DNA from: Heptranchias perlo | Lineage: Eukaryota | Direction: 5' to 3' | DNA length: 64,000 nucleotides | Assembly (NCBI RefSeq): GCF_035084215.1 | Contig: NC_090340.1 | Coordinates: 15,252,001 to 15,316,000 of the forward strand | In this document: positions 1-64,000 of the stretch, one piece after another | How positions within the stretch are numbered: the first letter of the stretch is position 1 | Layout of the letters: every line of letters begins with the position of its first letter | The notes under the pieces: generated by a model | Database searches by the model: none | Told to the model about the DNA's origin: nothing | Seen by the model: only the letters and a program-made list of their open reading frames with translations | Translations under genes and position numbers: made by a program

Positions 1-343
1 TAGAGTGGATAGGAAGGAGCTATTTCCTTTAGCAAAGGGGTCAATAACCAGGGGGCATAGATTTAAAGTAATTGGTAGAAAGATTAGAGGGGAGATGAGG
101 AGAATTCTCTTCACCCAGAGGATGGTGGGGGTCTGGATCTCACTGCCTAAAAGGATGGTAGAGGCAGAAACCTTCATCACATTCAAAAAATGCATGGACG
201 TGCACGTGAAGAGCGATAACCTATGGACCAAGAGCTGGAAAGTGGGATTAGGCTGGATAGCTCTTTTTTTGGCTGGCACAGACACTATAGGCCGAACGGC
301 CTCCTTATGTGCCGTGAATTTCTATGATTCCATGATTCTATGA
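1..343 (+). mobile_element. CR1 LINE 3' end
   Basis: ORF2 C-terminal motif (TRGHRFKV...FTQRMVGVW..LP) and ATTCTATG-type tail at about 318-343. Confidence 0.9.
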
Positions 344-3300
344 ATTTGATTCTTAACAACTGGAACTTCCGTAACCATCATTTGTATTGGTTGCCGGAAG
401 ATAGTAACAGAATATGAAATCAAAACGCAAATGTTAGGTTTTTAATCAATCATATTATTGCCTCTAGAGCTTTGTGATTTGTTTATTTCAGAGTAATGGT
501 ACCACGCATATTTTATTAATCGCTAGACGACTCCCATTGGCCCTGCTCACCGAATCGGGGGTTCTCGAAGAACAGGGATCGAATGCAAAGTAATTTTAGA
601 ATGGAAATTGATTCAGCAGCATTCAGGCAGACCAGGAATCTGGGAGTATTCGGAAGATTCGAGTTTTAAAAGTATTGGGATGGGGGTCTAGCAGTACTTT
701 GAGTGTCTCGGGATCTGACTGCTTTGAGAGAGTGCCCAAGTATTCTGGGAACACTCAACAGAGGAGATAATGGCAATAAACTGCAAGGCCTTTCTTACGG
801 GATCTCTGTGAGATGGATGTTGGGTTGTGCTCAGCGTCCGGCAGCAATGGCGGCAGTTCTTGGATCACGGAGCTTTCGAAATGTAGTTGAGGGGTTTGGG
901 AGCACTGAAAGGGGGGGGTCTCAGATCTGACAGTTTAGTCAGAAAGTCCGAGAAAGGGAGCCGTAGAATCTAGCATGACTGAGACAGTAGTTTGGGAAAA
1001 CCGGAGGACAGGACCCCGGCAGTATTGGGTGCTGTTGAGATCTGGCAACAATGGGAGAGCAAGGTCTTGCAACTTTGCAAGGGATGGGGGCCCAGAAGAA
1101 TAGGACCTAAACTGCCTTTGGTCCCTTTCAAAACAACAGACCCCAACTTACCACTATCGACCAGGCTTTCCACCTGCTCACTCCCAAAGGTCCTTAGGTG
1201 CCCTGTATCTTTAGGCGCGTTGGCAGGCAATCTCTACCTGAAAGCACTTTAATGTAACTTTTCTGCTTCTTACAATTAATGGGCAGCATGGAGCGGAGGT
1301 GACATTTTCATAATATTCTCTCTCAGCCTATGCCAGGCGCACAAGTGTGAAAAATTTCTCCTTTAGTTCATACGCCAGCTTACTGGACTTGACATTCCAC
1401 AGCGATACTCCCAGTCTTTCAGCCACTTGCACCGTTTCTCTAATGTTTTTGCCCGTCTCCTGCCGAATTTATAGCAGACCAGGATAACGCACACGGAATT
1501 TCATGGCACAGTCTTTAATAAGCATAACATTTTGGTTGTGGAAACCACATTCACAAGGTTGCTAATCACAGGGTCTGTCTCTCACTGGTGTTGTCTCAGC
1601 AGTTCACAACAGAGAGCAGCATCTCTTAATAAATGTTATCACTTTCATGAAGTAAATATTTGCGAATTCAATCTTAATTTTATTTCAAACTCTTTTGGAA
1701 AAAGCAAAGAAATTCTGAAATCCTCACGGACTGAAGGGACATGTCCTCTACTCTTTAATTCCTGTTGATGCACAGGTGGAATGTTGGGAATGCAGAGATG
1801 AGGTGACAGTTTCCTCCAACTGCTGTGAGATAAAAATATCTAGTTGAAGTCTAAGTTTTTGAGATCGGTTGAGACCTCAAAACAAAGACTTTAATGAAGG
1901 TTTTAAAAGACACAAGAGTCAATTGAGTGGGTAAGTTCAAACAGTAACAAGATAATGAGATTATCATTTTATTGGTCCTCTGTTAACGGACACAGAGTTA
2001 ACAAGAAAAAATATCAAAAAGTTAAACTTTAATATAAAATTGCTTTGCTGATTGAATTCTACAATCTAGTGCTGAAATGTGCTCGGTCTCGGATGGGTGG
2101 TAAAATAATAATTACATTACATGCGGCCATCACGGTGGAGTCTGTTCATTATTTCCGGATAAATTGGTTTCCGTATCTAAAATTGTACCCACTTGCTTCT
2201 GTGTAGATCCTTTAAGGATTTTCGCCTGTAGCTCGGAATACTCCGTACTTCTTTCGTTTTTTTTCGATATCCCCGTTTTCTTGGAGCAAGTCAATTCTAG
2301 AGTCGCCTACGTCGACTTGTCACGGGTTGTTTTTCATCGTGAAGGCACGATTTGGATTGTTAATTGGTTGTTTTACCAGTTTGTGAATTGCTGGTCAAAG
2401 CAGTTATCAGCCTGAGATTCAATACACGGTCAAAGTCAGCACAAGACGAAGAACTCCGCTATGGCATAAAACTGGATGCTAAATATCTTTCCTAAGTACG
2501 ATTTGAATCACTAAAGAGGGACAATTGCATTTATGAGCAAGAGTTGAAGTGTTCTGACAGGTTTCTGATAAAATCCCTTCATTTTATCATCTTTTTTCAT
2601 GTTTGAACCTTCTGCCTGGATGCATGATATAAGCGTGTCAGTTACCTCCCGATCCCGTTAGACTTTCCCGGGAATCAATGGAATTTAATTAAGCAAATAA
2701 TTGGAATGTTTACTCAATATCCATGCCGTGATTTCAAATACATTTTTAATGTCAGTGCAAAGCCTTGAATCATTCTCAATATCACATTTATCCGACAGCG
2801 TTTGGAAATCCCGGCCCCAATAACGACCTGCCATCATGTGCAGCCACTCTGGGCTTCACTCATACTAGTTGCAGCTCGCAATGGACTGATATCAAAAGTG
2901 ACGACGTACGAAGGCAGATTTCACATATCAACTACTCTAAAATGAATATTTCTGCTCTCACTACCGAGATATTTCGATCCATTAATAATATGATTGTGAA
3001 AATCGCTGCACTTCAAAATGTCTAACGTATTGCTGTTTGCTGCAATCAGCAATCGCTGAGCCTGTGGCCCCGGACAACGCTGCTTTCAGTTTTCAGTGAT
3101 GCACCAGTTCTTCTCCCTTTGTGTCACCTGGGACCGGCTCGTTCTCCCTCTGAAGTTTTGTTAAAGAAACAACAATAAATGTAAAACTGTGCTTCATTCT
3201 TTTTTAAAGCGGCATCGCGCCCCAGTGATGAACATAACCATTAGAAATGCGAATCTAGAAAATACACACCCAGAAACCCTGACGTAAGAAAGCATACCGC

Positions 3301-3534
3301 TACAATCTACAAGACACCAGCATCAAAATCCAGCTCCCGTTGCCTCTTTGTGGGTGAACAGTCCAAAGCTTGGTGAAATCTGCTTGTGATGTTTATCCAA
3401 GGATAAAAAGCGATTTCGTAATAAATCCTTGACTGCCAGAACCTAATTTTCCCTGTGGCAGCTATTCAGAAATTTCCTGCTTAAATGCACCTTATGTGTT
3501 TTGTTAAACCCATTTTGTAGTCCAGTTCTGATTG

Positions 3535-4385
3535 ATTTTTTTTTTATTCGTTCACGGGATGTGGGCGTCGCTGACGAGGCCAGCATTTATTGCCCATCCC
3601 TAATTGCCCTCGAGAAGGTGGTGGTGAGCCGCCTTCTTGAACCGCTGCAGTCCGTGTGGTGACGGTTCTCCCACAGTGCTGTTAGGAAGGGAGTTCCAGG
3701 ATTTTGACCAAGCGACGATGAAGGAACGGCGATATATTTCCAAGTCGGGATGGTGTGTGACTTGGAGGGGAACGTGCAGGTGGTGTTGTTCCCATGTGCC
3801 TGCTGCTCTTGTCCTTCCAGGTGGTAGAGGTCGCGGGTTTGGGAGGTGCTGTCGAAGAAGCCTTGGCGAGTTGCTGCAGTGCATCCTGTGGATGGTACAC
3901 ACTGCAGACACAGTGCGCCGGTGGTGAAGGGAGTGAATGTTTAGGGTGATGGATGGGGTGCCAATCAAGCGGGCTGATTTATCTTGGATGGTGTCGAGCT
4001 TCTTGAGTGTTGTTGGAGCTGCACTCATCCAGGCAAGTGGAGAGTATTCCATCACACTCCTGACTTGTGCCTTGTAGATGGTGGAAAGGCTTTGGGGAGT
4101 CAGGAGGTGAGTCACTCGCCGCAGAACACCCAGCCTCTGACCTGCTCTCGTAGCCACAGTATTTATATGGCTGGTCCAGTTCAGTTTCTGGTCAATGGTG
4201 ACCCCCAGGATGTTGATGGTGGGGGATTCGGCGATGGTAATGCCGTTGAATGTCAAGGGGAGGTGGTTAGACTTTCTCTTGTTGGAGATGGTCATTGCCT
4301 GGCACTTATCTGGCGCGAATGTTACTTGCCACTTATGAGCCCAAGCCTGGATGTTGTCCAGGTCTTGCTGCAACATCCAGGCTTG
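3535..4385 (-). mobile_element. CR1/Jockey-group LINE (family ending AAHHHLLxGN), 5'-truncated
   Basis: RT C-terminal ORF (QQDLDNIQAW...YKAQVRSVMEYS) and poly-T on + at about 3535-3545; same family as 11046-12230. Confidence 0.9.
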
Positions 4386-4788
4386 GAATCCATGGATGAA
4401 CACTAGAATCACATTGATCTTGCAGAGCATCACATCGGGAAATTTGCAAAACAGGATTTCAACCAAAGTCTTGCAGATAACGGCACTGTGTATGACATGC
4501 GTTCTATAAAGCCTGGTTTAACACCTTGTGGTCAGCTTCCATCTTTACCGCTTTAAATAATACACTCTAGTGTCTTGCCGCGTCTTACTGCTTCTTCATA
4601 TTCCCTTACGCCTAAAGGAATGTATTATTGCTATTAGCCTGAACACATTAGTCTAACGGTGTGTTCTTGGAGAAAACGAGAGAATGCAGACGGCATTCTG
4701 CATAATCTTCAACACAATTCGTATTACACAGACGGCAACCAAATTCAAGCACAGTGCGGGGAGCGAACACCTTACTCCTTTGCTCAGA

Positions 4789-4831
4789 ATGTTGATGAGT
4801 TTCGTTTTTCTCCCAGAGATCATTTACACAG
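4789..4831 (+). pseudogene. Leader exon of upstream IgSF pseudogene (MLMSFVFLPEIIYT)
   Basis: Homologous to leader 8857-8911 (ctcagaATG...atttacacag|gtacc), 12 nt shorter, phase-1 GT donor. Confidence 0.75.
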
Positions 4832-4999
4832 GTACCTACAATTCTATAACCCAGCTGCCTCGATAAACAAAAACATGTGAAATGGTTTCCGCTGAATCAT
4901 CATGAAATTCAAATCTCACCCAATTTTGCTTATTTCTTTTTTTCATCCCCACGACGCATCTAATAAAATTAACCAAACTTTGAATCTATTGCCTGACAA

Positions 5000-5084
5000 C
5001 CGCTTCTAATCTTTCGATCAGTCACTTCTTGGACATGCAATTACATTCAGAGGGACACACATCACCTTCTACTGCATATTCCAC
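5000..5084 (+). pseudogene. 5' fragment of a decayed V exon (psiV-a)
   Basis: Reads ...FRGTHITFYCIF. 22 nt (5061-5082) are identical to 9150-9171. The upstream intron end is homologous to that of the intact V, and the acceptor reads AA. Confidence 0.7.
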
Positions 5085-5215
5085 TAAACATAAATTCAGT
5101 GAAATTTAGTCAATCTTCGCGATTCTTCTTCACCTCTTTCATTTGTAGGTAGAAGTGTGTTCCGAAGTGTCTGGTTCCGCGTCCAATACAATTAACCACG
5201 TATATTTTCCAACAT

Positions 5216-5449
5216 CTGCGGCGCATACTTCGATCAGAGTGGCTCAAATTCCCGAACATGTGATGGCATTAAGAGGGACAGACATCGTGTTCGACTGTGT
5301 AATCTCCCCCTCTCAGGACAACTCTCGAAAAGACGTGCGTTGGTGGAAACAGGTTGCGAATGGACGTGCAAAGTGGAACGGATAACAGAAAATGATTTGG
5401 TCTGAAAATTAAAGAAGGCGGTTTCTTTCAGTTGCTGAACGCGACTTTA
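5216..5449 (+). pseudogene. V exon pseudogene (psiV-b), truncated by CR1
   Basis: AAHTSIRVAQIPEHVMALRGTDIVFDC...VRWWKQ...FGLKIKEGGFFQLLNAT aligns with the intact V. Acceptor AG>AT, a frameshift, CGA>TGA, and a CR1 tail at about 5453. Confidence 0.85.
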
Positions 5450-5452
5450 AGA

Positions 5453-7940
5453 GAAGAGCATAAGAAATTGGAGCAGGAGTAGGCTATAAGGTCCCTCGAG
5501 CCTGCTCCGCCATTCAATAAGATCATGGCTGATATTCCACCTCAATTCGACTTTCCCACCCTATCCCCATATCTCTTGATTCCCTTGGTGTACAAATATC
5601 CATCGATCTCGGCCTTAAATATACTCAACGACATAGCATCCACAGCCGTCTGGGATAGAGAATTCCAGAGATTCACAAACTTCTGAGTGAAGAAATTTCT
5701 CCTCATTTCGGTACTAAATGGACGACCCCTTATCTTGACACTATGATATCTAGTTCCAGACTCTCCAGCCAGGGGAGACAGCCTCTCAGCATCCATCCTG
5801 TCAAGCCCTCTAAGAATTTTAGACGTTTCAATGAGATCACCTCTCATTCTTCTCAACTCCGGAGAAGAAAGGCACATTCGACTCAATCTCTCCTCTTGGA
5901 CAACCCTTTTGTCCTAGGAATCAATCTAATGATCCTTTTTTGCACGGCCTCTAAGCAAGGTATATCCTGACGTAAGGAAACCAAAACTGTACACAATACT
6001 CCAAATGTGGAAACACTGGAGCCCGATATAATTGCAAGGCTTCCTTACTCTTATACACTTACGCACTTCTAATAAAGGTTAACATAATGTTTGTCTTCCT
6101 AATTGCTTGCTGAACCTGTACGTTAACTTTCTGTGATTCATGTTTCAGGACAGACAAATTCCTTTACTACCAACATTTCTTGGTCTGTTTTTCAATTCTT
6201 CCTACCAAAGTGGATAATTTCACATTTATCGACGTTATTCTCCATCCGCCACCTTCTCGCCCATCCACTTAACCTGTTTACATCCATTGCAGTCTATTTA
6301 AATCCTCCTCGCAGTTTACTTTCCCACCTCGTTTTGTATCATCAGCAAACTTGCATACATTACACTCGGTCCCCTCATCTAAGTCATTGAAATATATTGT
6401 AAACAACTGAGGCCCAAGCACTGATCGTTGTGGCACCCCACTAGGTACAACCTGCCAACCTGAAAATTATCCGTTTATTCCTACTCTCTGATTTCTTTCC
6501 GTTAGCCAATCCTCAATCCATGCTATTCTGTTGCTCCCAATCTCATGATCCCTAATCTTGTGGTAACAACCTGTTGAGTGGCACCTTATCAAATTCCTTT
6601 TGGAAATCCAAATTACTACATCCACTGATTCCCCCTTATCTACCCTGCTCGTCACGTTCGCAAAAAAATTCTAATAAATTTGTCAAACACGATTTATTTT
6701 TCATAAAACCGTGTTGACTCTGCCTAATCATATTATCATTTTCTAAGCGCCCTGTGACTAGGTCTTTAATAATAGGTTCCAGTATTTTCCCCACCACTGA
6801 TATCAGGCTAACTGGCCTATAGCTCCCTGATTTCTCTCTCTCTCCTTTCATGAAAAGCGGGGTTACATTTGCCACCTTCCAATCCACGGGGACCATTCCG
6901 CCATAGGGAAATCTGGAAGATGAAAACCAATGTATCGACTATCTCAGTAGTCACCTGTTTTAAAACCCTATGACGTAGGCCATCAGGTGCAGGGGATTTG
7001 TTGGCTTTTCGTCCCAATAATTTATCCAATACCTTTTCTTTACTAATCTTAATTATTTTGTGTTCATTACTCTCATTAGACCCTTGGTTTTCCACTATTT
7101 CCGGTATGTTTTTACTGTCTTCCATTGTGAAGACAGATGCAAAATATTTGTTTAATGTCTCTGCCATTTCCTTGTGCCCCATCACAATTTCTCCTGTCTC
7201 TGCCTCTAAGGGATCCAAGTTTTGTTAACCTCTTCCTTTTTACATACTTGTAGAATCTCTTACAATTTCTTTTTATATTTCTTGCTAGTTTACTCTTATA
7301 TTCAATTTTCTCCCTCTTTATCAATTCCTTGGTCACCCTTTACTGATTTCTAAAACCCTCCCAATCCTCAGGCTTACTCGTATTTCTGGCAACATTGTGA
7401 GCCTCTTCTTTTAATCTAATACTATCCTTAAATTTTCTAGTTAGCCACCGTTGTATCACTTTTCCCATGGGATTTTTATTTCTTAAGGGAATAAGAACAT
7501 AAGAACATAAGAAATAGGAGCAGGAGTAGGCCAAACGGCCCCTCGAGCCTGCTCCACCATTCAATAAGATCATGGCTGATCTGATCCTAACCTCAAATTT
7601 AAATTCATGTCCAATTTCCTGCCCGCTCCCCGTAACCCCTAATGTATACTCATTAAGAATTATGAATTATTTATTTAAATGTTCGCCATTGCTTGTCTAC
7701 CATCATATCTTTTAATGTAATGTCCCAATCTAACTCAGTCAACTTACCTCTCATACCTACGTAAAAGGCTTTGTTTTAATTTAAGACCCTAGTTTCGGAC
7801 TTGACTACATCATTCTCGAACTCTATATAAAGTTCTATCATATTATGACCACTCTCCCCCCGAGGATCCTTAACCTTGTGATTACTAATTAAGCTTGTCT
7901 TATTACACAATGCTAGATCTAAAATAGCCTGTGCCCTTAT
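5453..7940 (-). mobile_element. CR1 LINE, degenerate, with a nested short CR1 3' piece at about 7490-7643
   Basis: RT fragments (DWKVANVTPLF, SQHGFMK, CLTNLLEFF) and CATAAGAA-type tails. Confidence 0.9.
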
Positions 7941-7944
7941 TCTG

Positions 7945-8370
7945 CAATCATCCCCGTGTTCGCGGACCTACATTGTCTCCAAGTCCCGGAAGCCCTCGAT
8001 TTTAAATTTCACATTCGTGTTTTCAAATACCTCCATGCCCTCGACCCTCCCTATCTCTGTAACCTCCTCCAGCCTTTCGAGATCTCTGCTCTCCTTCAAT
8101 TCTTGACTCTTGCGCAGACCCGATTTTAATCGCTCCACCATTGGCTGTCGTGCCTTCAGCGGCCGAGACCCTAAGCTCGGTAATTCCCTCCGTAAACCTT
8201 TCCGCCTTTCTACCTCTCCTCCTTAAGACGCTCTTTAAAACACAACTCTTTCTCCAAGCTTTCAGTCACCTGTCCTGATATCTCCTTATGTGGCTCGGTG
8301 TCAAATTTTGTTTGATGACGCTCCTGTGATGCGACATGGGTCGTTTTGCTACATTAAAGGCGCTATTTTA
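7945..8370 (+). mobile_element. L2-clade LINE 3' end
   Basis: Decayed L2 C-terminal pattern (I.PV..DLH.L...DFK...PPYL...RAFS...NSL...LKT.LF). Confidence 0.65.
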
Positions 8371-8856
8371 ATTCCAAGTCTTTTTCTCACCAACGTTTTT
8401 CAGAAAATATTGCCGGTTATTATCCAAAAGCTGATGATCAACGATCTATGTTGGGCCCCACTTTGTATTCATTTAGCATTAGGTCACGTTAAAGTAATGG
8501 CCCGTGTACACATCAACTTCTTGCGAAATTCATCTCGGGATGATCGCACTCGCACCTCCATTCCGGCATCTCAACTTTTCAAGAAAAAACACTGACTGCA
8601 TGAGTCAGTAAATTCTGCACTTGGAAAGCAAATATTTTCCCTTACTTTTTGCTGTACGTGACACATGTGATTCAACAGTCGAATAAGTGCAGAAATTAGC
8701 ATATCGTACTGAACAAACGAAGCATCTGTTGTAAAGCCGCAGTTACAGGATGTCAAACGACGTTGCGACGCATCTCAAGAAAAACAACCGCAAACTATTC
8801 TTAACAGTGGCAAACTCGTAATTAGTGCAGTGCGTCAGTTTAATCTGTTGCTCAGA

Positions 8857-8911
8857 ATGTCGGCGAGTATGGTGTTTCTGTGCTTGACGCTCCGGAGGAT
8901 TATTTACACAG
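8857..8911 (+). CDS. IgSF VJ-C1 receptor, exon 1 (leader MSASMVFLCLTLRRIIYT)
   Basis: ATG at 8857, 55 nt, phase-1 donor ACAG|gtacc, in frame with the V exon. Confidence 0.75.
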
Positions 8912-9081
8912 GTACCTCTTTATTCACAAGAAAAGCTACTTTAATTTATAAAATGATTCCGAAGTAGTTTCCACATAAACGAAGTGAACGTAATTCCTCT
9001 CTCTAGATTCATGTTTTCTCTCTTCCATCTCCATGTCGTCTCCAATAAAACTAATCCGTACTTGACTATATTTTCTGACAG

Positions 9082-9402
9082 CTGCGGACCACAGTTCGTT
9101 CAGAGTGACACAAACGCCCAAACAGGCGACTGTATCCATAGGGGGAAATATCACCTTCTACTGCATATTCCCCATCTCTCAAACCCATTCTTGGGTAAGA
9201 GTGTATTGGTCGAAACAGGGTGAGGATGAATACCTGCACAGAAGCGGCGATAAGAGAAAACGATTTGGTCTGGAAGGTAAAGCAAGCGGTTTCTTTCAGT
9301 TACGGAACGCGACTTTCCAAGACTCTGGAGTCTATCACTGCGCAGTGATCCGACAGGGAACAGTTGGAGAAGATGGAAACGGATCACATCTGATTGTGCA
9401 TG
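9082..9402 (+). CDS. IgSF VJ-C1 receptor, exon 2: V-set domain with germline-joined J-like strand
   Basis: ag acceptor and gtaagt donor, 321 nt, phase 1-1. B-strand Cys (FYC), C-strand Trp (VYW), DSGVYHC, J-like GNGSHLIV. Confidence 0.92.
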
Positions 9403-10460
9403 GTAAGTGTGAAACACCGGAGAGCGGGAGACTGTCGTAAACATATCAAACATAACATACGGGATTTTTTTGTGATTTGCTTTATTGTACAGTTTCTGAC
9501 AGTAAAACATTTCTATGAACACTTTTTGCGAGAAAGTTAAGTTCGTGTTCTCTGTATAGAACTGCCAATTAGATAGCAAAATATAACCCTCCACACGCAG
9601 GGTACTGTAAAATGTGTCAATGTTAAGCAATTGGACTGTAACTCCAAATACATTTATACACCAGACGTTTGATAGCGGAAGTTCGGAAAAAAATTCAAGC
9701 TGAGTGAAAATGGTTTATATTAATCCGCTTTCCCCACTATATACACGGTTGTTAGTGCATTTTGTCTGCTCTGTCTGCCCCCACCGCTGTCTCTGGGGTT
9801 TAACATTCTTGAAATTAATTCTCACATGAAGATTGGCTCGTTAGCGTCACGGATTTGAAAGCCAGCTAACTGTTGATCAACGGATTCACTCAACAAAGTG
9901 GAGCTCGGAATTCACAACGTTGTCACCTCACCAACCTCCAATAAATAAAACAATACTCAGGAACTGTATTGCTGAAATCTCCTGAGGTTCAACCGAATAT
10001 AGTTTATTTCACAAATCCTCATGCTTCGGCAATGAGATCTGTCCAATACCGAGTAATGCCCTGGTTTTATCATCGGCAATGTGTAGATTACTCGATTACT
10101 CGTCACTGTCTAACTGAGTAAAAGAAAATGGAGGACTGGGCGTGCCAACTTTCCCCCAGGGTTTATTTCTTTAATTCTTTGGACTATGAAACGTGACATT
10201 GATTAGCGATTGTTGCGAAGTGTCTGCGGTGTAACTCAAAGTTTTGGACTCGGTGGTGCATATAAAATTGAACAGATGCCGGTGACGATGAATGATATGG
10301 TTGAGGTCTGTGTTGACAATGTGCCAAATATAAAAAGGACAGGAGGCTGTGCTTTGGAATGGTGCTGTTATAATAAAATGGACGGAAGGAAATAAGAATC
10401 ATATTTAATTTCTCCCCATGGTGCCCAGTAACTCGATTTTGTTCATTCTCTGTTCCGCAG

Positions 10461-10772
10461 CTCCCCCAACTCCACTGAAGATTGCCTCGAGGACAGCTGA
10501 GGGGAATTCATCTGCGTCTCTGACTCTTGTGTGTGAAACGGCAAAGTTTTTTCCGGAGAATTTCACCCTCGCTTGGTATAAAAACGGCGTTGTAATTGCA
10601 ACAGGAATACATACGATTAAACGGCAGAACACTGAGGGGCTGTATGAAGTTTCCAGCTCTTTGGAAGAGACGCAGCCGGTCCCGAGCGGCGCAAATTATA
10701 CCTGTTTGGTATCTCACATCTCCCTCCACACTCCAGCGATTGTCACCTATACCGTTACAAAATCTAACCAAC
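10461..10772 (+). CDS. IgSF VJ-C1 receptor, exon 3: C1-set domain
   Basis: ccgcag acceptor and gtacga donor, 312 nt, phase 1-1. LTLVCETAKFFPENFTLAWYKNG...GLYEVSSSL...YTCLVSHISL carries C1-set hallmarks. Confidence 0.92.
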
Positions 10773-11045
10773 GTACGAGGCCAACAGTCCAAAAAGGATA
10801 GTTAAAATCGCAAACAGATATATCGTAGAATGTGTACATATTGATAATCAAGAAGGTAGTTAATGGAAACACATGGGGTTAATATCAACGAAAACATGAC
10901 ATTCTGATTTTATTGTATAATATAATTGAACCCGATGTGTTGTAATACGGAGTTATATCGTCCGGAGCCAAATATTCCCAGTCAAACCTTATTTGCCTTC
11001 AACTTCCTCTATTTGAGGGATAACAAATATAAACAAATATAAAAA

Positions 11046-12230
11046 GGTGAGGTGAGAGTGACTGCCCTTGACATCAAGGCAGCATTTGACCGAGTATGGC
11101 ACCAGGGAGCCCCAGTATAATTGAAGTCAATGGGAATCAGGGGGAAAACTCTCCAGTGGCTGGAGTCATACCTAGCACAAAGGAAGATGGTAGTGGTTGT
11201 TGGAGGCCAATCATGTCAGCCCCAGGACATTGCTGCAGGAGTTCCTCAGGGCAGTGTCCTAGGCCCAACCATCTTCAGCTGCTTTATTAATGATCTTCCC
11301 TCCATCATAAGGTCAGATATGGGGATGTTTGCTGATGATTGGACAGTGTTCAGTTCCATTCGCAACCCCTCAAATAATGAAGCAGTCCATGCCCGCATGC
11401 AGCAAGACCTGGACAACTTCCAGGCTTGGACTGATACGTGGCAAGTAACATTAGTGCCAGACAAGTGCCAGGCAATAACCATCACGAACAACAGAGAGTC
11501 TAACCATCTCCCCTTGACATTCAATGGCATTACCATCGCCGAATCCCCCACCATCAACATCCTGGGGGTCACCATTGACCAGAAACCTAACTGGACCAGC
11601 CATATAAATACTGTGGTTACGACAGCAGGTCAGAGGCTGGGTATTCTGCAGCGAGTGACTCACCTCCTGACTCCCCAAAGCCTTTCCACCATCTACAAGG
11701 CACAAGTCAGGAGTGTGATGGAATACTCTCCACTTGCTTGGATGAGTGCAGCTCCAACAACACTCATGAAGCTCGATACCATCCAAGATAAAGCAGCCTG
11801 CTTGATTGGCACCCCATCCACCACCCTAAACATTCACTCCCTTCACCACCGGCGCACAGTGGCTGCAGTGTGTACCATCCACAGGATGCACTGCAGCAAC
11901 TCGCTAAGGCTTCTTCGACAGCACCTCCCAAACTCGCGATATCTACCACCAAGAAGGACAAGAGCAGCAGGCACATGGGAACAACACCACCTGCAAGTTC
12001 CCCTCCAAGTCACACACCATCCCGGCTTGGAAATATATCGCCGTTCCTTCATCGTCGCTGGATCAAAATCCTGGAACTCCCTAACAGCATTGTGGGAGAA
12101 CCGTCACCACATGGACTGCAGCGTTTCAAGACGGCGGCTCACCACCACCTTCTCAAGGGAAATTAGGGATGGGCAATAAACGCCGGCCTCGCCAGCGACG
12201 CCCACATCCCATGAACGAATAAAACAAAAC
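11046..12230 (+). mobile_element. CR1/Jockey-group LINE, 5'-truncated, in the C1-TM intron
   Basis: 352-aa RT ORF with [10 protein letters not shown] and FADD, plus an A-rich tail. Confidence 0.92.
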
Positions 12231-13128
12231 AGGAGTTTATCTTTTGCATCCCATTATATTTCTTTCCTGCTTATTATTGATACTTTTTCGGGGTTTTTTT
12301 TCTATGTTAAACTGCCGGCTTTCTCTGCATCAGGACAATTACCAGGAGCTGCAGTGGACGTGTTTGCTCTTTGGCTTCTTCCAATGCATTTCTCAATCCT
12401 GAAATTCCCCCTCCCTCTTCCGCCTACGTCGAGTGCAGAGTTCTGAACTTAAACCGCTGTCCAACTTCCACCCCACATCTCTCCATGCCACAGTGGGTTC
12501 GATTGCGACCTGTCTCATAAATCTCATGTAAACTGTACCCGCAATTTGGTTAGAGTGCAGCCGGTTCAACATATCATTTTATTAACAAATCTTAGCTTTG
12601 CCAGATAATAATTAATAAACCGTCGCCCGTTGATCTCTTTTCCTATTCAATGACATTTTTACTTCAATAAACACTGTGCGGATAATTGAATGAGGGTTAT
12701 TAACCAATTGCTGCAATCCAGAATTTTGTGGGGGCTACGAGTAAACCCGTGTGAACAAATTCCCCCCGATTTCGTCAAACTATATGTTAATGAATAAGAA
12801 TGGTCAAGGACATAAACAAGTCATTCGGTCCAGGGAAATTTATCCCCCTTGTATTCTAATTCTCCTAAAACATTGTTTTGAGATCCCTAAACGGTAGTCA
12901 CCTTCGCAGATTATTCCAGAACGTCTCATCCATTCGATGAAGAAGTTACTTGAAATATTATATCGAAAAAATTAACATTTTTTTATTTACACTTCCTTAT
13001 TGTCGTTCTATACAGCGGAGTTACTGAAAACATCAATAGTTTAAGCAATAAACTATCTTGCGGCCTCTTTTTAGCAAACGCCCGCCCTAACGTACAACTC
13101 AATATATATGCTCCTATTATTCTTGCAG

Positions 13129-13242
13129 TTCGTGACGGTATGTCTCCTTACTACTCGGGTTTTAGAAATGCGATGGGCGGTGCGGCGTTTCTAGTGCTCC
13201 TGGTCATCATCTGGACGCACTGCCAATTGCAGGTGAATCAAG
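13129..13242 (+). CDS. IgSF VJ-C1 receptor, exon 4: transmembrane (LRDGMSPYYSGFRNAMGGAAFLVLLVIIWTHCQLQVNQ)
   Basis: ttgcag acceptor and gtaaga donor, 114 nt, phase 1-1, open in frame with C1, hydrophobic stretch. Confidence 0.82.
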
Positions 13243-13739
13243 GTAAGATCTACTGTAAGCGTTTGATTTTCATACAAAACTTCAGGGAGCGGTGGGGAGA
13301 GGTAGTGTGAGACTCGGAATAACACGAAGAAGGCAGTGTTATCTGATTTCGGGGAGCGTCCATTGTTCCAACAGTAACAGATTCTGCACTTTAAAAAGCA
13401 GAAATCCTCACAGAATCAGATTAAAAATGGATCCGATTACCTCTCTATTTGCAACAAAAATTTCCACTTTCCACTATGTACCCTGATACATAATCACTTT
13501 CCAAACCAGTGGGCTGTGGATCCCCAACTAGTTTGAATGAAGCGGTGTGAGGCTGCGGCCGATAATGGCCATAAGTCATTGCTGATCGCTACCTGGACTC
13601 CGATTCAAACATGGTCGGTACACTCTGAAATTGAAAATCATGTTCCGCTTCATACTGACACTGGAAAGGTCCTTAAAATCACTACTATGGAAACTTAGCA
13701 AATATTTCAATCATTCCTGATAATTACATTTCATTAATT

Positions 13740-13787
13740 CATGGATAAAAACTGGACCGAACGGTCATGAATGGCCGGTACGTTCAT
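13740..13787 (+). pseudogene. Dead copy of the cytoplasmic micro-exon
   Basis: Homologous to 37224-37267 (ggaccga...catgaa...g|gtacgttca) but the AG acceptor is lost and there is an internal deletion. Confidence 0.7.
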
Positions 13788-13970
13788 CCATTCATCGCAG
13801 CAAAGGGTTCAAATGTGCAGAAAGATTGATACCATGGAGATATTTTAATCAAAATGATGTCAGAACAGTTTGCCTATTTCCTAAAAGAAGTTGCTTTGTT
13901 CCGCTGAAAGTTCATTCAAATCGTGTTCAGAAAAAATATTTGACGCTGGCGGGGAGGAATTTTACCCTCC

Positions 13971-14074
13971 GGGGCGAAATTGGTTTTCGGAAAAGAAAGG
14001 CGAGTGCAGTGTCCAACGGGCGGCCGCTTCGCTATCGCCCGTTTCGCGCTACCGCCGAAGGCCAATTTCACCCT
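13971..14074. mobile_element. Short palindromic MITE-like insertion
   Basis: gggcgaaattggttttcgg ... ccgaaggccaatttcaccc are imperfect terminal inverted repeats; absent from the paralogous intron near 37.4-37.6 kb. Confidence 0.55.
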
Positions 14075-14452
14075 GTCTCCGGTGTGTTGCTATTTTAAAT
14101 TATTAATTAGCACAAAATGAAACTGTTAGTTTCGTTGAAAATGTATCTAAGCAATTTTATAGAGTCAATATTATTCATAATTGGGGAAATTCTTAATATT
14201 GTGGAACTACCGCTCATTTAATCATTTATGTGGTGTATAATGAACATTAACGGGTTTAAATATTAAGTTATAGCGAGCACAGTACTCATCGGTCCAAACA
14301 TTCCCACTTATGTAACAATATTAATTATGGTTTCTGCAGTTTATTTCTCGTCGACGTTGTTTTGTTCACTGTTTAACTAATAGTCTGTAAACTGGTGAAG
14401 GCAATGAACGAGCAAACATTACAAAACATACACTTGTCCCTGGCCCATGTAG

Positions 14453-14466
14453 GAAGCAAAGACTGA
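14453..14466 (+). CDS. Proximal terminal exon with a degenerate tail; direct splice from TM gives GSKD-stop (271-aa protein)
   Basis: tag acceptor retained. Paralog of 37922-38068 with indels destroying the ITIM/ITSM. AATAAA at 15031 is conserved with 38734. Confidence 0.5.
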
Positions 14467-17400
14467 GATCGTTGATACGCTGCTTTCCGATCGAACAGAA
14501 CTCATCAAACTCCAAGACGTAAATGAAGAGGAATGTGTACAATCAGGCGGGGGTGGGAAGAGGATCAGACAGACACAGATCACCAGCGTAGCATCAATAA
14601 TCATGGGATAACGAAAAATATAAGGTTGGTTGACTCTGGTCGTTTATTGTATCTAAAGTTGTTTGTGTGTTATTCTGTTGATTGTTTTCGGCAGCAGTCC
14701 ACAAACTGGCAAAACCACCAATTAAAAATATTTCCAAACACGGGTTACAAACCAAAAAAGGGACCCACGCGACTCTAAGCTCCCAAAAAATGGGGAAATC
14801 CCAAAATAACAAATAAAACACAGATTAACATGTTCCAGTATTATATCATTCAAAGAAGGTGTAATTGTTTGTTATTGCTTAAATGTTTGAGGAATTTTCA
14901 TTGATTTACTTGTCCTAAAAATGAATTTTCTTTGCACCTTTTTGACCAAGCTGTTATGTTTTACAGATGAGAAATTTCTGCAATTATATACTAATTGTTT
15001 TTGTACCTAGTTATTATCATGCTTAACTTCAATAAAAATAGATGTTCTACGATTTCTCACTTATCAGCCATTAGCGATCCTTTTTCTTCGCGAGTAAAAC
15101 TGCAAAACCTGAATTTTGATCGATGTGTTGCCTTGCTGTATTGTGACTTCCAGTCCAGGCGATTCTGCCGATGTGGAAGGCAGGACGCTGCAGTCTATGG
15201 ACTCGTCCATAAATCCACTGAACCCAGATTGCAGTTGATGGAACATGAGGTACCTTTCTCTAATCTCTGAATGAATATCCATTTCGCCCAGACAATTCCA
15301 AGTCGCTCCCAAAGGAAATGCCCCGATTATTCAAAAGGACAGAGATTCTAGAGAGTTCTGAGACAAGCAACAAGAATGAATCCGGGACCTGGCAGTTAAG
15401 TTGTGAGAAAAACCCCACGGAGCCGATTGCATTTTTATTGGAGGTAATAACAAATTAAAAAGGATTCAGGCCTTTAAAATGTTGAAAGACGTGGTTGATG
15501 TAGATAAGCTCGCTGTATGACTTTACACGCAACAACAGGTTCTGAGTTTACAATCCTCAAAGAAGAGAATAGAATTACAACCATTTTTTACTGTGGCTGT
15601 TTGTTCAGCTGGGGGATAACTAGTAGTTTGAATGGTTAAACAATCATCTATTTGGAAGTAGATCACTTGAATTACAGGGTGAGAACTATCTGGTTACTGG
15701 AAGAATAGCAGCCCAACAGTTCCAGCGACTAAGCCTTCAACTCAGAACTTAAAGATAATACAAGACGTAGTTGCATTTTATTTGGCCTAACCGTCTTGGT
15801 TTGATGACTCTGTGCATTAACAAGCCTTTTAGAGTCCAAGAATGTTACAGCAGAGAAGCAGATCATTGGGCTTCTAATGTCTGAACTTTTTTCTCTCCAC
15901 ATGAACCAGTTAATTTGTCCTATTTTGCTTTTAGATTCCCACGATCTTTAATGTCCCTCTTTTCAAGCAACTAATTCCATTCTAAAAGAAATCCTGCACT
16001 GGGTTTGTGGCAGAGAACTTTATATCTCATTCTAACCAGCCTCCGTGTAGAGAGTATTTTACCTCTCCCTTTATTTTTTGAGATTATTTTAAATTTCTGG
16101 TCAATCGCTACAGTTTACTGACCACTGGAAACAATATAACATTATTACCTTATCATAACGCGTCTTACTGTTGAAAACCTCTTAAACATCTCAGCTCAGG
16201 TCAAAGATGTCCAAGCTTCTCAAATATTAACAACCCCACGTTCCTGGGAATTAAATCTGCCCCTTTTCAATTGTTTTTATATCTTTCCATAGTTTTAGGA
16301 AAACTTTTCCACCAGCTGAACATTATCTCCTTCCTTTTGTATTTTATGCCACCAAATACTAAACCAGGACATTCCCTTTGCATTTTTATTTTATAATAAA
16401 TTTCTGCTGCCATCATTCGTTAAGGTGCCTCTGCTGCTCTCCAATTAAAATCGTATAATTTAAGATGCATTTCCCATTCTTACCTCCAGAAATGTACTAT
16501 TTCACATTTCTCTCCATTCGCTATGGATCATCTAACTGCCCTTCGAACTAACTATCGATGTCGCCGGCAGAATTTCATAATCTGCATGAGAATGTCATTC
16601 CCTCCTCCCCATTGTTTGTCATCTGCAAATTTTAATGTTGCTCCCTCAATTCCCCAGTCAAGATAATTAATCTTTATAATAAATAAAAGCAGCCCAGCAG
16701 AGACCCCGGGGAACACCTCTCGGCACATCTTTCCACTCCGAGAAATATTCTTTTACCCTTATACTTTGTTTTCTGTCCTCCAATCATCTCTCAATCCCCA
16801 TAGCCACTTTGTACTTACTTTCACGTGCTTTTGTCGTATATGGTATCTTACCAAATGCGTTTTGAAAATCCATACAAACTACATCTGCGGCATTCTCTTT
16901 CTCTATTCTCTTTGTTATTTCTTCAATTCATTCTTTAAATCAAGCGGATTTGCTTTTTTCTAAATTCGTGATTGCTGGACTTGATTAGTTCAGGTTTCTG
17001 CAAGAATTTCGCAATTTTATGGCGAATGTCGCAGGCCCTGCAAATTGCAAGTAAATGTGCAACTGTTTACGTATCATTATGTTGCAGGTTGCTTCACATT
17101 GTTTTTTCTCATTTATAACAATTCGTTGGATTCGAGGAACATTATTGTTGTAGATTATTTTGAAAATTATTTAACCGAAAGTGACACATTTATGTGCAGT
17201 GGTACAAAATTAACATTTGGACATTCTATCAATCCTGTGTTCTGAGAAAAAGTAAGATATCAACTGAGGTGTTGACTAGTCTGGATTTAGCTACACGAAA
17301 TGTTTTGCTAAATATCGACACTAGCGAATCGTTTTCTCGAGCTAAAATGAAGCGCGTGTTATTTATTCGCCCCATCAGTGTAAACATCTTGAGAAGAATG

Positions 17401-19011
17401 TTACACATTCATATTGCTCCTATTACAGTGTTTTGCACCTTAAGACTGGTGGTTGGAGGTGATAAATGAGAAGATTGTACAGATAATTTCGAATGAGGTA
17501 TCTAGCAATCCTGCTCCAACCACATCAGAGGCAAGAAATCCGTATTCGGGATATCACAGGCGAGGCATATCCATTCGGAATTTCTGTTCCTTGACCGCCG
17601 GGAATCAGCAGTTCAGGTTCATAACAAGGGGTGACTAGAAGACTGTATAGTCTGTGGAGGGTTATTTCGCTTGACAGCATTGAAGGATTATAAGACAAAG
17701 CTGTCATGGATATATGTCATGAATATCTGTATTAGCAAGAATCAGGACCGGTGGAATTGATACACGTTTTGAGAAAGTAAATATTAGCGTGGGATTATAA
17801 AAATAAATGATTGGCCAGTGACTATTTTTAGCATAAGGGAACTCAATATTAATTATTCCCCATTTACATTCAGTTTCATCACACCATCACAGCTTGCAGT
17901 TAATGAACAGACCAGATCATTTAAATGTTTTTTTATGAATTATAATGATATGTCATAATGGATATATCCAGTATAATTGTGAATACATAATAGGGACGTT
18001 GAAGGGAGATTGCGGTATGTAATGCAGTAAAAACCGATACTCATTTTATTTCCATCTTTTCATCTGGAAAGAACATAACAGAAAATAGATAGTTACCTCG
18101 TAATGTTACAAATGCACTTCATTCATCTGATTTCTGGTTTGTTTCGTGTTTTCCATAACTCTTTTCAACCTTGATGGTGAGCTGAACCATGATCCTTGGA
18201 ACTTCGTTTGTTGTGTGTGACAACAACCGTTCACCGATATACTCAAGATTTCGACTGAGTTTACCCAGCACTGACAGAAACATGAGAGTTGGTACATTCA
18301 AGGATGTAACGCAGTCCAAAGTCCACAACATCATTTGAGCTACTTGATGCTAAAGTTGAACCCTCATTGCCTTAGTGAATGATTCTGCAGTAATGATTAA
18401 ATTGTATGGTTTGAATTTATTTATGGAAATACAAATTTACAATAAAAGGCTGCACATTGAGGCAAAGCGTAGCATACACTATAGGGATCAGTTTGTGTGA
18501 ACAGGTCATACCAGGGAGACTCAAATATCCATGACAGTGGCCACACTTGATATTTAACAAACTGACGATTTTAATGACCAACGCAACTTAAAGCTCTGAC
18601 CATTTTCATAGGGGAATGCTAGCACATGTTATCGCTGTGTCACACTTGTATCTGGTTTGCTTAAATTCGGTTTTCATTTAAAAAAGCAACAAATTACAAC
18701 TGAAAATGTACAGAACACCCAAATCAAATATGAGGAAGGTGGATAGAAACAACACCGATGATGAATTCCAAAGAACATATTGAAGTAACAAAGCATGACT
18801 GGTGAGTACAATCTACAAACAAAATAAAGAGAAACAAATGAAATTGCTCCACTTTTTGAAAATCTTTTGCTTTTTGTTCCACCACTAAAATGAGGGATTA
18901 CTGCTGGCAAAATATCGCGGTTACAAGATTTAGAAGAAAATATTCAAACCTATTAACACAATTGTAAGGAATCTTACAACACCAGGTTATAGTCCAACAA
19001 ATTTATTTTAA

Positions 19012-19052
19012 AATCACAAGCTTTCGGAGATTATCTCCTTCGTCAGATGATT
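19012..19052 (-). ncRNA. Minimal type I hammerhead ribozyme (Penelope pLTR copy 1)
   Basis: AAUCAU-CUGACGA-A-GGAGA UAA UCUCC-GAAA-GCUU-GUGAUU gives stem I, core, stem II and a palindromic AGCU stem III. Confidence 0.8.
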
Positions 19053-19288
19053 GAATGAAAAGGTTCTCAAATCGCATATCTTATACGATGTTGGGACAGC
19101 ATCACACCAATCAAAAGGTGTCGTTGTTATTCAAACAGGCCAGTCACGGAGAACAGCACGTCCCAGTACACTCGATATACATTGTGTCTTTTACACAGGC
19201 AGGCAGAAAGAAACTTAAAATGGCAGAGAGAGAGAGAGAGAGAATTTTAAAAAACATATAAATTTTTTCCCCCTTTTTGCTGGTGGGG

Positions 19289-22000
19289 TTACGTGTAGCG
19301 TGACATGAACCCAAGATCCCGGTTGAGGCCGTCCTCATGGGTGCGGAACTTGGCTATCAACTTCTGCTCGACGATTTTGCGTTGTCGTGTGTCTCGAAGG
19401 CCGCCTTGGAGAACGCTTACCCGAAGATCGGTGGCTGAATGTCCTTGACTGCTAAAGTGTTCCCCGACTGGGAGGGAACCCTCCTGTTTGGCGATTGTTG
19501 CGCGGTGTCCGTTCATCCGTTGTCGCAGCGTCTGCATGGTCTCGCCAATGTACCATGCTCCGGGGCATCCTTTCCTGCAACGTATGAGGTAAACAACGTT
19601 GGCCGAGTCACAGGAGTATGAACCATGTACCTGGTGGGTGGTGTCCTCTCGTGTGATGGTGGTATCCGTGTCGATGATCTGGCATGTCTTGCAGAGGTTG
19701 CCGTGGCAGGGTTGTGTGGTGTCGTGGACGCTGTTCTCCTGAAAACTGGGTAACTTGCTGCGAACGATGGTCTGTTTGAGGTTGGGTGGCTGTTTAAAGG
19801 CGAGCAGTGGAGGCGTGGGGATGGCCTTAGCGAGGTGTTCGTCGTCATCGATGACATGTTGAAGGCTGCGGAGAACATGGTGTAGTTTCTCTGCTCCAGG
19901 GAAGTACTGGACGACGAAGGGTACTCTGTTGGTTGCGTCCCGTGTTTGTCTTCTGAGGAGGTCTATGCGATTCTTCGCTGTGGCCCGTCGGAACTGTCGA
20001 TCGACAAGTCGAGCGTCATATCCCGTTCTTACGAGGGCGTCTTTCAGCGTCTGTAGGTGTCCATCGCGTTCCTCCTCGTCTGAGCAGATCCTGTGTATTC
20101 GTAGGGCCTGTCCATAGGGGATGGCCTCTTTGACGTGGTTGGGGTGGAAGCTGGAAAAGTGGAGCATCGTGAGGTTGTCCGTGGGCTTGCGGTAGAGTGA
20201 GGTGCTGAGGTGCCCGTCTTTGATGGAGATTTGTGTGTCCAAGAAAGAAACCGATTCTGAGGAGTAGTCCATGGTGAGTTTGATGGTGGGATGGAACTTG
20301 TTGATGTTATCGTGTAGTCTCTACAGTGATTCTTCGCCGTGGGTCCATAGGAAGAAAATGTCGTCGATGTATCTGGTGTATAGTGTTGGTTGGAGGTCCT
20401 GTGCAGTGAAGAAGTCGTGCTCGAACTTGTGCATGAAAATGTTGGCGTATTGGGGTGCGAATTTGGTCCCCATGGCTGTTCCGTGTGTTTGGGTAAAGAA
20501 CTGGTTATTGAAGGTGAAGACATTGTGATCCAGGATGAAGCGGATGAGTTGTAGGATGGCGTCTGGAGATTGGCTGTTGTTGGTGTTGAGTACTGAGGCT
20601 GTTGCAGCGATGCCGTCATCGTGGGGGATACTGGTGTATAGTGCCGAGACGTCCATCGTGGTGAGAAGTGTTCCTGGTTCAACTGGTCCGTGGGTGCTGA
20701 GTTTTTGTAGGAAGTCTGTAGTGTCGCGACAGAAGCTGGGGGTTCCCTGTACAATGGGTTTCAGGATGCCCTCGACGTATCCAGAGAGGTTCTCACACAG
20801 GGTTCCATTGCCTGATACGATAGGACGTCCGGGTGTGTTGGCTTTGTGTATCTTTGGGAGGCAGTAGAAGTCTCCCACGCGGGGAGTACGTGGGATGAGA
20901 GTGCGTAGGATGCTTTGAAGGTCTGGATCGAAGGTCTTGATCAGTTTGTTGAGCTGGTGGGTGTGTTCTTTGGTCGGATCTGCGGGTAACCGTCTGTAGT
21001 GTTCCTGGTTGTCCAGTTGTCGGTATGCTTCTTTGCAATAGTCCGTTCTGTTCTGTATGACAATGGCTCCTCCTTTGTCCGCTGGTTTGATGACGATGTT
21101 TCGGTTGGTCTTGAGAGCGTTGATGGCGTTGCGTTGTGCTCGGGTGACATTCTGGACTGTCTTCTGAGTGCGCCTGATGAATCTGGCATTGACGCATTTC
21201 CTGACAGCTTGGGCATACAAGTCAAGCTGAGGGTAGCGACCCTCCGGAGGAGTCCAGTTTGACTCTTTCCTCTTCGGTTGCTGTACCGTGGATCCCTCTG
21301 TCTGCTGTTCTGGATCATTGATTGTCTCATTGGGTTCACTGTTGAAATCTTGGGGTTTGTGGTAAAATTCCCGGAGCCTCATTCTCCTGATGAATTCCTC
21401 TGTGTCCGCCGCGAGACCGATGCGGTCCATTTTGGTGGTGGGGCAGAAATTGAGCCCTCGGCTGAGAACCTCGATTTCGTCTGGTTGAAGGGTGTGGTCG
21501 GACAAATTGATGATAGAGTTCCCTGTGGTTGTAACCGTGGTACCGGGGGAGGCTTGGTCGTTGCTGGTGGTGATGCCGAGTTTCTCAAGCTTCCTGCTCT
21601 TGGTTTTCATGTAGGCAGTGTAGTTCCGTTGCCTCGTCTGTTTGGCGGTATATCGTAGCTGGTCTGCTGTGTCCTGAGTACAGGTTGAGAGTATGGACTC
21701 TATCTTGGTTTCGAGGTTGTGGCGTCTGCTGTAGAGTTGGTGTATGAGATGGTTGCAGAGTGTGCGGGAGGTACGGCGGCAGAGTCTCTCAGCGTAATCC
21801 GAGTTGTATGTGGACTTGAGTGGGTTCTTGATCTGTAGTCCTTTCGGGATCTTGTCTGCTTTCTTGCAGCTCTGTAAAAACTTGATGTCTGTGTCGATAT
21901 GCGCAATCTTCATGGAGATCCTTAACACTGTGAGCCGGCAGTTTGTGGTGTCGATAGTAGCCATGATATGGAGATGCCGGTGATGGACTGGGGTGGACAA
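19289..22000 (-). CDS. Penelope RT + GIY-YIG endonuclease with one in-frame TAG at 20321-20323
   Basis: IKPADKG, GRPIVS, DVSALYTSI, GTAMG, RYIDD, then VVYLIRC...YIGET...RMNGHR...EDGLN. The two ORFs share one frame. Confidence 0.92.
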
Positions 22001-22050
22001 ATGTAAGGAATCTTACAACACCAGGTTATAGTCCAACAAATTTATTTTAA

Positions 22051-22091
22051 AATCACAAGCTTTCGGAGATTATCTCCTTCGTCAGATGATT
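22051..22091 (-). ncRNA. Minimal type I hammerhead ribozyme (Penelope pLTR copy 2)
   Basis: Same sequence as 19012-19052, offset 3039 nt. Confidence 0.8.
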
Positions 22092-24089
22092 GAATGAAAA
22101 GGTTCTCAAATCGCATATCTTATACGATGTTGGGACAGCATCACACCAATCAAAAGGTGTCGTTGTTATTCAAACAGGCCAGTCACGGAGAACAGCACGT
22201 CCCAGTACACTCGATATACATTGTGTCTTTTACACAGGCAGGCAGAAAGAAACTTAAAATGGCAGAGAGAGAGAGAGAGAGAATTTTAAAAAACATATAA
22301 ATTTTTTCCCCCTTTTTGCTGGTGGGGTTACGTGTAGCGTGACATGAACCCAAGATCCCGGTTGAGGCCGTCCTCATGGGTGCGGAACTTGGCTATCAAC
22401 TTCTGCTCGACGATTTTGCGTTGTCGTGTGTCTCGAAGGCCGCCTTGGAGAACGCTTACCCGAAGATCGGTGGCTGAATGTCCTTGACTGCTAAAGTGTT
22501 CCCCGACTGGGAGGGAACCCTCCTGTTTGGCGATTGTTGCGCGGTGTCCGTTCATCCGTTGTCGCAGCGTCTGCATGGTCTCGCCAATGTACCATGCTCC
22601 GGGGCATCCTTTCCTGCAACGTATGAGGTAAACAACGTTGGCCGAGTCACAGGAGTATGAACCATGTACCTGGTGGGTACACAATAACATTTTCTGTGTT
22701 TTCAACAGATTCTGAGAGCATTTTCGGTTGGAAGCTTGCATCTCTCTGAGAAGCCCGAGTCTACAGTGTAAGGGCTTTCCAGAGATGTCAATCTGTCGGC
22801 TGACAAGGCAGGAGAGTACAATTCCGACAATGCACTGCTGTGACTGATTTTAACAGCCTGTGTAGAGAATTGCGAGCATGCACTTACAGCTTCTTCCTTT
22901 CTGAATCCAATGAACACGATCATTGTCAGAACATGCCATGACTTGTGATTCGCAAACACATCCTTTGTCTCTGTGCAGCAACGAAGGAGGCATTGCTGCG
23001 GAATGATGGAAAAAAAAGTTAAGAAGCATTGAATTTCCTCATCAAACACTTTAAAGAAAACAGCATTTTTTGCATGGAACATTAAAGCAATGTAAAACAG
23101 ATACTTTTGAAAACTTTCTAAAAGAGCTATATTCAACCGGTTAGTGATTTAGTTAACAAAATATATTACATGCCATTCCGTTCAATGGTCATGTGCACCT
23201 CTTTGACATCGTGTCATAGTAGGTACATCACAGAAGGAGGCCATTCGGCCCAACGTGACTGTGCCGACTCTTTGAGAGTGCGATCCAATTGGTCCCATTC
23301 CCTTGCTCTTTCCCGATTGCCCTACAAATATTTTCCCCTTCGAGTAATTACCAATTAATTTTTCAAAGTTACTATTGAATCCGCTTCCATCACTCTTTCA
23401 GGTTGTGCATTCCAGATCATTACAACTCGTTTCCTCGCCCATGGCTCTTTTGCTGATCATCTTAAATGGAAACTTAATTGCAGAGGTTACCTTCACCCTA
23501 ACAGTCTGCGTCCGAAATAGGTGTGACCAGTTCCTTCAGAGAAAGTGTCACAGAAACAAATTGCCCAATTTGGAACTCTCACTGAGAAACCATCGGATAG
23601 TTAGCATGGGGCTGAAAAAAATCATATTGGTACAATTGCCAGCGTTCTACTCAGGTTGGGGCTGAGATATACCCTTAGCACCATTCATGCCTTGATTCTG
23701 GATGGAGCTGACACCATAAAATGTCCCCTGTATAATCTGCAACGAAATTGCAAACCTATCCGTTGTAAACGGGTACGGAATTTTGTTATATATAGCACTT
23801 AGAGAACGACATAAGTCTATCAGGAAATAGTTTCATTCCCCAGCCCTCACACCCTTCGCCTCGATTAATGAGAATTCACCCCAAGAGATTTCAAAAAGGA
23901 GGAAAATGGAATTTGAAATTCAGTTGTACTAAAATCAGAAATATTCAAAATCAGATTACACTTCGGTTGTGCACTTTAGCTGTTCAGTAAAAGTAGACAC
24001 AGAAAAAATGTTGATTCAAATGAATCGCTTAGTGCCGTGCAGATATTTACAGTGGTGTCATATGTTAAAGAGCTCAACGCAAACTCCAA

Positions 24090-24460
24090 GCACAGCACTT
24101 CATCTTTCCATTAGGCCTTCCGGCCTTAACATTCAGTTCAACAACTTTAGATAATAACCACCGCTCCCACTTGATCGGACGACATGTCCTGGTTATGGTT
24201 CTGCTGTTAGCATTTACACTTCCTCTCGACAAATCTTTGTTTCTTCAGCTTTGTTTCTTTACTTGTCGCATTACAACCAACTTTTTCCTTTCACCATCAC
24301 CCTTTTTGTCATTTAATCACTCCTGCCCTACACTCTATCACAGACCTTCTCATTTGTTCTTAGCTCACTCCGCCCCCCTTTTTCCTGGCTATACACTAAC
24401 TTATAAACTGTTCAATCTCTAACTTCTTCCAGTCCTGATGAAAGGTCATCGTCCTGAAAC
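24090..24460 (+). mobile_element. Old Penelope-type 3' fragment with a hammerhead remnant
   Basis: GIY-YIG C-terminal pattern PSGLNIQFNNFR*, pyrimidine-rich UTR, and CTGATGA-aaggtcatcgtcct-GAAAC at about 24435-24460. Confidence 0.6.
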
Positions 24461-27400
24461 CAATGTGCACACAACACGGTCGCACAAATAACAAATTAAT
24501 TGAATGACAAGCGTATTCACTGATAAATTGGGATGGATTGCTGACTGGGACACTGGGAGAGCTGTGCGCTGTTCTTCAAAGATGCAGTGGGATCTTCTAC
24601 ATCAACCTGAAGAGGCAGATGGATCCTTAGTTGGGTCCTTAGATAATCTTAAAGGCAATGCACGCAATCTTAAAGACAATAATCTCAAATAATGATAAAT
24701 TCCTTATGTAATATCGGTGCGCACTCCCTGTTAACGTTTACCATTAGAAATGCGTACGTCGGAATTTCTAATCGAAATTGGTTCTCTGCCTATGACAAGC
24801 TGTAATTATGCCCTCCCGCAAGAGAGGCATTGCGCTGGCACGTGGGCGTAATTTCATCCTAACGGCTATAACATAGGAAATTTCCATTATAAAAATGAAT
24901 ATCGGAATTGATAGGACAGAAAGTATATGATTTCAAATGGATATCGAGTTGCGTCTGTATGCACTGAACCATATAGCACCCATCGTCTAACCTGATGACT
25001 GAATGCCAGTTTGATTCTCCTTGTGCAACACAATGGCGATTGAATCTATTTTATATAATTTACCTTAACATTAAAAAAAGGCTGATGCGGACTAACATGA
25101 TACAAGCAGAGCCAGTGAATTATGATGAGATGAGCTCCAGGAAGACAGTTAGCCTTCATGATCTGGATTACATCTTTTTGTGGAATATTTCAGCACCTTC
25201 TGCTGCTGGTCATTATTTATCCTTTTTATAAAAAGGACGAGGGCGGGAGTTCAAGTGACATTAAAAGAAATAAAAAATGACAATTTTCCTCTTCTTGTAC
25301 TTGGGCATAAAGGATTGTTTCTCCCATTGCCATGCAAATTCTCCTGCCCGATATTCCAAACGTCCCAGGACCTCCCACAATGCTCCTAGAACCTCCCCCT
25401 CCAGTGAATCCAGAACCTTGCCTTTTCCCTCCCACTCCTCCCGACCATTGGGCCCAAGCTTCCCCTTCCCCATCCCAAAATATACTGCGAAAACCTGAGG
25501 CGCCATCCAATTACTCCAGACCCTGATCCCTTCCCAGTGCGCCGTGATCCTATGATTGGCCCGAATTCTGATAAGCCAATTGTCCCTAACAATAGAACTT
25601 GCCAAAATAGCATGTTCTTTACAAGCTCTGACTCATTGTGAGCAACGCCACGAGAGATCAACTAATTATATATTTTAAAAGCTAACAGCTTTGCACTGTT
25701 CTTGTCACCTGCATCCATTATAAATTGATAGCTCCAAATGATTCATAGAAACAGCCAAAATAATCTTGTCACGCTAGAGGTACACTATGTCACTAGTGAA
25801 GGCCCTACTGCGTCATAACTAGCAGGACGGTGTCATTAGAGCTTGAGAAGTTTACCCTGGCAGTTTACATTATAAGTGTGGCTACAAGAATTTGTATTGA
25901 AAACGCAGAAAAATTGCTACTGAATGCATGACTTTAAAAAGTGATTGGATTATATCTGCACGTCCTGGCCCAATTAAAATCTGCCCACTAAAATCATTTC
26001 AATTGAAGACAACACATGGCCTTGACAGTTTGCAAAACCACGGGCAATTAATTCGTAATTGAGTAACAATCTTACATATGCACGTACTTCAATTATAACT
26101 TCCCCAGTTCACTTTAATAATGCGAAGTGCCTATATAAACTTGTCATATTGTACTGTCATGCTGCCACTAGCACCGAACTGCCTCAGCTTTATACCTCGC
26201 TGATCCTCAGCCTGTACTTCAGGGAAGAGCCTATGCTCTGACTGCCCTGCTTCCTAGATTGTCATAATTTTGCTTTTTAACTATAAATAATTATGTAAAA
26301 CAAAAGTAGATGAAAATAAGGACAGGATTTATGATTTCAATATGGAGATTGAATTAATTCTGCGTCCTCCGGGCCAATTATTTCTCAACCCTCAACCGCT
26401 CCTTCACGGGAACACTACCACTGGTCCTGGATCCCGGCGTGTAACGACACGGCCGAGGTGCCGAGTATTGTTACTGAGTCCACTTTCAGCACTCCCGGAC
26501 CACAACCGACCTGCTTGCACTACAACGTTACTTCACTCGTTCAGACCATTTCCTCTGTTGCTATTTTTGATTCTTCTGCTGCGTTGGCCGAATCTAGGTT
26601 TGCTTGGTGTGGGTCGTACTTTAAAGGATTGGGCTCTGCGAAGTTTAAATTCTTCATTTGGATTCGACGTTAAAGGACTGGACTTCAGCCAATGGGATCA
26701 GGCTGCAAATGATTCGGGGTATAATGGCCAGTTTGCAAAAGTGACCTCCCCACTTAGCCCAGCGGTCCACTCATTCGGCCCTCCTTGTTTCCTCCTCAAA
26801 AAATTTAGTCAGACTCGACCTTCCCTGAACAAATCCAAGCTGACTGTCCTTAATTGTCCTTAATTAATCCGTACCTTTCTAAATGACGATTAATACTGTC
26901 CATATAATTCTTTCCAATAATTTACCCACCTCCGAGATTAGGTTGTACCAGGTGTTTTAGAATCGTAGAATGTTACAGCATTGAAACAGACCATTCGGCA
27001 CATAGAGTCTGCACCATTGTTTCTCTCCACGTGAAACATTTGGTTAATTCCACTCTCCTGTTCGGTCTCCACAACCTTCAATATTCCTCGTTTTTCATGC
27101 AACTACTTCCCTTTGAAAAGGGTTTCTGCTTCAGAAAAGGAATGCGGCAGATAACTCCACATTCTAACCATGATCATTGTAAAGAATATTTTGCATCTCC
27201 CTTTGAATTTTTTGCGGTTATTTTACATTTGTGCCCTATTGTTACCGTGTCCCGGCCAGTGATAACGATTTATCGCTATTACTTTATTACATCCTTCACA
27301 ATCTACAAAACCTCTACATGTTCATCCCTTAATCTTCTCAGCTCCATTGATGAAAGCCCGAGCTTCTCACATCTCTCCATAACATTATTCCACATTTTTT

Positions 27401-29349
27401 AGTAACATAATAGCCTATCGATGCTGCACGCCTTCCATTGTATCCCAATCCGTCTTGTAAAGGGATGCTCAAACCTCTGCACAACATTCCAATTGTAGTC
27501 AAACTAAATTCACGTTCATTACCTCTTTGCTTTTCTATTTTATGCCTCTCGAGAGGAACTCAAAATAGTCTCTTCGGCTTTTTATGATCTAATCTCTGCG
27601 CTGCCATTGTTAGTGTCTTATGCATATGCACACCAAGGTCACTCTGCTCCTCTGCACCATTTCAAATCCAACTATTAAATGAGTGTTTTGTTTGTCTGTT
27701 TTTATCTCCAAGAATGTTTTACCTCAAATTTCTCTGCTTTCTACATCTGCTATCTAACTGTCTATTCAGCGATGTCTATCAATGTCCCCCTTCATGACTT
27801 CACACGCTCCATCTTAATTCTCCATCATCCCCTTCCCATTAGGTGTCATCTTTATGTGTTTAGTGAATAAAAGCAGCATCAACTCCGTTGGCTGGGAAGT
27901 ATCAGTCAACAAATATTTCCATTCCAAGAACCTGCATTTTACTCTTGTACTTTGTTCGCTACCTTCCAATCATCTCTCTAACCTTGTGGTCACATTCCTC
28001 TTACTTTGCCGTGGGGTTCTTATCTGACTTCTTATCAAACGCGCTTCTGAAGTCCATATGAAACACATTCACAACCTTTCCTTTGCATTTTCCCTCTGTT
28101 ATTTCTTCAAAGAATTATCTAAAGGAAACAAAGCACGATCTGCTATTTAGAAATCGGTGCTGGCTGGCCTTGATGAGTTTCTACAAGTGCCTGGCAGTTT
28201 GATCCAGATTAACACAGGGCACATTAAATGTAAGTAAATGTTCAACAACTAGGATTATGTTTCACATTATTTTTACATTCGATTTTCTCATCTAATAACT
28301 GCATAATGTTTGAAGAATAATGTTTCAAGATTCCTTTGCTAACTTGTTAACCAATTTTGACACATTCGTGAAAAGTCAACGAGTGGGCGCTCAGCCAGCC
28401 CTGTGTTCTGAAAAAATGGAAGCGATTAGCTGAAGATTTCGCCTAGTGTTTTTTGCGAAACCAACAAGTGTTGCGAAATATTGACACCGGCGCGTGGGTT
28501 TCTAAAGCTAAGTGTAAACATGGTTCATTTGCACATCTCCGCTGTCGCAGTTCAAGTTTTAAATTTAGCTGTTAATTGCAAAACTCTGAAAACTTATCGA
28601 GTGTTGCAACAGCAGCAGTTATTACGCCTCATGGTTCAGTGTAATTGCATCAACGGGCAATGCTCACATTTATTCATCTACACATACGTTTCAGTACATT
28701 AAAACTGGCTAAACCACTGACACTTGGCTTAAATTAATGTACTGCAATATTGTAATATTGATCACACGGGCTTCCAACTTGTAAGTTGTGGACAACTGTC
28801 TAAAATGCCAAAAGTATTTGGTTAACGTGAAGCATATTTTATTCAATCGCATTTTAATTGTAATAATTTTAAGAGGAGAGCCATTACTTAAAATTGTCCC
28901 TTGTTTCTGTGCATACACAGTGAAAATATATTCAACCTAGAGTATTAAAATGGACATATAAAAAAAATCAAGGTTAACATATCAATAAGAAAGGACAAAC
29001 ATTTTGGCAGACTCAAGGGGGGTAAAATTCAATTATTTCGCTATCTCTATCTTAACCCAGCACCAACTCGTTGTAATTTCTCACCCATCCTAATCAGAAA
29101 TGTATTTTTTTCACCGATTCTGCAGTCACGGCGCTTGGTGCATTTTACAAGTCTGAGTCAGAACAAGCTGGGCTTTCAGTTAGATGCTCTCCATGATTTC
29201 TAGACCTAAGAATCAGGACTCTGATTCCACACAAACGGCCGGCTACCCAACTGCAGTTGATAACGTCGTCCCAGCTGATCGACGTGAACTGATTGTAGCG
29301 ACTCCATTGGATATATTATTGTATATCGATAACACGTCATTTTTTTTAG

Positions 29350-32300
29350 CACAGAGCTTGCTGGGGACAAGAGTTGGGTGAATCTGCTGAACGGAGTGAA
29401 TTGTAAACAGAGTGAGGACTTTAAAAACGGAAATTTGGTGAGAGTAGAAATTAATAAGAGGGGTAGGAGGGCCTAAGTAATTTGTACCAAGGGGGGAAAG
29501 TAAATCAGCAAATTTATCAATTAATAATCAGTAATAATTCGCATCAAGTGTCTCCAACTGCTCGAACTCAAGCTCAGGGTTTCTGAGCATGAGGAGAGAA
29601 TGGAGTCACTGCAAGGCATACGGGTGGGTGAGAATTTCCTGGATCGCATGTTCCAGGAGGTGGTCACTCCGCAACCGCAGAGAGGAGAATAGTAAGTCCA
29701 TGGTCATTCGGCGGGGTAGGAAGAGTTAAGCAGTACAGGAATTCTCTGGAAGTGTGGCACTCTCAAACCAGTTTTGGGTGCTGAATACTGCTGAGGGTGA
29801 CAACACCTCAGGAGAGTGCAATCTAGAGCACATATACGTTACCGTGGGGTATTTGACTGCACGGGGTTGGGGGTGGGGTTGGCAGATAGTTGGGGTGGCA
29901 CATCAAAGTGTAGAAATGCAGTTGTCACAGGGGATTCTATAGTCAGGAGGATAGACAGGCGTTTCAGCAACCGCCGACGTGAGTCTTGCATGGTGTGCTG
30001 CCTCTCTGGTGCCAGGGCAAAGGACATCACTGAACGACTGCAGAATATTTTACGTGGAAAAGGGGGACAGCTGGAAGCCTTGGTCCATGTTGAATCTATG
30101 ACATTGGTAGGAAAAGGGTTGAGGTCCGCCAGACAGAATTTCAGGAGCAAGGGTGGAAATAAAAGAGCAGAACTCAAAGGTAGTAATCTCTGGATTACTC
30201 CCAGTGCCACGTCCTCGTGATTATAGGAACAGTAGGATAAGACAGGATAACGCGTGGCTGGAGAAATGGTGAAGCAGTGAGGACTTCAGATTCCTGGGTC
30301 ACTCGGACCAGTTCTGGGGCAAGAGGGACCTGTACAACAGGTTAGACCTCAACAGGGTTGGGACCAATGTCCTTGTGGAGAGGTTAACTAGTGCTGTGGG
30401 GGAGGGTGTAAACTAATTTGACAGTAGGAGGGGCACCAGAATGAAGCATTAGAGAGGAAAAACAATATGCACCGAGGACTGGGAGAGGCAAACAGCATTA
30501 GAATGAAGAGTAGTTTAGAAATAGGAGGTATCAGACAGGGGTAAATGCATGGTAGTCTAAGGTGGGCCTCGAGTGCATGTGTGTAAATGCACGGAGCGTA
30601 GCAAATAAAGTTGGTGAGCTTCAGGCACAAGTAGCTGCATGAGATTATGATATAGTAGCAATAGTGGAGACTTGGCTCAAACAAGGGGAGGAATGCACAC
30701 TTAATATTCCTGGCTACACGCTATTTAGGAAAGAAAGGGAAAGAACAAAATGAGGGGATGGCAGCATTGATCAAAGATGCTGCTCCAGCACTAGAAAGGG
30801 ATGCTGTACATAAAGGTTCAGAGACGGAATCTATTTGGTTCGAGTTACGGAACAGTAGAAGAATTATTATACTGCTGGATGTATGCTATAGGCCACCAAA
30901 ATAGTGGGAAGGAAATGGAGGAGCACATTTGCAGGCAACTTGCAGAAAGATGCAAGAACTTTAGAGTAGTGATAATGAGGGACTTCAATTGTCCGAATAT
31001 AGGCTGGGAAAATAGCTTTGCAAAGGGCAAAGAGGGGGAGGAATTCTTGAAATGTGCACAAGAGAACACCCTCCATCAGAATGTTTCCAGACCAACGAGG
31101 AAAGAAGCAGTGCCGGATCTAGTCTGGGGAATGAAGAAGTACTGGTGGAGCATGTTTCAAAGGGGCAGCATTTGGGAAAGAGTGATCAAAGCATCATTGG
31201 GTTTAGAATAGTTATGGAAAAGGACAAACACAGATCAAAGATGAAAATACTCAACTTGAGGAGAGCTAATTTCAGTGAGTTGAAAAGGGACCTGGCCCAG
31301 GTGGATTGGATTCAAAGATTGGTAGGTATAACGTTAAATGAGCAATGGAAGGCCTTCAACGGGGATATAGTCTGGGTACAGACTAGAAACATTCCCACGA
31401 GGGGGAAAGAAGGGCAGCCAAAGCAAGAGCTCCCTGAATAATGAAAGATATAGAGATTAAAATGAAACAGGAAATGAAGGCTTATGATAAATATCAGGTT
31501 CATAATTCAGTAAAGAACCAAGCTGAATACAAAAAGTAAAGAGGAGAACTGAAAACAAAATAAGAGGGTAAAGGGAGTGTATGAGAATAGATTAGCAGCT
31601 AACATAAAAGGGAACCCAAAAGTATTTTATAAATATATAAATAGTAAAATAATAGTCAAAGGAAGAGTTCGGCCAATTAGTGACCATAAAGTTGATTTTC
31701 TTGTGGAGGCAGAGGGCATGGCAGAGGTAGTAAATGAGCACTTTGTATCTGTATTCACTAAGGAAGAGGATGCTGCCAGTTTCATTAAAGGAGGAGGTAG
31801 TAGAGAAGTTGGATGAGATAAAAATGGACGAAAAGGAAGTTCGTAAAAGGTTGGCAGCGTTCAAAGTAGAGAAGTCACCTGGTCCAGAGGGGATGCATCC
31901 TCAGTTGCTGAGGGAAGTAAGGGTGGAAATTGTAACGGCTCTGGCCACAATCTTCCAATCATCCTTAGATATGGGAGTCGTGCCAAAGGACTGAAAGATT
32001 GGAAATGTTACACCCCTGTTCGAATCAGGGGAGAAGAATAAACCCGGCAACCAGAGGCCAATCACCCTAACGTCAGTGGTGGGGAAAATTTTAGAGACAC
32101 AAATCCGGGACAAAATTAATTGGCACTTGGAAGAATATGATTAATAAATAAAAGCCAGTATGGATTTGTTAAAGGCAACTCGTGTTTGACTAACTTGATT
32201 GAGTTCTTTGATGAAGTAATGGAGAAGGTTGATGTGGTAGTGCAGCTGATTTTGTGTATATGAACTTTCAAAAGGTATTTGATCAAGTGCTACTTATTAG

Positions 32301-33566
32301 ACTTGTTAGCACGATTCAAGCCCATGGGATTAAAGGAGCAGTAGCTGCGAGGTTACGCAATTGGCAAAGGGACTGCGAGCAGAGAGTCGTGGTGAGCGGT
32401 TGTTTTTCAGACTGGAGGGAAGTGTGCAGTGATGTCCCCCAGGGGTCACTGTTGGGTCTAATGCTCTTTTTGAAATATATTAATGAACTGGACTTGGGTG
32501 GAGAGGGCATAATTTCAAAGTTTGCAGATGACACCAAACTTGGAAATGTAGTAACCAGCGAGGACGATAGTAAAAAACTCCAGGAGGACATAGGCAGACT
32601 GATGTAATGGGCAGACGCATGACAGATGAAATTTAACGCAGTGAAGTAGTTCATTTTGGTGGGAAGAATGAGGAGAGGCAATATAAACGAAATGGTACAA
32701 TTTTAAAGGGGGTGCAGCAACAGAGAGGCCTGGGGGTGCACGTACACAAATCTTTGCAGGTGGCAGGGCAAGTTGAGAAGGCTGTTAAAAAGGCATACGG
32801 GATCTTTGGCTTTCTAAATAGAGGCATAGAATGTAAAAGCAAGAAAGTTATGCTAAACCTTTACTAAACAATGGTTAGGCCCCAGCTGGAGCGTTGTGTT
32901 CAATTCTGGGCAACACAATTTAGAAAGGAAGTCAAGGCTTTAGAGAGGGTGAAGAGGAGACTTAACAGAATGGTACCAGCGATTAAAGACTTCAGTTACT
33001 TGGACAGACTAGAGAAACTGGGGCTATTCCCCTTCGAGCATGGAAGGTCACAAGGAGATTTGATAGAAGTGTTAAAAATCATGAAGGGTTTTCATAGAGT
33101 AAATAAGGAGTAACTGTTTCCAGTGGCAAATGGGTCGATAACCAGAGGATACATATTAAAGATAATTCACAAAAGAACCAGAGGCGACATGAGGGGAAAA
33201 GTATTTACGCAGCGAGTTGTTATGATCTGGAGTGCACTGCTTGAAAGGGTGGTGGAAGGAGATTCAATAATAACTTTCCAAAGGAAATTCGATAAATACT
33301 TGAAGGAAGAAATTTGCTCGGCAATGGGGAAAGAGCAGGGGAGTTGGACGAATTGGATATCTCTTTCAAAGATCTGGCACAGGCACGATGGGCTGAATGG
33401 CCTCCTTATGTGCTGTATCATTCCAGGATTCTATTATTTACACACTGTGCACTTTTAAAGTGGAGTGGGATTTGCTGGGTTGCACTTGCATAGAGCCGGC
33501 GCAGACTCGATGAACCGAATGGCCTCCTTCCGTGCTGTAACCTTTCTATGATTCTATGATTCTATG
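29350..33566 (+). mobile_element. Near full-length degenerate CR1 (ORF1 esterase, ORF2 APE-RT) with two successive 3' tails
   Basis: GDSIVRRIDR SGNH/GDSL motif, APE (DFNCPNI.W), RT (KSPGPEG, VPQGS, FADD), (ATTCTATG)n at about 33545-33566. Confidence 0.9.
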
Positions 33567-35448
33567 AAAACAATGGGAGAACGGTGGTACTGTGACTGCT
33601 TCCTTCCCGGCAGTATGAAGATTGTAGATGCAACCGAGATCCTTTTGCTTTCAGTGGGAAACACAAGTGCTGATATACAAATTGAGTCAGTACAAAATAT
33701 GGATATAATGAGCACCGCGAGGGATCCCTTGGGAAATTTATTGTTTAACGTACTTTCACCTCACACTGCTGTCATACTCAGTGCGTTGTCGAACCGAAGC
33801 CCTTTGAGACCAACTCCTCCAGGTCGGGCTATACCTTGGATTCAAGCTGAAACTTTAGCATGGCAGCCGAGCCGAAACGACTTTACGGGGATGCTAAAGT
33901 TAGTAACAATGGTTTACGGCCCACAACTTATAATCTATGTTGGAGCCGAATATCCAGTTGGAAAATCCCAGGAAAAACTAATACGTCTTTTCCAAGATTC
34001 ACAGATCCCGGCTGATACTCTATCTTTTTATTGTAAAAGTTGCCAAAAAGGAATTCCACGATAAAATAGAGGAACCTCTCTTTGTTGGAGGAGGGGGTTC
34101 TTTTTAGTTAATAAACTATTTTTTAGTAACACAACTCCTTTCTTGTACATGGGTTGTCCTGCTCATGGCCCGGTGTAATAATGTCATTCGGGCCGCACTA
34201 TTCTTTATAATTCAGGTTAGTAAGAAAGAATGTGTGTCATGGGACCAAAGCTTCCTGAATACAAACACCGGGACGCTTCTTGAGCGATCTGGTTAAATAA
34301 AAGTCAAAAGCTTTTTAATCAGCCTATCTCATTAATGGACAAGGCGATACAGATATGCTTAACGTAGCAGGAAAGTCAGTCCCGCCTGTCAGCTAATGCA
34401 GTAAACTGAAGCTGCATGTATATTTAGGTTGCAACCGCAGACAATTAGATACGTACAGATTTACATGTCCATTCATTAACAGTCAAATAAGCCTGCAGCG
34501 GCTCCACTTTTGCAAAGAGAAGTCAGATTAAACTTACTTTCACAAATATCTAGGAACACATACTCTTGGTACACATGCACCCTGATAATTATCTGAGCAA
34601 GTGCTTTACCTGTGATCGTTCGACTATTTTACCGTTTGAAGTTTTTACCGTAAAGTATGAAGAGCTGTACCCGTTGATATTGTGACCAGCTGCATCAGAT
34701 TGTCCTTTTAGCTTTGGAGACAGATAGGTCTGACAAACAACTTGCTGATGGCTCAGTGGGAAAATGATCCCCGAGGTGCAGTACTGAGTTATGCAGAACA
34801 AGAAGGTCACTTTTACCAATTGTTGTCTGTTGAAATAGAGTCTAGGCCGTGGGGTTCCACAGCCAACCTCAGCTGTCGTGACCTCCGGTTGATGTTCGTG
34901 CGTAGAGAAGATAAAGCCGAGATGTGATAGTTCCTACCAACTGATTACCTACTAATGGACTGGAGAAAGAACAATGTCTTCTGTGGAGCTGAAACTCCTA
35001 CGCGCCAATGTCATCCCGAAGATTAAATAAATTACTGGAGCATTCATCGGCCGACATTGCAAGCAATGATGTCGATACAAAGCGATTGTTACATTTTGGG
35101 TTATTTTGCCTTTTTTCGCTCTCTCTCTTTCTCTTCCTCTCTCCTGCTGCAGCCTACGATCTGCAGTCGGTTATCCAACCATACTGGGCTTCCACCTTCG
35201 CGTCTGCAAATGGGACCAGCCTGACATTGCTATTGTTCGTGAGCCATCTTTACGGTTCTAGCAAATTAAAAAATGCCTATCTGTAAAACTAAGGATGGGG
35301 TGTGAATGCACCCTCACATTAGTTGGATTTGACACGCAGTTGGATGCAATTTCAGGGCAGGATCAATCCTCGTGCACAGAATACGCACGTTTAAAGGAGA
35401 GGGGCTTCTCTTTCTCAAGCTTCTTGAGCATTCGAATTGTTTAATTGT

Positions 35449-35941
35449 TGGTAGCATAGTGGTTATGTTATTGGACTGGTAATCCAGAGGCCTGGACTAA
35501 TAATTCGGAGACAAGAGTTCAAATGGGCCACGGCAGCTGGGGAATTTAAATTTAGTTAATTAAATAAAATCTGGAATAAAAAGCTAGTATCAGTAATGGT
35601 GACCACGAAGCTACCGGATTGGCGTAAAAACCCAATTGGTTCAATAATGTGCTTTAGGGAAGGAAATGTGCCGCATTTACCCTGTCTGGCCTTTTTGTGA
35701 CTCCAGACCCACGGCAATGTGGTTGATTCGTAACTGCCCTCTGAAATGGCCGGGCAAGCCACTCAGTTTTACAATCCCGCGACAAAAAGACATAATACCT
35801 AACAGCACTGTGGGAGAACCTTCACCCGGACTGCAGCGGTTCAAGAAGGCTGCTCACCACCACCTTCTCAAGGGAAATTAGGGATGGGCAATAAATGCTG
35901 GTCTTGCCAGCGATGCCCTCATCCCATGAATTAATTAAAAA
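35449..35941 (+). mobile_element. tRNA-derived SINE with LINE-derived 3' tail
   Basis: A-box-like TAGCATAGTGG and B-box-like GAGTTCAAAT. The 3' end is shared with the AAHHHLLKGN LINE family. Confidence 0.7.
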
Positions 35942-37104
35942 GGATGTGCGCTCTGCCCGAAACAGTATCCCCGCCGCACATATCGCTCTCCTGGACCTGA
36001 CTTGGAGAGGGCCAAGCAAGATAAGCGTGTGTCGGCCTGGCCGACCTGAACTAGAGCTACTGATTTCACATCGGTAGCTGCAATGTAAATGCACTCTAAC
36101 AATCAGTTCAATTAAAAACAATAAATCTTATCTTCACTTGTTATTTATGGCTTTAGATAAGGGTGAAGTTACGGTGCAGATAAACCTAAACTTTTTGAAT
36201 ATTTAGCTTTATCTGAAAGACCATTTGGTCCATCCTAGCTCAGCCATCTAAAAACCGACATTTCCCCTATTACAGAATTTAATTCCCCCTTAAATGATTT
36301 CAGAGTGATGCCTCCACTTCAGTACCTCATGTCCACTTCCATTTGAGATAGTCTTTGTGTAAAGAAAAGGTTTTCCTTATCTGTTATCGTGATGTAGGTT
36401 ACATCTGCAAGGCTGCATTTATTGTCCATTCGAATTGCCCTATACAAAGTGTCGGTGGGCCATTTCTTGCTGATGTTTTTTTTTGTGTACAATGATGAAG
36501 GAATGGCGAAGTATGTCCAAGTCAGAATGGCGTTCCCATATCGTTGCTGCTCTCATCCTGCTCATGGGAGAGGTCGAGGGCCTGGGAGGTGTTGTCCAAT
36601 AAGAACTTCTTTATATGAGTCCTAAATCAGCTCGCGTCCCATCAGCCGGATAATAGATTCGGTTTACACAGCGTTTAGCACACGGACGTCGATATCATGA
36701 CTTTTAGCCAGTCAACCTGAAATTTTATGACCATTATATTTCCGTATAACCTCAGGGTTAGTGAGAGCCTCTGGGTAATACACGGGAAGGAGAACTCGAT
36801 TAGGACTTATGGTTGAAGCCAATGTTATCTGTTTTCAAGGTTTGTTCCAACTGCACATTAAAACTCAGAAATCCTCACAGAATCGTATTAAAATTGGAGA
36901 TAATTATCTGGATATTGTAACAGAAAGTTATAATTTGCAGCAAGTGATAAATCAACTGTGCTCTGACACACAGTCACTTTCCAACCCATTACGTTGTGGA
37001 TGCGTAATGACTTGGAATGAAAACATGTGAGGCCCCGGCCCGGCAATGGTTTTACACCGTTGTTAATCGCTGCAGGGGCTGGGATTCAAACACTGTCAGC
37101 ATAA

Positions 37105-37542
37105 TCTGAAATTGAATGTTATGTTCGGCTTTGTACCGACTCTAGAAATTTCTTTGAAATCACTGAATGTAAACTGAATAACTGTGTCAATCTTTCAATA
37201 TCATTAAATTTCATTCGTTCCAGGTAAACAGGAACGTGTAATGGGACCGACCCGCCATGAAGAGCTGGTACGTTCATTCATTCATCCTCTGCAGAGGGTT
37301 CAAGTGCGAAGAAAGATTGCTATAATGGAGAGATATTATCACAATATTGCCAGAACAGTTTAAGTCTATTTACTAAAAGCATTTGCCCGGCCTTAGTGAA
37401 TCATTCAAATCGTAGTTAGAAAAGTATTTGGCAAAGTATTTAATGATATTGAAAAATTGACACAGTTATTCAGTTTCCATTCAGTGATTTCAAAGAAATT
37501 TCTAGAGTCGGTACAAAGCCGAACATAATGTTCAATTTCAGA
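37105..37542. repeat. 105-bp inverted repeat (37105-37209 / 37438-37542) enclosing the 44-nt exon
   Basis: Reverse-complement comparison shows 4 mismatches in 105 nt, with a 228-nt spacer. Confidence 0.95.
37224..37267 (+). CDS. Cytoplasmic micro-exon, 44 nt, phase 1 to 0 (GKQERVMGPTRHEEL)
   Basis: ttccag acceptor and gtacgt donor. It exactly bridges a phase-1 TM exon to the phase-0 ITIM exon. Confidence 0.75.
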
Positions 37543-37921
37543 ATTGGCGTTGCTGGCAAAAATGTTAGATAGCGGACAAGAAAACTGCCAGTTTCGTTTG
37601 AAATGTACCCAGTTAATAACTGTTTATGGAGTCATCCATTGTCTGTATTTGAAAAAAATATTTTATGTTCAAAGCTGCCGCTTATTTAAACATTTCTGTA
37701 ACAGTGTTGTAGAGTGAATCGTGACAGGTTTAAATATTAGTTATAGTGACCACAGCACTCATCAGCTTTAATATTCGTACTTATGCCAATATATTAATTA
37801 TGCTTTGTGCACCTGGTCTCGAGCCAAGCTCGTTTTGTTCAATGTTTCGTCAGCAGTACGTAAATTGGTGAAGGCAATGAACTAGCCACGTAACCAAATA
37901 TTTGCTTTCTGGCCCATGCAG

Positions 37922-38068
37922 GGAGCAGAGGCTGATATCGTGCATTATGCTGCATTAGATATCAGCAAAGACATGAAAACTCCAAGACGTAAAGATGAAG
38001 AGGAGAGGACCGTGTATGCTCAGGTAGGGTTGAATAACAGATCAGAGAAACATGGATCATTACTGTAA
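37922..38068 (+). CDS. Terminal cytoplasmic exon with ITIM (VHYAAL) and ITSM (TVYAQV)
   Basis: cag acceptor. GAEADIVHYAALDISKDMKTPRRKDEEERTVYAQVGLNNRSEKHGSLL*. AATAAA at 38734. Confidence 0.82.
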   Translation, partial: GAEADIVHYAALDISKDMKTPRRKDEEERTVYAQVGLNNRSEKHGSLL

Positions 38069-39904
38069 CACCAACATTCATGCGATAGTGGAATATTTAA
38101 GGTTGTGCTGACTTTGATCTTGTATTGTATCTAAAGCTATTTGTGTATTATTCTGATGACTGCTTTGAGCAGCAGTCCACAAAACTTGCAATACGTCCAA
38201 TCAACAATATTTCCAAACATAGGCTTTACAGAAATACAAGGGGCAGCCCGTGACAAGCTGACGTAGGCAGTTCTAGCAGTGACTGGCTCAGTGAAAATGG
38301 CGCAATGCAAAAATGACGAAAGAAGCACCGACTATGCCCAGCTACCAACACAAAAGCAAAGTCGAGTACCAGAGGCTGTTTACTCCGAAGCAAGAATCAA
38401 ATAGCGATAGAATTTTAGATGTAGAGGTCACTGTTTGGTGTCTACTGATCGCTTTCCGTTGCGGTATCAACTAAGCGCGTATGTATACCGTGTGAGACCG
38501 TACCTCCGAGAGGTAACGCATTCGAGTGTAATATTAGAGAATGCAGTCTCTGGTCTTTACTTGCTGTTCAATTGCTTCCTGAATTTTCATTTTGCTGCTT
38601 TTAAGAGAAAGCTAACTTTCCTGACATACTTCCATGTTAAATCTGTATTATCTAACAAAAGACAAACTTCTATTTCAATTACAATGATACGCTAATAGTC
38701 TTGCTGTGCCTAATTATCATCTTAGAAAAATTCAATAAAAACAGTTTGTATACGATAAATCAACGATTCGTGCGCCTTTTTTGGGAGTAAAACTGAAAAA
38801 CCTTTGTGTTAATTTATGTGTCGCGTTAACGCGTTCTGACTTGCTGTCCAGGTGACGCTCCTGATATGGAAAGCAGGAATTTCCAGAGTATGGAAACCTA
38901 CTGAACGTAGTTTCCAGTTGTTTTATGTCCTCCAAACATCTGTTTACCCACGTGGCCACGTAGAATCATATAATCTTACAGAACAGAAGGAGTCCATGCG
39001 TCTGTTGTGCCTGTGCCTGCTCTTTGAAAGAGCTATCCAATTAGTCTCAATCCCTGCACTTTCCCCAAAGCCCTGCAATGTTTTCCTTTTCAATTATATA
39101 TCCAATTCCGTTTTGAATGTTCCCATTGGACCTGCTTCAACCACTGTTGCCCTTACTTCCAAGATTCATTATCCTATGGTGTTACCTTGTCAATTTTTTT
39201 CAATATCCATGCAAAAACATCTGCTGCATTTCCTATATCTAGTCTCTCTGCTGTTTCTCCAAAGCATCCTAAACTGAAAGTCAAGCATGATCTGCGTTTT
39301 CGAAATCCGTGCTGACTTGCCTTGATGAGATCAGGTTTCTACAGGAAGACAGCAGTTTTATCCCGAATGACACAAGGCCTGGAAAATGCAAGGAAATATG
39401 CAACTGTTTACCTGCCGTCATGTTTCAGTTTACTTCACATTCGATGTTCTTATCTAATAACAATTCATTACTTCAAAATGGAGTCGAAGTGCTGCAGATT
39501 ATTTTGGTAATTAGTTAACCGAAAATGTATTACATCTATATACAGGAATCAAAAGGTCAATGTGGGGGCGTTCTATCAGTCCTGTATTCTGATAAAGTTT
39601 AAGCGATTAGCTGGGGATTTTACGGTTCTGGTGTTAGCTGCACCGATGTGTTGCTAAATATTGACACGGGCGAATCGCTTTTTCGAACGACGGAAATAAC
39701 ATGGTTCAGTCACTCAGCTCGAAGCACCAACACTTCTAATTCTAAATTTAACTCTGTTAATTGCAATATACTGAAAACGTATCTAGTGTCGAATAGCGGC
39801 AGTTATTGCTCATCGCATGGTTCAGTATAATTATAACAACACTTGATGTTCACATTCAATTAAGATTTTATTTCACATTTGATTTTTCATTGCAGCTTCC
39901 AGAA

Positions 39905-41200
39905 GAACATGAGAAATAGGAGCAGGATAGGCCATCCGGCCCCTCGAGCCTGCTCCACCATTCAATTATACCATGACAGATCTTCTACCTCAACTCCAAT
40001 TTCCCGCCCGATCCCCACACCCCTTGATTCCCTTAGAATCCAAACATCTATCGATCTCAATCTTGAATATACTAAACGACTGAGTGTCCACCGCCCCCTG
40101 GGGTAGAGAATTCCAAATACTCACCACCCTCTGAGTGAAGAAACCCCTCCTCAACTCAGCCCTAAATATCCAACACCTTATCCTGAGTCTATGCCCCCTA
40201 GTTCTAGACTCTCCAGCCAGGAGAAACATCTTTTCAGCCTCTACCCTGGACAATTCCTCTTAGAACCTTACATGTTTCAATGAGATTCCCTCTTATTCTT
40301 CTAAACTCCTGAGTATACAGCCATTCTACTCAATCTTTCCGCATAGGACAACCCTCTCATCCCAGGAATCAATCTATGGATCTCAGTCTTGAATATACTA
40401 AACGACTGAGTGTCCACCGCCCCCTGGAGTAGAGAATTCCGAATATTCACTTCGCTCTGAGTGAAGAAATTCCTCCTCATCTCTGTCCTAAATGTCCAAT
40501 ACATTATCCTGAGACTATGCCCCCTAGTTCTAGACTCTCTAGCCATCAGAGTCTAGAACTTTTAACATCCTTTTAGCATCTACCCTGGCAATTCCTCTTA
40601 GAACCTTGTATGTTTCAATGAGATTACCTCTCATTCTTCTAAACTCCTGAGTATATAGGCCAATGCTTCTCAATCTTTCTGCATAGGACAACCCTCTCAT
40701 CCCAGGATCAATCCAGTGAATCTTCGTTGTACTGCCTCTAAGCCAAGTATATCCCTCCTTAAGCAAGGAGACCAAAGCTGCACACAGTGTTCCAGGTGTG
40801 GTCTCACCAAAGCCCTGTACAATTGCGCCAAGACTTCCTTACTCTGGAATTCCAACCCCCTTGCAATAAAGGCCAACATACCACTTGCCTTCCTAATTGC
40901 TTGATGCAACTGCATGTTAACTTCCTTTGTTTCGTATACAAAGACACCCAAATCCTTCTGAACACCAACGTTAAATAGTTTCTCACCATTTAAAAATATT
41001 CAGTTTTTCTATTCTTCCTACCAAAGTGAATAAACTCACATTTCCCCACATCGTGCTCCTTCTGCCACCTTCTTGCCCACTCACTTAACCTGTCCATATC
41101 CCATTGCCGACTTTTCGCGTCCTCCTGACAGATTACTTTACCTCCTGGCTTTGCATCATCAGCAAACTTGGATACATTACACTCCGTTCCTTCATTTACT
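39905..41200 (-). mobile_element. CR1 3' part with an internal tandem re-duplication of the 3' segment
   Basis: SRTRGH..RI...FFTQ is encoded twice (39990-40253 and 40301-40546). Confidence 0.85.
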
Positions 41201-41229
41201 GCTTTCTTCCACTTTAGCCTTCACAGCCA

Positions 41230-42190
41230 AATAATATTACTTTTGGCAAAACGTTTTCAAACCTTTTTAATCTACAAACGTTGCAGATCAAATTTCAATT
41301 GTTGTTAAAGCATTTGGCATTTATTTAAGATAATACTCATTCAAGCTGTCATTTGAGCAAGCCCTCTTCCCTCTGATGTCTGCTGGATGCATGCGTCCAT
41401 CGGATAATCTCTTTTCTGACTTCTGTGGGGATGATATCGGGTTCTGATAATGAACCAATGTATCTACCAAATGTGTGTTTACGTTTGCAATAACCACCAA
41501 ATGTGTTCGATTTCAGGACAGCTCCAAAGGTTTTTATAAGAGTTCAGCGGTGGGCAATGGCTTTGGATCCGCTGAGGTGAACTGTCGTTTCTCCCAGATA
41601 GGTAAATAATCAGTCAGTACCAAATGAGTAAACTGGCTGCTAGAGAAAATGCTCAGTGCTCCCCGACATCCATCTGGATGGCATAGGCCACTTTGGCTAA
41701 TTCAGCTTACTGTGCTGAATGGCCTCCAGTTAAATCTTTCAATGCATCTGACAGTAATAACTTGGTGGGGGTGTGGGCAGTCATGACAACGAATTTATCT
41801 AATCCAGTGACACAGGCAAATTTGTTAGTGGCCCAGTAGACAGCTAAAAGGTGTTTCTCACAAGCGATCAACAGTGTTTCAGAGGAATATACCACAGGCA
41901 TCTGAACACCAAGTCGTTCTTGGAGCAAAGCTGACAACACCAAAATGCTGCTGTTCGCTACTTATTGCGGGTATGGTTCGCCAGCCTTTGGGGGTTAATT
42001 TTAATCCACTCGCTGTAATCACTTCTAACAGTTCTTTCAACAGATTGTATTGAAAAATGGAAGGGAAATTGTGAAATTCCTGTCGTAAACAGGTCCACGT
42101 ATACTGTTGCTCCTGTTGGGTGAAAGCAAATTTAAACTAGCACCGACTGGTCAATCTGTACTGCTTGGTCTATTCTGTCACACTCATTCT
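41230..42190 (-). mobile_element. Endogenous retrovirus pol fragments (RT, tether, RNase H), spuma/class III-like
   Basis: KFAFTQQEQQYTWTCLRQEFHNFPSIF (42047-42133), PVVYSS...EKHLLAVYWA (41707-41943), DYLPIWEKRQFTSADPKPL (about 41537-41620). Confidence 0.8.
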
Positions 42191-42195
42191 TGTGT

Positions 42196-44730
42196 TAGGA
42201 ACATAGGAACATAGGAACAGGAGTTGGCCATTCAACCCCTCGTGCCTGCTCTGCCATTTGGTAAGATCATGGCTGATCTGTGATCGAGATCCATATACCT
42301 GCCTTTGGCCCATATCCCTTAATACCTTTGGTTGCCAAAAGGCTATCTATCTCAAATTTAAATCTAGCAATTGAGCTAGTATCAATTGCCGTTTGCGGGA
42401 GAGAATTCCAAACTTCTACACCCTTTGTGTGTAGAAATGCTTTCTAATCTTGCTCCTGAAAAGTCTGGCTCTAATTTTTAGACTGTGCCCCCTACTCCCA
42501 GAATCCCCAACCAGCGGAAATAGTTTATCTCTATCCACCCTATCCGTTCCCCTTAATATCTTATAAACCTCGATCCGATCACCCCTTAACCTTCTAAACT
42601 CTAGAGAATACAACCCCAATTTGTGTAATCTCTCCTCGTAACTTAACCCTTGAAGTCCGGGTATCATTTTAGTAAACCTACGCTGCACTCCCTCCAAGGC
42701 CAATATGTCCTTCGGAGGATGCGGTGCCCAGAACTGCTCACAGTACTCCATGTGCGATCTAACCAGTGTTTTTGTATAGCTGCAGCATAACTTCTGCCCC
42801 TTTGTACTCTAGTCCTCTAGATATAAAGGCCAGCATTCCATTAGCGTTCTTGATTATTTTCTGCACCTGTTCATGACACTTCAATGATCTATGTACCTGA
42901 ACCCCTAAGTCCCTTTGGACATCCACTGTTTTTAACTTTTTACCATTTAGAAAGTAGCCTGTTCTATCCTTTTTTGATCCAACGTGGATGACCTCACATT
43001 TGTCTACATTGAATTCCATTTGCCACAATTTTGCCCATTCACCTAATCTATCAATATCGCTTTGTAATTTTATGTTTTCATCTACACTGCTTACAATGCC
43101 ACCAATCTGTGTGTCATCGGCAAACTTAGATATGAGACTTTCTATGCCTTCATCTAAGTCGTTAATAAATATTGTGAATAATTGAGGCCCCAAGACAGAT
43201 CCCTGCGGGACTCCACAAGTCACAACCTGCCAATGTGAATACTTACTCATTATCCCTACTCTCTGTCGCTTTTCGCTCAGCCAATTTCCTAACCAAGTCC
43301 GTACTTTTCCCTCGATTCCCTCGGCTTCTAACTCAGCTAACAGTCTCTTATGTGGGACCTTATCAAATGCCTTCTGGAAGTCCATATAAATAACATCCAT
43401 TGACATTCCCCTGTCCACTAATTTAGTCACCTCTTCAAAAAATTCAATCAGGTTTGTCAGGCACGACCTACCTTTCATAAATCCATGCTGGCTCTCTCTG
43501 ATTAACTGAAAATTCTCGAGGTGTTCAGTCACCCTATCCTTAATTATAGACTCCAGCAATTTCCCCACAACAGATGTTCGGCTAACTGAGCTGTAATTCC
43601 ACGGTTTCCCTCTCTCTCCTTTCTTAAAAAGCGGAGTGACATGTCCAAATTTCCAATCTAGAGGGACAGTTCCTGAATCTAGAGAAGTTTGAAAGATTAT
43701 AGTTAGGGCGTCTGCAATGTGCTCACCTACTTCCTTTAAAACCCTGGAATGGAAACCATCTGGTCCTGGGGATTTGTCACACTTTAGTGCTATTATTTTC
43801 TTCATTACTCTTGCTTTACTTATGTTAATTTTATCAAGTCCCTGTCCCCGATTCAATATCAGTTTTCTTGGGATTTCCAGCATGCTATCCTCTTTTTCTA
43901 CTGTAAATACTGACGCAAAGTAATTATTCAACATGTCCGCCTTTTCCCCATTGTCAATGATAATATCCCCACTTTCAGTTTTTAAGGGGCCAACATTGCT
44001 CCTGACCACTCTTTTTCCTAATATAACTATAAAAGTTATTTGTATTGGTTTTGAGATCCCTTGCAAGTTTCTTTTCATGCTCTCTTTTTGTAGCTCTTAC
44101 AATCTGTTTTGTGACCCTTTGTTGACCTTTGTATCTTTCTCATTCGACAGGATCTGTGTCATTTTTTGACTTTTGGTATGCCCTTTCTTACTTCTTATAC
44201 TGTCCCTTACCTCTTTAGTTGTCCATGGCTGTTTTTTTTTGGCAAGTAGAGTTCTTGCCCCTCAGGGGTATAAACCAGTTCTGTATCTCGTTAAATGTTT
44301 CTTTAAACATTTCCCACTGATCATCAGTCGTTTTACCCATTAACAGATTTGCCCAGTTTACTGTGGACAGTCTCTGTCTCATCCCATTGAAGTCGGCCTT
44401 ACCCAAGTCTAGAATCTTAGCAGCTGACTCACTTTTTTTCCCTTTCAAACACCACATTGAACTCGATTGGATAGATGTTCACGCACAGTTAAGCTGTTAA
44501 CTAAATCTGGTTCATTACTCATTACTAGTCAAGTATGGCTTGTCCCCTTGTTGTCTCTAGGACATACTGCTGTAGAAAACTATCCCGGACACACTCAAGA
44601 AATTCACCACCTTTCTGACAGTTGCTAGTCTGCTTTCCCCAATCTATGTGAAGGTTAAAGTCCCCCATTAAGACCACTATGCCTTTGTTACACGTTTGTC
44701 TAATCTCTGCATTTATACAATCTAGCACTT
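42196..44730 (-). mobile_element. Young CR1 LINE (APE remnant plus 439-aa RT ORF)
   Basis: [28 protein letters not shown] and a CATAGGAA tail. Confidence 0.93.
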
Positions 44731-44734
44731 CAAC

Positions 44735-45550
44735 AGGGGGCGATCTTTAGCAGTAGATCAAATTCTCTCAGTTTGAGTCGGGGCCACACTGCCAGGCCAT
44801 TGACCTTTTATCCCTATCAGCAGCACTCCTTGCGGAGAGCCTGCACCCACTTGCCACCAACACACATTTACCATGTCCACTACCACATTGTTCTTTCCCA
44901 TCCAATCTACTCATAAGATACCGTCCTTCGCTTCCTGTCATGTTTGAATCCACATTCTTGTGTGGTGAGTGTTTACATCCCCTACGTGATTTCCATCTCT
45001 ACCATCTTTCCCGTATCTCCTCCTCCTCCAAAGCCTCCTAGCTCTATTGTGTCTTGAAGTTCAAACTGATGGTCAAGTGCACCCATACCATTGTCTGCGA
45101 CACGCCTGTATCAACAAGCAATATCTGTCCCTGACTTTCATGGTGTGGTTCTGCGCTGTTTATTCTTCCACATGGGGGTAGTGGTGGGGGGAGGTGTCGG
45201 GCGAGAGAAAAGTGCTGGGGAAGGGTAGGATCCAAATGATCTAAGCGCTTCTTCCAGAATTCTATCTCCTGTCTCAGAGTGTTTATCTCAGATTTTAAAC
45301 TTTCCTCCACCTCTTATATTTTCTTTTGTCAGTGGGTGTGATCGCCCACTCCTGATACACTGCACTGGTGGTCCAGGTTTTGACATGGAATTCCTCGTGG
45401 GGAACTACTTAACTCATCTACCTTCTTTTATCACATTTTATCCTGTTTTTCCTGTCATTGTAGTTCGACATTACATGTTACTAATTTTCTGGCTCTATTT
45501 GCACTTTCAGTTTGAAGGTAATCTACTGATGTAATCAATATCGTGTTGCA
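44735..45550 (-). mobile_element. ERV gag C-terminus / protease fragment
   Basis: Coiled-coil segment followed by ILLVDTGVSQT, an aspartic protease DTG motif. Confidence 0.6.
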
Positions 45551-45929
45551 AGCAGTTGTATGAGCTAATTGATTTTTAGGCTCTAACTTTCGTTCCATCA
45601 ACTTTTTGATAAGGTCTCCGTCGGTTTCTAATTGTTTCTTAAGTTTTATAATTAGCTGTCGCTGATATAGGGATCAAGGGTGATGGGGGAAAAGTGTGAA
45701 CAGGGTAGTGAGTTAGACGATCAGTCACGATCATTTTGAATGGCGGAGCAGGCCCGAAAGGCCGAATAGCCTACTCTTGCTCCGATTTTCTATGTTCCTA
45801 TGTTTCTATAACACAACTCTAGCTTTCCAACTTCTCTTTTCACATGCTGTTCGTGGGTATGATCTTAACCAAATCACTTAGCTGTTCTCGGTTTCCTGCT
45901 TTTTCTATCAAGAAAATACGAGATATCAT

Positions 45930-48032
45930 TGACAGAGCGTCAGCAGCAGAGCTTATCAGGAGACCCAGAGCAGCAGATTCAAAAATAGTGCGAGGGCAGC
46001 AGCAGCAGAGCCTATCAGGTGACCTAAAGCGGCAGAGGGGAAATAAACGGACTGCAGCGGTTCAAGAAGGCAGCTCACCACTACCTTCTCAAGGGTAATT
46101 AGGGATGGGCAATAAATGCTGGCCTCGCCAGCGACACCCACATCCCATGAACGAATTAAAAAAAAACAGAGGGGAAGGCTCAAAACGTGATTTTATGGTG
46201 AGCACAGAGTGAGGCATGGAGGAGCCAAGGAATTACAGCTAATTGTTTAATTTATCATTTATCTTAACTATTAGGAGCATAATATCCTTTAGCGCAGAGT
46301 GTAAGTCAGTGTAAGTATTTAATTTATTGATAAGTGTATTTTGTGGATATTTTGTTTAGTGGTTATTGTTTTTTAGTGCTTGGTTGGTGCTTTTTAGTTG
46401 TTAGTGTTTTAGTGTCAGATAAACAATAAAGTCCCTTAAAGCTAAACAAACAGTTTAAGTAACTTTTAGCTAAAATGGCAGGACAATTGGGGCCAGTCTC
46501 ACGCACATCCTGTGCCACGTGGCAACTCCAGAACATTTTATGTGTCCTGGAAAGTCACATGTGTAGGAAGTGCCACCAACTGCTCAGGCTTGAGCTCAGA
46601 GTTTCTGCGCTTGAGGGGCGGCTGGCATCGCTACAGTGCATACGGGAATCTGAGAGTTTCATACATAGCACGTTTCAGGAGGTGGTCACTCCCACAGCTA
46701 CAGAGAGATCAGGCAGAGATGGAGTGGGTGACGAGCAAACAGACTAGGAGGAACAGGCAGGCAGTGAAGGAGCTCCCTGGGAGTGTGGCACTCTCAAACC
46801 CGTATTCAGTGTTGAATTCCAGTGAGGGTGTTGACATTTCGGGGGAGTGCAGTCAGTAGCAAATCCACACGCCATGAAAGACTCGGCTGCACTGGGGGGG
46901 CCAAAAAAATGCAGTCTTTCCTCGGTGGTGGGCAAGCCAATAGAATCAATACTGAGAGATAGGATAAACTGTCACTTGGAAAGGTATGGTTTAATCAGGG
47001 ATGGTCAGCATGGATTTGCTCAGGAAGGCCATGCCTTACAAATCTGATTGAATCCTTTGAGCAAGTGACAAGGAGGATTGATGAGGGTAGTACAGTGGAT
47101 GTTGTCTACATGGATTTTAGTAAGGCATTTGACAAGGTCCCACATGGCAGACTGGTCAGAAAGGTAAAAGCCCATGGGATACAGGGAAATGTGGCGAATT
47201 GGATCCAAAATTGTCTCAGGAACAGGAAACAAAGGGTAAAAGTCGATGGATGTCTTTGCGAATGGAAATCCCTTTCCAGTGGTGTGACACAGGGCTCACT
47301 GTTGGGTCCCTTGCTGTTTGTGGAATATATTAATGATTTGGATTTGAATGTAAGGGATATGATTGGCAAATTTGCGGACGACATTGGCCGTGTAGTTGAA
47401 AGTGAAGAGGATAGCTGTAGACTCCAAGAAGATATCAATGGTTTGGTGGAGTGGGCGGAAAAGGAGTTCAACCCAGAGAAGTGTGAGGTCATGCACTTAG
47501 GGAGTGCAAACAGTAAAAGGGAATACACAGTAAACAGGAATATATTGAGAGGGGTAGAGGAAGTGAGAGACCTTGGAGTGCATGCGCACAGGTCCCCGAA
47601 GGTTGCAGTACAGGTCGACAAGGTTGTGAAGAAGGCATTCGGAATGCTTTCCGTTATTAGCCAAGGTATAGAATAAAAAAGCCACAGCTGGAGTATTGTA
47701 CACTGTTCTGGTCACCACATTACAGGAAGGACATAATTGCTCTGGAAAGAGTGCAGAGAGGATTTACAAGAATGTTGTCAGGGCTTGAAAATTGCAGCTA
47801 CGAGGAGAGATTGGATAGGGTGGGATTGTTTTCCTTGGAGCAGAGGAGGCTGAGGGGAGACTTGATTGAGGTGTACAAAATTATGCAGGGCCCAGATAGA
47901 ATAGACAGGAAGTACCTGTTTCCCCTAGTAGAGAGTTCAAGAACTAGAGGACATAGATATAAGCTGATTGGGGGAAGGATTAGTGGGGACATGAGTAAAA
48001 ACTTTTTTTACCCAGAGGGTGGTGGGTGTATG
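45930..48032 (+). mobile_element. CR1 with ORF1 N-terminus and an internal deletion joining to RT
   Basis: MAGQLGPV..SC..W...CRKC..L.LELRV (ORF1 zinc-finger/zipper) followed by RT motifs. Confidence 0.85.
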
Positions 48033-49220
48033 GAAACATAGAAACATAGAAAATAGGAGCAAGAGGAGGCCATTCGGCCCTTCGGTCCTGCTCAGCCATT
48101 CAAAATGATCATGGCTGATCGTCTAACTCAGTATCCTGTTCCCGCTTTTTCCCCATATCCCTTGATCCCTTTCGCATTAAGAAATATATCTATCTCCTTC
48201 TTGAATACATCTAATGACTTGGCCGCCACTGCCTTCTGTGGTAGAAAATTCCACCCTCTGAGTGAAGAAATTTCTCCTCATCTCGGTTCTAAATGGCATA
48301 CCCCGTATCCTGAGATGGTGACCCCTGGTTCTGGACTCCTCAGCCATCGGGTACACCCTCCCTGCATCTAGTCTGTTTAGTCCTGTTAGAATTTTAAATG
48401 TTTCGATGAGAACACCTCTCATTCTTCTAAACTCTATTGAATATAGGCCTAGTTGACCCAATCTCTCCTCATACATCAGTCCTGCCATCCCAGGAATCAG
48501 TCTGGTTAACCATCGTTGCACTCCCTCCATGGCAAGGACATCCTTCCTCAGATAAGGAGACCAAAACTGCACACAATACTCCAGATGTGATCTCACCAAG
48601 GCCCTGTATAACTGCCGTAAGATATCCCTGCTCCTGTATTCAAACTCTCCTGCAATGAAGGCCAATATATCATTCGCCTTCCTAACTGCTTGCTGCACCT
48701 GACTGCTCGCTTTTAGCGACTGGTGCACAAGAACACCCAGGTCTCGTTGCACCTCCCCTTTTCCCAATCTATCACCATTCAGGTAATAATCTGCCTTTCT
48801 GTTTTCACAACCAAAGTGGATAACCTCACATTTATCCACGTTATACTACATCTGCCATGTTCTTGCCACTCACCCAACTTGTCTAAATCACATTGGAGCC
48901 TCTTTGCATCCTCCTCACAGCTCACATTCCACCCCAGCTTTGTGACGTCTGCAAACGTAGGAATGTTACATTTAGTTCCCTCATCCAAAGCATTGATATA
49001 TATTGTGAATAGCTGGGGTCCAAGCACTGATCCCTGCGGTACCCCACTAATCAAAAAGACCCGTTTATTCCTAATTACTGTTTCATGTCTGTCAACCAAA
49101 TTCTCAATCCATGCCAGTATATTCCCCCCAATCCCATGTGCTTTAATTTTGCACACTAACCTCTTGTGTGGGACCTTATCAAAAGCCTTCTGAAAATCCA
49201 AATACATCACATCCGCTGCC
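48033..49220 (-). mobile_element. CR1 3' part
   Basis: [17 protein letters not shown] and a CATAGAAA tail. Confidence 0.9.
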
Positions 49221-49234
49221 CGCATTGGTGGCAG

Positions 49235-52200
49235 ACGCAGAGTCCCTCAACTCTTTTGAAAAGTACCTGGACCTGCACCTAAAGTGCTGTAAGCTGCAGG
49301 GCTACAGACCGGGTGCTGGAATGTGGGTTTAGAATGGGCACCCGGTTGTTCTTCGAGCCGGCGCAGACACGATGGGCCGAATGGCCCCCTTCTGTGCTGT
49401 ATCTTTTCTATGATTCTATTCGATGGTTCTATTAAACGGGATTCGATAGTAGGGAGATAGACAGGCATTTCTGCAACCGCCGACGTGAGTCCTGCATGGT
49501 GTGTTGCCTCCCTGGTGCCAGGGCAAAGGACGCCACGAAGAGGGTGCAGAACATTTTGAGGGGGCAAAGGGAACAGTCAGAAGTTGTGGTCCATGTGGGA
49601 ACCAATGACAAAGGAAGGAAAAGGGTTGAGATCCTGCAGTCAGAGTTTCTGAGCTTAAGGGGCGGCTGGCATCGCTACAGTGCATATGGAGGTGATCACT
49701 CAGCAGCTATAGACAGTTCAGGCAGATAGGGAGTGCGCGACTCATGTCGGCACTTGCAAGGGAGTAAGTTGAAAAGTAGGACCTCAAAAGTACTAATCTC
49801 TGGGTTACTCCCAGTGCCACTCGCTAGTGATTATAGCAATTGTAGGATAAGACAGGTTAATGTGTGGCTGGAGCATTGGTGCAGGAGGGAGGACTTCAGA
49901 TTCCTGTGACATTGGGGCCATTTCTGGGGCTGGAGGGATCTGTTCAAGACGGACGTGTTGCACCTCAATAGAGTTGGGACCAATGTCCTCACGGGGAGGT
50001 TAACTAGTGATACGGGAAGGGTTTAAACTAATTTGACTGGGGATGGGCAGCAGTAGGAAATATTAGAGATCAGAAACAAGGTTCACAGAGGACTGGGAGG
50101 GACAACTAGCACTAGAGTAAAGAGTAGTTCAGAAATAGGAGGCATCAGACAAGCGGCAAATGCAAGGCAGTCCAAGATGAGATTGGAGTGCGTGTGCATA
50201 AATGCACCTAGTGTGGTAAATAAGGCTGGTGAGCTTCATGTTCAAGTTGCCAAATGGAACTATGATACAGTGGCAAAAACAGTCCTGGCTCAAAGAAGAG
50301 GACGATTGGGTATTTAATATTCCTGGCTACAAGGTATTCAGGAAATATAGGGAAGGAAAGAAGGGGGTGGCAGTATTGATCAAAGAAAGTATTGTAGCAC
50401 TGCAAAGGAATGATGTAGCTTTGGTGTCAAAGACAGAATCTATTGGGTTATTAGTAAGGAACAATAGAGGAGCTATTTCCCTACTGGGTGCATGCTATAG
50501 GCCACCAACTAGTGAGGAGGAGGAAGAGGAGGAAATATGCAGGCAAATCACAGAAAGATGCAAGAACTATAGAGTAGTGATAACGGGGGTCTTCAATTAC
50601 CCTAATATAGACTGGGACAGTAAAAGCATAAAGGGCAAAGAGAGAGAGAAATTCCTAAAATGTATTCATGAGAACTTTCTGGAACAGTGTGTTTCCAGCC
50701 CAACCAAGAAGGAATCAGTGCTGAATCCAATTCTGGGGAATGAAGTGGGGCAGTTGCAGCATTTTTCAGTGGGGAGCATTTGGGGAACAGAGATCATAAT
50801 ATCATTAGGTTTAGAATAGTTATGGAAAAGGACAAGGAACAAGCAAATGTGAAAATGCATAACTGGAGGAGGACAAATTTCAGTGAGTTACAAGGGGTTC
50901 TTGCCCTGGTGGATTGGAATCAAAAATTGGTAGGCAAAGCAGTAATTGAACAATGGGAGGCTTCCACAGAGGAGTTGGCTCGGGTACAGAGTAGACACAT
51001 CCCTACGAGGGGAAAAGGAAGGCCATCCAAAGCTAGAGCTCCCTGGATGACTAAAGATATAGAGATTAGAATGAAAATGAAAATGGAGGCCTTATGAAAA
51101 TGTAAGGTTCATAATACAGTAGAGAGCTAGGCTGAATACAGAAAGTATAGCGAAGACCTAAGAAAGGGGAATAAGAGGGGCAAGGAGAAAGAATATGACA
51201 ACAGATCAGCGACTGTCATTAAACATAAAAGAGACCCCAAAAGTTTTTTTATAAACATTATAAAAAGTAAAAGAGGAGTCAAAGGAAGCGTGAGACCGAT
51301 TAGGGACCAAAAAGTAGATCTTATTTTGGAGGCAGAGGGCATGGCTTAGGCACTAAATGAAAACTTCGCATCCGTCTTCACTAGAGAATAGGATGCTTCC
51401 ATTGTAGCAGGAAAGGAGAAGGTAGTAGCAATATTGGGTAAGATAAAAATAGATAAAGAGGAGGCACTTAAAAGATTGGCAGTAGAAAAGTAGAAAGGTC
51501 ACCCGGTCCAGATGGGATACATTCTAGATTACTGAGGGAAGCAAGAATGGAAATTGCAGAGGCTCTGGCCACAATCTTTCAATCCTCCTTAGGTATGGGG
51601 ATGGTGCCGAAGGGCTGGGGGATTGCAAATGTTACAGCCCTGGTCCAAGAAAGGATGAGGGATAAACCCGACATTTACAGGCCAGTCAGCCTAACGTCGT
51701 TGGTGCAACAGCTTTTAGAGACAATAATCTGAGGCAGAATTAATTGGCACCTGGTAAAGTATGGGCTAATAAATAAAAGTCAGCACAGATTTGTAAAAGG
51801 AAAATTGTGTTTAACTAACTTGATTGAGTTCTTTGATGAAGTAACGGAGAGGGCTGATGAGTGTCGTGCAGGTGATGTTGTGTATGTGGACTTTCAAAAG
51901 CCACTAGATAAAGTACAAAATAATAGACTTGTTAGCAAAATTAAAGCCCATGGGATTAAAGGCACAGTGGCAGTGTGGATACGAAATTGGCTAAGGGACA
52001 AGAAGCAGAAAGTAGCGGTGAACTGTTGCTTTTCGGACTGGACGGAAGTACACAGTGGTGTTCCCCAGGCGTCAGCATTAGGACCACTGCTCTTTCTGAT
52101 ATGTATTAATGATCTGGACTTGGGTATAGAGGGAATAATTTCAACGTTTGCAGATGACATTAAACTCAGAAATGTAGTAAACAATGTGGAGGATAACAAA

Positions 52201-52580
52201 AGACTTCAGGGGGAGAAGTGTGAAATGATGCATTTTAGTAGGAAGAATGAGGAGAGGCAACATAAACTAAGTAGTATAATTTTAAAGGAGGTGCAGGAAT
52301 ACAGAGACCTGGGGGTGCACATACACAAATCTTTGAAGGTGGCAGGACAAGTTGAGAAGGCTGTTAGAAAAGCATATGGGATCCTGCGCTTTAACAAAGA
52401 GGCATAGAGTATAAAAGGAAAGAAGTTATGCTCGACCTTCATAAAACACTGGTTAGGCCGTAGCTGGAATATTGCGTTCAATTCCGGGCAACACACTTTA
52501 GGAAGGATATCAAGGCCTTAGAGAAGGTGCAGTAGAGATTTAGTAGAATGGTGCCAGGGACGTGTGGAGAGATTGGAGAA
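49235..52580 (+). mobile_element. CR1 3' scrap plus a degenerate CR1 (esterase, APE, RT)
   Basis: MVCCLPGARAKD...HVGTND, CYRPP, FNYPNIDW, CLTNLIEFF, FADD. Confidence 0.88.
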
Positions 52581-53279
52581 GCATAACTCCTTACACACCA
52601 ATTCACACTCACCAATACTCAAAACAACTTCAATCAGATTAATTTTCCTCTGTGATAGACTCATGTCCGAAATTTGAGACGCTCACATTTTTATAAGAAT
52701 TTTACTGTGGCCACAATAAAAGTTTGGCTTCCACAACTTGATAGGCTAGTTAAGCTCAACAACCTCAATTTTAATTCAGCAATATCAAAATTAAACACAA
52801 GACAAAACAGATAAAATCATCAATATAGCACACGCTTATTAAAACCCAACAAATTACTTCATCTTTCGTTTTGTCCTTCTATGGCCGTGCCTTTCCCAAA
52901 ACTTAGAAAATACCGGAAATAACTGCTTTCGCAGCTATACAATATCTGCCTTACATTATATAGAAGAGGAAAACACATAACATGCAGTAAAAAGGGTCCA
53001 TTGCCCACAACAGCGAAAATAAAGCACCCACAATGAGGACAGGCTTTTTAAAGAGACAGCACACTGAAAAGAAAAGAACACATTCTGTAGCTTTTGATCC
53101 TCCATCCCTTTCTCCTTCTTGATTGCATCATAGAATCCTATTCTGTACTGACTCAAATCGGGTTGAATTCGATAATCCAAATTCCAGTAATTCAGGATAC
53201 ACATTAACGTTACGAATCTCAGCACGTGAAATTCATGCTGCTTGTTCATTTACCTGATTTTGGCCAGCAGCCAGGCCTA

Positions 53280-54780
53280 ACTGCACTGTTGAATGGCTTC
53301 TCACCAGCAAGGGTGGAGGTGGGCGCAGGGATTGCGTGAGTGGCTCGCACCTCTTAAAGGCAGCCTGCAACTCTTAAAGGCAGCCTGCATCTCTTACGTC
53401 CAAAAAAACATAAGTGTTCGCACAGCGTCTGAACAGAGATCAGACATCGCACATGTAAAACACAGATGCAGGTCCCGCCCCTATCTTTACAAACTGTTAA
53501 GTTATGTTGAAACATTGAATAAAGGTTGTGCACTACTAATTCCGACATCCTCCAATCAGCACGCCAGAACTCATCAATCTGCCAATCTGAGTTTGTACCA
53601 GGCCTGCGAGAGAACCTGCAAGGTTGTCTGCTTATGCACGACAGGCCTTGGTGCAAGAGGTGGACAGAAGGAGGGACATCCAATATCCAAGGGCAACAAG
53701 AGACCCTCCAGACATATGCTCAAGAGGCAGTAGGGGACAACGTCAATGCCAGGCGCATAGCACATTGAACATGAATGCTGTGCAGGAAGAAGTTCAGTGC
53801 TTTGACACGAGTTGTCAGGGTGAGTGAGGTCAACCGTAAGCGGCTACCTACTCCTACCAAATGCACAGCTAGCCGCATCCACTGCTCCACACACTACACT
53901 CCCCAACACCCACATGCCAACATTATATTTCGATCAGTACTCAACTCTTCCAATCAGATGCTTCCACTCATCCTCACACATTACCACTGTTGCAAGCCAC
54001 ACACCCACAACTCATAGGTCACACACACTAGCAGCTATTCTACCATGACAGCAACATCACCCAAACATCCTGCAGGGCACTCACCGATACACGTCCCGCT
54101 TTCTTCCAGGAGAAGGTGGCACATAATAGGAGGCAGCATAAATGGCAGTGGCATTTAGTCCCTCGAGCCTGTTCGGCTATTCAATGAGATTATGGTTGAT
54201 CTATGACTTAACTCCATATACTCGCCTTAGCCCGATATCCGGTAATAACAAAAATCTATCCATCACAGATTGAAAATTAACATTTGAGCTAGCATCAACT
54301 GCCGTTTGCAGAAGAGCGTTCCAAACTTCTAGCACCCTTTGCATGTAGAAGCGTTTCCTAACATCACTCCTGAAAATCCAGTCTCTAATTTTTAGGCTAT
54401 ATCCCCAAGTTCTAGTATTCAAGCACAGACGACCGCCAAAAACAGGTACAAATGCAACAGCAGCCAGAAGCAATAATCCAGCAACTGTAAATCCACATGG
54501 TGCCTTTAAATAGTACAGGTGCGGAGACCTCCAGGCCATCTACGATCAGTTCAGCTGTGCTTGGTTAAGACAACGCGTTAGCTGGAAGATTGAGTTCCAA
54601 AATCGTATCTATCCCTTTAAGTCAGCGCTGCACACTGATCTAATGCATATTCTCCTTACTTTACATGGTATCGGCGTTCGTTATCTGTGCATGCGTAAAC
54701 ACCTTTACCAAGATGGTGACTGGCGCATGTCACGCTAGAAGCAAGCATGCTTATTCTGGATACCATTCTGGGATCTTAGG
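53280..54780 (+). mobile_element. PIF/Harbinger-type element remnant with Myb/SANT-like ORF (CR1 3' piece nested at about 54150-54415)
   Basis: Fragments ALVQEVDRRRDIQYP...RPS...VNA...CRKKFSALTRVVR|gtgagt match Myb/SANT-like transposon proteins. No transposase seen. Confidence 0.55.
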
Positions 54781-54789
54781 GATAATAGA

Positions 54790-56045
54790 TTCATAGAACA
54801 TGTATGGCACTGAAGGAGGCCATTCGGCCCATCGTGTCCGTTCCGGCTGAAAATGAGCCTACCAGCCTAATCCCACTTTCCAGCGCTTAGTCTGTAGCCT
54901 TGCAGTTTATGACACTTCAAGTGCATATCCAAGTAGTTTTTAAATGTGATGAGGGTTTCTGCCTTTCCACCCTTTCAGGCAGTGAGTTCCAGACCCCCAC
55001 CACCCTCTGGATTTTTTTTATTACCTTAGCTCCCCTCCAACTTTCTACGAATCACTTTAAATCTATGCCCTCTAGTTATTGACCTCTCTGCTAAGGGAAA
55101 TAGGTCCTTCATATCCGTTCTATCTAGGCCCTTCATAATTTGGTACACCTCAATTAAATCACACCTCAGCCTCTGCTGTTCCAATGAAAACAACCCCAGC
55201 CTATCCAATCTTTCCTCATAATTAAAATTCTCGAGTCCTGGCAACACCCTCGTAAATCTCCTCTGTACCCTCTCTGGTGCAATTACATCCTTCCTGTAAT
55301 GTGGTGGCCAGAAGTGTATGCAGTACTCAAGCTGTGGCCTAACTAGTGTTTTATATAGTACTAGCATAACCTCCCTGCTCTGATATTCTATGCCACGGAT
55401 AATAAAGAAAGGTATCCTGTATGCCTTTATAACCGCCTTATCTACCTGTCCTGCTACTTCCAGGGATCTGTGGATATGCATAATGTCTGCCTTGTCCATG
55501 TCCTTTGTGAAGACAGACGCAAAGAATTTATTAAAAACCATCCCAACATCTGCCTCCACACGTAGGTTACTTTTTTGGTCTCCAATAGGGACTACTCTTT
55601 CCTTAATTATCCTTTTGCTCTCAATGTATTTATAAAACATCTTTGGACCTTCTTTGATTTTACTTGCCAATATTTTTTCATGCTCTCTCTTTGCTTTCCT
55701 AATTTCCTTTTTAAATTCACCCCTGGACTTTCCATACTCCTCTGTGTTTCCTGCAGTATTGAGCTCTAGGTGTCTGACATAAGCTTTCCTTTATGCCTTA
55801 TCTTACCATGTATGCTCCTTGACATCCAGGGGCTCTAGATTTGGCAGTCCCACCCTGTTTATTGTGGGAACATGTTTACCCTCAACCCCTTGAATTTCCC
55901 CCTTGAATGCCTCCCACTGCTTTGATATTGATTTACCTTCAAGTAGCTGATTCCAGTCCATTTTTGCGAAATCACTTCTCAGCTTAGTAAAATGGGCCTT
56001 TCCCCAATTGAAACCTTTAACTCCTGTTCTATCTTTGTCCTTTTA
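54790..56045 (-). mobile_element. CR1, internally deleted
   Basis: ORF 55026-55670 fuses the pre-RT linker to the C-terminal region (YKTLVRPQLEYC, TRGHRFKV). Confidence 0.85.
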
Positions 56046-56046
56046 C

Positions 56047-57345
56047 TTAACTATTCGGCCAAAACGGGCGCTGCAGGGCCGAATTTATAGCCCAAAGTCT
56101 CAACCTCATAGTTTGTGTCCTCACCCAAGCCTGGTGTGGTGTAGGTCCCTCCATCTTTCTTTTTGTTCTTCTTTCTTCCTCATTTTTCAACATCCCCTTC
56201 CGAATTTCAACTTCCTCTCTCATCCTCTCTAACTCTCGTGGCTGAAAGAACAAGACTCCTGCTTAACAATTCTCCTCTTTGATTTCCATCTCCTTTACCA
56301 GTTTCTTCAGCTTAGACTCTACCTCACACAAAGTCTGACCTGTTCCTATTTTAACTCCAGGTCCTACTGCACAATTTCTTTCGTCTTCTCTCAAGGGCAT
56401 GCATGGCCCTAATTTTGACTTCTCCACGAACGTTTGGATTCTCAAGCATGAACTGTCAGGTGCACTCACAATGGTTTAATCTCTCATGGGCTTGAGGAAT
56501 GGCTACCTCACTCACAACCACTTCCTCCCCGTCTCGTCGGAATTCAATCAATTCTTTTAACACTCGCTATTTCAAAGCTATTTCAAAACACTAGCTTTGA
56601 ATCTCGGGCCCACGCAGGGACACCAATTGTTAGCGGATTTCTCCCATTGCTGTCGCAACCATGGATTGTTAATTCTTCAACAATAACTTCCCCTTGATTC
56701 TAGCCCGAGTGGTTATAAAGTAGTAAGTTTAATAGATTGACTTTCAACAGAGTTGCACGACAGCTGTCTTCAACATTACATTCAAAAAATGTAAAACACA
56801 ACTGTCTACAGATTATATTAATGACAATGAATCAATACAACCTGACATTTCCGTGAATCCAGGTAAATCAGACCCAACCTTCATGGACTGCCTGTGGTGG
56901 ATGACTTCCGACAATCCCCTCTTGAGAACTCTATTTTTTGGGAGGGAGCATGCCCAGCTTTATACTATTCGGCTGCGTTGATCTGCACATACGCACCTCT
57001 GTCGTTATTTCCCGTTTGTAAACCATCCTACTTTGCTGACTCTGTCATAAACCACCAATGATGGTTTATACTATGTTATCGTGACTACCTTATCCCTTAT
57101 CTCTGCTGTATAAACAGTTTGTTCCATGTCAGCCTTGAACATGGCTTCTGCAATGTCTACTCTGTTATGCAGCTTTTCACTGTTATCAAGTCTTGGGATG
57201 TGGTTTCTTAGCAACCAAATCTTTTGTTTTGGTGTAAACCACCTTATGACTTGATAGCACCCAGAAACAGGCTATCTCTTGACCTTTAGGTGTTTATAGT
57301 TCTGAAGTTTCAGCATGCTCTGTCTCTTACAAACTGTCTTTCACA
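56047..57345 (-). mobile_element. ERV 5' LTR + PBS + gag start (upper LTR boundary approximate)
   Basis: LTR end ...CTAACA at 56628, PBS 2 nt later, TATAAA on - near 56960, and charged coiled-coil gag-like fragments at 56047-56469. Confidence 0.65.
56604..56625 (-). promoter_or_regulatory. Primer-binding site, tRNA-Asn-like
   Basis: TGGTGTCCCTGCGTGGGCCCGA vs the recalled vertebrate tRNA-Asn(GTT) 3' complement TGGCGTCCCTGGGTGGGCTCGA (3 mismatches in 22). Confidence 0.7.
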
Positions 57346-58099
57346 TACACACTGAGACACGGCTTGCGCCGCCCTTCCCTCCACCTGCTATTTGCTAAGA
57401 TGCTTGGGAGCTTTATGCGAGCTATGCGAGATGGGATATTGACCATGCTTGGCCTTAAACCATATTCTTGCACCCATCTACCGACTCGGCCAGCAGCCGC
57501 GAAGACGATCTCCGAAAATGGTGCTGCACTAAGATCCTAACCTACCCCTTGGCAGGCAGCGTGTTGTACTTGTCTGCATTCGTAACTATTTCGAAATAGC
57601 TCAGTGGTGCCCAGGAATATCTGTAGATACAGAACCCCACTTCAAAGCTGATAACTTAACTACTGGTCACAGAAAATTCAGTTTTCCTCTTGCCTTCATC
57701 GCGCCTTCATCACTATGAATGCGTCTAATGGCACCTGAATGTGCGCTGCAATACAAAGTATGAAATACAACTCTGATATAACTGATGTATCTGTAAACTT
57801 AAAGTGTAAAGCAACACCTAGAAATTACAAAATCGTGGTACCAAAGAAATCGATAGATAGTACTGGGTTTTGAACTTCTTTGGTAGTTGTTTGCAGCCTC
57901 ACGGTAAATTCCTTTATTCGGTATTTTTAGTGAAATCGTTAGAAGCAAAATAATGTTGTTTCTAAAGATAAAAGATACTTTTTTTCTGTTGAAGTTCCAC
58001 CTGTCCCGCTGACATTGCTTCTCAGACGGTTTATTTGTACTGCCGCCGTCAGCCTGACATAACAGTGTAGCTCTTTATTTTTTATTTCCTTAAATATAG

Positions 58100-58210
58100 G
58101 TCAGGGAGGCGGAATCGAGCGCTTCCTTGTTCAGTTTTTCCTGGGTTTACTGGTAATTCTGGTGCTGACCGGTATTATTGTGGAACATGCAAAATCAACT
58201 TCCGTTAAAT
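58100..58210 (+). CDS. Orphan transmembrane exon of a paralogous receptor (GQGGGIERFLVQFFLGLLVILVLTGIIVEHAKSTSVK)
   Basis: Pyrimidine tract with tag acceptor, gtaagat donor, 111 nt, phase 1-1, open. Same II..H motif and donor spacing as 13129-13242. Confidence 0.7.
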
Positions 58211-58749
58211 GTAAGATAGTGGTTTGTTAATTCAGAAACTCACCACCAAAATACTGATTTATTTATTTAACCAATGTTCTCCGCTCATCGAATTGCTGAT
58301 TTTTCCTGGCTACAGGTTCCACGGCTTTGGCAGGTCTCCGGAACTGGGCCAGAAAGCCATTGTTCATCGGTGACCCTAGACAGTGACCCTGAGCCGGCAT
58401 CAATGATTATGTAATTTCTAGAAAGGATCAGAAACTTTGACTGTTTGACTGACACCACCGACCCGCATCGCACCCCCCCCCCCCCAACACACACACCGCT
58501 ATATAGCCCAGGGACACTAGAAACAATTTATAGAATCATAGAAATTGCCGCACAGGAGGAGGTCTTTGAGCCGATTCCGCCTGTGCCAGTACCACCTCGT
58601 CAACTGAAGCTCCCTAGTCGTAATTCCTGCCCTTTTCTTGTTACCCTTTCCTATAATTAATTTTCAACGTTGATGGATCATTATTCTGGAATTCCCTACC
58701 GAACAGTGTTGTGGGAGTACTTCCACCATATGGAATGCATCGTTTAAGA

Positions 58750-59135
58750 AGAACATAAACATAAGAACATAAGAAATAGGAGCAGGAGTAGGCCAATCGG
58801 CCCCTCGAGCCTGCTCCGCCATTCAATAAGATCATGGCTGATCTGATCCTAACCTCAAATCTAAATTCATGTCCAATTTCCTGCCCGCTCCCCGGAGCCC
58901 CGAATTCCCTTTACTTCTAGGAAACTGTCTATTTCTGTTTTAAATTTATTTAATGATGTAGCTTCCACAGCTTCCTGGGGCAGCAAATTCCACAGACCTA
59001 CTACCCTCTGAGTGAAGAAGTTTCTCCTCATCTCAGTTTTGAAAGAGCAGCCCCTTATTCTAAGATTATGCCCCCTAGTTCCAGTTTCACCCATCCTTGG
59101 GAACATCCTTACCGCATCCACCCGATCAAGCCCAC
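58750..59135 (-). mobile_element. CR1 3' end, same young family as 62037-64000
   Basis: Near-identical to 62037-62412, with a CATAAGAA tail. Confidence 0.9.
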
Positions 59136-60309
59136 TTTTACCTTCTCAAGGACAAGTAGGGATGGATAATAAATGTCGGCCTTACCAACGACTCCCACAT
59201 CCCGAGAATCAATTTTAAAAGCACATATCCAATCCCCCTTTGAGTTACATTATCTTTTCTGCCTCAACAGCTATTTATGGTGAGGTATTTGTTGTCGAAA
59301 TGATCCTTTATTTGAGAAGCACATGTTCTAACTTCTCCCTTCCTTCTTCTGGTTATGACGTTAAATTTATGTTACCTTCTTAACAATTCGCCAGTTATCA
59401 GAACCAAACTTTCATTACCCTGTCAAGGCTTTTATAATTTTGAAAACCTCATCGAATCATACAGCACAGAAGGAAACCATTCTGTCCATCGTTCCTGTGC
59501 CGGCTCTTTGGAAGAGGTATTCAATGCGTAAAAACCTCCCTTAGATCCTCCTTAATCTTCTCTATTTCAGTGAGAAAATCCCTAATCTTTGAGCATTTCG
59601 TTCTAAATATAATACCTTATTTCTAGTATCAGTCTCGCGAACATGCTCTGTACCATTCCAGTGGGTATATTATCATTTCCATAATGAGTGTCAAGAAATG
59701 CATGCAATGCTCCAACTGTGGCCTAACCACTGTCTTGGGCAAATTCAACATCACTTCCCAGCTTTTATAATCAATGCGCCAATGTATCAAATTAATCATT
59801 CAATTTCCTTGTAGGACCATTTCTATCAGCATTTCCACTTTTAAAGACCTGTTCTCTCTGTTCCGCAACTCTGGTCCGAATCTTTTTACGGTTTTCTACC
59901 GTTAATTATTCTTTAAGGCACACAGCTACCCACATTCCGCCAATTCAAAAAACATTCATTTAACCCCCTCTGCTTTCTGTCTTCGATCGATCTTTCCACC
60001 GATATCCTTTGATATCAGTTTTCTGATAGGAACAGGCTCGACGGACTGAAAGGCCTAATTCTGTGCCTATGTAAGTGCATATCTGAAATGTGAGTGTGTG
60101 CTACCCATGTTTTTTAGTCTATTAAAATTAATGGACAAAAAATAGTCGAGAGCACACACATCGAATTCGGATTATCTGCTCCTATTGGATGAGATTGCGA
60201 GCTTCAGGTTAGCTACTGATCTTGCTTCATTATCGACAACAAAATAAAGCACCGCGTTCTGCCTTGTTGGACATGCAACATACCGATTATAGAAACAGTT
60301 CCAGATGCC

Positions 60310-61815
60310 CTAACTAGAATCTTTCAAACTTCTCTAGATTCAGAAACTGTCCCTCTAGATTGGAAAATTGCATATGTCACTCCGCTTTTTAAGAAAGGAG
60401 AGAGAGGGAAACCTGGGAATTATAGACCAGTTAGCCTAACATCTGTTGTGGGGAAAATGCTGGAGTCTATAATTAAGGATAGGGTGACTGAACACCTCGA
60501 GAATTTTCAGTTAATCAGAGAGAGCCAGCATGGATTTGTAAAAGGTAGGTCGTGCCTGACAAACCTGATGGAATTTTTTGAAGAGGTGACTAAAGTAGTG
60601 GACAGGGGAATGTCAATGGATGTTATTTATATGGACTTCCAGAAGGCATTTGATAAGGTCCCACATAAGAGACTGTTAGCTAAGATAGAAGCCCATGGAA
60701 TCGAGAGAAAAGTACGGACTTGGTTAGGAAGTTGGCTGAGCGAAAGGTGACAGAGAATAGGGATAATGGGTAGGTACTCAACATGACAGGATGTGACTAG
60801 TGGAGTCCCGCAGGGATCTGTCTTGGGGCCTCAATTATTCACAATATTTATTAACGACTTAGATGAAGGCATAGAAAGTCTCATATCTAAGTTTGCCGAT
60901 GACACAAAGATTGCTGGCATTGTAAGCAGTGTAGATGATAACACGGAATTACAAAGGGATATTGATAGATTAGGGAATGGGCAAAACTGTGGCAAATGGA
61001 ATTCAATGTGGACAAATGTGAGGTCATCCACTTTGGATCAAAAAAGGATAGAACAGTGTACTTTCTAAATGGTAAAAAGTTAAAAACAGTGCATGTCCAA
61101 AGGGACTTAGGGGTTCAGATACATAGATCATTGAAGTGTCATGAACAGGTGCAGTAAATAATCAAGAAGGCGAATGGAATGCTGGCCTTTATATCTAGAG
61201 GACTGGAGTACAAGGGGGCAGAAGTTATGCTGCAGCTATACAAAACCCTGGTTAGACCACATCTCGAGTACTGTGAGCAGTTCTGGGCACCACACCTTCG
61301 GAAGGACATATTGGCCTCGGAGGGAGTGCAGCGTCGGTTTACTAGAATGATACCCGGACTTCAGGGGTTAAGTTACGAGGAGAGACTACACAAATTGGGG
61401 TTGTACTCTCTAGAATTTAGAAGGTTAAGGGGTGATCAGATCGATGTTTATAAGATATTAAGGGGAACAGATAGGGTGGATAGAGATAAACTATTTCCGC
61501 TGGTTGGGGATTCTGGGAGTAGGGGGCACAGTCTAAAAATTAGAGCCAGACCTTTCAGGAATAAGATTAGAAAACATTTCAACACACAAAGGGTGAGAGA
61601 AGTTTGTAACTCTCTTCCGCAAACGGCAATTGATGCTAGCTCAATTGCTAAATTTAAATCTGAGATAGATAGCTTTTTGGCAACCAAAGGTATTGAGGGA
61701 TATGGGCCAAAGGCAGGTATATGGAGTTAGATCACAGATCAGCCATAATCTTGTCAAATGGCGGAGCAGGCACGAGGGGCTGAATGGCCTACTCCTGTTC
61801 CGATGTTCCCATGTT
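60310..61815 (+). mobile_element. Young CR1, same family as 42196-44730 in opposite orientation
   Basis: Nearly identical RT peptides (ESIIKDRVTEHLENFQLIRESQHGF). Confidence 0.92.
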
Positions 61816-62036
61816 ATATATCTCTCCTGCTTTTCATTTCCATTTATTTTAATGGAAAAGAACGTAAGCATCGACGTATAACAGGCAACTGAATTGATAT
61901 TGTCCAATTTACACTATGTCCACAGTTAATATTACCCCACTGTGTTCACAGTGTCCCCAACATTTAAGGATATTCCACGGGCAGTGGTGTAAAATGGGCG
62001 GAATTGCATTGGCCTCCATTAAACACCCCAGCCTTT

Positions 62037-64000
62037 AACATAAGAACAGAAGAAATAGGAGCAGGAGTAGGCCAATCGGCTCCTCGAGCCTGCTCCGCCA
62101 TTCAATAACATCATGGCTGATCTGATCCTAACATCAAATCTAAATTCATGTCCAATTTCCTGCCCGCTTCCCGTATCCCCTAATTCTCTTCACTTCGAGG
62201 AAACTGTCGATTTCTGTTTTAAATTTATTTAATGATGTAGCTTCCACAGCTTCCTGGGGCAGCAAATTCCACAGACCTACTACCCTCTGAGTGAAGAAGT
62301 TTCTCCTCATCTTAGTTTTGAAAGAGCAGCCCCTTATTCTAAGATTATGCCCCCTAGTTCCAGTTTCACCCATCCTTGGGAACATCCTTACCGCATCCAC
62401 CCAATCAAGCCCCTTCACAATATTACATGTTTCAATAAGATTGCCTCTCATTCTTCTGAACTCCAATGAGTAGAGTCCCAATCTACTCAACCTCTCCTCA
62501 TATGTCCACCCCCTCATCCCCGGGATTAACTTAGTGAACCTTCTTTGTACTGCCTCAAGAGCAAGTATGTCTTTTCTTAAGTATGGACACCAAAACTTTA
62601 TGCAGTATACCAGGTGCGGTCTCACCAATACCTTGTATAACTGCGGCAATACCTCCGTGTTTTTATATTCTATCCCCCTAGCAATAAAAGCCAACATTCC
62701 GTTGGCCTTCTTGATCACCTGCTGCACCTGCATACTAACCTTTTGATTTTCTTGCACCAGGACCCCCAGATCCCTTTGTACTGCAGTACTTTCCAGTTTC
62801 TCGCGATTAAGATAATAACTTGCTCTCTGATTTTTCCTGCCAAAGTGCATAACCTCACATTTTCCAATATTGTATTGCATCTCCCAAATCTCCGCCCACT
62901 CACCCAACCTGTCTATATCCCCTTGTAGGTTTTTTATGTCCTCCTCACTCTCTACTTTCCCTCCCATCTTTGTACCATCTGCAAACTTTGATATGTTACA
63001 CTCGGTCCCCTCCTCCAAATCGTTAATATAGATTGTAAAGAGTTGGGGACCCAGCACCGACCCCTACGGAACACCACTGGCTACTGGTTGCCAGTCCGAG
63101 AATGAACAATTTATCCCAACTCTCTGCTTCCTGTCAGATAACCAATCCTCCACTCATGCCAGAATATTACCCCAAATCCAGTGATTCTTTATCATGAGCA
63201 ATAATCTTTTATGTGGCACCTTGTCGAATGCCTTCTGGAAGCCGAAATACACTACTTCCACTGGTTCCCCTTTATCCACCCTGTACGTTATATCCTCAAA
63301 GAACTCAAGCAAATTTGTCAGACATGACTTCCCCTTCATAAAGCCATGCTGACTTTGTCCTATTAAATTATGTTTATCCAAATGTTCCGCTATTGCCTCC
63401 TTAATAATAGACTCCAACATTTTACCCACCACTGACTGACTGGTCTATAATTTCCAGCCTTCTGCCTACAACCCTTTTTAAATATGGGTGTTACATTAGC
63501 AGTTTTCCAATCTGCCGGGACCTTTGCCGAGTCCAGAGAATTTTGGAAAATTATTACCAAAGCATCCACAATCCCTACTGCCACTTCCCTCAAGACCCGA
63601 GGATGTAAGCCATCAGGTCCAGGGGATTTATCCGCCTTGAGTCCCATTAATTTACTGAGTACCAATTCCTTCGTGATTTTAATTGTATTTAGCTCCTCCC
63701 CCCTTCGAGCCCCCTGTTTGCCCAGTGCTGGGATATTCTTAGTGTCCTCAACCGTAAAGACTGAAACAAAATATTTGTTCAGCATTTTTGCCATCTCCAT
63801 GTTTCCCACCATTAATTTCCCAATCTCATCCTCTAAGGGACCTACGATTGCCTCAGCCACCCTTTTTCTTTTTATATAACGAAAGAAACTCTTGCTATCT
63901 GTTTTTATATTTTTTGCTAATTTATTTTCATAATCTATCTTCCCTTTCTTAATCAATCCTTTAGTTACTTTTTGCTGTCTTTTGAAGACTTCCCAATCTT
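62037..64000 (-). mobile_element. CR1 ORF2, runs off the window end
   Basis: RT ORFs 62146-63057, 63154-63432 and 63390-63956. Confidence 0.92.

Follow-up and report, generated by a model that had tools for sequence, protein, structure and literature searches.

A germline VJ–C1 receptor gene of a shark with an ITIM-type ectodomain and a predicted activating membrane segment

Within a 64,000-nucleotide stretch of Heptranchias perlo DNA (the window), we find an intact four-exon, non-rearranging VJ–C1 receptor gene. Judged by comparison with its paralogs, this gene is a hybrid, in which an ectodomain half of the ITIM type is joined to a membrane half of the kind found in tail-less Arg genes. It is probably an activating paired receptor built by exon-block recombination, with a predicted CD3zeta/FcRgamma-type adaptor.

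Results

All four exons lie on the forward strand: a split leader at 8857..8911 (94% identical to the N-terminus of P0003, with a junction that is used in paralog contigs), a compact single-exon VJ domain at 9082..9402 (98.1% nucleotide identity to the ITIM paralog L098), a C1-set exon at 10461..10772 (94% nucleotide identity to L098 and L095; 94.2% against L098) and a transmembrane (TM) exon at 13129..13242 (90–92% to L096 and L099, 72% to L098), in which codon 13164–13166 encodes Arg242. The exons have AG/GT ends, are all in phase 1 and splice into an open frame of 267 amino acids. Pfam recognizes a V-set domain (E = 2.7e-11), with 59 residues from Cys to Cys, and a C1-set domain (E = 2.9e-12). 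The J-like end, GNGSHLIV, is encoded within the V exon, and no recombination signal sequence (RSS) interrupts the stretch from the F-strand Cys to the G strand. The in-phase leader, V, single C1 and TM exons, the J-like end without an intervening RSS and the non-rearranging layout reported in a first-pass annotation are thus correct. That annotation ended at the TM exon and left the TM Arg, the decayed tail exons and the hybrid origin undescribed. The mature ectodomain contains the four canonical immunoglobulin cysteines and no others. Arg242 corresponds to Gly in the ITIM paralogs, and the TM segment past it is short and rich in Gly and Ala.

Up to about position 13,080, the gene is 89–98% identical to the ITIM-bearing L098, with one differing residue in 106 against this inhibitory paralog and 91% identity in intron 3, whereas its V exon, C1 exon and intron 3 are only 74–80% identical to L096 and L099. 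From about 13,092 onwards the relationship is reversed: the TM exon and 3′ flank are 90–96% identical to L096 and L099, TM-Arg paralogs without a tyrosine tail, and 72–75% identical to L098. The recombination breakpoint falls at 13080..13092 (forward strand), where bases of the ITIM-paralog type give way to bases of the Arg-paralog type. Intron 3 also holds a LINE-type repeat insertion (11045..12228, forward strand) that the matching site of L098 does not have. Both halves differ from every copy that was fetched, and this, together with the intron's own insertion, speaks against a mis-join. The hybrid could have arisen by unequal crossover or deletion within the tandem array, where about 31 kb separate an L098-type gene from an L099-type gene downstream of it. 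The V donor of L098 is GC and the NCBI models of L098 and L125 leave out the V exon, so this closest inhibitory partner may splice poorly.

Behind the TM exon, the forward strand carries the remains of a cytoplasmic tail: a remnant of the first cytoplasmic exon (13744..13777), whose acceptor AG has gone through a 12-nt deletion; a decayed first-ITIM exon (14453..14546), which in phase from the TM exon gives GSKD and a stop; and a shortened last-exon remnant (14745..15036) with an AATAAA at the position of the paralog poly(A) signal. Because the first tail exon has lost its acceptor, the 3′ end of the gene is uncertain, the options being read-through, the GSKD stop or a 24-kb splice to an orphan tail, with the gain of one ITIM. 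This orphan ITIM cassette (37224..38404, forward strand; segments 37224–37267, 37922–38023 and about 38232–38404), with a TAG at 38264–38266 in its long frame, belongs to a neighbouring decayed gene and is probably not part of the transcript of the window gene. We rejected it as the tail of the window gene because a homologous decayed tail lies directly behind the window TM exon and the distal tail matches another unit. Of four sister Arg genes, three have their stop within the first tail exon or immediately behind it.

RNA-like contigs join 8911 to 9082 and 9402 to 10461, with mismatch counts that fit paralogs and not the window copy. Paralog transcripts thus share the splice sites of the window gene, and no transcript is assigned to the window copy itself. 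At 85%, neither the TM exon nor the decayed tail was covered by a contig, a null result that carries no weight on expression; among the sequencing runs listed as carrying the sequence, none is recorded as RNA and three, all from one sample, are presumed to be RNA.

Consistent with the expanded cartilaginous-fish family proposed in the first-pass annotation, about 90 V loci lie on the same chromosome (C18) as the window gene, and homologs occur in rays, other sharks and a chimaera. Flanks at 6.00–6.04 Mb hold no family pieces. Of the hits fetched, 58 of 70 for V and 60 of 76 for C1 contain an intact exon, and broken copies are frequent; close V exons have a dN/dS of 0.64, indicating no excess of amino-acid change. 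We located the TM exons of the family by HMM. A recognizable tyrosine tail was present in none of 18 Arg-TM genes but in 30 of 42 other genes (60 genes in all), counts that are not independent because the TM tree forces just 3 to 5 changes. On the V tree the Arg label is scattered (15 changes; shuffled mean 14.5), whereas on the TM-region tree it is clustered (5 changes against 15.6; none of 500 shuffles as low). The Arg occupies a single alignment column in 12 genomic TM segments, the window gene included, and in seven shark and ray database proteins. In catshark, P0229 (Gly, with VTYAAV) and P0026 (Arg, with a short tail) share 206 of 210 ectodomain residues but just 23 of 37 TM-exon residues. 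The family of about 90 copies repeats the swap between ectodomain and membrane halves, and likely forms a main innate receptor complex of sharks. We found no description of this shark VJ–C1 family in the literature searched.

Discussion

An ectodomain that matches an ITIM paralog, joined to an Arg membrane half that matches tail-less paralogs, suggests that the window gene likely encodes an activating partner. As expected of paired receptors, near-identical ectodomains sit on opposing halves, both in the window gene and L098 and in the catshark pair, and the basic TM residue and the ITIMs are divided between tail-less and other members at one alignment column. Excerpts of the literature describe homogenized ligand-binding domains in mammalian paired receptors (PMC3210942) and Arg in the N-terminal TM segment of FcRgamma partners (PMC1440944), and report that neither FcRgamma nor KIR/LILR-type receptors were found in sharks (PMC4016189); on the latter excerpt, an adaptor of the CD3zeta type would be required. 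A CD3zeta-like TM exon containing the Asp is present on C11 of the same genome. The product may act as a monomer at the surface of myeloid or NK-like cells, share the putative ligand of its inhibitory paralog and send the opposite signal, which could counter pathogens that exploit the inhibitory receptor. A large paired VJ–C1 family offers concrete candidates for NK or myeloid self/non-self sensing in sharks. The window gene and L098 form a natural experiment, with almost identical V domains placed on opposite signalling halves. More tentatively, C18 might carry a chondrichthyan complex that predates the chimaera–shark split, in which about 90 germline VJ–C1 genes swap compact, VNAR-sized heads between ITIM and Arg/zeta cassettes; this would be a shark counterpart of KIR/LILR made of antigen-receptor-type domains, with a tetrapod branch surviving in turtle tandem-VJ receptors.

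One other explanation is a young pseudogene under neutrality: turnover of the array would have produced the hybrid, and its four exons would simply not have had time to decay. No contig is assignable to the window copy, the exon-5 acceptor is lost, and the gene is flanked by remnants in a cluster where broken copies are common. However, its four exons and splice sites have stayed intact although both halves have drifted 2–10% from their closest copies, and swaps of this kind are seen repeatedly over the V tree and also in catshark; we regard a pseudogene as rather unlikely. The first-pass annotation had also called the gene SIRP-like. This stood for the mode of working, with ITIM and activating members and several homologs that NCBI auto-names SIRP-like, but not for membership. 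The SIRP ectodomain is V–C1–C1, its V domain carries the motifs GP[IV]xW and CxKF with a Cys spacing of about 66, and SIRP is linked to NSFL1C. By contrast, the window gene and its full-length homologs have one C1 exon ahead of the TM exon, neither motif occurs in any of 58 family V exons (median Cys spacing 59 against 66), and NSFL1C lies on C22, with no family V or C1 match in the 100 kb fetched around it. Lungfish P0204, which matches SIRP-alpha in the PDB, has GPVxW, CVKF and a spacing of 66. In a tree based on a small sample with long outgroup branches, the family forms its own clade (95/95) that excludes three lungfish SIRP-type V domains, and a strict search with the lungfish SIRP-type query gave no match on C18. 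The family could still be a chondrichthyan SIRP branch that diverged past motif recognition and moved chromosome, with the window gene as the SIRP-beta equivalent: it shares with SIRP alpha/beta a VJ-type domain in one germline exon, C1-set domains, and ITIM/ITSM-tailed and tail-less activating members clustered together, and its top ESM Atlas feature matches are SIRP-alpha clusters at 0.96. We consider this improbable given the single C1, the shorter V without SIRP motifs, the separate clade, the roughly 90 loci away from the NSFL1C chromosome and an activating residue that is an N-terminal Arg rather than the central Lys of DAP12 partners. SIRP is missing from the top fold matches listed for the V domain, an absence that excludes nothing, and a CD47 family search gave no match anywhere, controls included. 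An excerpt of PMC9652883 calls the origin of SIRP unknown.

A further proposal of the first-pass annotation, a tie to the pre-RAG receptor ancestor, with synteny to MHC paralogons as a check, gains no support, because no tested MHC-paralogon marker is on C18: MHC I, PBX and A2M/complement markers are all on other contigs, MHC I on small contigs not placed on a chromosome. An MHC II beta family search gave no match anywhere. The VJ–C1 layout matches that of the proposed precursor, which by itself does not show descent. That the family directly preserves the VJ–C1 gene invaded by RAG, as a sister to Ig/TCR like UrIg, is very doubtful: the two-domain layout is drawn for the precursor in excerpts of PMC12227049 (Fig. 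2 legend) and PMC10751288, the best C1 match in the PDB is UrIg2 and the V model resembles VNAR, but the PDB scores add up over repeated domains, NCAM, VNAR, TCR, CD79b and NKp30 tie as fold matches, C18 bears a FOXL1/FOXF1-type cluster, and the GxG-type J motif seen in 49 of 58 V exons is preceded by F/W in only one (D-G-N-G in the window gene). That the gene is an Ig light chain or TCR gene joined in the germline is largely refuted and has hardly any probability left. In its favour, V and J share one exon that is followed by C1, and Fab light chains top the two-domain Foldseek search, which returned Fab chains only. Against this stand the ITIM tails, the holocephalan-to-ray clade, a constant length from the F-strand Cys to the exon end (21 residues in 49 of 57 V exons) and the lack of RSS in the family. 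A degenerate heptamer/nonamer-like string lies at about 9090–9118, at the 5′ end of the window V exon; the same scan, which detected the 23-RSS of a shark TCR-type V as a positive control, found none around any of 58 paralog V exons. The family nevertheless enlarges the set of germline VJ–C1 genes that any account of antigen-receptor origin has to place.

We favour an activating paired receptor for the window gene, and its features recall several known systems. NKp30/NCR3 has a single V domain directly followed by the TM segment, and its TM Arg couples to zeta/FcRgamma. The shark gene shares with it a single-exon VJ with a GxG-S/T-x-L-x-V end and a TM Arg, for which adaptor coupling is predicted, but adds a C1 domain, has inhibitory siblings and has no MHC I match on its chromosome; NKp30 ties with many others in the fold search (Z 13.2, rmsd 2.3, 100 aligned). 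Similar to NKG2A/C, PIR and KLRI as described in an excerpt of PMC3210942, ligand-binding exons are common to opposing genes and signalling exons are distinct, whereas the shark binding unit is VJ–C1 and the swap extends across a far larger array. The NITRs of ray-finned fish likewise form clusters of VJ-exon receptors, some inhibitory and some activating, but their second domain is I-type instead of C1-set (excerpt of bioRxiv 2021.06.11.448072). UrIg and UrIg2 also have a non-rearranging shark VJ exon, a split leader and C1 domains; unlike the window gene, with one C1 and four Ig cysteines and without three or more C1 domains or an interchain Cys, they have three (UrIg) or 9–11 (UrIg2) C domains, form disulfide-linked dimers and are linked to MHC or Ig/TCR, and no ITIM/Arg pairing is described for them (PMC12227049). 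Searches by PDB profile and among 1.84 billion proteins were dominated by multi-Ig giants that leave relatives unranked, and five short multi-V proteins were examined. The auto-named turtle tandem-VJ receptors P0098 and P0160 gave the best non-chondrichthyan per-domain scores among the fetched proteins (58 bits) and are sister to the shark family at 83/79 only. They show Arg versus Gly in the same TM column, with a tyrosine tail on the Gly form, but lack a C1 and carry between four and six V domains.

Gene structure and family

The gene at 8857–13242 on the plus strand is a real gene. Its four exons (8857–8911, 9082–9402, 10461–10772 and 13129–13242) have canonical AG/GT boundaries and share phase 1; they splice to an open frame of 267 amino acids with Pfam V-set and C1-set domains, as the first-pass annotation had read them. 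The J-like G strand, GNGSHLIV, likewise lies within the V exon as claimed there, and the single degenerate heptamer/nonamer string that our scan found in this exon is at its 5′ end and not at the V/J boundary. The same scan found an RSS around none of 58 paralogous V exons but did pick up the proper 23-RSS that follows a shark TCR-type V. AlphaFold (pLDDT 89) folds the V domain into a compact sandwich in which C′/C″ is slight. Foldseek ranked VNAR and PD-L1 at the top, and the fold assigns no family because VIA-align tied NCAM, basigin, VNAR, TCR V, CD79b and NKp30 at Z 13–14.

A V query gave 95 matches in the genome, 93 of them on C18, the chromosome that carries the window at 15,252,001–15,316,000 (by hand count of the table, 57 at 2.7–6.0 Mb, 35 at 14.5–15.65 Mb and one at 19.0 Mb), a number that includes halves of single broken exons and near-identical duplicates. 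Together with homologues in the chimaera Callorhinchus, in the sharks Heterodontus, Mustelus, Scyliorhinus, Stegostoma and Chiloscyllium, and in rays, these matches bear out the proposed expansion in cartilaginous fish. In a word-limited profile search, 59 of 60 hits were chondrichthyan, the other being a weak mollusc Ig protein. NCBI's automatic names for the homologues include SIRP-like, tapasin-related and NCR3LG1-like. Full-length members read leader-V-C1-TM, and most of them end in a tail with motifs such as VHYAAL, LTYATL or TDYAEL. Contigs from presumed-RNA runs cross the leader–V and V–C1 junctions at the predicted sites; by mismatch counts they belong to paralogs, not to the window copy.

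The 10-kb stretches of two paralogs, L098 and L125 (C18, 14.68 and 14.98 Mb), are 99.8% identical within a block recurring about 300 kb apart, and a similar repeat at an 800-kb offset occupies 3.5–4.9 Mb; either recent duplication or assembly duplication would account for both. At both loci, the donor of the V exon is GC.

A hybrid gene with an arginine cassette

Eighty 10-kb stretches over family genes were fetched, with most near-identical duplicates skipped. Ahead of the TM exon, from the promoter through intron 3, the window gene is 89–98% identical to the ITIM-bearing L098 and 70–82% to L096, a tail-less paralog with a TM arginine; from the TM exon onward, it is 90–96% identical to L096 and to L099, another such paralog, and 72–76% to L098. 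The diagnostic bases change from one type to the other in the interval 13080–13092, and on this pattern the gene is a hybrid. L098 and L099 are adjacent in the array, about 31 kb apart, so the join could stem from a copy of this unit that underwent unequal crossover or deletion. Two further loci, L104 and L106, share this TM cassette; the intron 3 ahead of it is different and deleted there, apparently through a separate event.

The TM of the window gene reads GF-R-NAMGGAAFLVLLVIIW, and that of ITIM paralogs AL-G-CAMGGLAFLVLLIVIG. A TM exon was detected in 60 of the 80 stretches; with the duplicate L125 omitted and the window gene counted in, the set is 60 genes. A recognisable tyrosine-motif tail (an HMM match inside the fetched stretch, or a tail hit up to 20 kb away; some with stops) accompanied 0 of 18 arginine genes, labelled by eye with the alignment column verified for 12, versus 30 of 42 others. 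The Fisher P value of 2e-7 is too strong, since 3 to 5 changes suffice on the TM tree. In the family, arginine and a recognisable tyrosine tail are mutually exclusive. Exceptions are 12 non-arginine genes with no tail seen, several database proteins with a short tail and no arginine, and L144, whose TM has a lysine and whose tail hit is 10 kb away. The contrast between trees is a stronger point than these counts: across the 52 rows of the V tree the arginine label changes 15 times, about as often as in shuffles, whereas on the TM-region tree (59 rows, without L103 and L125) it changes 5 times versus 15.6 when shuffled. V heads of many subfamilies therefore sit on both cassettes. Catshark proteins P0229 (glycine, ITIM) and P0026 (arginine, short tail), identical at 206 of 210 ectodomain residues, show this pattern again.

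The window gene's own tail exons have decayed, the first having no acceptor, the second ending GSKD-stop in phase and the third being truncated; the spliced frame from leader to TM is open. A better-kept tail 24 kb downstream stands alone, with neither V, C1 nor TM; it matches 3′ ends in other units (L097 and L100), and a stop interrupts it at an ITIM tyrosine. A 105-bp inverted duplication (96%; 37105–37209 and 37438–37542) flanks its first exon. An orphan TM and tail remnant (3289–2199, minus strand) has its stop at the ITIM tyrosine codon that is also hit at 38,264, as does L100. On the plus strand, a further family gene has left its leader exon and a broken V remnant at 4789–5455, and an orphan TM exon at about 58100–58203, of the 'IIVDH' class, has no V or C1 nearby. 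Long reverse-transcriptase and GIY-YIG-like frames on the minus strand (19289–22012 and 22328–22849) are presumably a Penelope-type retroelement; many LINE fragments are scattered over the rest of the window.

Ancestry and relation to SIRP

In PMC12227049 and PMC10751288, the case for UrIg as a relative of the pre-RAG ancestor rests on its linkage to MHC and to Ig/TCR. For the window family, the suggested check of synteny to MHC paralogons lent the pre-RAG idea no support: none of the MHC I, PBX or A2M/complement markers tested was on C18 (the PBX search found only three loci), and MHC I matches sit on small contigs. C18 carries a FOXL1/FOXF1-type cluster (FOXL1 is NCBI's name), which in human lies at 16q24.

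Of the proteins fetched, turtle tandem-VJ proteins have the closest V domains outside the chondrichthyans, and the Arg/Gly split recurs in them; with weak tree support, the link is a lead. P0098, P0124 and P0160, with arginine-TM and tyrosine-tail forms, are automatically misnamed NCAM2, pIgR, FcRL5 or titin-like. Elsewhere in the shark genome, L206 (C12, 29.0 Mb) and L188 (C18, 37.0 Mb) have several tandem C1-set-like exons, not obviously Ig. L220 (C27, 44.9 Mb) and L221 (C47, 3.4 Mb) also encode a VJ domain in a single exon and have no RSS; one carries an APPPN loop like that of the CD28 family, the other an FGNG J motif.

A less likely rival reading makes the family a SIRP branch; in its favour, SIRP-alpha clusters rank first among ESM Atlas features. 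The SIRP-like label holds for the way of working, which is alike, but the family fails the SIRP features tested. It has one C1 and no second; its V exons contain none of the V motifs typical of SIRP; its Cys spacing is shorter; and its V domains form their own clade, apart from lungfish SIRP-type V. SIRP is linked to NSFL1C, which here is on a chromosome other than C18, with no V/C1 genes in the 100 kb fetched around it. Lungfish P0204, automatically named 'protein turtle-like', has six tandem SIRP-type V domains, shows those motifs and matches SIRP-alpha structures, which suggests SIRP-type V in lungfish.

Predicted signalling and comparison with known receptors

PMC1440944 places the arginine of FcRγ-associated receptors in the N-terminal TM segment and a more central lysine in DAP12 partners. 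In the window gene, the arginine occupies the N-terminal edge and precedes the cytoplasmic end by 16 residues. PMC4016189 reports that FcRγ was not found in sharks, and a CD3ζ-like TM exon with its Asp lies on C11. We therefore infer that the product is probably an activating receptor using a ζ-type dimer; with a V domain in common, it and inhibitory receptors of the L098 type would form pairs. The main rival reading is that the window gene is a recent pseudogene.

Paired receptors are known already, as are germline VJ exons and hybrid genes. We found no description of so large a VJ-C1 paired family in cartilaginous fish in the open literature, including the accessible parts of PMC6795676, PMC9652883 and bioRxiv 2021.06.11.448072; subscription papers may have one. 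Mammalian paired receptors with homogenised ectodomains are described in PMC3210942, and there the binding domain is common to opposing receptors, as proposed here for the window gene and L098.

Follow-up and report, generated by a model that had tools for sequence, protein, structure and literature searches.

A VJ-C1 gene of the shark Heptranchias perlo as a candidate activating paired receptor, probably made by grafting an arginine membrane module onto an ITIM-type ectodomain

Paired receptors are well known in mammals. In the SIRP family, a central transmembrane (TM) Lys serves for contact with DAP12, while NKp30 consists of one VJ domain without a C1 domain, and we know of no ITIM-bearing twin of it. 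According to the available text of PMC13107469, CD89 binds FcR-gamma through an Arg close to the upper end of its TM, and the same is assumed for NKp30 and NKp46; the available text of PMC3533184 describes LILRA3 as a soluble LILR member. Non-rearranging VJ-C1 genes, e.g., UrIg/UrIg2 and PRARP, have a single-exon VJ followed by C1, as does the gene studied here (PMC12227049 and PMC10751288, in the parts available). The term ITIM is absent from the main text of both of these papers, in which a large paired cluster is not described either. In the openly accessible literature covered, we found no description of paired V-C1 receptors in sharks; a description under another name, for example in work on shark NCR3/B7H6 or VJ-C1 genes, is possible, and the novelty of such a family is provisional.

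This study analysed a stretch of 64,000 nucleotides of the sevengill shark H. perlo (NC_090340.1, positions 15,252,001 to 15,316,000; hereafter the window, on the contig called C18). It contains one complete Ig-superfamily gene with a leader, a single-exon VJ, a C1 domain, a TM exon and a terminal exon. The relevant features are as follows (window coordinates, strand).

8857..8911, plus: leader exon, ATG at 8857, phase-1 GT donor; the N-terminus of P0001/P0002 is matched
9082..9402, plus: single-exon VJ-type V domain (Pfam V-set 4.7e-11); protein 99% identical to the ITIM-bearing paralogs L034/L038
10461..10772, plus: C1-set exon (Pfam C1-set 5.1e-12), donor AAC/GTACGA with a private G>C at -1
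10773..10801, plus: open extension beyond the C1 donor if this is not used, ending in a stop (10799-10801); predicts a secreted V-C1 of 238 aa (ORF 10409-10798)
11031..12226, plus: LINE 3' fragment (RT ORF), sense strand, in the C1-TM intron, not in L031/L034; brings AATAAA at 12175 and 12218
13075..13095, no strand: putative chimera junction, left ITIM-type, right Arg-type (informative columns and tile identity)
13129..13242, plus: TM exon with the Arg module, Arg codon 13164-13166, adjoining private Tyr>Asn (paralog alignment)
13742..13777, plus: micro-exon remnant, 33 nt vs 44 nt, acceptor CAG>TGG (13742-13744), donor retained, in-phase start a stop (alignment to paralogs)
14453..15036, plus: terminal exon encoding GSKD and a stop (14464-14466), then 3' UTR to the polyA signal AATAAA (15031-15036); acceptor present
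36850..38760, plus: orphan ITIM-type 3' fragment with a micro-exon, a VHYAAL/TVYAQV exon and a frameshifted final exon; the comparator of the original prediction

The leader, V and C1 exons have open frames and AG/GT ends, and the V exon closes on a J-like G-x-G stretch. The TM exon likewise has AG/GT ends, is in phase 1 and translates as GFRNAMGGAAFLVLLVIIW. All four exons upstream of the terminal one are open and in phase 1, and the predicted ORF has 816 nt. Splicing of leader, V, C1, TM and the exon at 14453 would yield 271 aa ending in GSKD; since the stop lies in the last exon, no NMD is expected for this transcript. The 3' UTR is made up of a dead ITIM exon, the old intron and a remnant of the old final exon.

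With the V domain as query, the H. perlo genome gave 95 matches, 93 of them on C18, where they cluster at 2.7-6.0 Mb and 14.5-15.6 Mb. Family relatives are also present in other sharks, rays and Callorhinchus (protein database), and the H. perlo proteins bear automatic labels such as SIRP-alpha-like and tapasin-related. Sampling 20 of the ~60 V places of the other C18 cluster gave a TM match in 16, three of which have an Arg followed by 16 uncharged residues (column judged by eye). The window gene clusters with ITIM-bearing inhibitory members on C18 and is sister to L034/L038 in the tree (100/99), with ectodomain identities of 99% for V, where one residue differs from these two paralogs, and 93% for C1. 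In a 49-row ectodomain tree, whose Arg and ITIM labels were assigned by hand from TM and tail alignments, four H. perlo clades (support 99-100) contain Arg genes together with ITIM genes, and these inhibitory/Arg pairs draw on two different Arg-TM modules. For instance, L047 is L045-like until ~75 nt before the TM exon and then carries the second Arg module (IVRLLMAFLV), common to L055/L058; L041/L043 have a shortened intron joined to the first Arg module ~40 nt before the acceptor; and L055 is like L053 in the V and C1 exons only. As the twins L034/L038 combine a GC donor at the V exon with a Tyr>Cys in C1, and V is missing from the database model of one of them (P0007), the inhibitory partner may itself be impaired.

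Public contigs from one sample, for which an RNA origin is a guess, agreed with the ITIM gene L045 at 26/26 listed sites in V and 12/12 in C1. For 13100-15050 of the window, no RNA data set was listed as containing the sequence. In three contig sets from the same sample (RNA origin again a guess), neither cover of the TM exon (likeness of 85% and 80%) nor a TM joint was seen, which is not informative either way.

The membrane and tail portion has a different kinship. Among the TM exons aligned, 6 of 16 encode the Arg, and among the tail copies aligned, 6 of 19 carry a 1-nt deletion; these are the identical six genes (the window gene, L032, L035, L039, L041 and L043, with L035/L039 as near-identical twins), so the co-occurrence is not due to chance. 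The GT after TVYAQ is lost in all six Arg-type genes and kept in 10/10 ITIM-type copies shown. The dead ITIM exons of the Arg-type paralogs are 77-90% identical to one another, and among the alignment parts listed, the last exon of copy B matches the six genes at both ends but not between them. The same Arg-TM exon, GMSRYYSGFRYTVGGLAFL, is present in a catshark protein (P0011), which stops five residues after it; this protein groups with the six Arg genes in a TM tree (99/95; a rough tree of 37 columns with unsettled bootstrap), which indicates that the module is old. When the catshark TM region was used as a query, only the protein itself was returned among 53 candidates, and no other shark protein. 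Catshark and sevengill belong to different shark superorders, which split over 200 Myr ago; if the grouping is true, one Arg module predates that split.

The transition between both kinships was located with two measures. In 200-nt tiles, the window gene is 76-98% (mostly 85-98%) like L031/L034/L038 over 8001-13000, the LINE aside, and 66-78% beyond 13000; for L032/L035/L039, the likeness is 66-84% up to 13000, again leaving out the LINE tiles, and rises to 81-95% from 13001 onwards. With gap columns counted singly, informative columns are ITIM-type in 67 of 75 cases up to 13075, six of the eight exceptions being an edge artefact, and Arg-type in 75 of 77 cases from 13090 on, placing the switch at 13075-13095, i.e., 34-54 nt upstream of the TM acceptor. 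As far as alignments can tell, the window gene is chimeric: its V-C1 ectodomain is ITIM-type and is joined to a ready-made, old Arg-TM/dead-tail block. The junction would have been made by unequal crossover or conversion. The tail has thus not decayed behind its own ectodomain, as the original prediction had proposed. A misjoin of two present copies in the assembly was also considered; the junction and the donor G>C are known from the assembly, and such a misjoin is judged unlikely because both halves differ from every fetched copy.

The ancestral tail is represented by P0001 (locus L031), which splices from TM to a 44-nt micro-exon, then to an exon with VHYAAL and TVYAQ, and then to a final exon with LTYATL and TDYAEL. 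The exon at 14453 had been taken as the last ancestral one; it corresponds to the penultimate exon, from which ITIM-bearing paralogs splice onward. The comparator at 36.9-38.8 kb is a 3' fragment standing by itself, as neither V nor C1 nor TM precedes it. The lesions themselves had been described correctly: the micro-exon acceptor is lost, a 1-nt deletion lies between 14472 and 14473 directly before TAC, both Tyr motifs of that exon are destroyed, its acceptor and the polyA signal persist, and splicing from TM to 14453 leads to GSKD and the stop. Additionally, the dead ITIM exon has a 7-nt deletion and has lost its donor GT (14547-14548, now GC in a poor context), and the old final exon has lost its acceptor and ~180 nt of its coding part (measured against copy B). 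Private to the window copy in the tail are the losses of the micro-exon acceptor and of the old final-exon acceptor, and the 7-nt deletion. The first and the last of these are irrelevant to its ITIM loss; in the other five Arg genes, the micro-exon acceptor is retained, and its use would end in an early stop or yield a tail lacking any ITIM in every one of them (alignment read by eye). In the window gene, skipping the micro-exon gives the GSKD tail without an ITIM, use of an internal phase-0 donor leads to a tail of 52 residues, none of them Tyr, and intron read-through gives a 31-residue tail with a single Tyr outside the ITIM consensus. Hence, no family ITIM is found on any splice route of the window gene. 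A 20-nt micro-exon candidate just 5' of the ITIM exon was dropped, as P0001 uses the 44-nt micro-exon.

We consider the window gene likely to be an activating paired receptor made by grafting, with an Arg predicted to contact a CD3-zeta/FcR-gamma-type adaptor, and give this reading a probability of about 58%. Such a receptor would share its ligand with the inhibitory twin and counter a pathogen exploiting that twin. It is unlikely, though still the strongest of the alternatives, that the copy is now mainly a secreted V-C1 decoy in which C1 is read through to the stop at 10799, with transcription ending at a polyA signal inside the intron, comparable to the soluble LILRA3. The original prediction called the ectodomain intact, which holds for the protein; it missed the C1 donor: of 25 genes compared, the window gene alone lacks a G at -1 (present in 24/24 others). 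The U1 pairing of this donor is the weakest, at -2.5 kcal/mol vs -5.3 to -11.5 kcal/mol in 21 others (three rows in which the wrong GT was chosen were left out), and a U1 duplex energy is a crude proxy. With read-through, nine open codons precede the stop, and together with the polyA signals brought by the LINE, the donor change could result in a secreted V-C1 or in no product. Purifying selection on the ectodomain, while the TM carries its private Tyr>Asn, would also suit a decoy. However, the donor keeps GT, A at +3 and G at +5; two to three AATAAA are present in the C1-TM intron of ITIM paralogs as well; and the TM frame, both TM splice sites, the 14453 acceptor and the final polyA signal are intact.

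The dN/dS comparison that had been proposed for V and C1 was carried out against L034. V has 5 synonymous changes at 72 sites and 1 replacement at 246 sites (Fisher p=0.003), and C1 has 9 synonymous and 6 replacement changes; V dN/dS between ITIM paralogs is 0.55-1.47. Of the nine changes that only the window ectodomain has, 8 are synonymous and 1 is a replacement (p=7e-5). For the TM exon (five Arg genes, 35 codons), dN/dS is <1 in 10/10 pairs, ranging from 0.05 to 0.97, the latter being the window gene vs L032. Although gene conversion can distort such synonymous and replacement counts, the substitution pattern shows V to be under purifying selection; part of this signal may be older than the junction. 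These counts bear on another reading, which we hold to be less likely still than a secreted decoy: that a formerly activating gene has recently become a pseudogene, with splice damage and no time for stops or frameshifts. It would account for the private lesions (the C1 donor, the micro-exon acceptor, the old final-exon acceptor, the 7-nt deletion and the LINE), and many neighbours are broken too (L036/L040, L046, L048, L056 and L057). Nevertheless, four exons are open, the private ectodomain changes are mostly synonymous, and most of the private lesions fall in already dead sequence.

The original prediction placed the Arg before the hydrophobic core; the Arg is present, but it probably does more than precede the helix, as the column to which it aligns holds Gly, Val or Ile and lies within the TM in ITIM-bearing relatives. 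In 24 of the 29 aligned proteins, 16-17 uncharged residues follow this column. A zeta/gamma-type adaptor TM exon is present in the H. perlo genome (C11, 52.32 Mb), with an Asp followed by 15 uncharged residues, so that the predicted depth of the Arg (16-17 residues above the cytoplasmic boundary) matches that of the adaptor Asp (15). An Arg in the outer third of the helix is predicted to recruit the aspartate pair of a CD3-zeta/FcR-gamma-type adaptor; DAP12 as a partner was set aside given the identity of the Arg and its predicted high position in the TM. Among database proteins, a family ITIM tail accompanied the Arg in 0/6 cases vs 16/26 without Arg in a first, hand-counted set (p=0.018), and in 1/5 vs 23/37 in a second set, which comprised the 42 of 131 further representatives with a TM match (p=0.15, not significant). 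Pooled with one twin removed, the values are 1/10 vs 39/63 (p=0.004, uncorrected for kinship and including incomplete gene models). P0054 has the Arg plus an ITIM-like LAYASL, and P0035 a formal IRYTYL in a non-family tail.

The gene might instead encode a membrane-bound, non-signalling decoy, with the Arg at the outer interface, no adaptor, and only ligand competition with the inhibitory twin; we rate this as improbable, below recent pseudogenisation. SIRP-gamma, a tail-less and adaptor-free family member, offers a precedent. The strongly hydrophobic core begins four residues past the Arg; the conserved Tyr after the Arg is a polar Asn in the window copy only (it is kept in the other five Arg genes and catshark); and where ITIM paralogs have a cytoplasmic Lys-Arg anchor, the window-gene clade has Thr-His, so that a shift of the helix could place the Arg at the interface. 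Arguing against this, three or more unrelated TM lineages have the Arg at this very column, where no row seen has Lys; its predicted depth agrees with that of the adaptor Asp; and CD89 too has polar residues above its Arg, according to the available text of PMC13107469.

Finally, the reading of the original prediction, an inhibitory gene with its own tail decaying and a recently gained TM Arg, is very improbable: the losses private to the window copy (micro-exon acceptor and 7-nt deletion) would fit, but the Arg, the 1-nt deletion and the donor loss are common to six diverged paralogs, the Arg exon is found in catshark, and TM and tail are only ~70% like the genes sharing the window ectodomain. 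What stands of the proposed paired receptor is the activating idea, given the Arg position, the tail loss, the ITIM twins and the adaptor gene, and not that it was caught in mid-switch.

For the family as a whole, we tentatively propose, at somewhat less than even odds, that cartilaginous fish possess a large, undescribed VJ-C1 paired-receptor system in which a few ancient Arg-TM/dead-tail cassettes were joined time and again, a short distance 5' of the TM exon, to whichever inhibitory ectodomain called for an activating twin. If true, the VJ-C1 family would offer leading candidates for the inhibitory and activating NK/myeloid receptors still missing from sharks, with named candidate activating/inhibitory pairs having near-identical V domains, and cassette grafting, not gradual decay, would be the route to new activating members. 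These receptors would signal via the same zeta/gamma contact as TCR, and a non-rearranging VJ-C1 receptor with a zeta-type contact would have a bearing on antigen-receptor origins.

Database auto-names and Atlas top matches of the window family point to SIRP-alpha (PDB profile match 1.2e-15), and like the SIRP family, it has V plus C1 domains and both ITIM and charged-TM members. However, SIRP has a V-C1-C1 layout and a central Lys, whereas the window gene has one V and one C1 exon before the TM and an Arg predicted to lie high in the TM. NSFL1C is a SIRP neighbour; SEP-domain matches were found on C22 and C3 and not on C18, which, with one marker, is a weak test of synteny. The NCR3/NKp30 layout, a single VJ directly on the TM, differs from the window gene by the C1 exon, and no NKp30 chain was found among 50 PDB matches of the window V, which by itself gives only weak, generic V matches. 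As for the MHC linkage expected of NCR3, the genome has 43 MHC class I matches, all on small contigs and none on C18. The best PDB match of the window gene is UrIg2 (1.8e-18), which has nine C1 domains and forms an antibody-like, disulfide-linked dimer, whereas the window gene has one C1 only. Judged by predicted domain count, the window gene is not a SIRP, NCR3 or UrIg member.

In its predicted membrane contact, the closer likeness is to LILRA/LILRB, CD89, NKp46 and NKp30, which, in the available parts of PMC3533184 and PMC13107469, have a top-half TM Arg, a short tail and clustered ITIM relatives, as predicted for the window gene; KIR2DS2 likewise retains an ITIM relic (PMC3533184, same part). 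Domains of LILR, CD89 and NKp46 are C2-type, unlike the VJ-C1 of the window gene, and no homology to these receptors was shown. In its origin, the window gene resembles SIGLEC14/SIGLEC5 (and SIGLEC16/11), where, according to the available text of PMC4042635, the activating member is near-identical to the ITIM member in the ligand-binding domains via partial gene conversion and has the opposite membrane/tail module. Siglecs have V and C2 domains, in contrast to VJ and C1, and Siglec-14 uses DAP12, where the window gene has a predicted high Arg instead. Compared with SIGLEC14/SIGLEC5, the module swap in H. perlo recurs, in four ectodomain clades and with two Arg modules.

At the transmembrane (TM) alignment column that holds Arg in the Arg-module genes and Gly, Val or Ile in their ITIM-type relatives, additional Gly>Arg changes are seen in the database proteins P0021, P0023, P0014 and P0016 and in the H. 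perlo locus L073, the lineages being houndshark, catshark, stingray and the first C18 cluster. Since each Arg bearer lies near a relative without Arg, the change likely arose repeatedly. Loci L049 and L057 carry Gln at this column. A second Arg-TM module, ending IVDH, is found in each of the two clusters, where the ectodomains that precede it differ widely:

L047:3927, second Arg-TM module
L055:6542, second Arg-TM module
L058:6598, second Arg-TM module
L079:4522, second Arg-TM module
L087:4880, second Arg-TM module

On the Arg-module side, three junctions (window 13075-13095, L047:3843 and L041:2791) all fall 35-90 nt upstream of the TM acceptor, a placement that would fit the branch point plus the TM exon as the smallest unit moved.

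Three pairs of paralogs on C18 have nearly identical members 299.9 kb apart, representing either a recent segmental duplication or one haplotype assembled twice:

G000:C18 14.68-14.76 Mb and 14.98-15.06 Mb, pairs L034/L038 (ITIM-bearing), L035/L039 (Arg-TM) and L036/L040 (pseudogenes)

In L034 and L038, the V-exon donor near 1313 has GC instead of GT, and C1 carries a Tyr>Cys change; the database model P0007 lacks V. L036/L040 have V deleted and C1 and TM absent, and an orphan ITIM-type 3' fragment in the window (36850-38760) is 91-96% like them. A damaged copy of the family's leader and V also lies in the window (4770-5455); it is interrupted by a LINE and resembles the pseudo-V copies of L067 and L068. 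Pieces resembling the terminal exon of the family occur on other contigs (G000:C1:162303185, C15:44302685 and C1:55819349). At L072 (G000:C1:111.76 Mb), a short match resembling the zeta/gamma TM is followed by a stop; it is possibly a relic of a second adaptor exon, or else chance.

Lastly, a retroelement on the minus strand of the window (18958-22849) contains long ORFs of RT and GIY-YIG-like type, with a single frameshift near 20322 and an exact terminal repeat of 300 nt. It is apparently young, and we take it to be Penelope-like.
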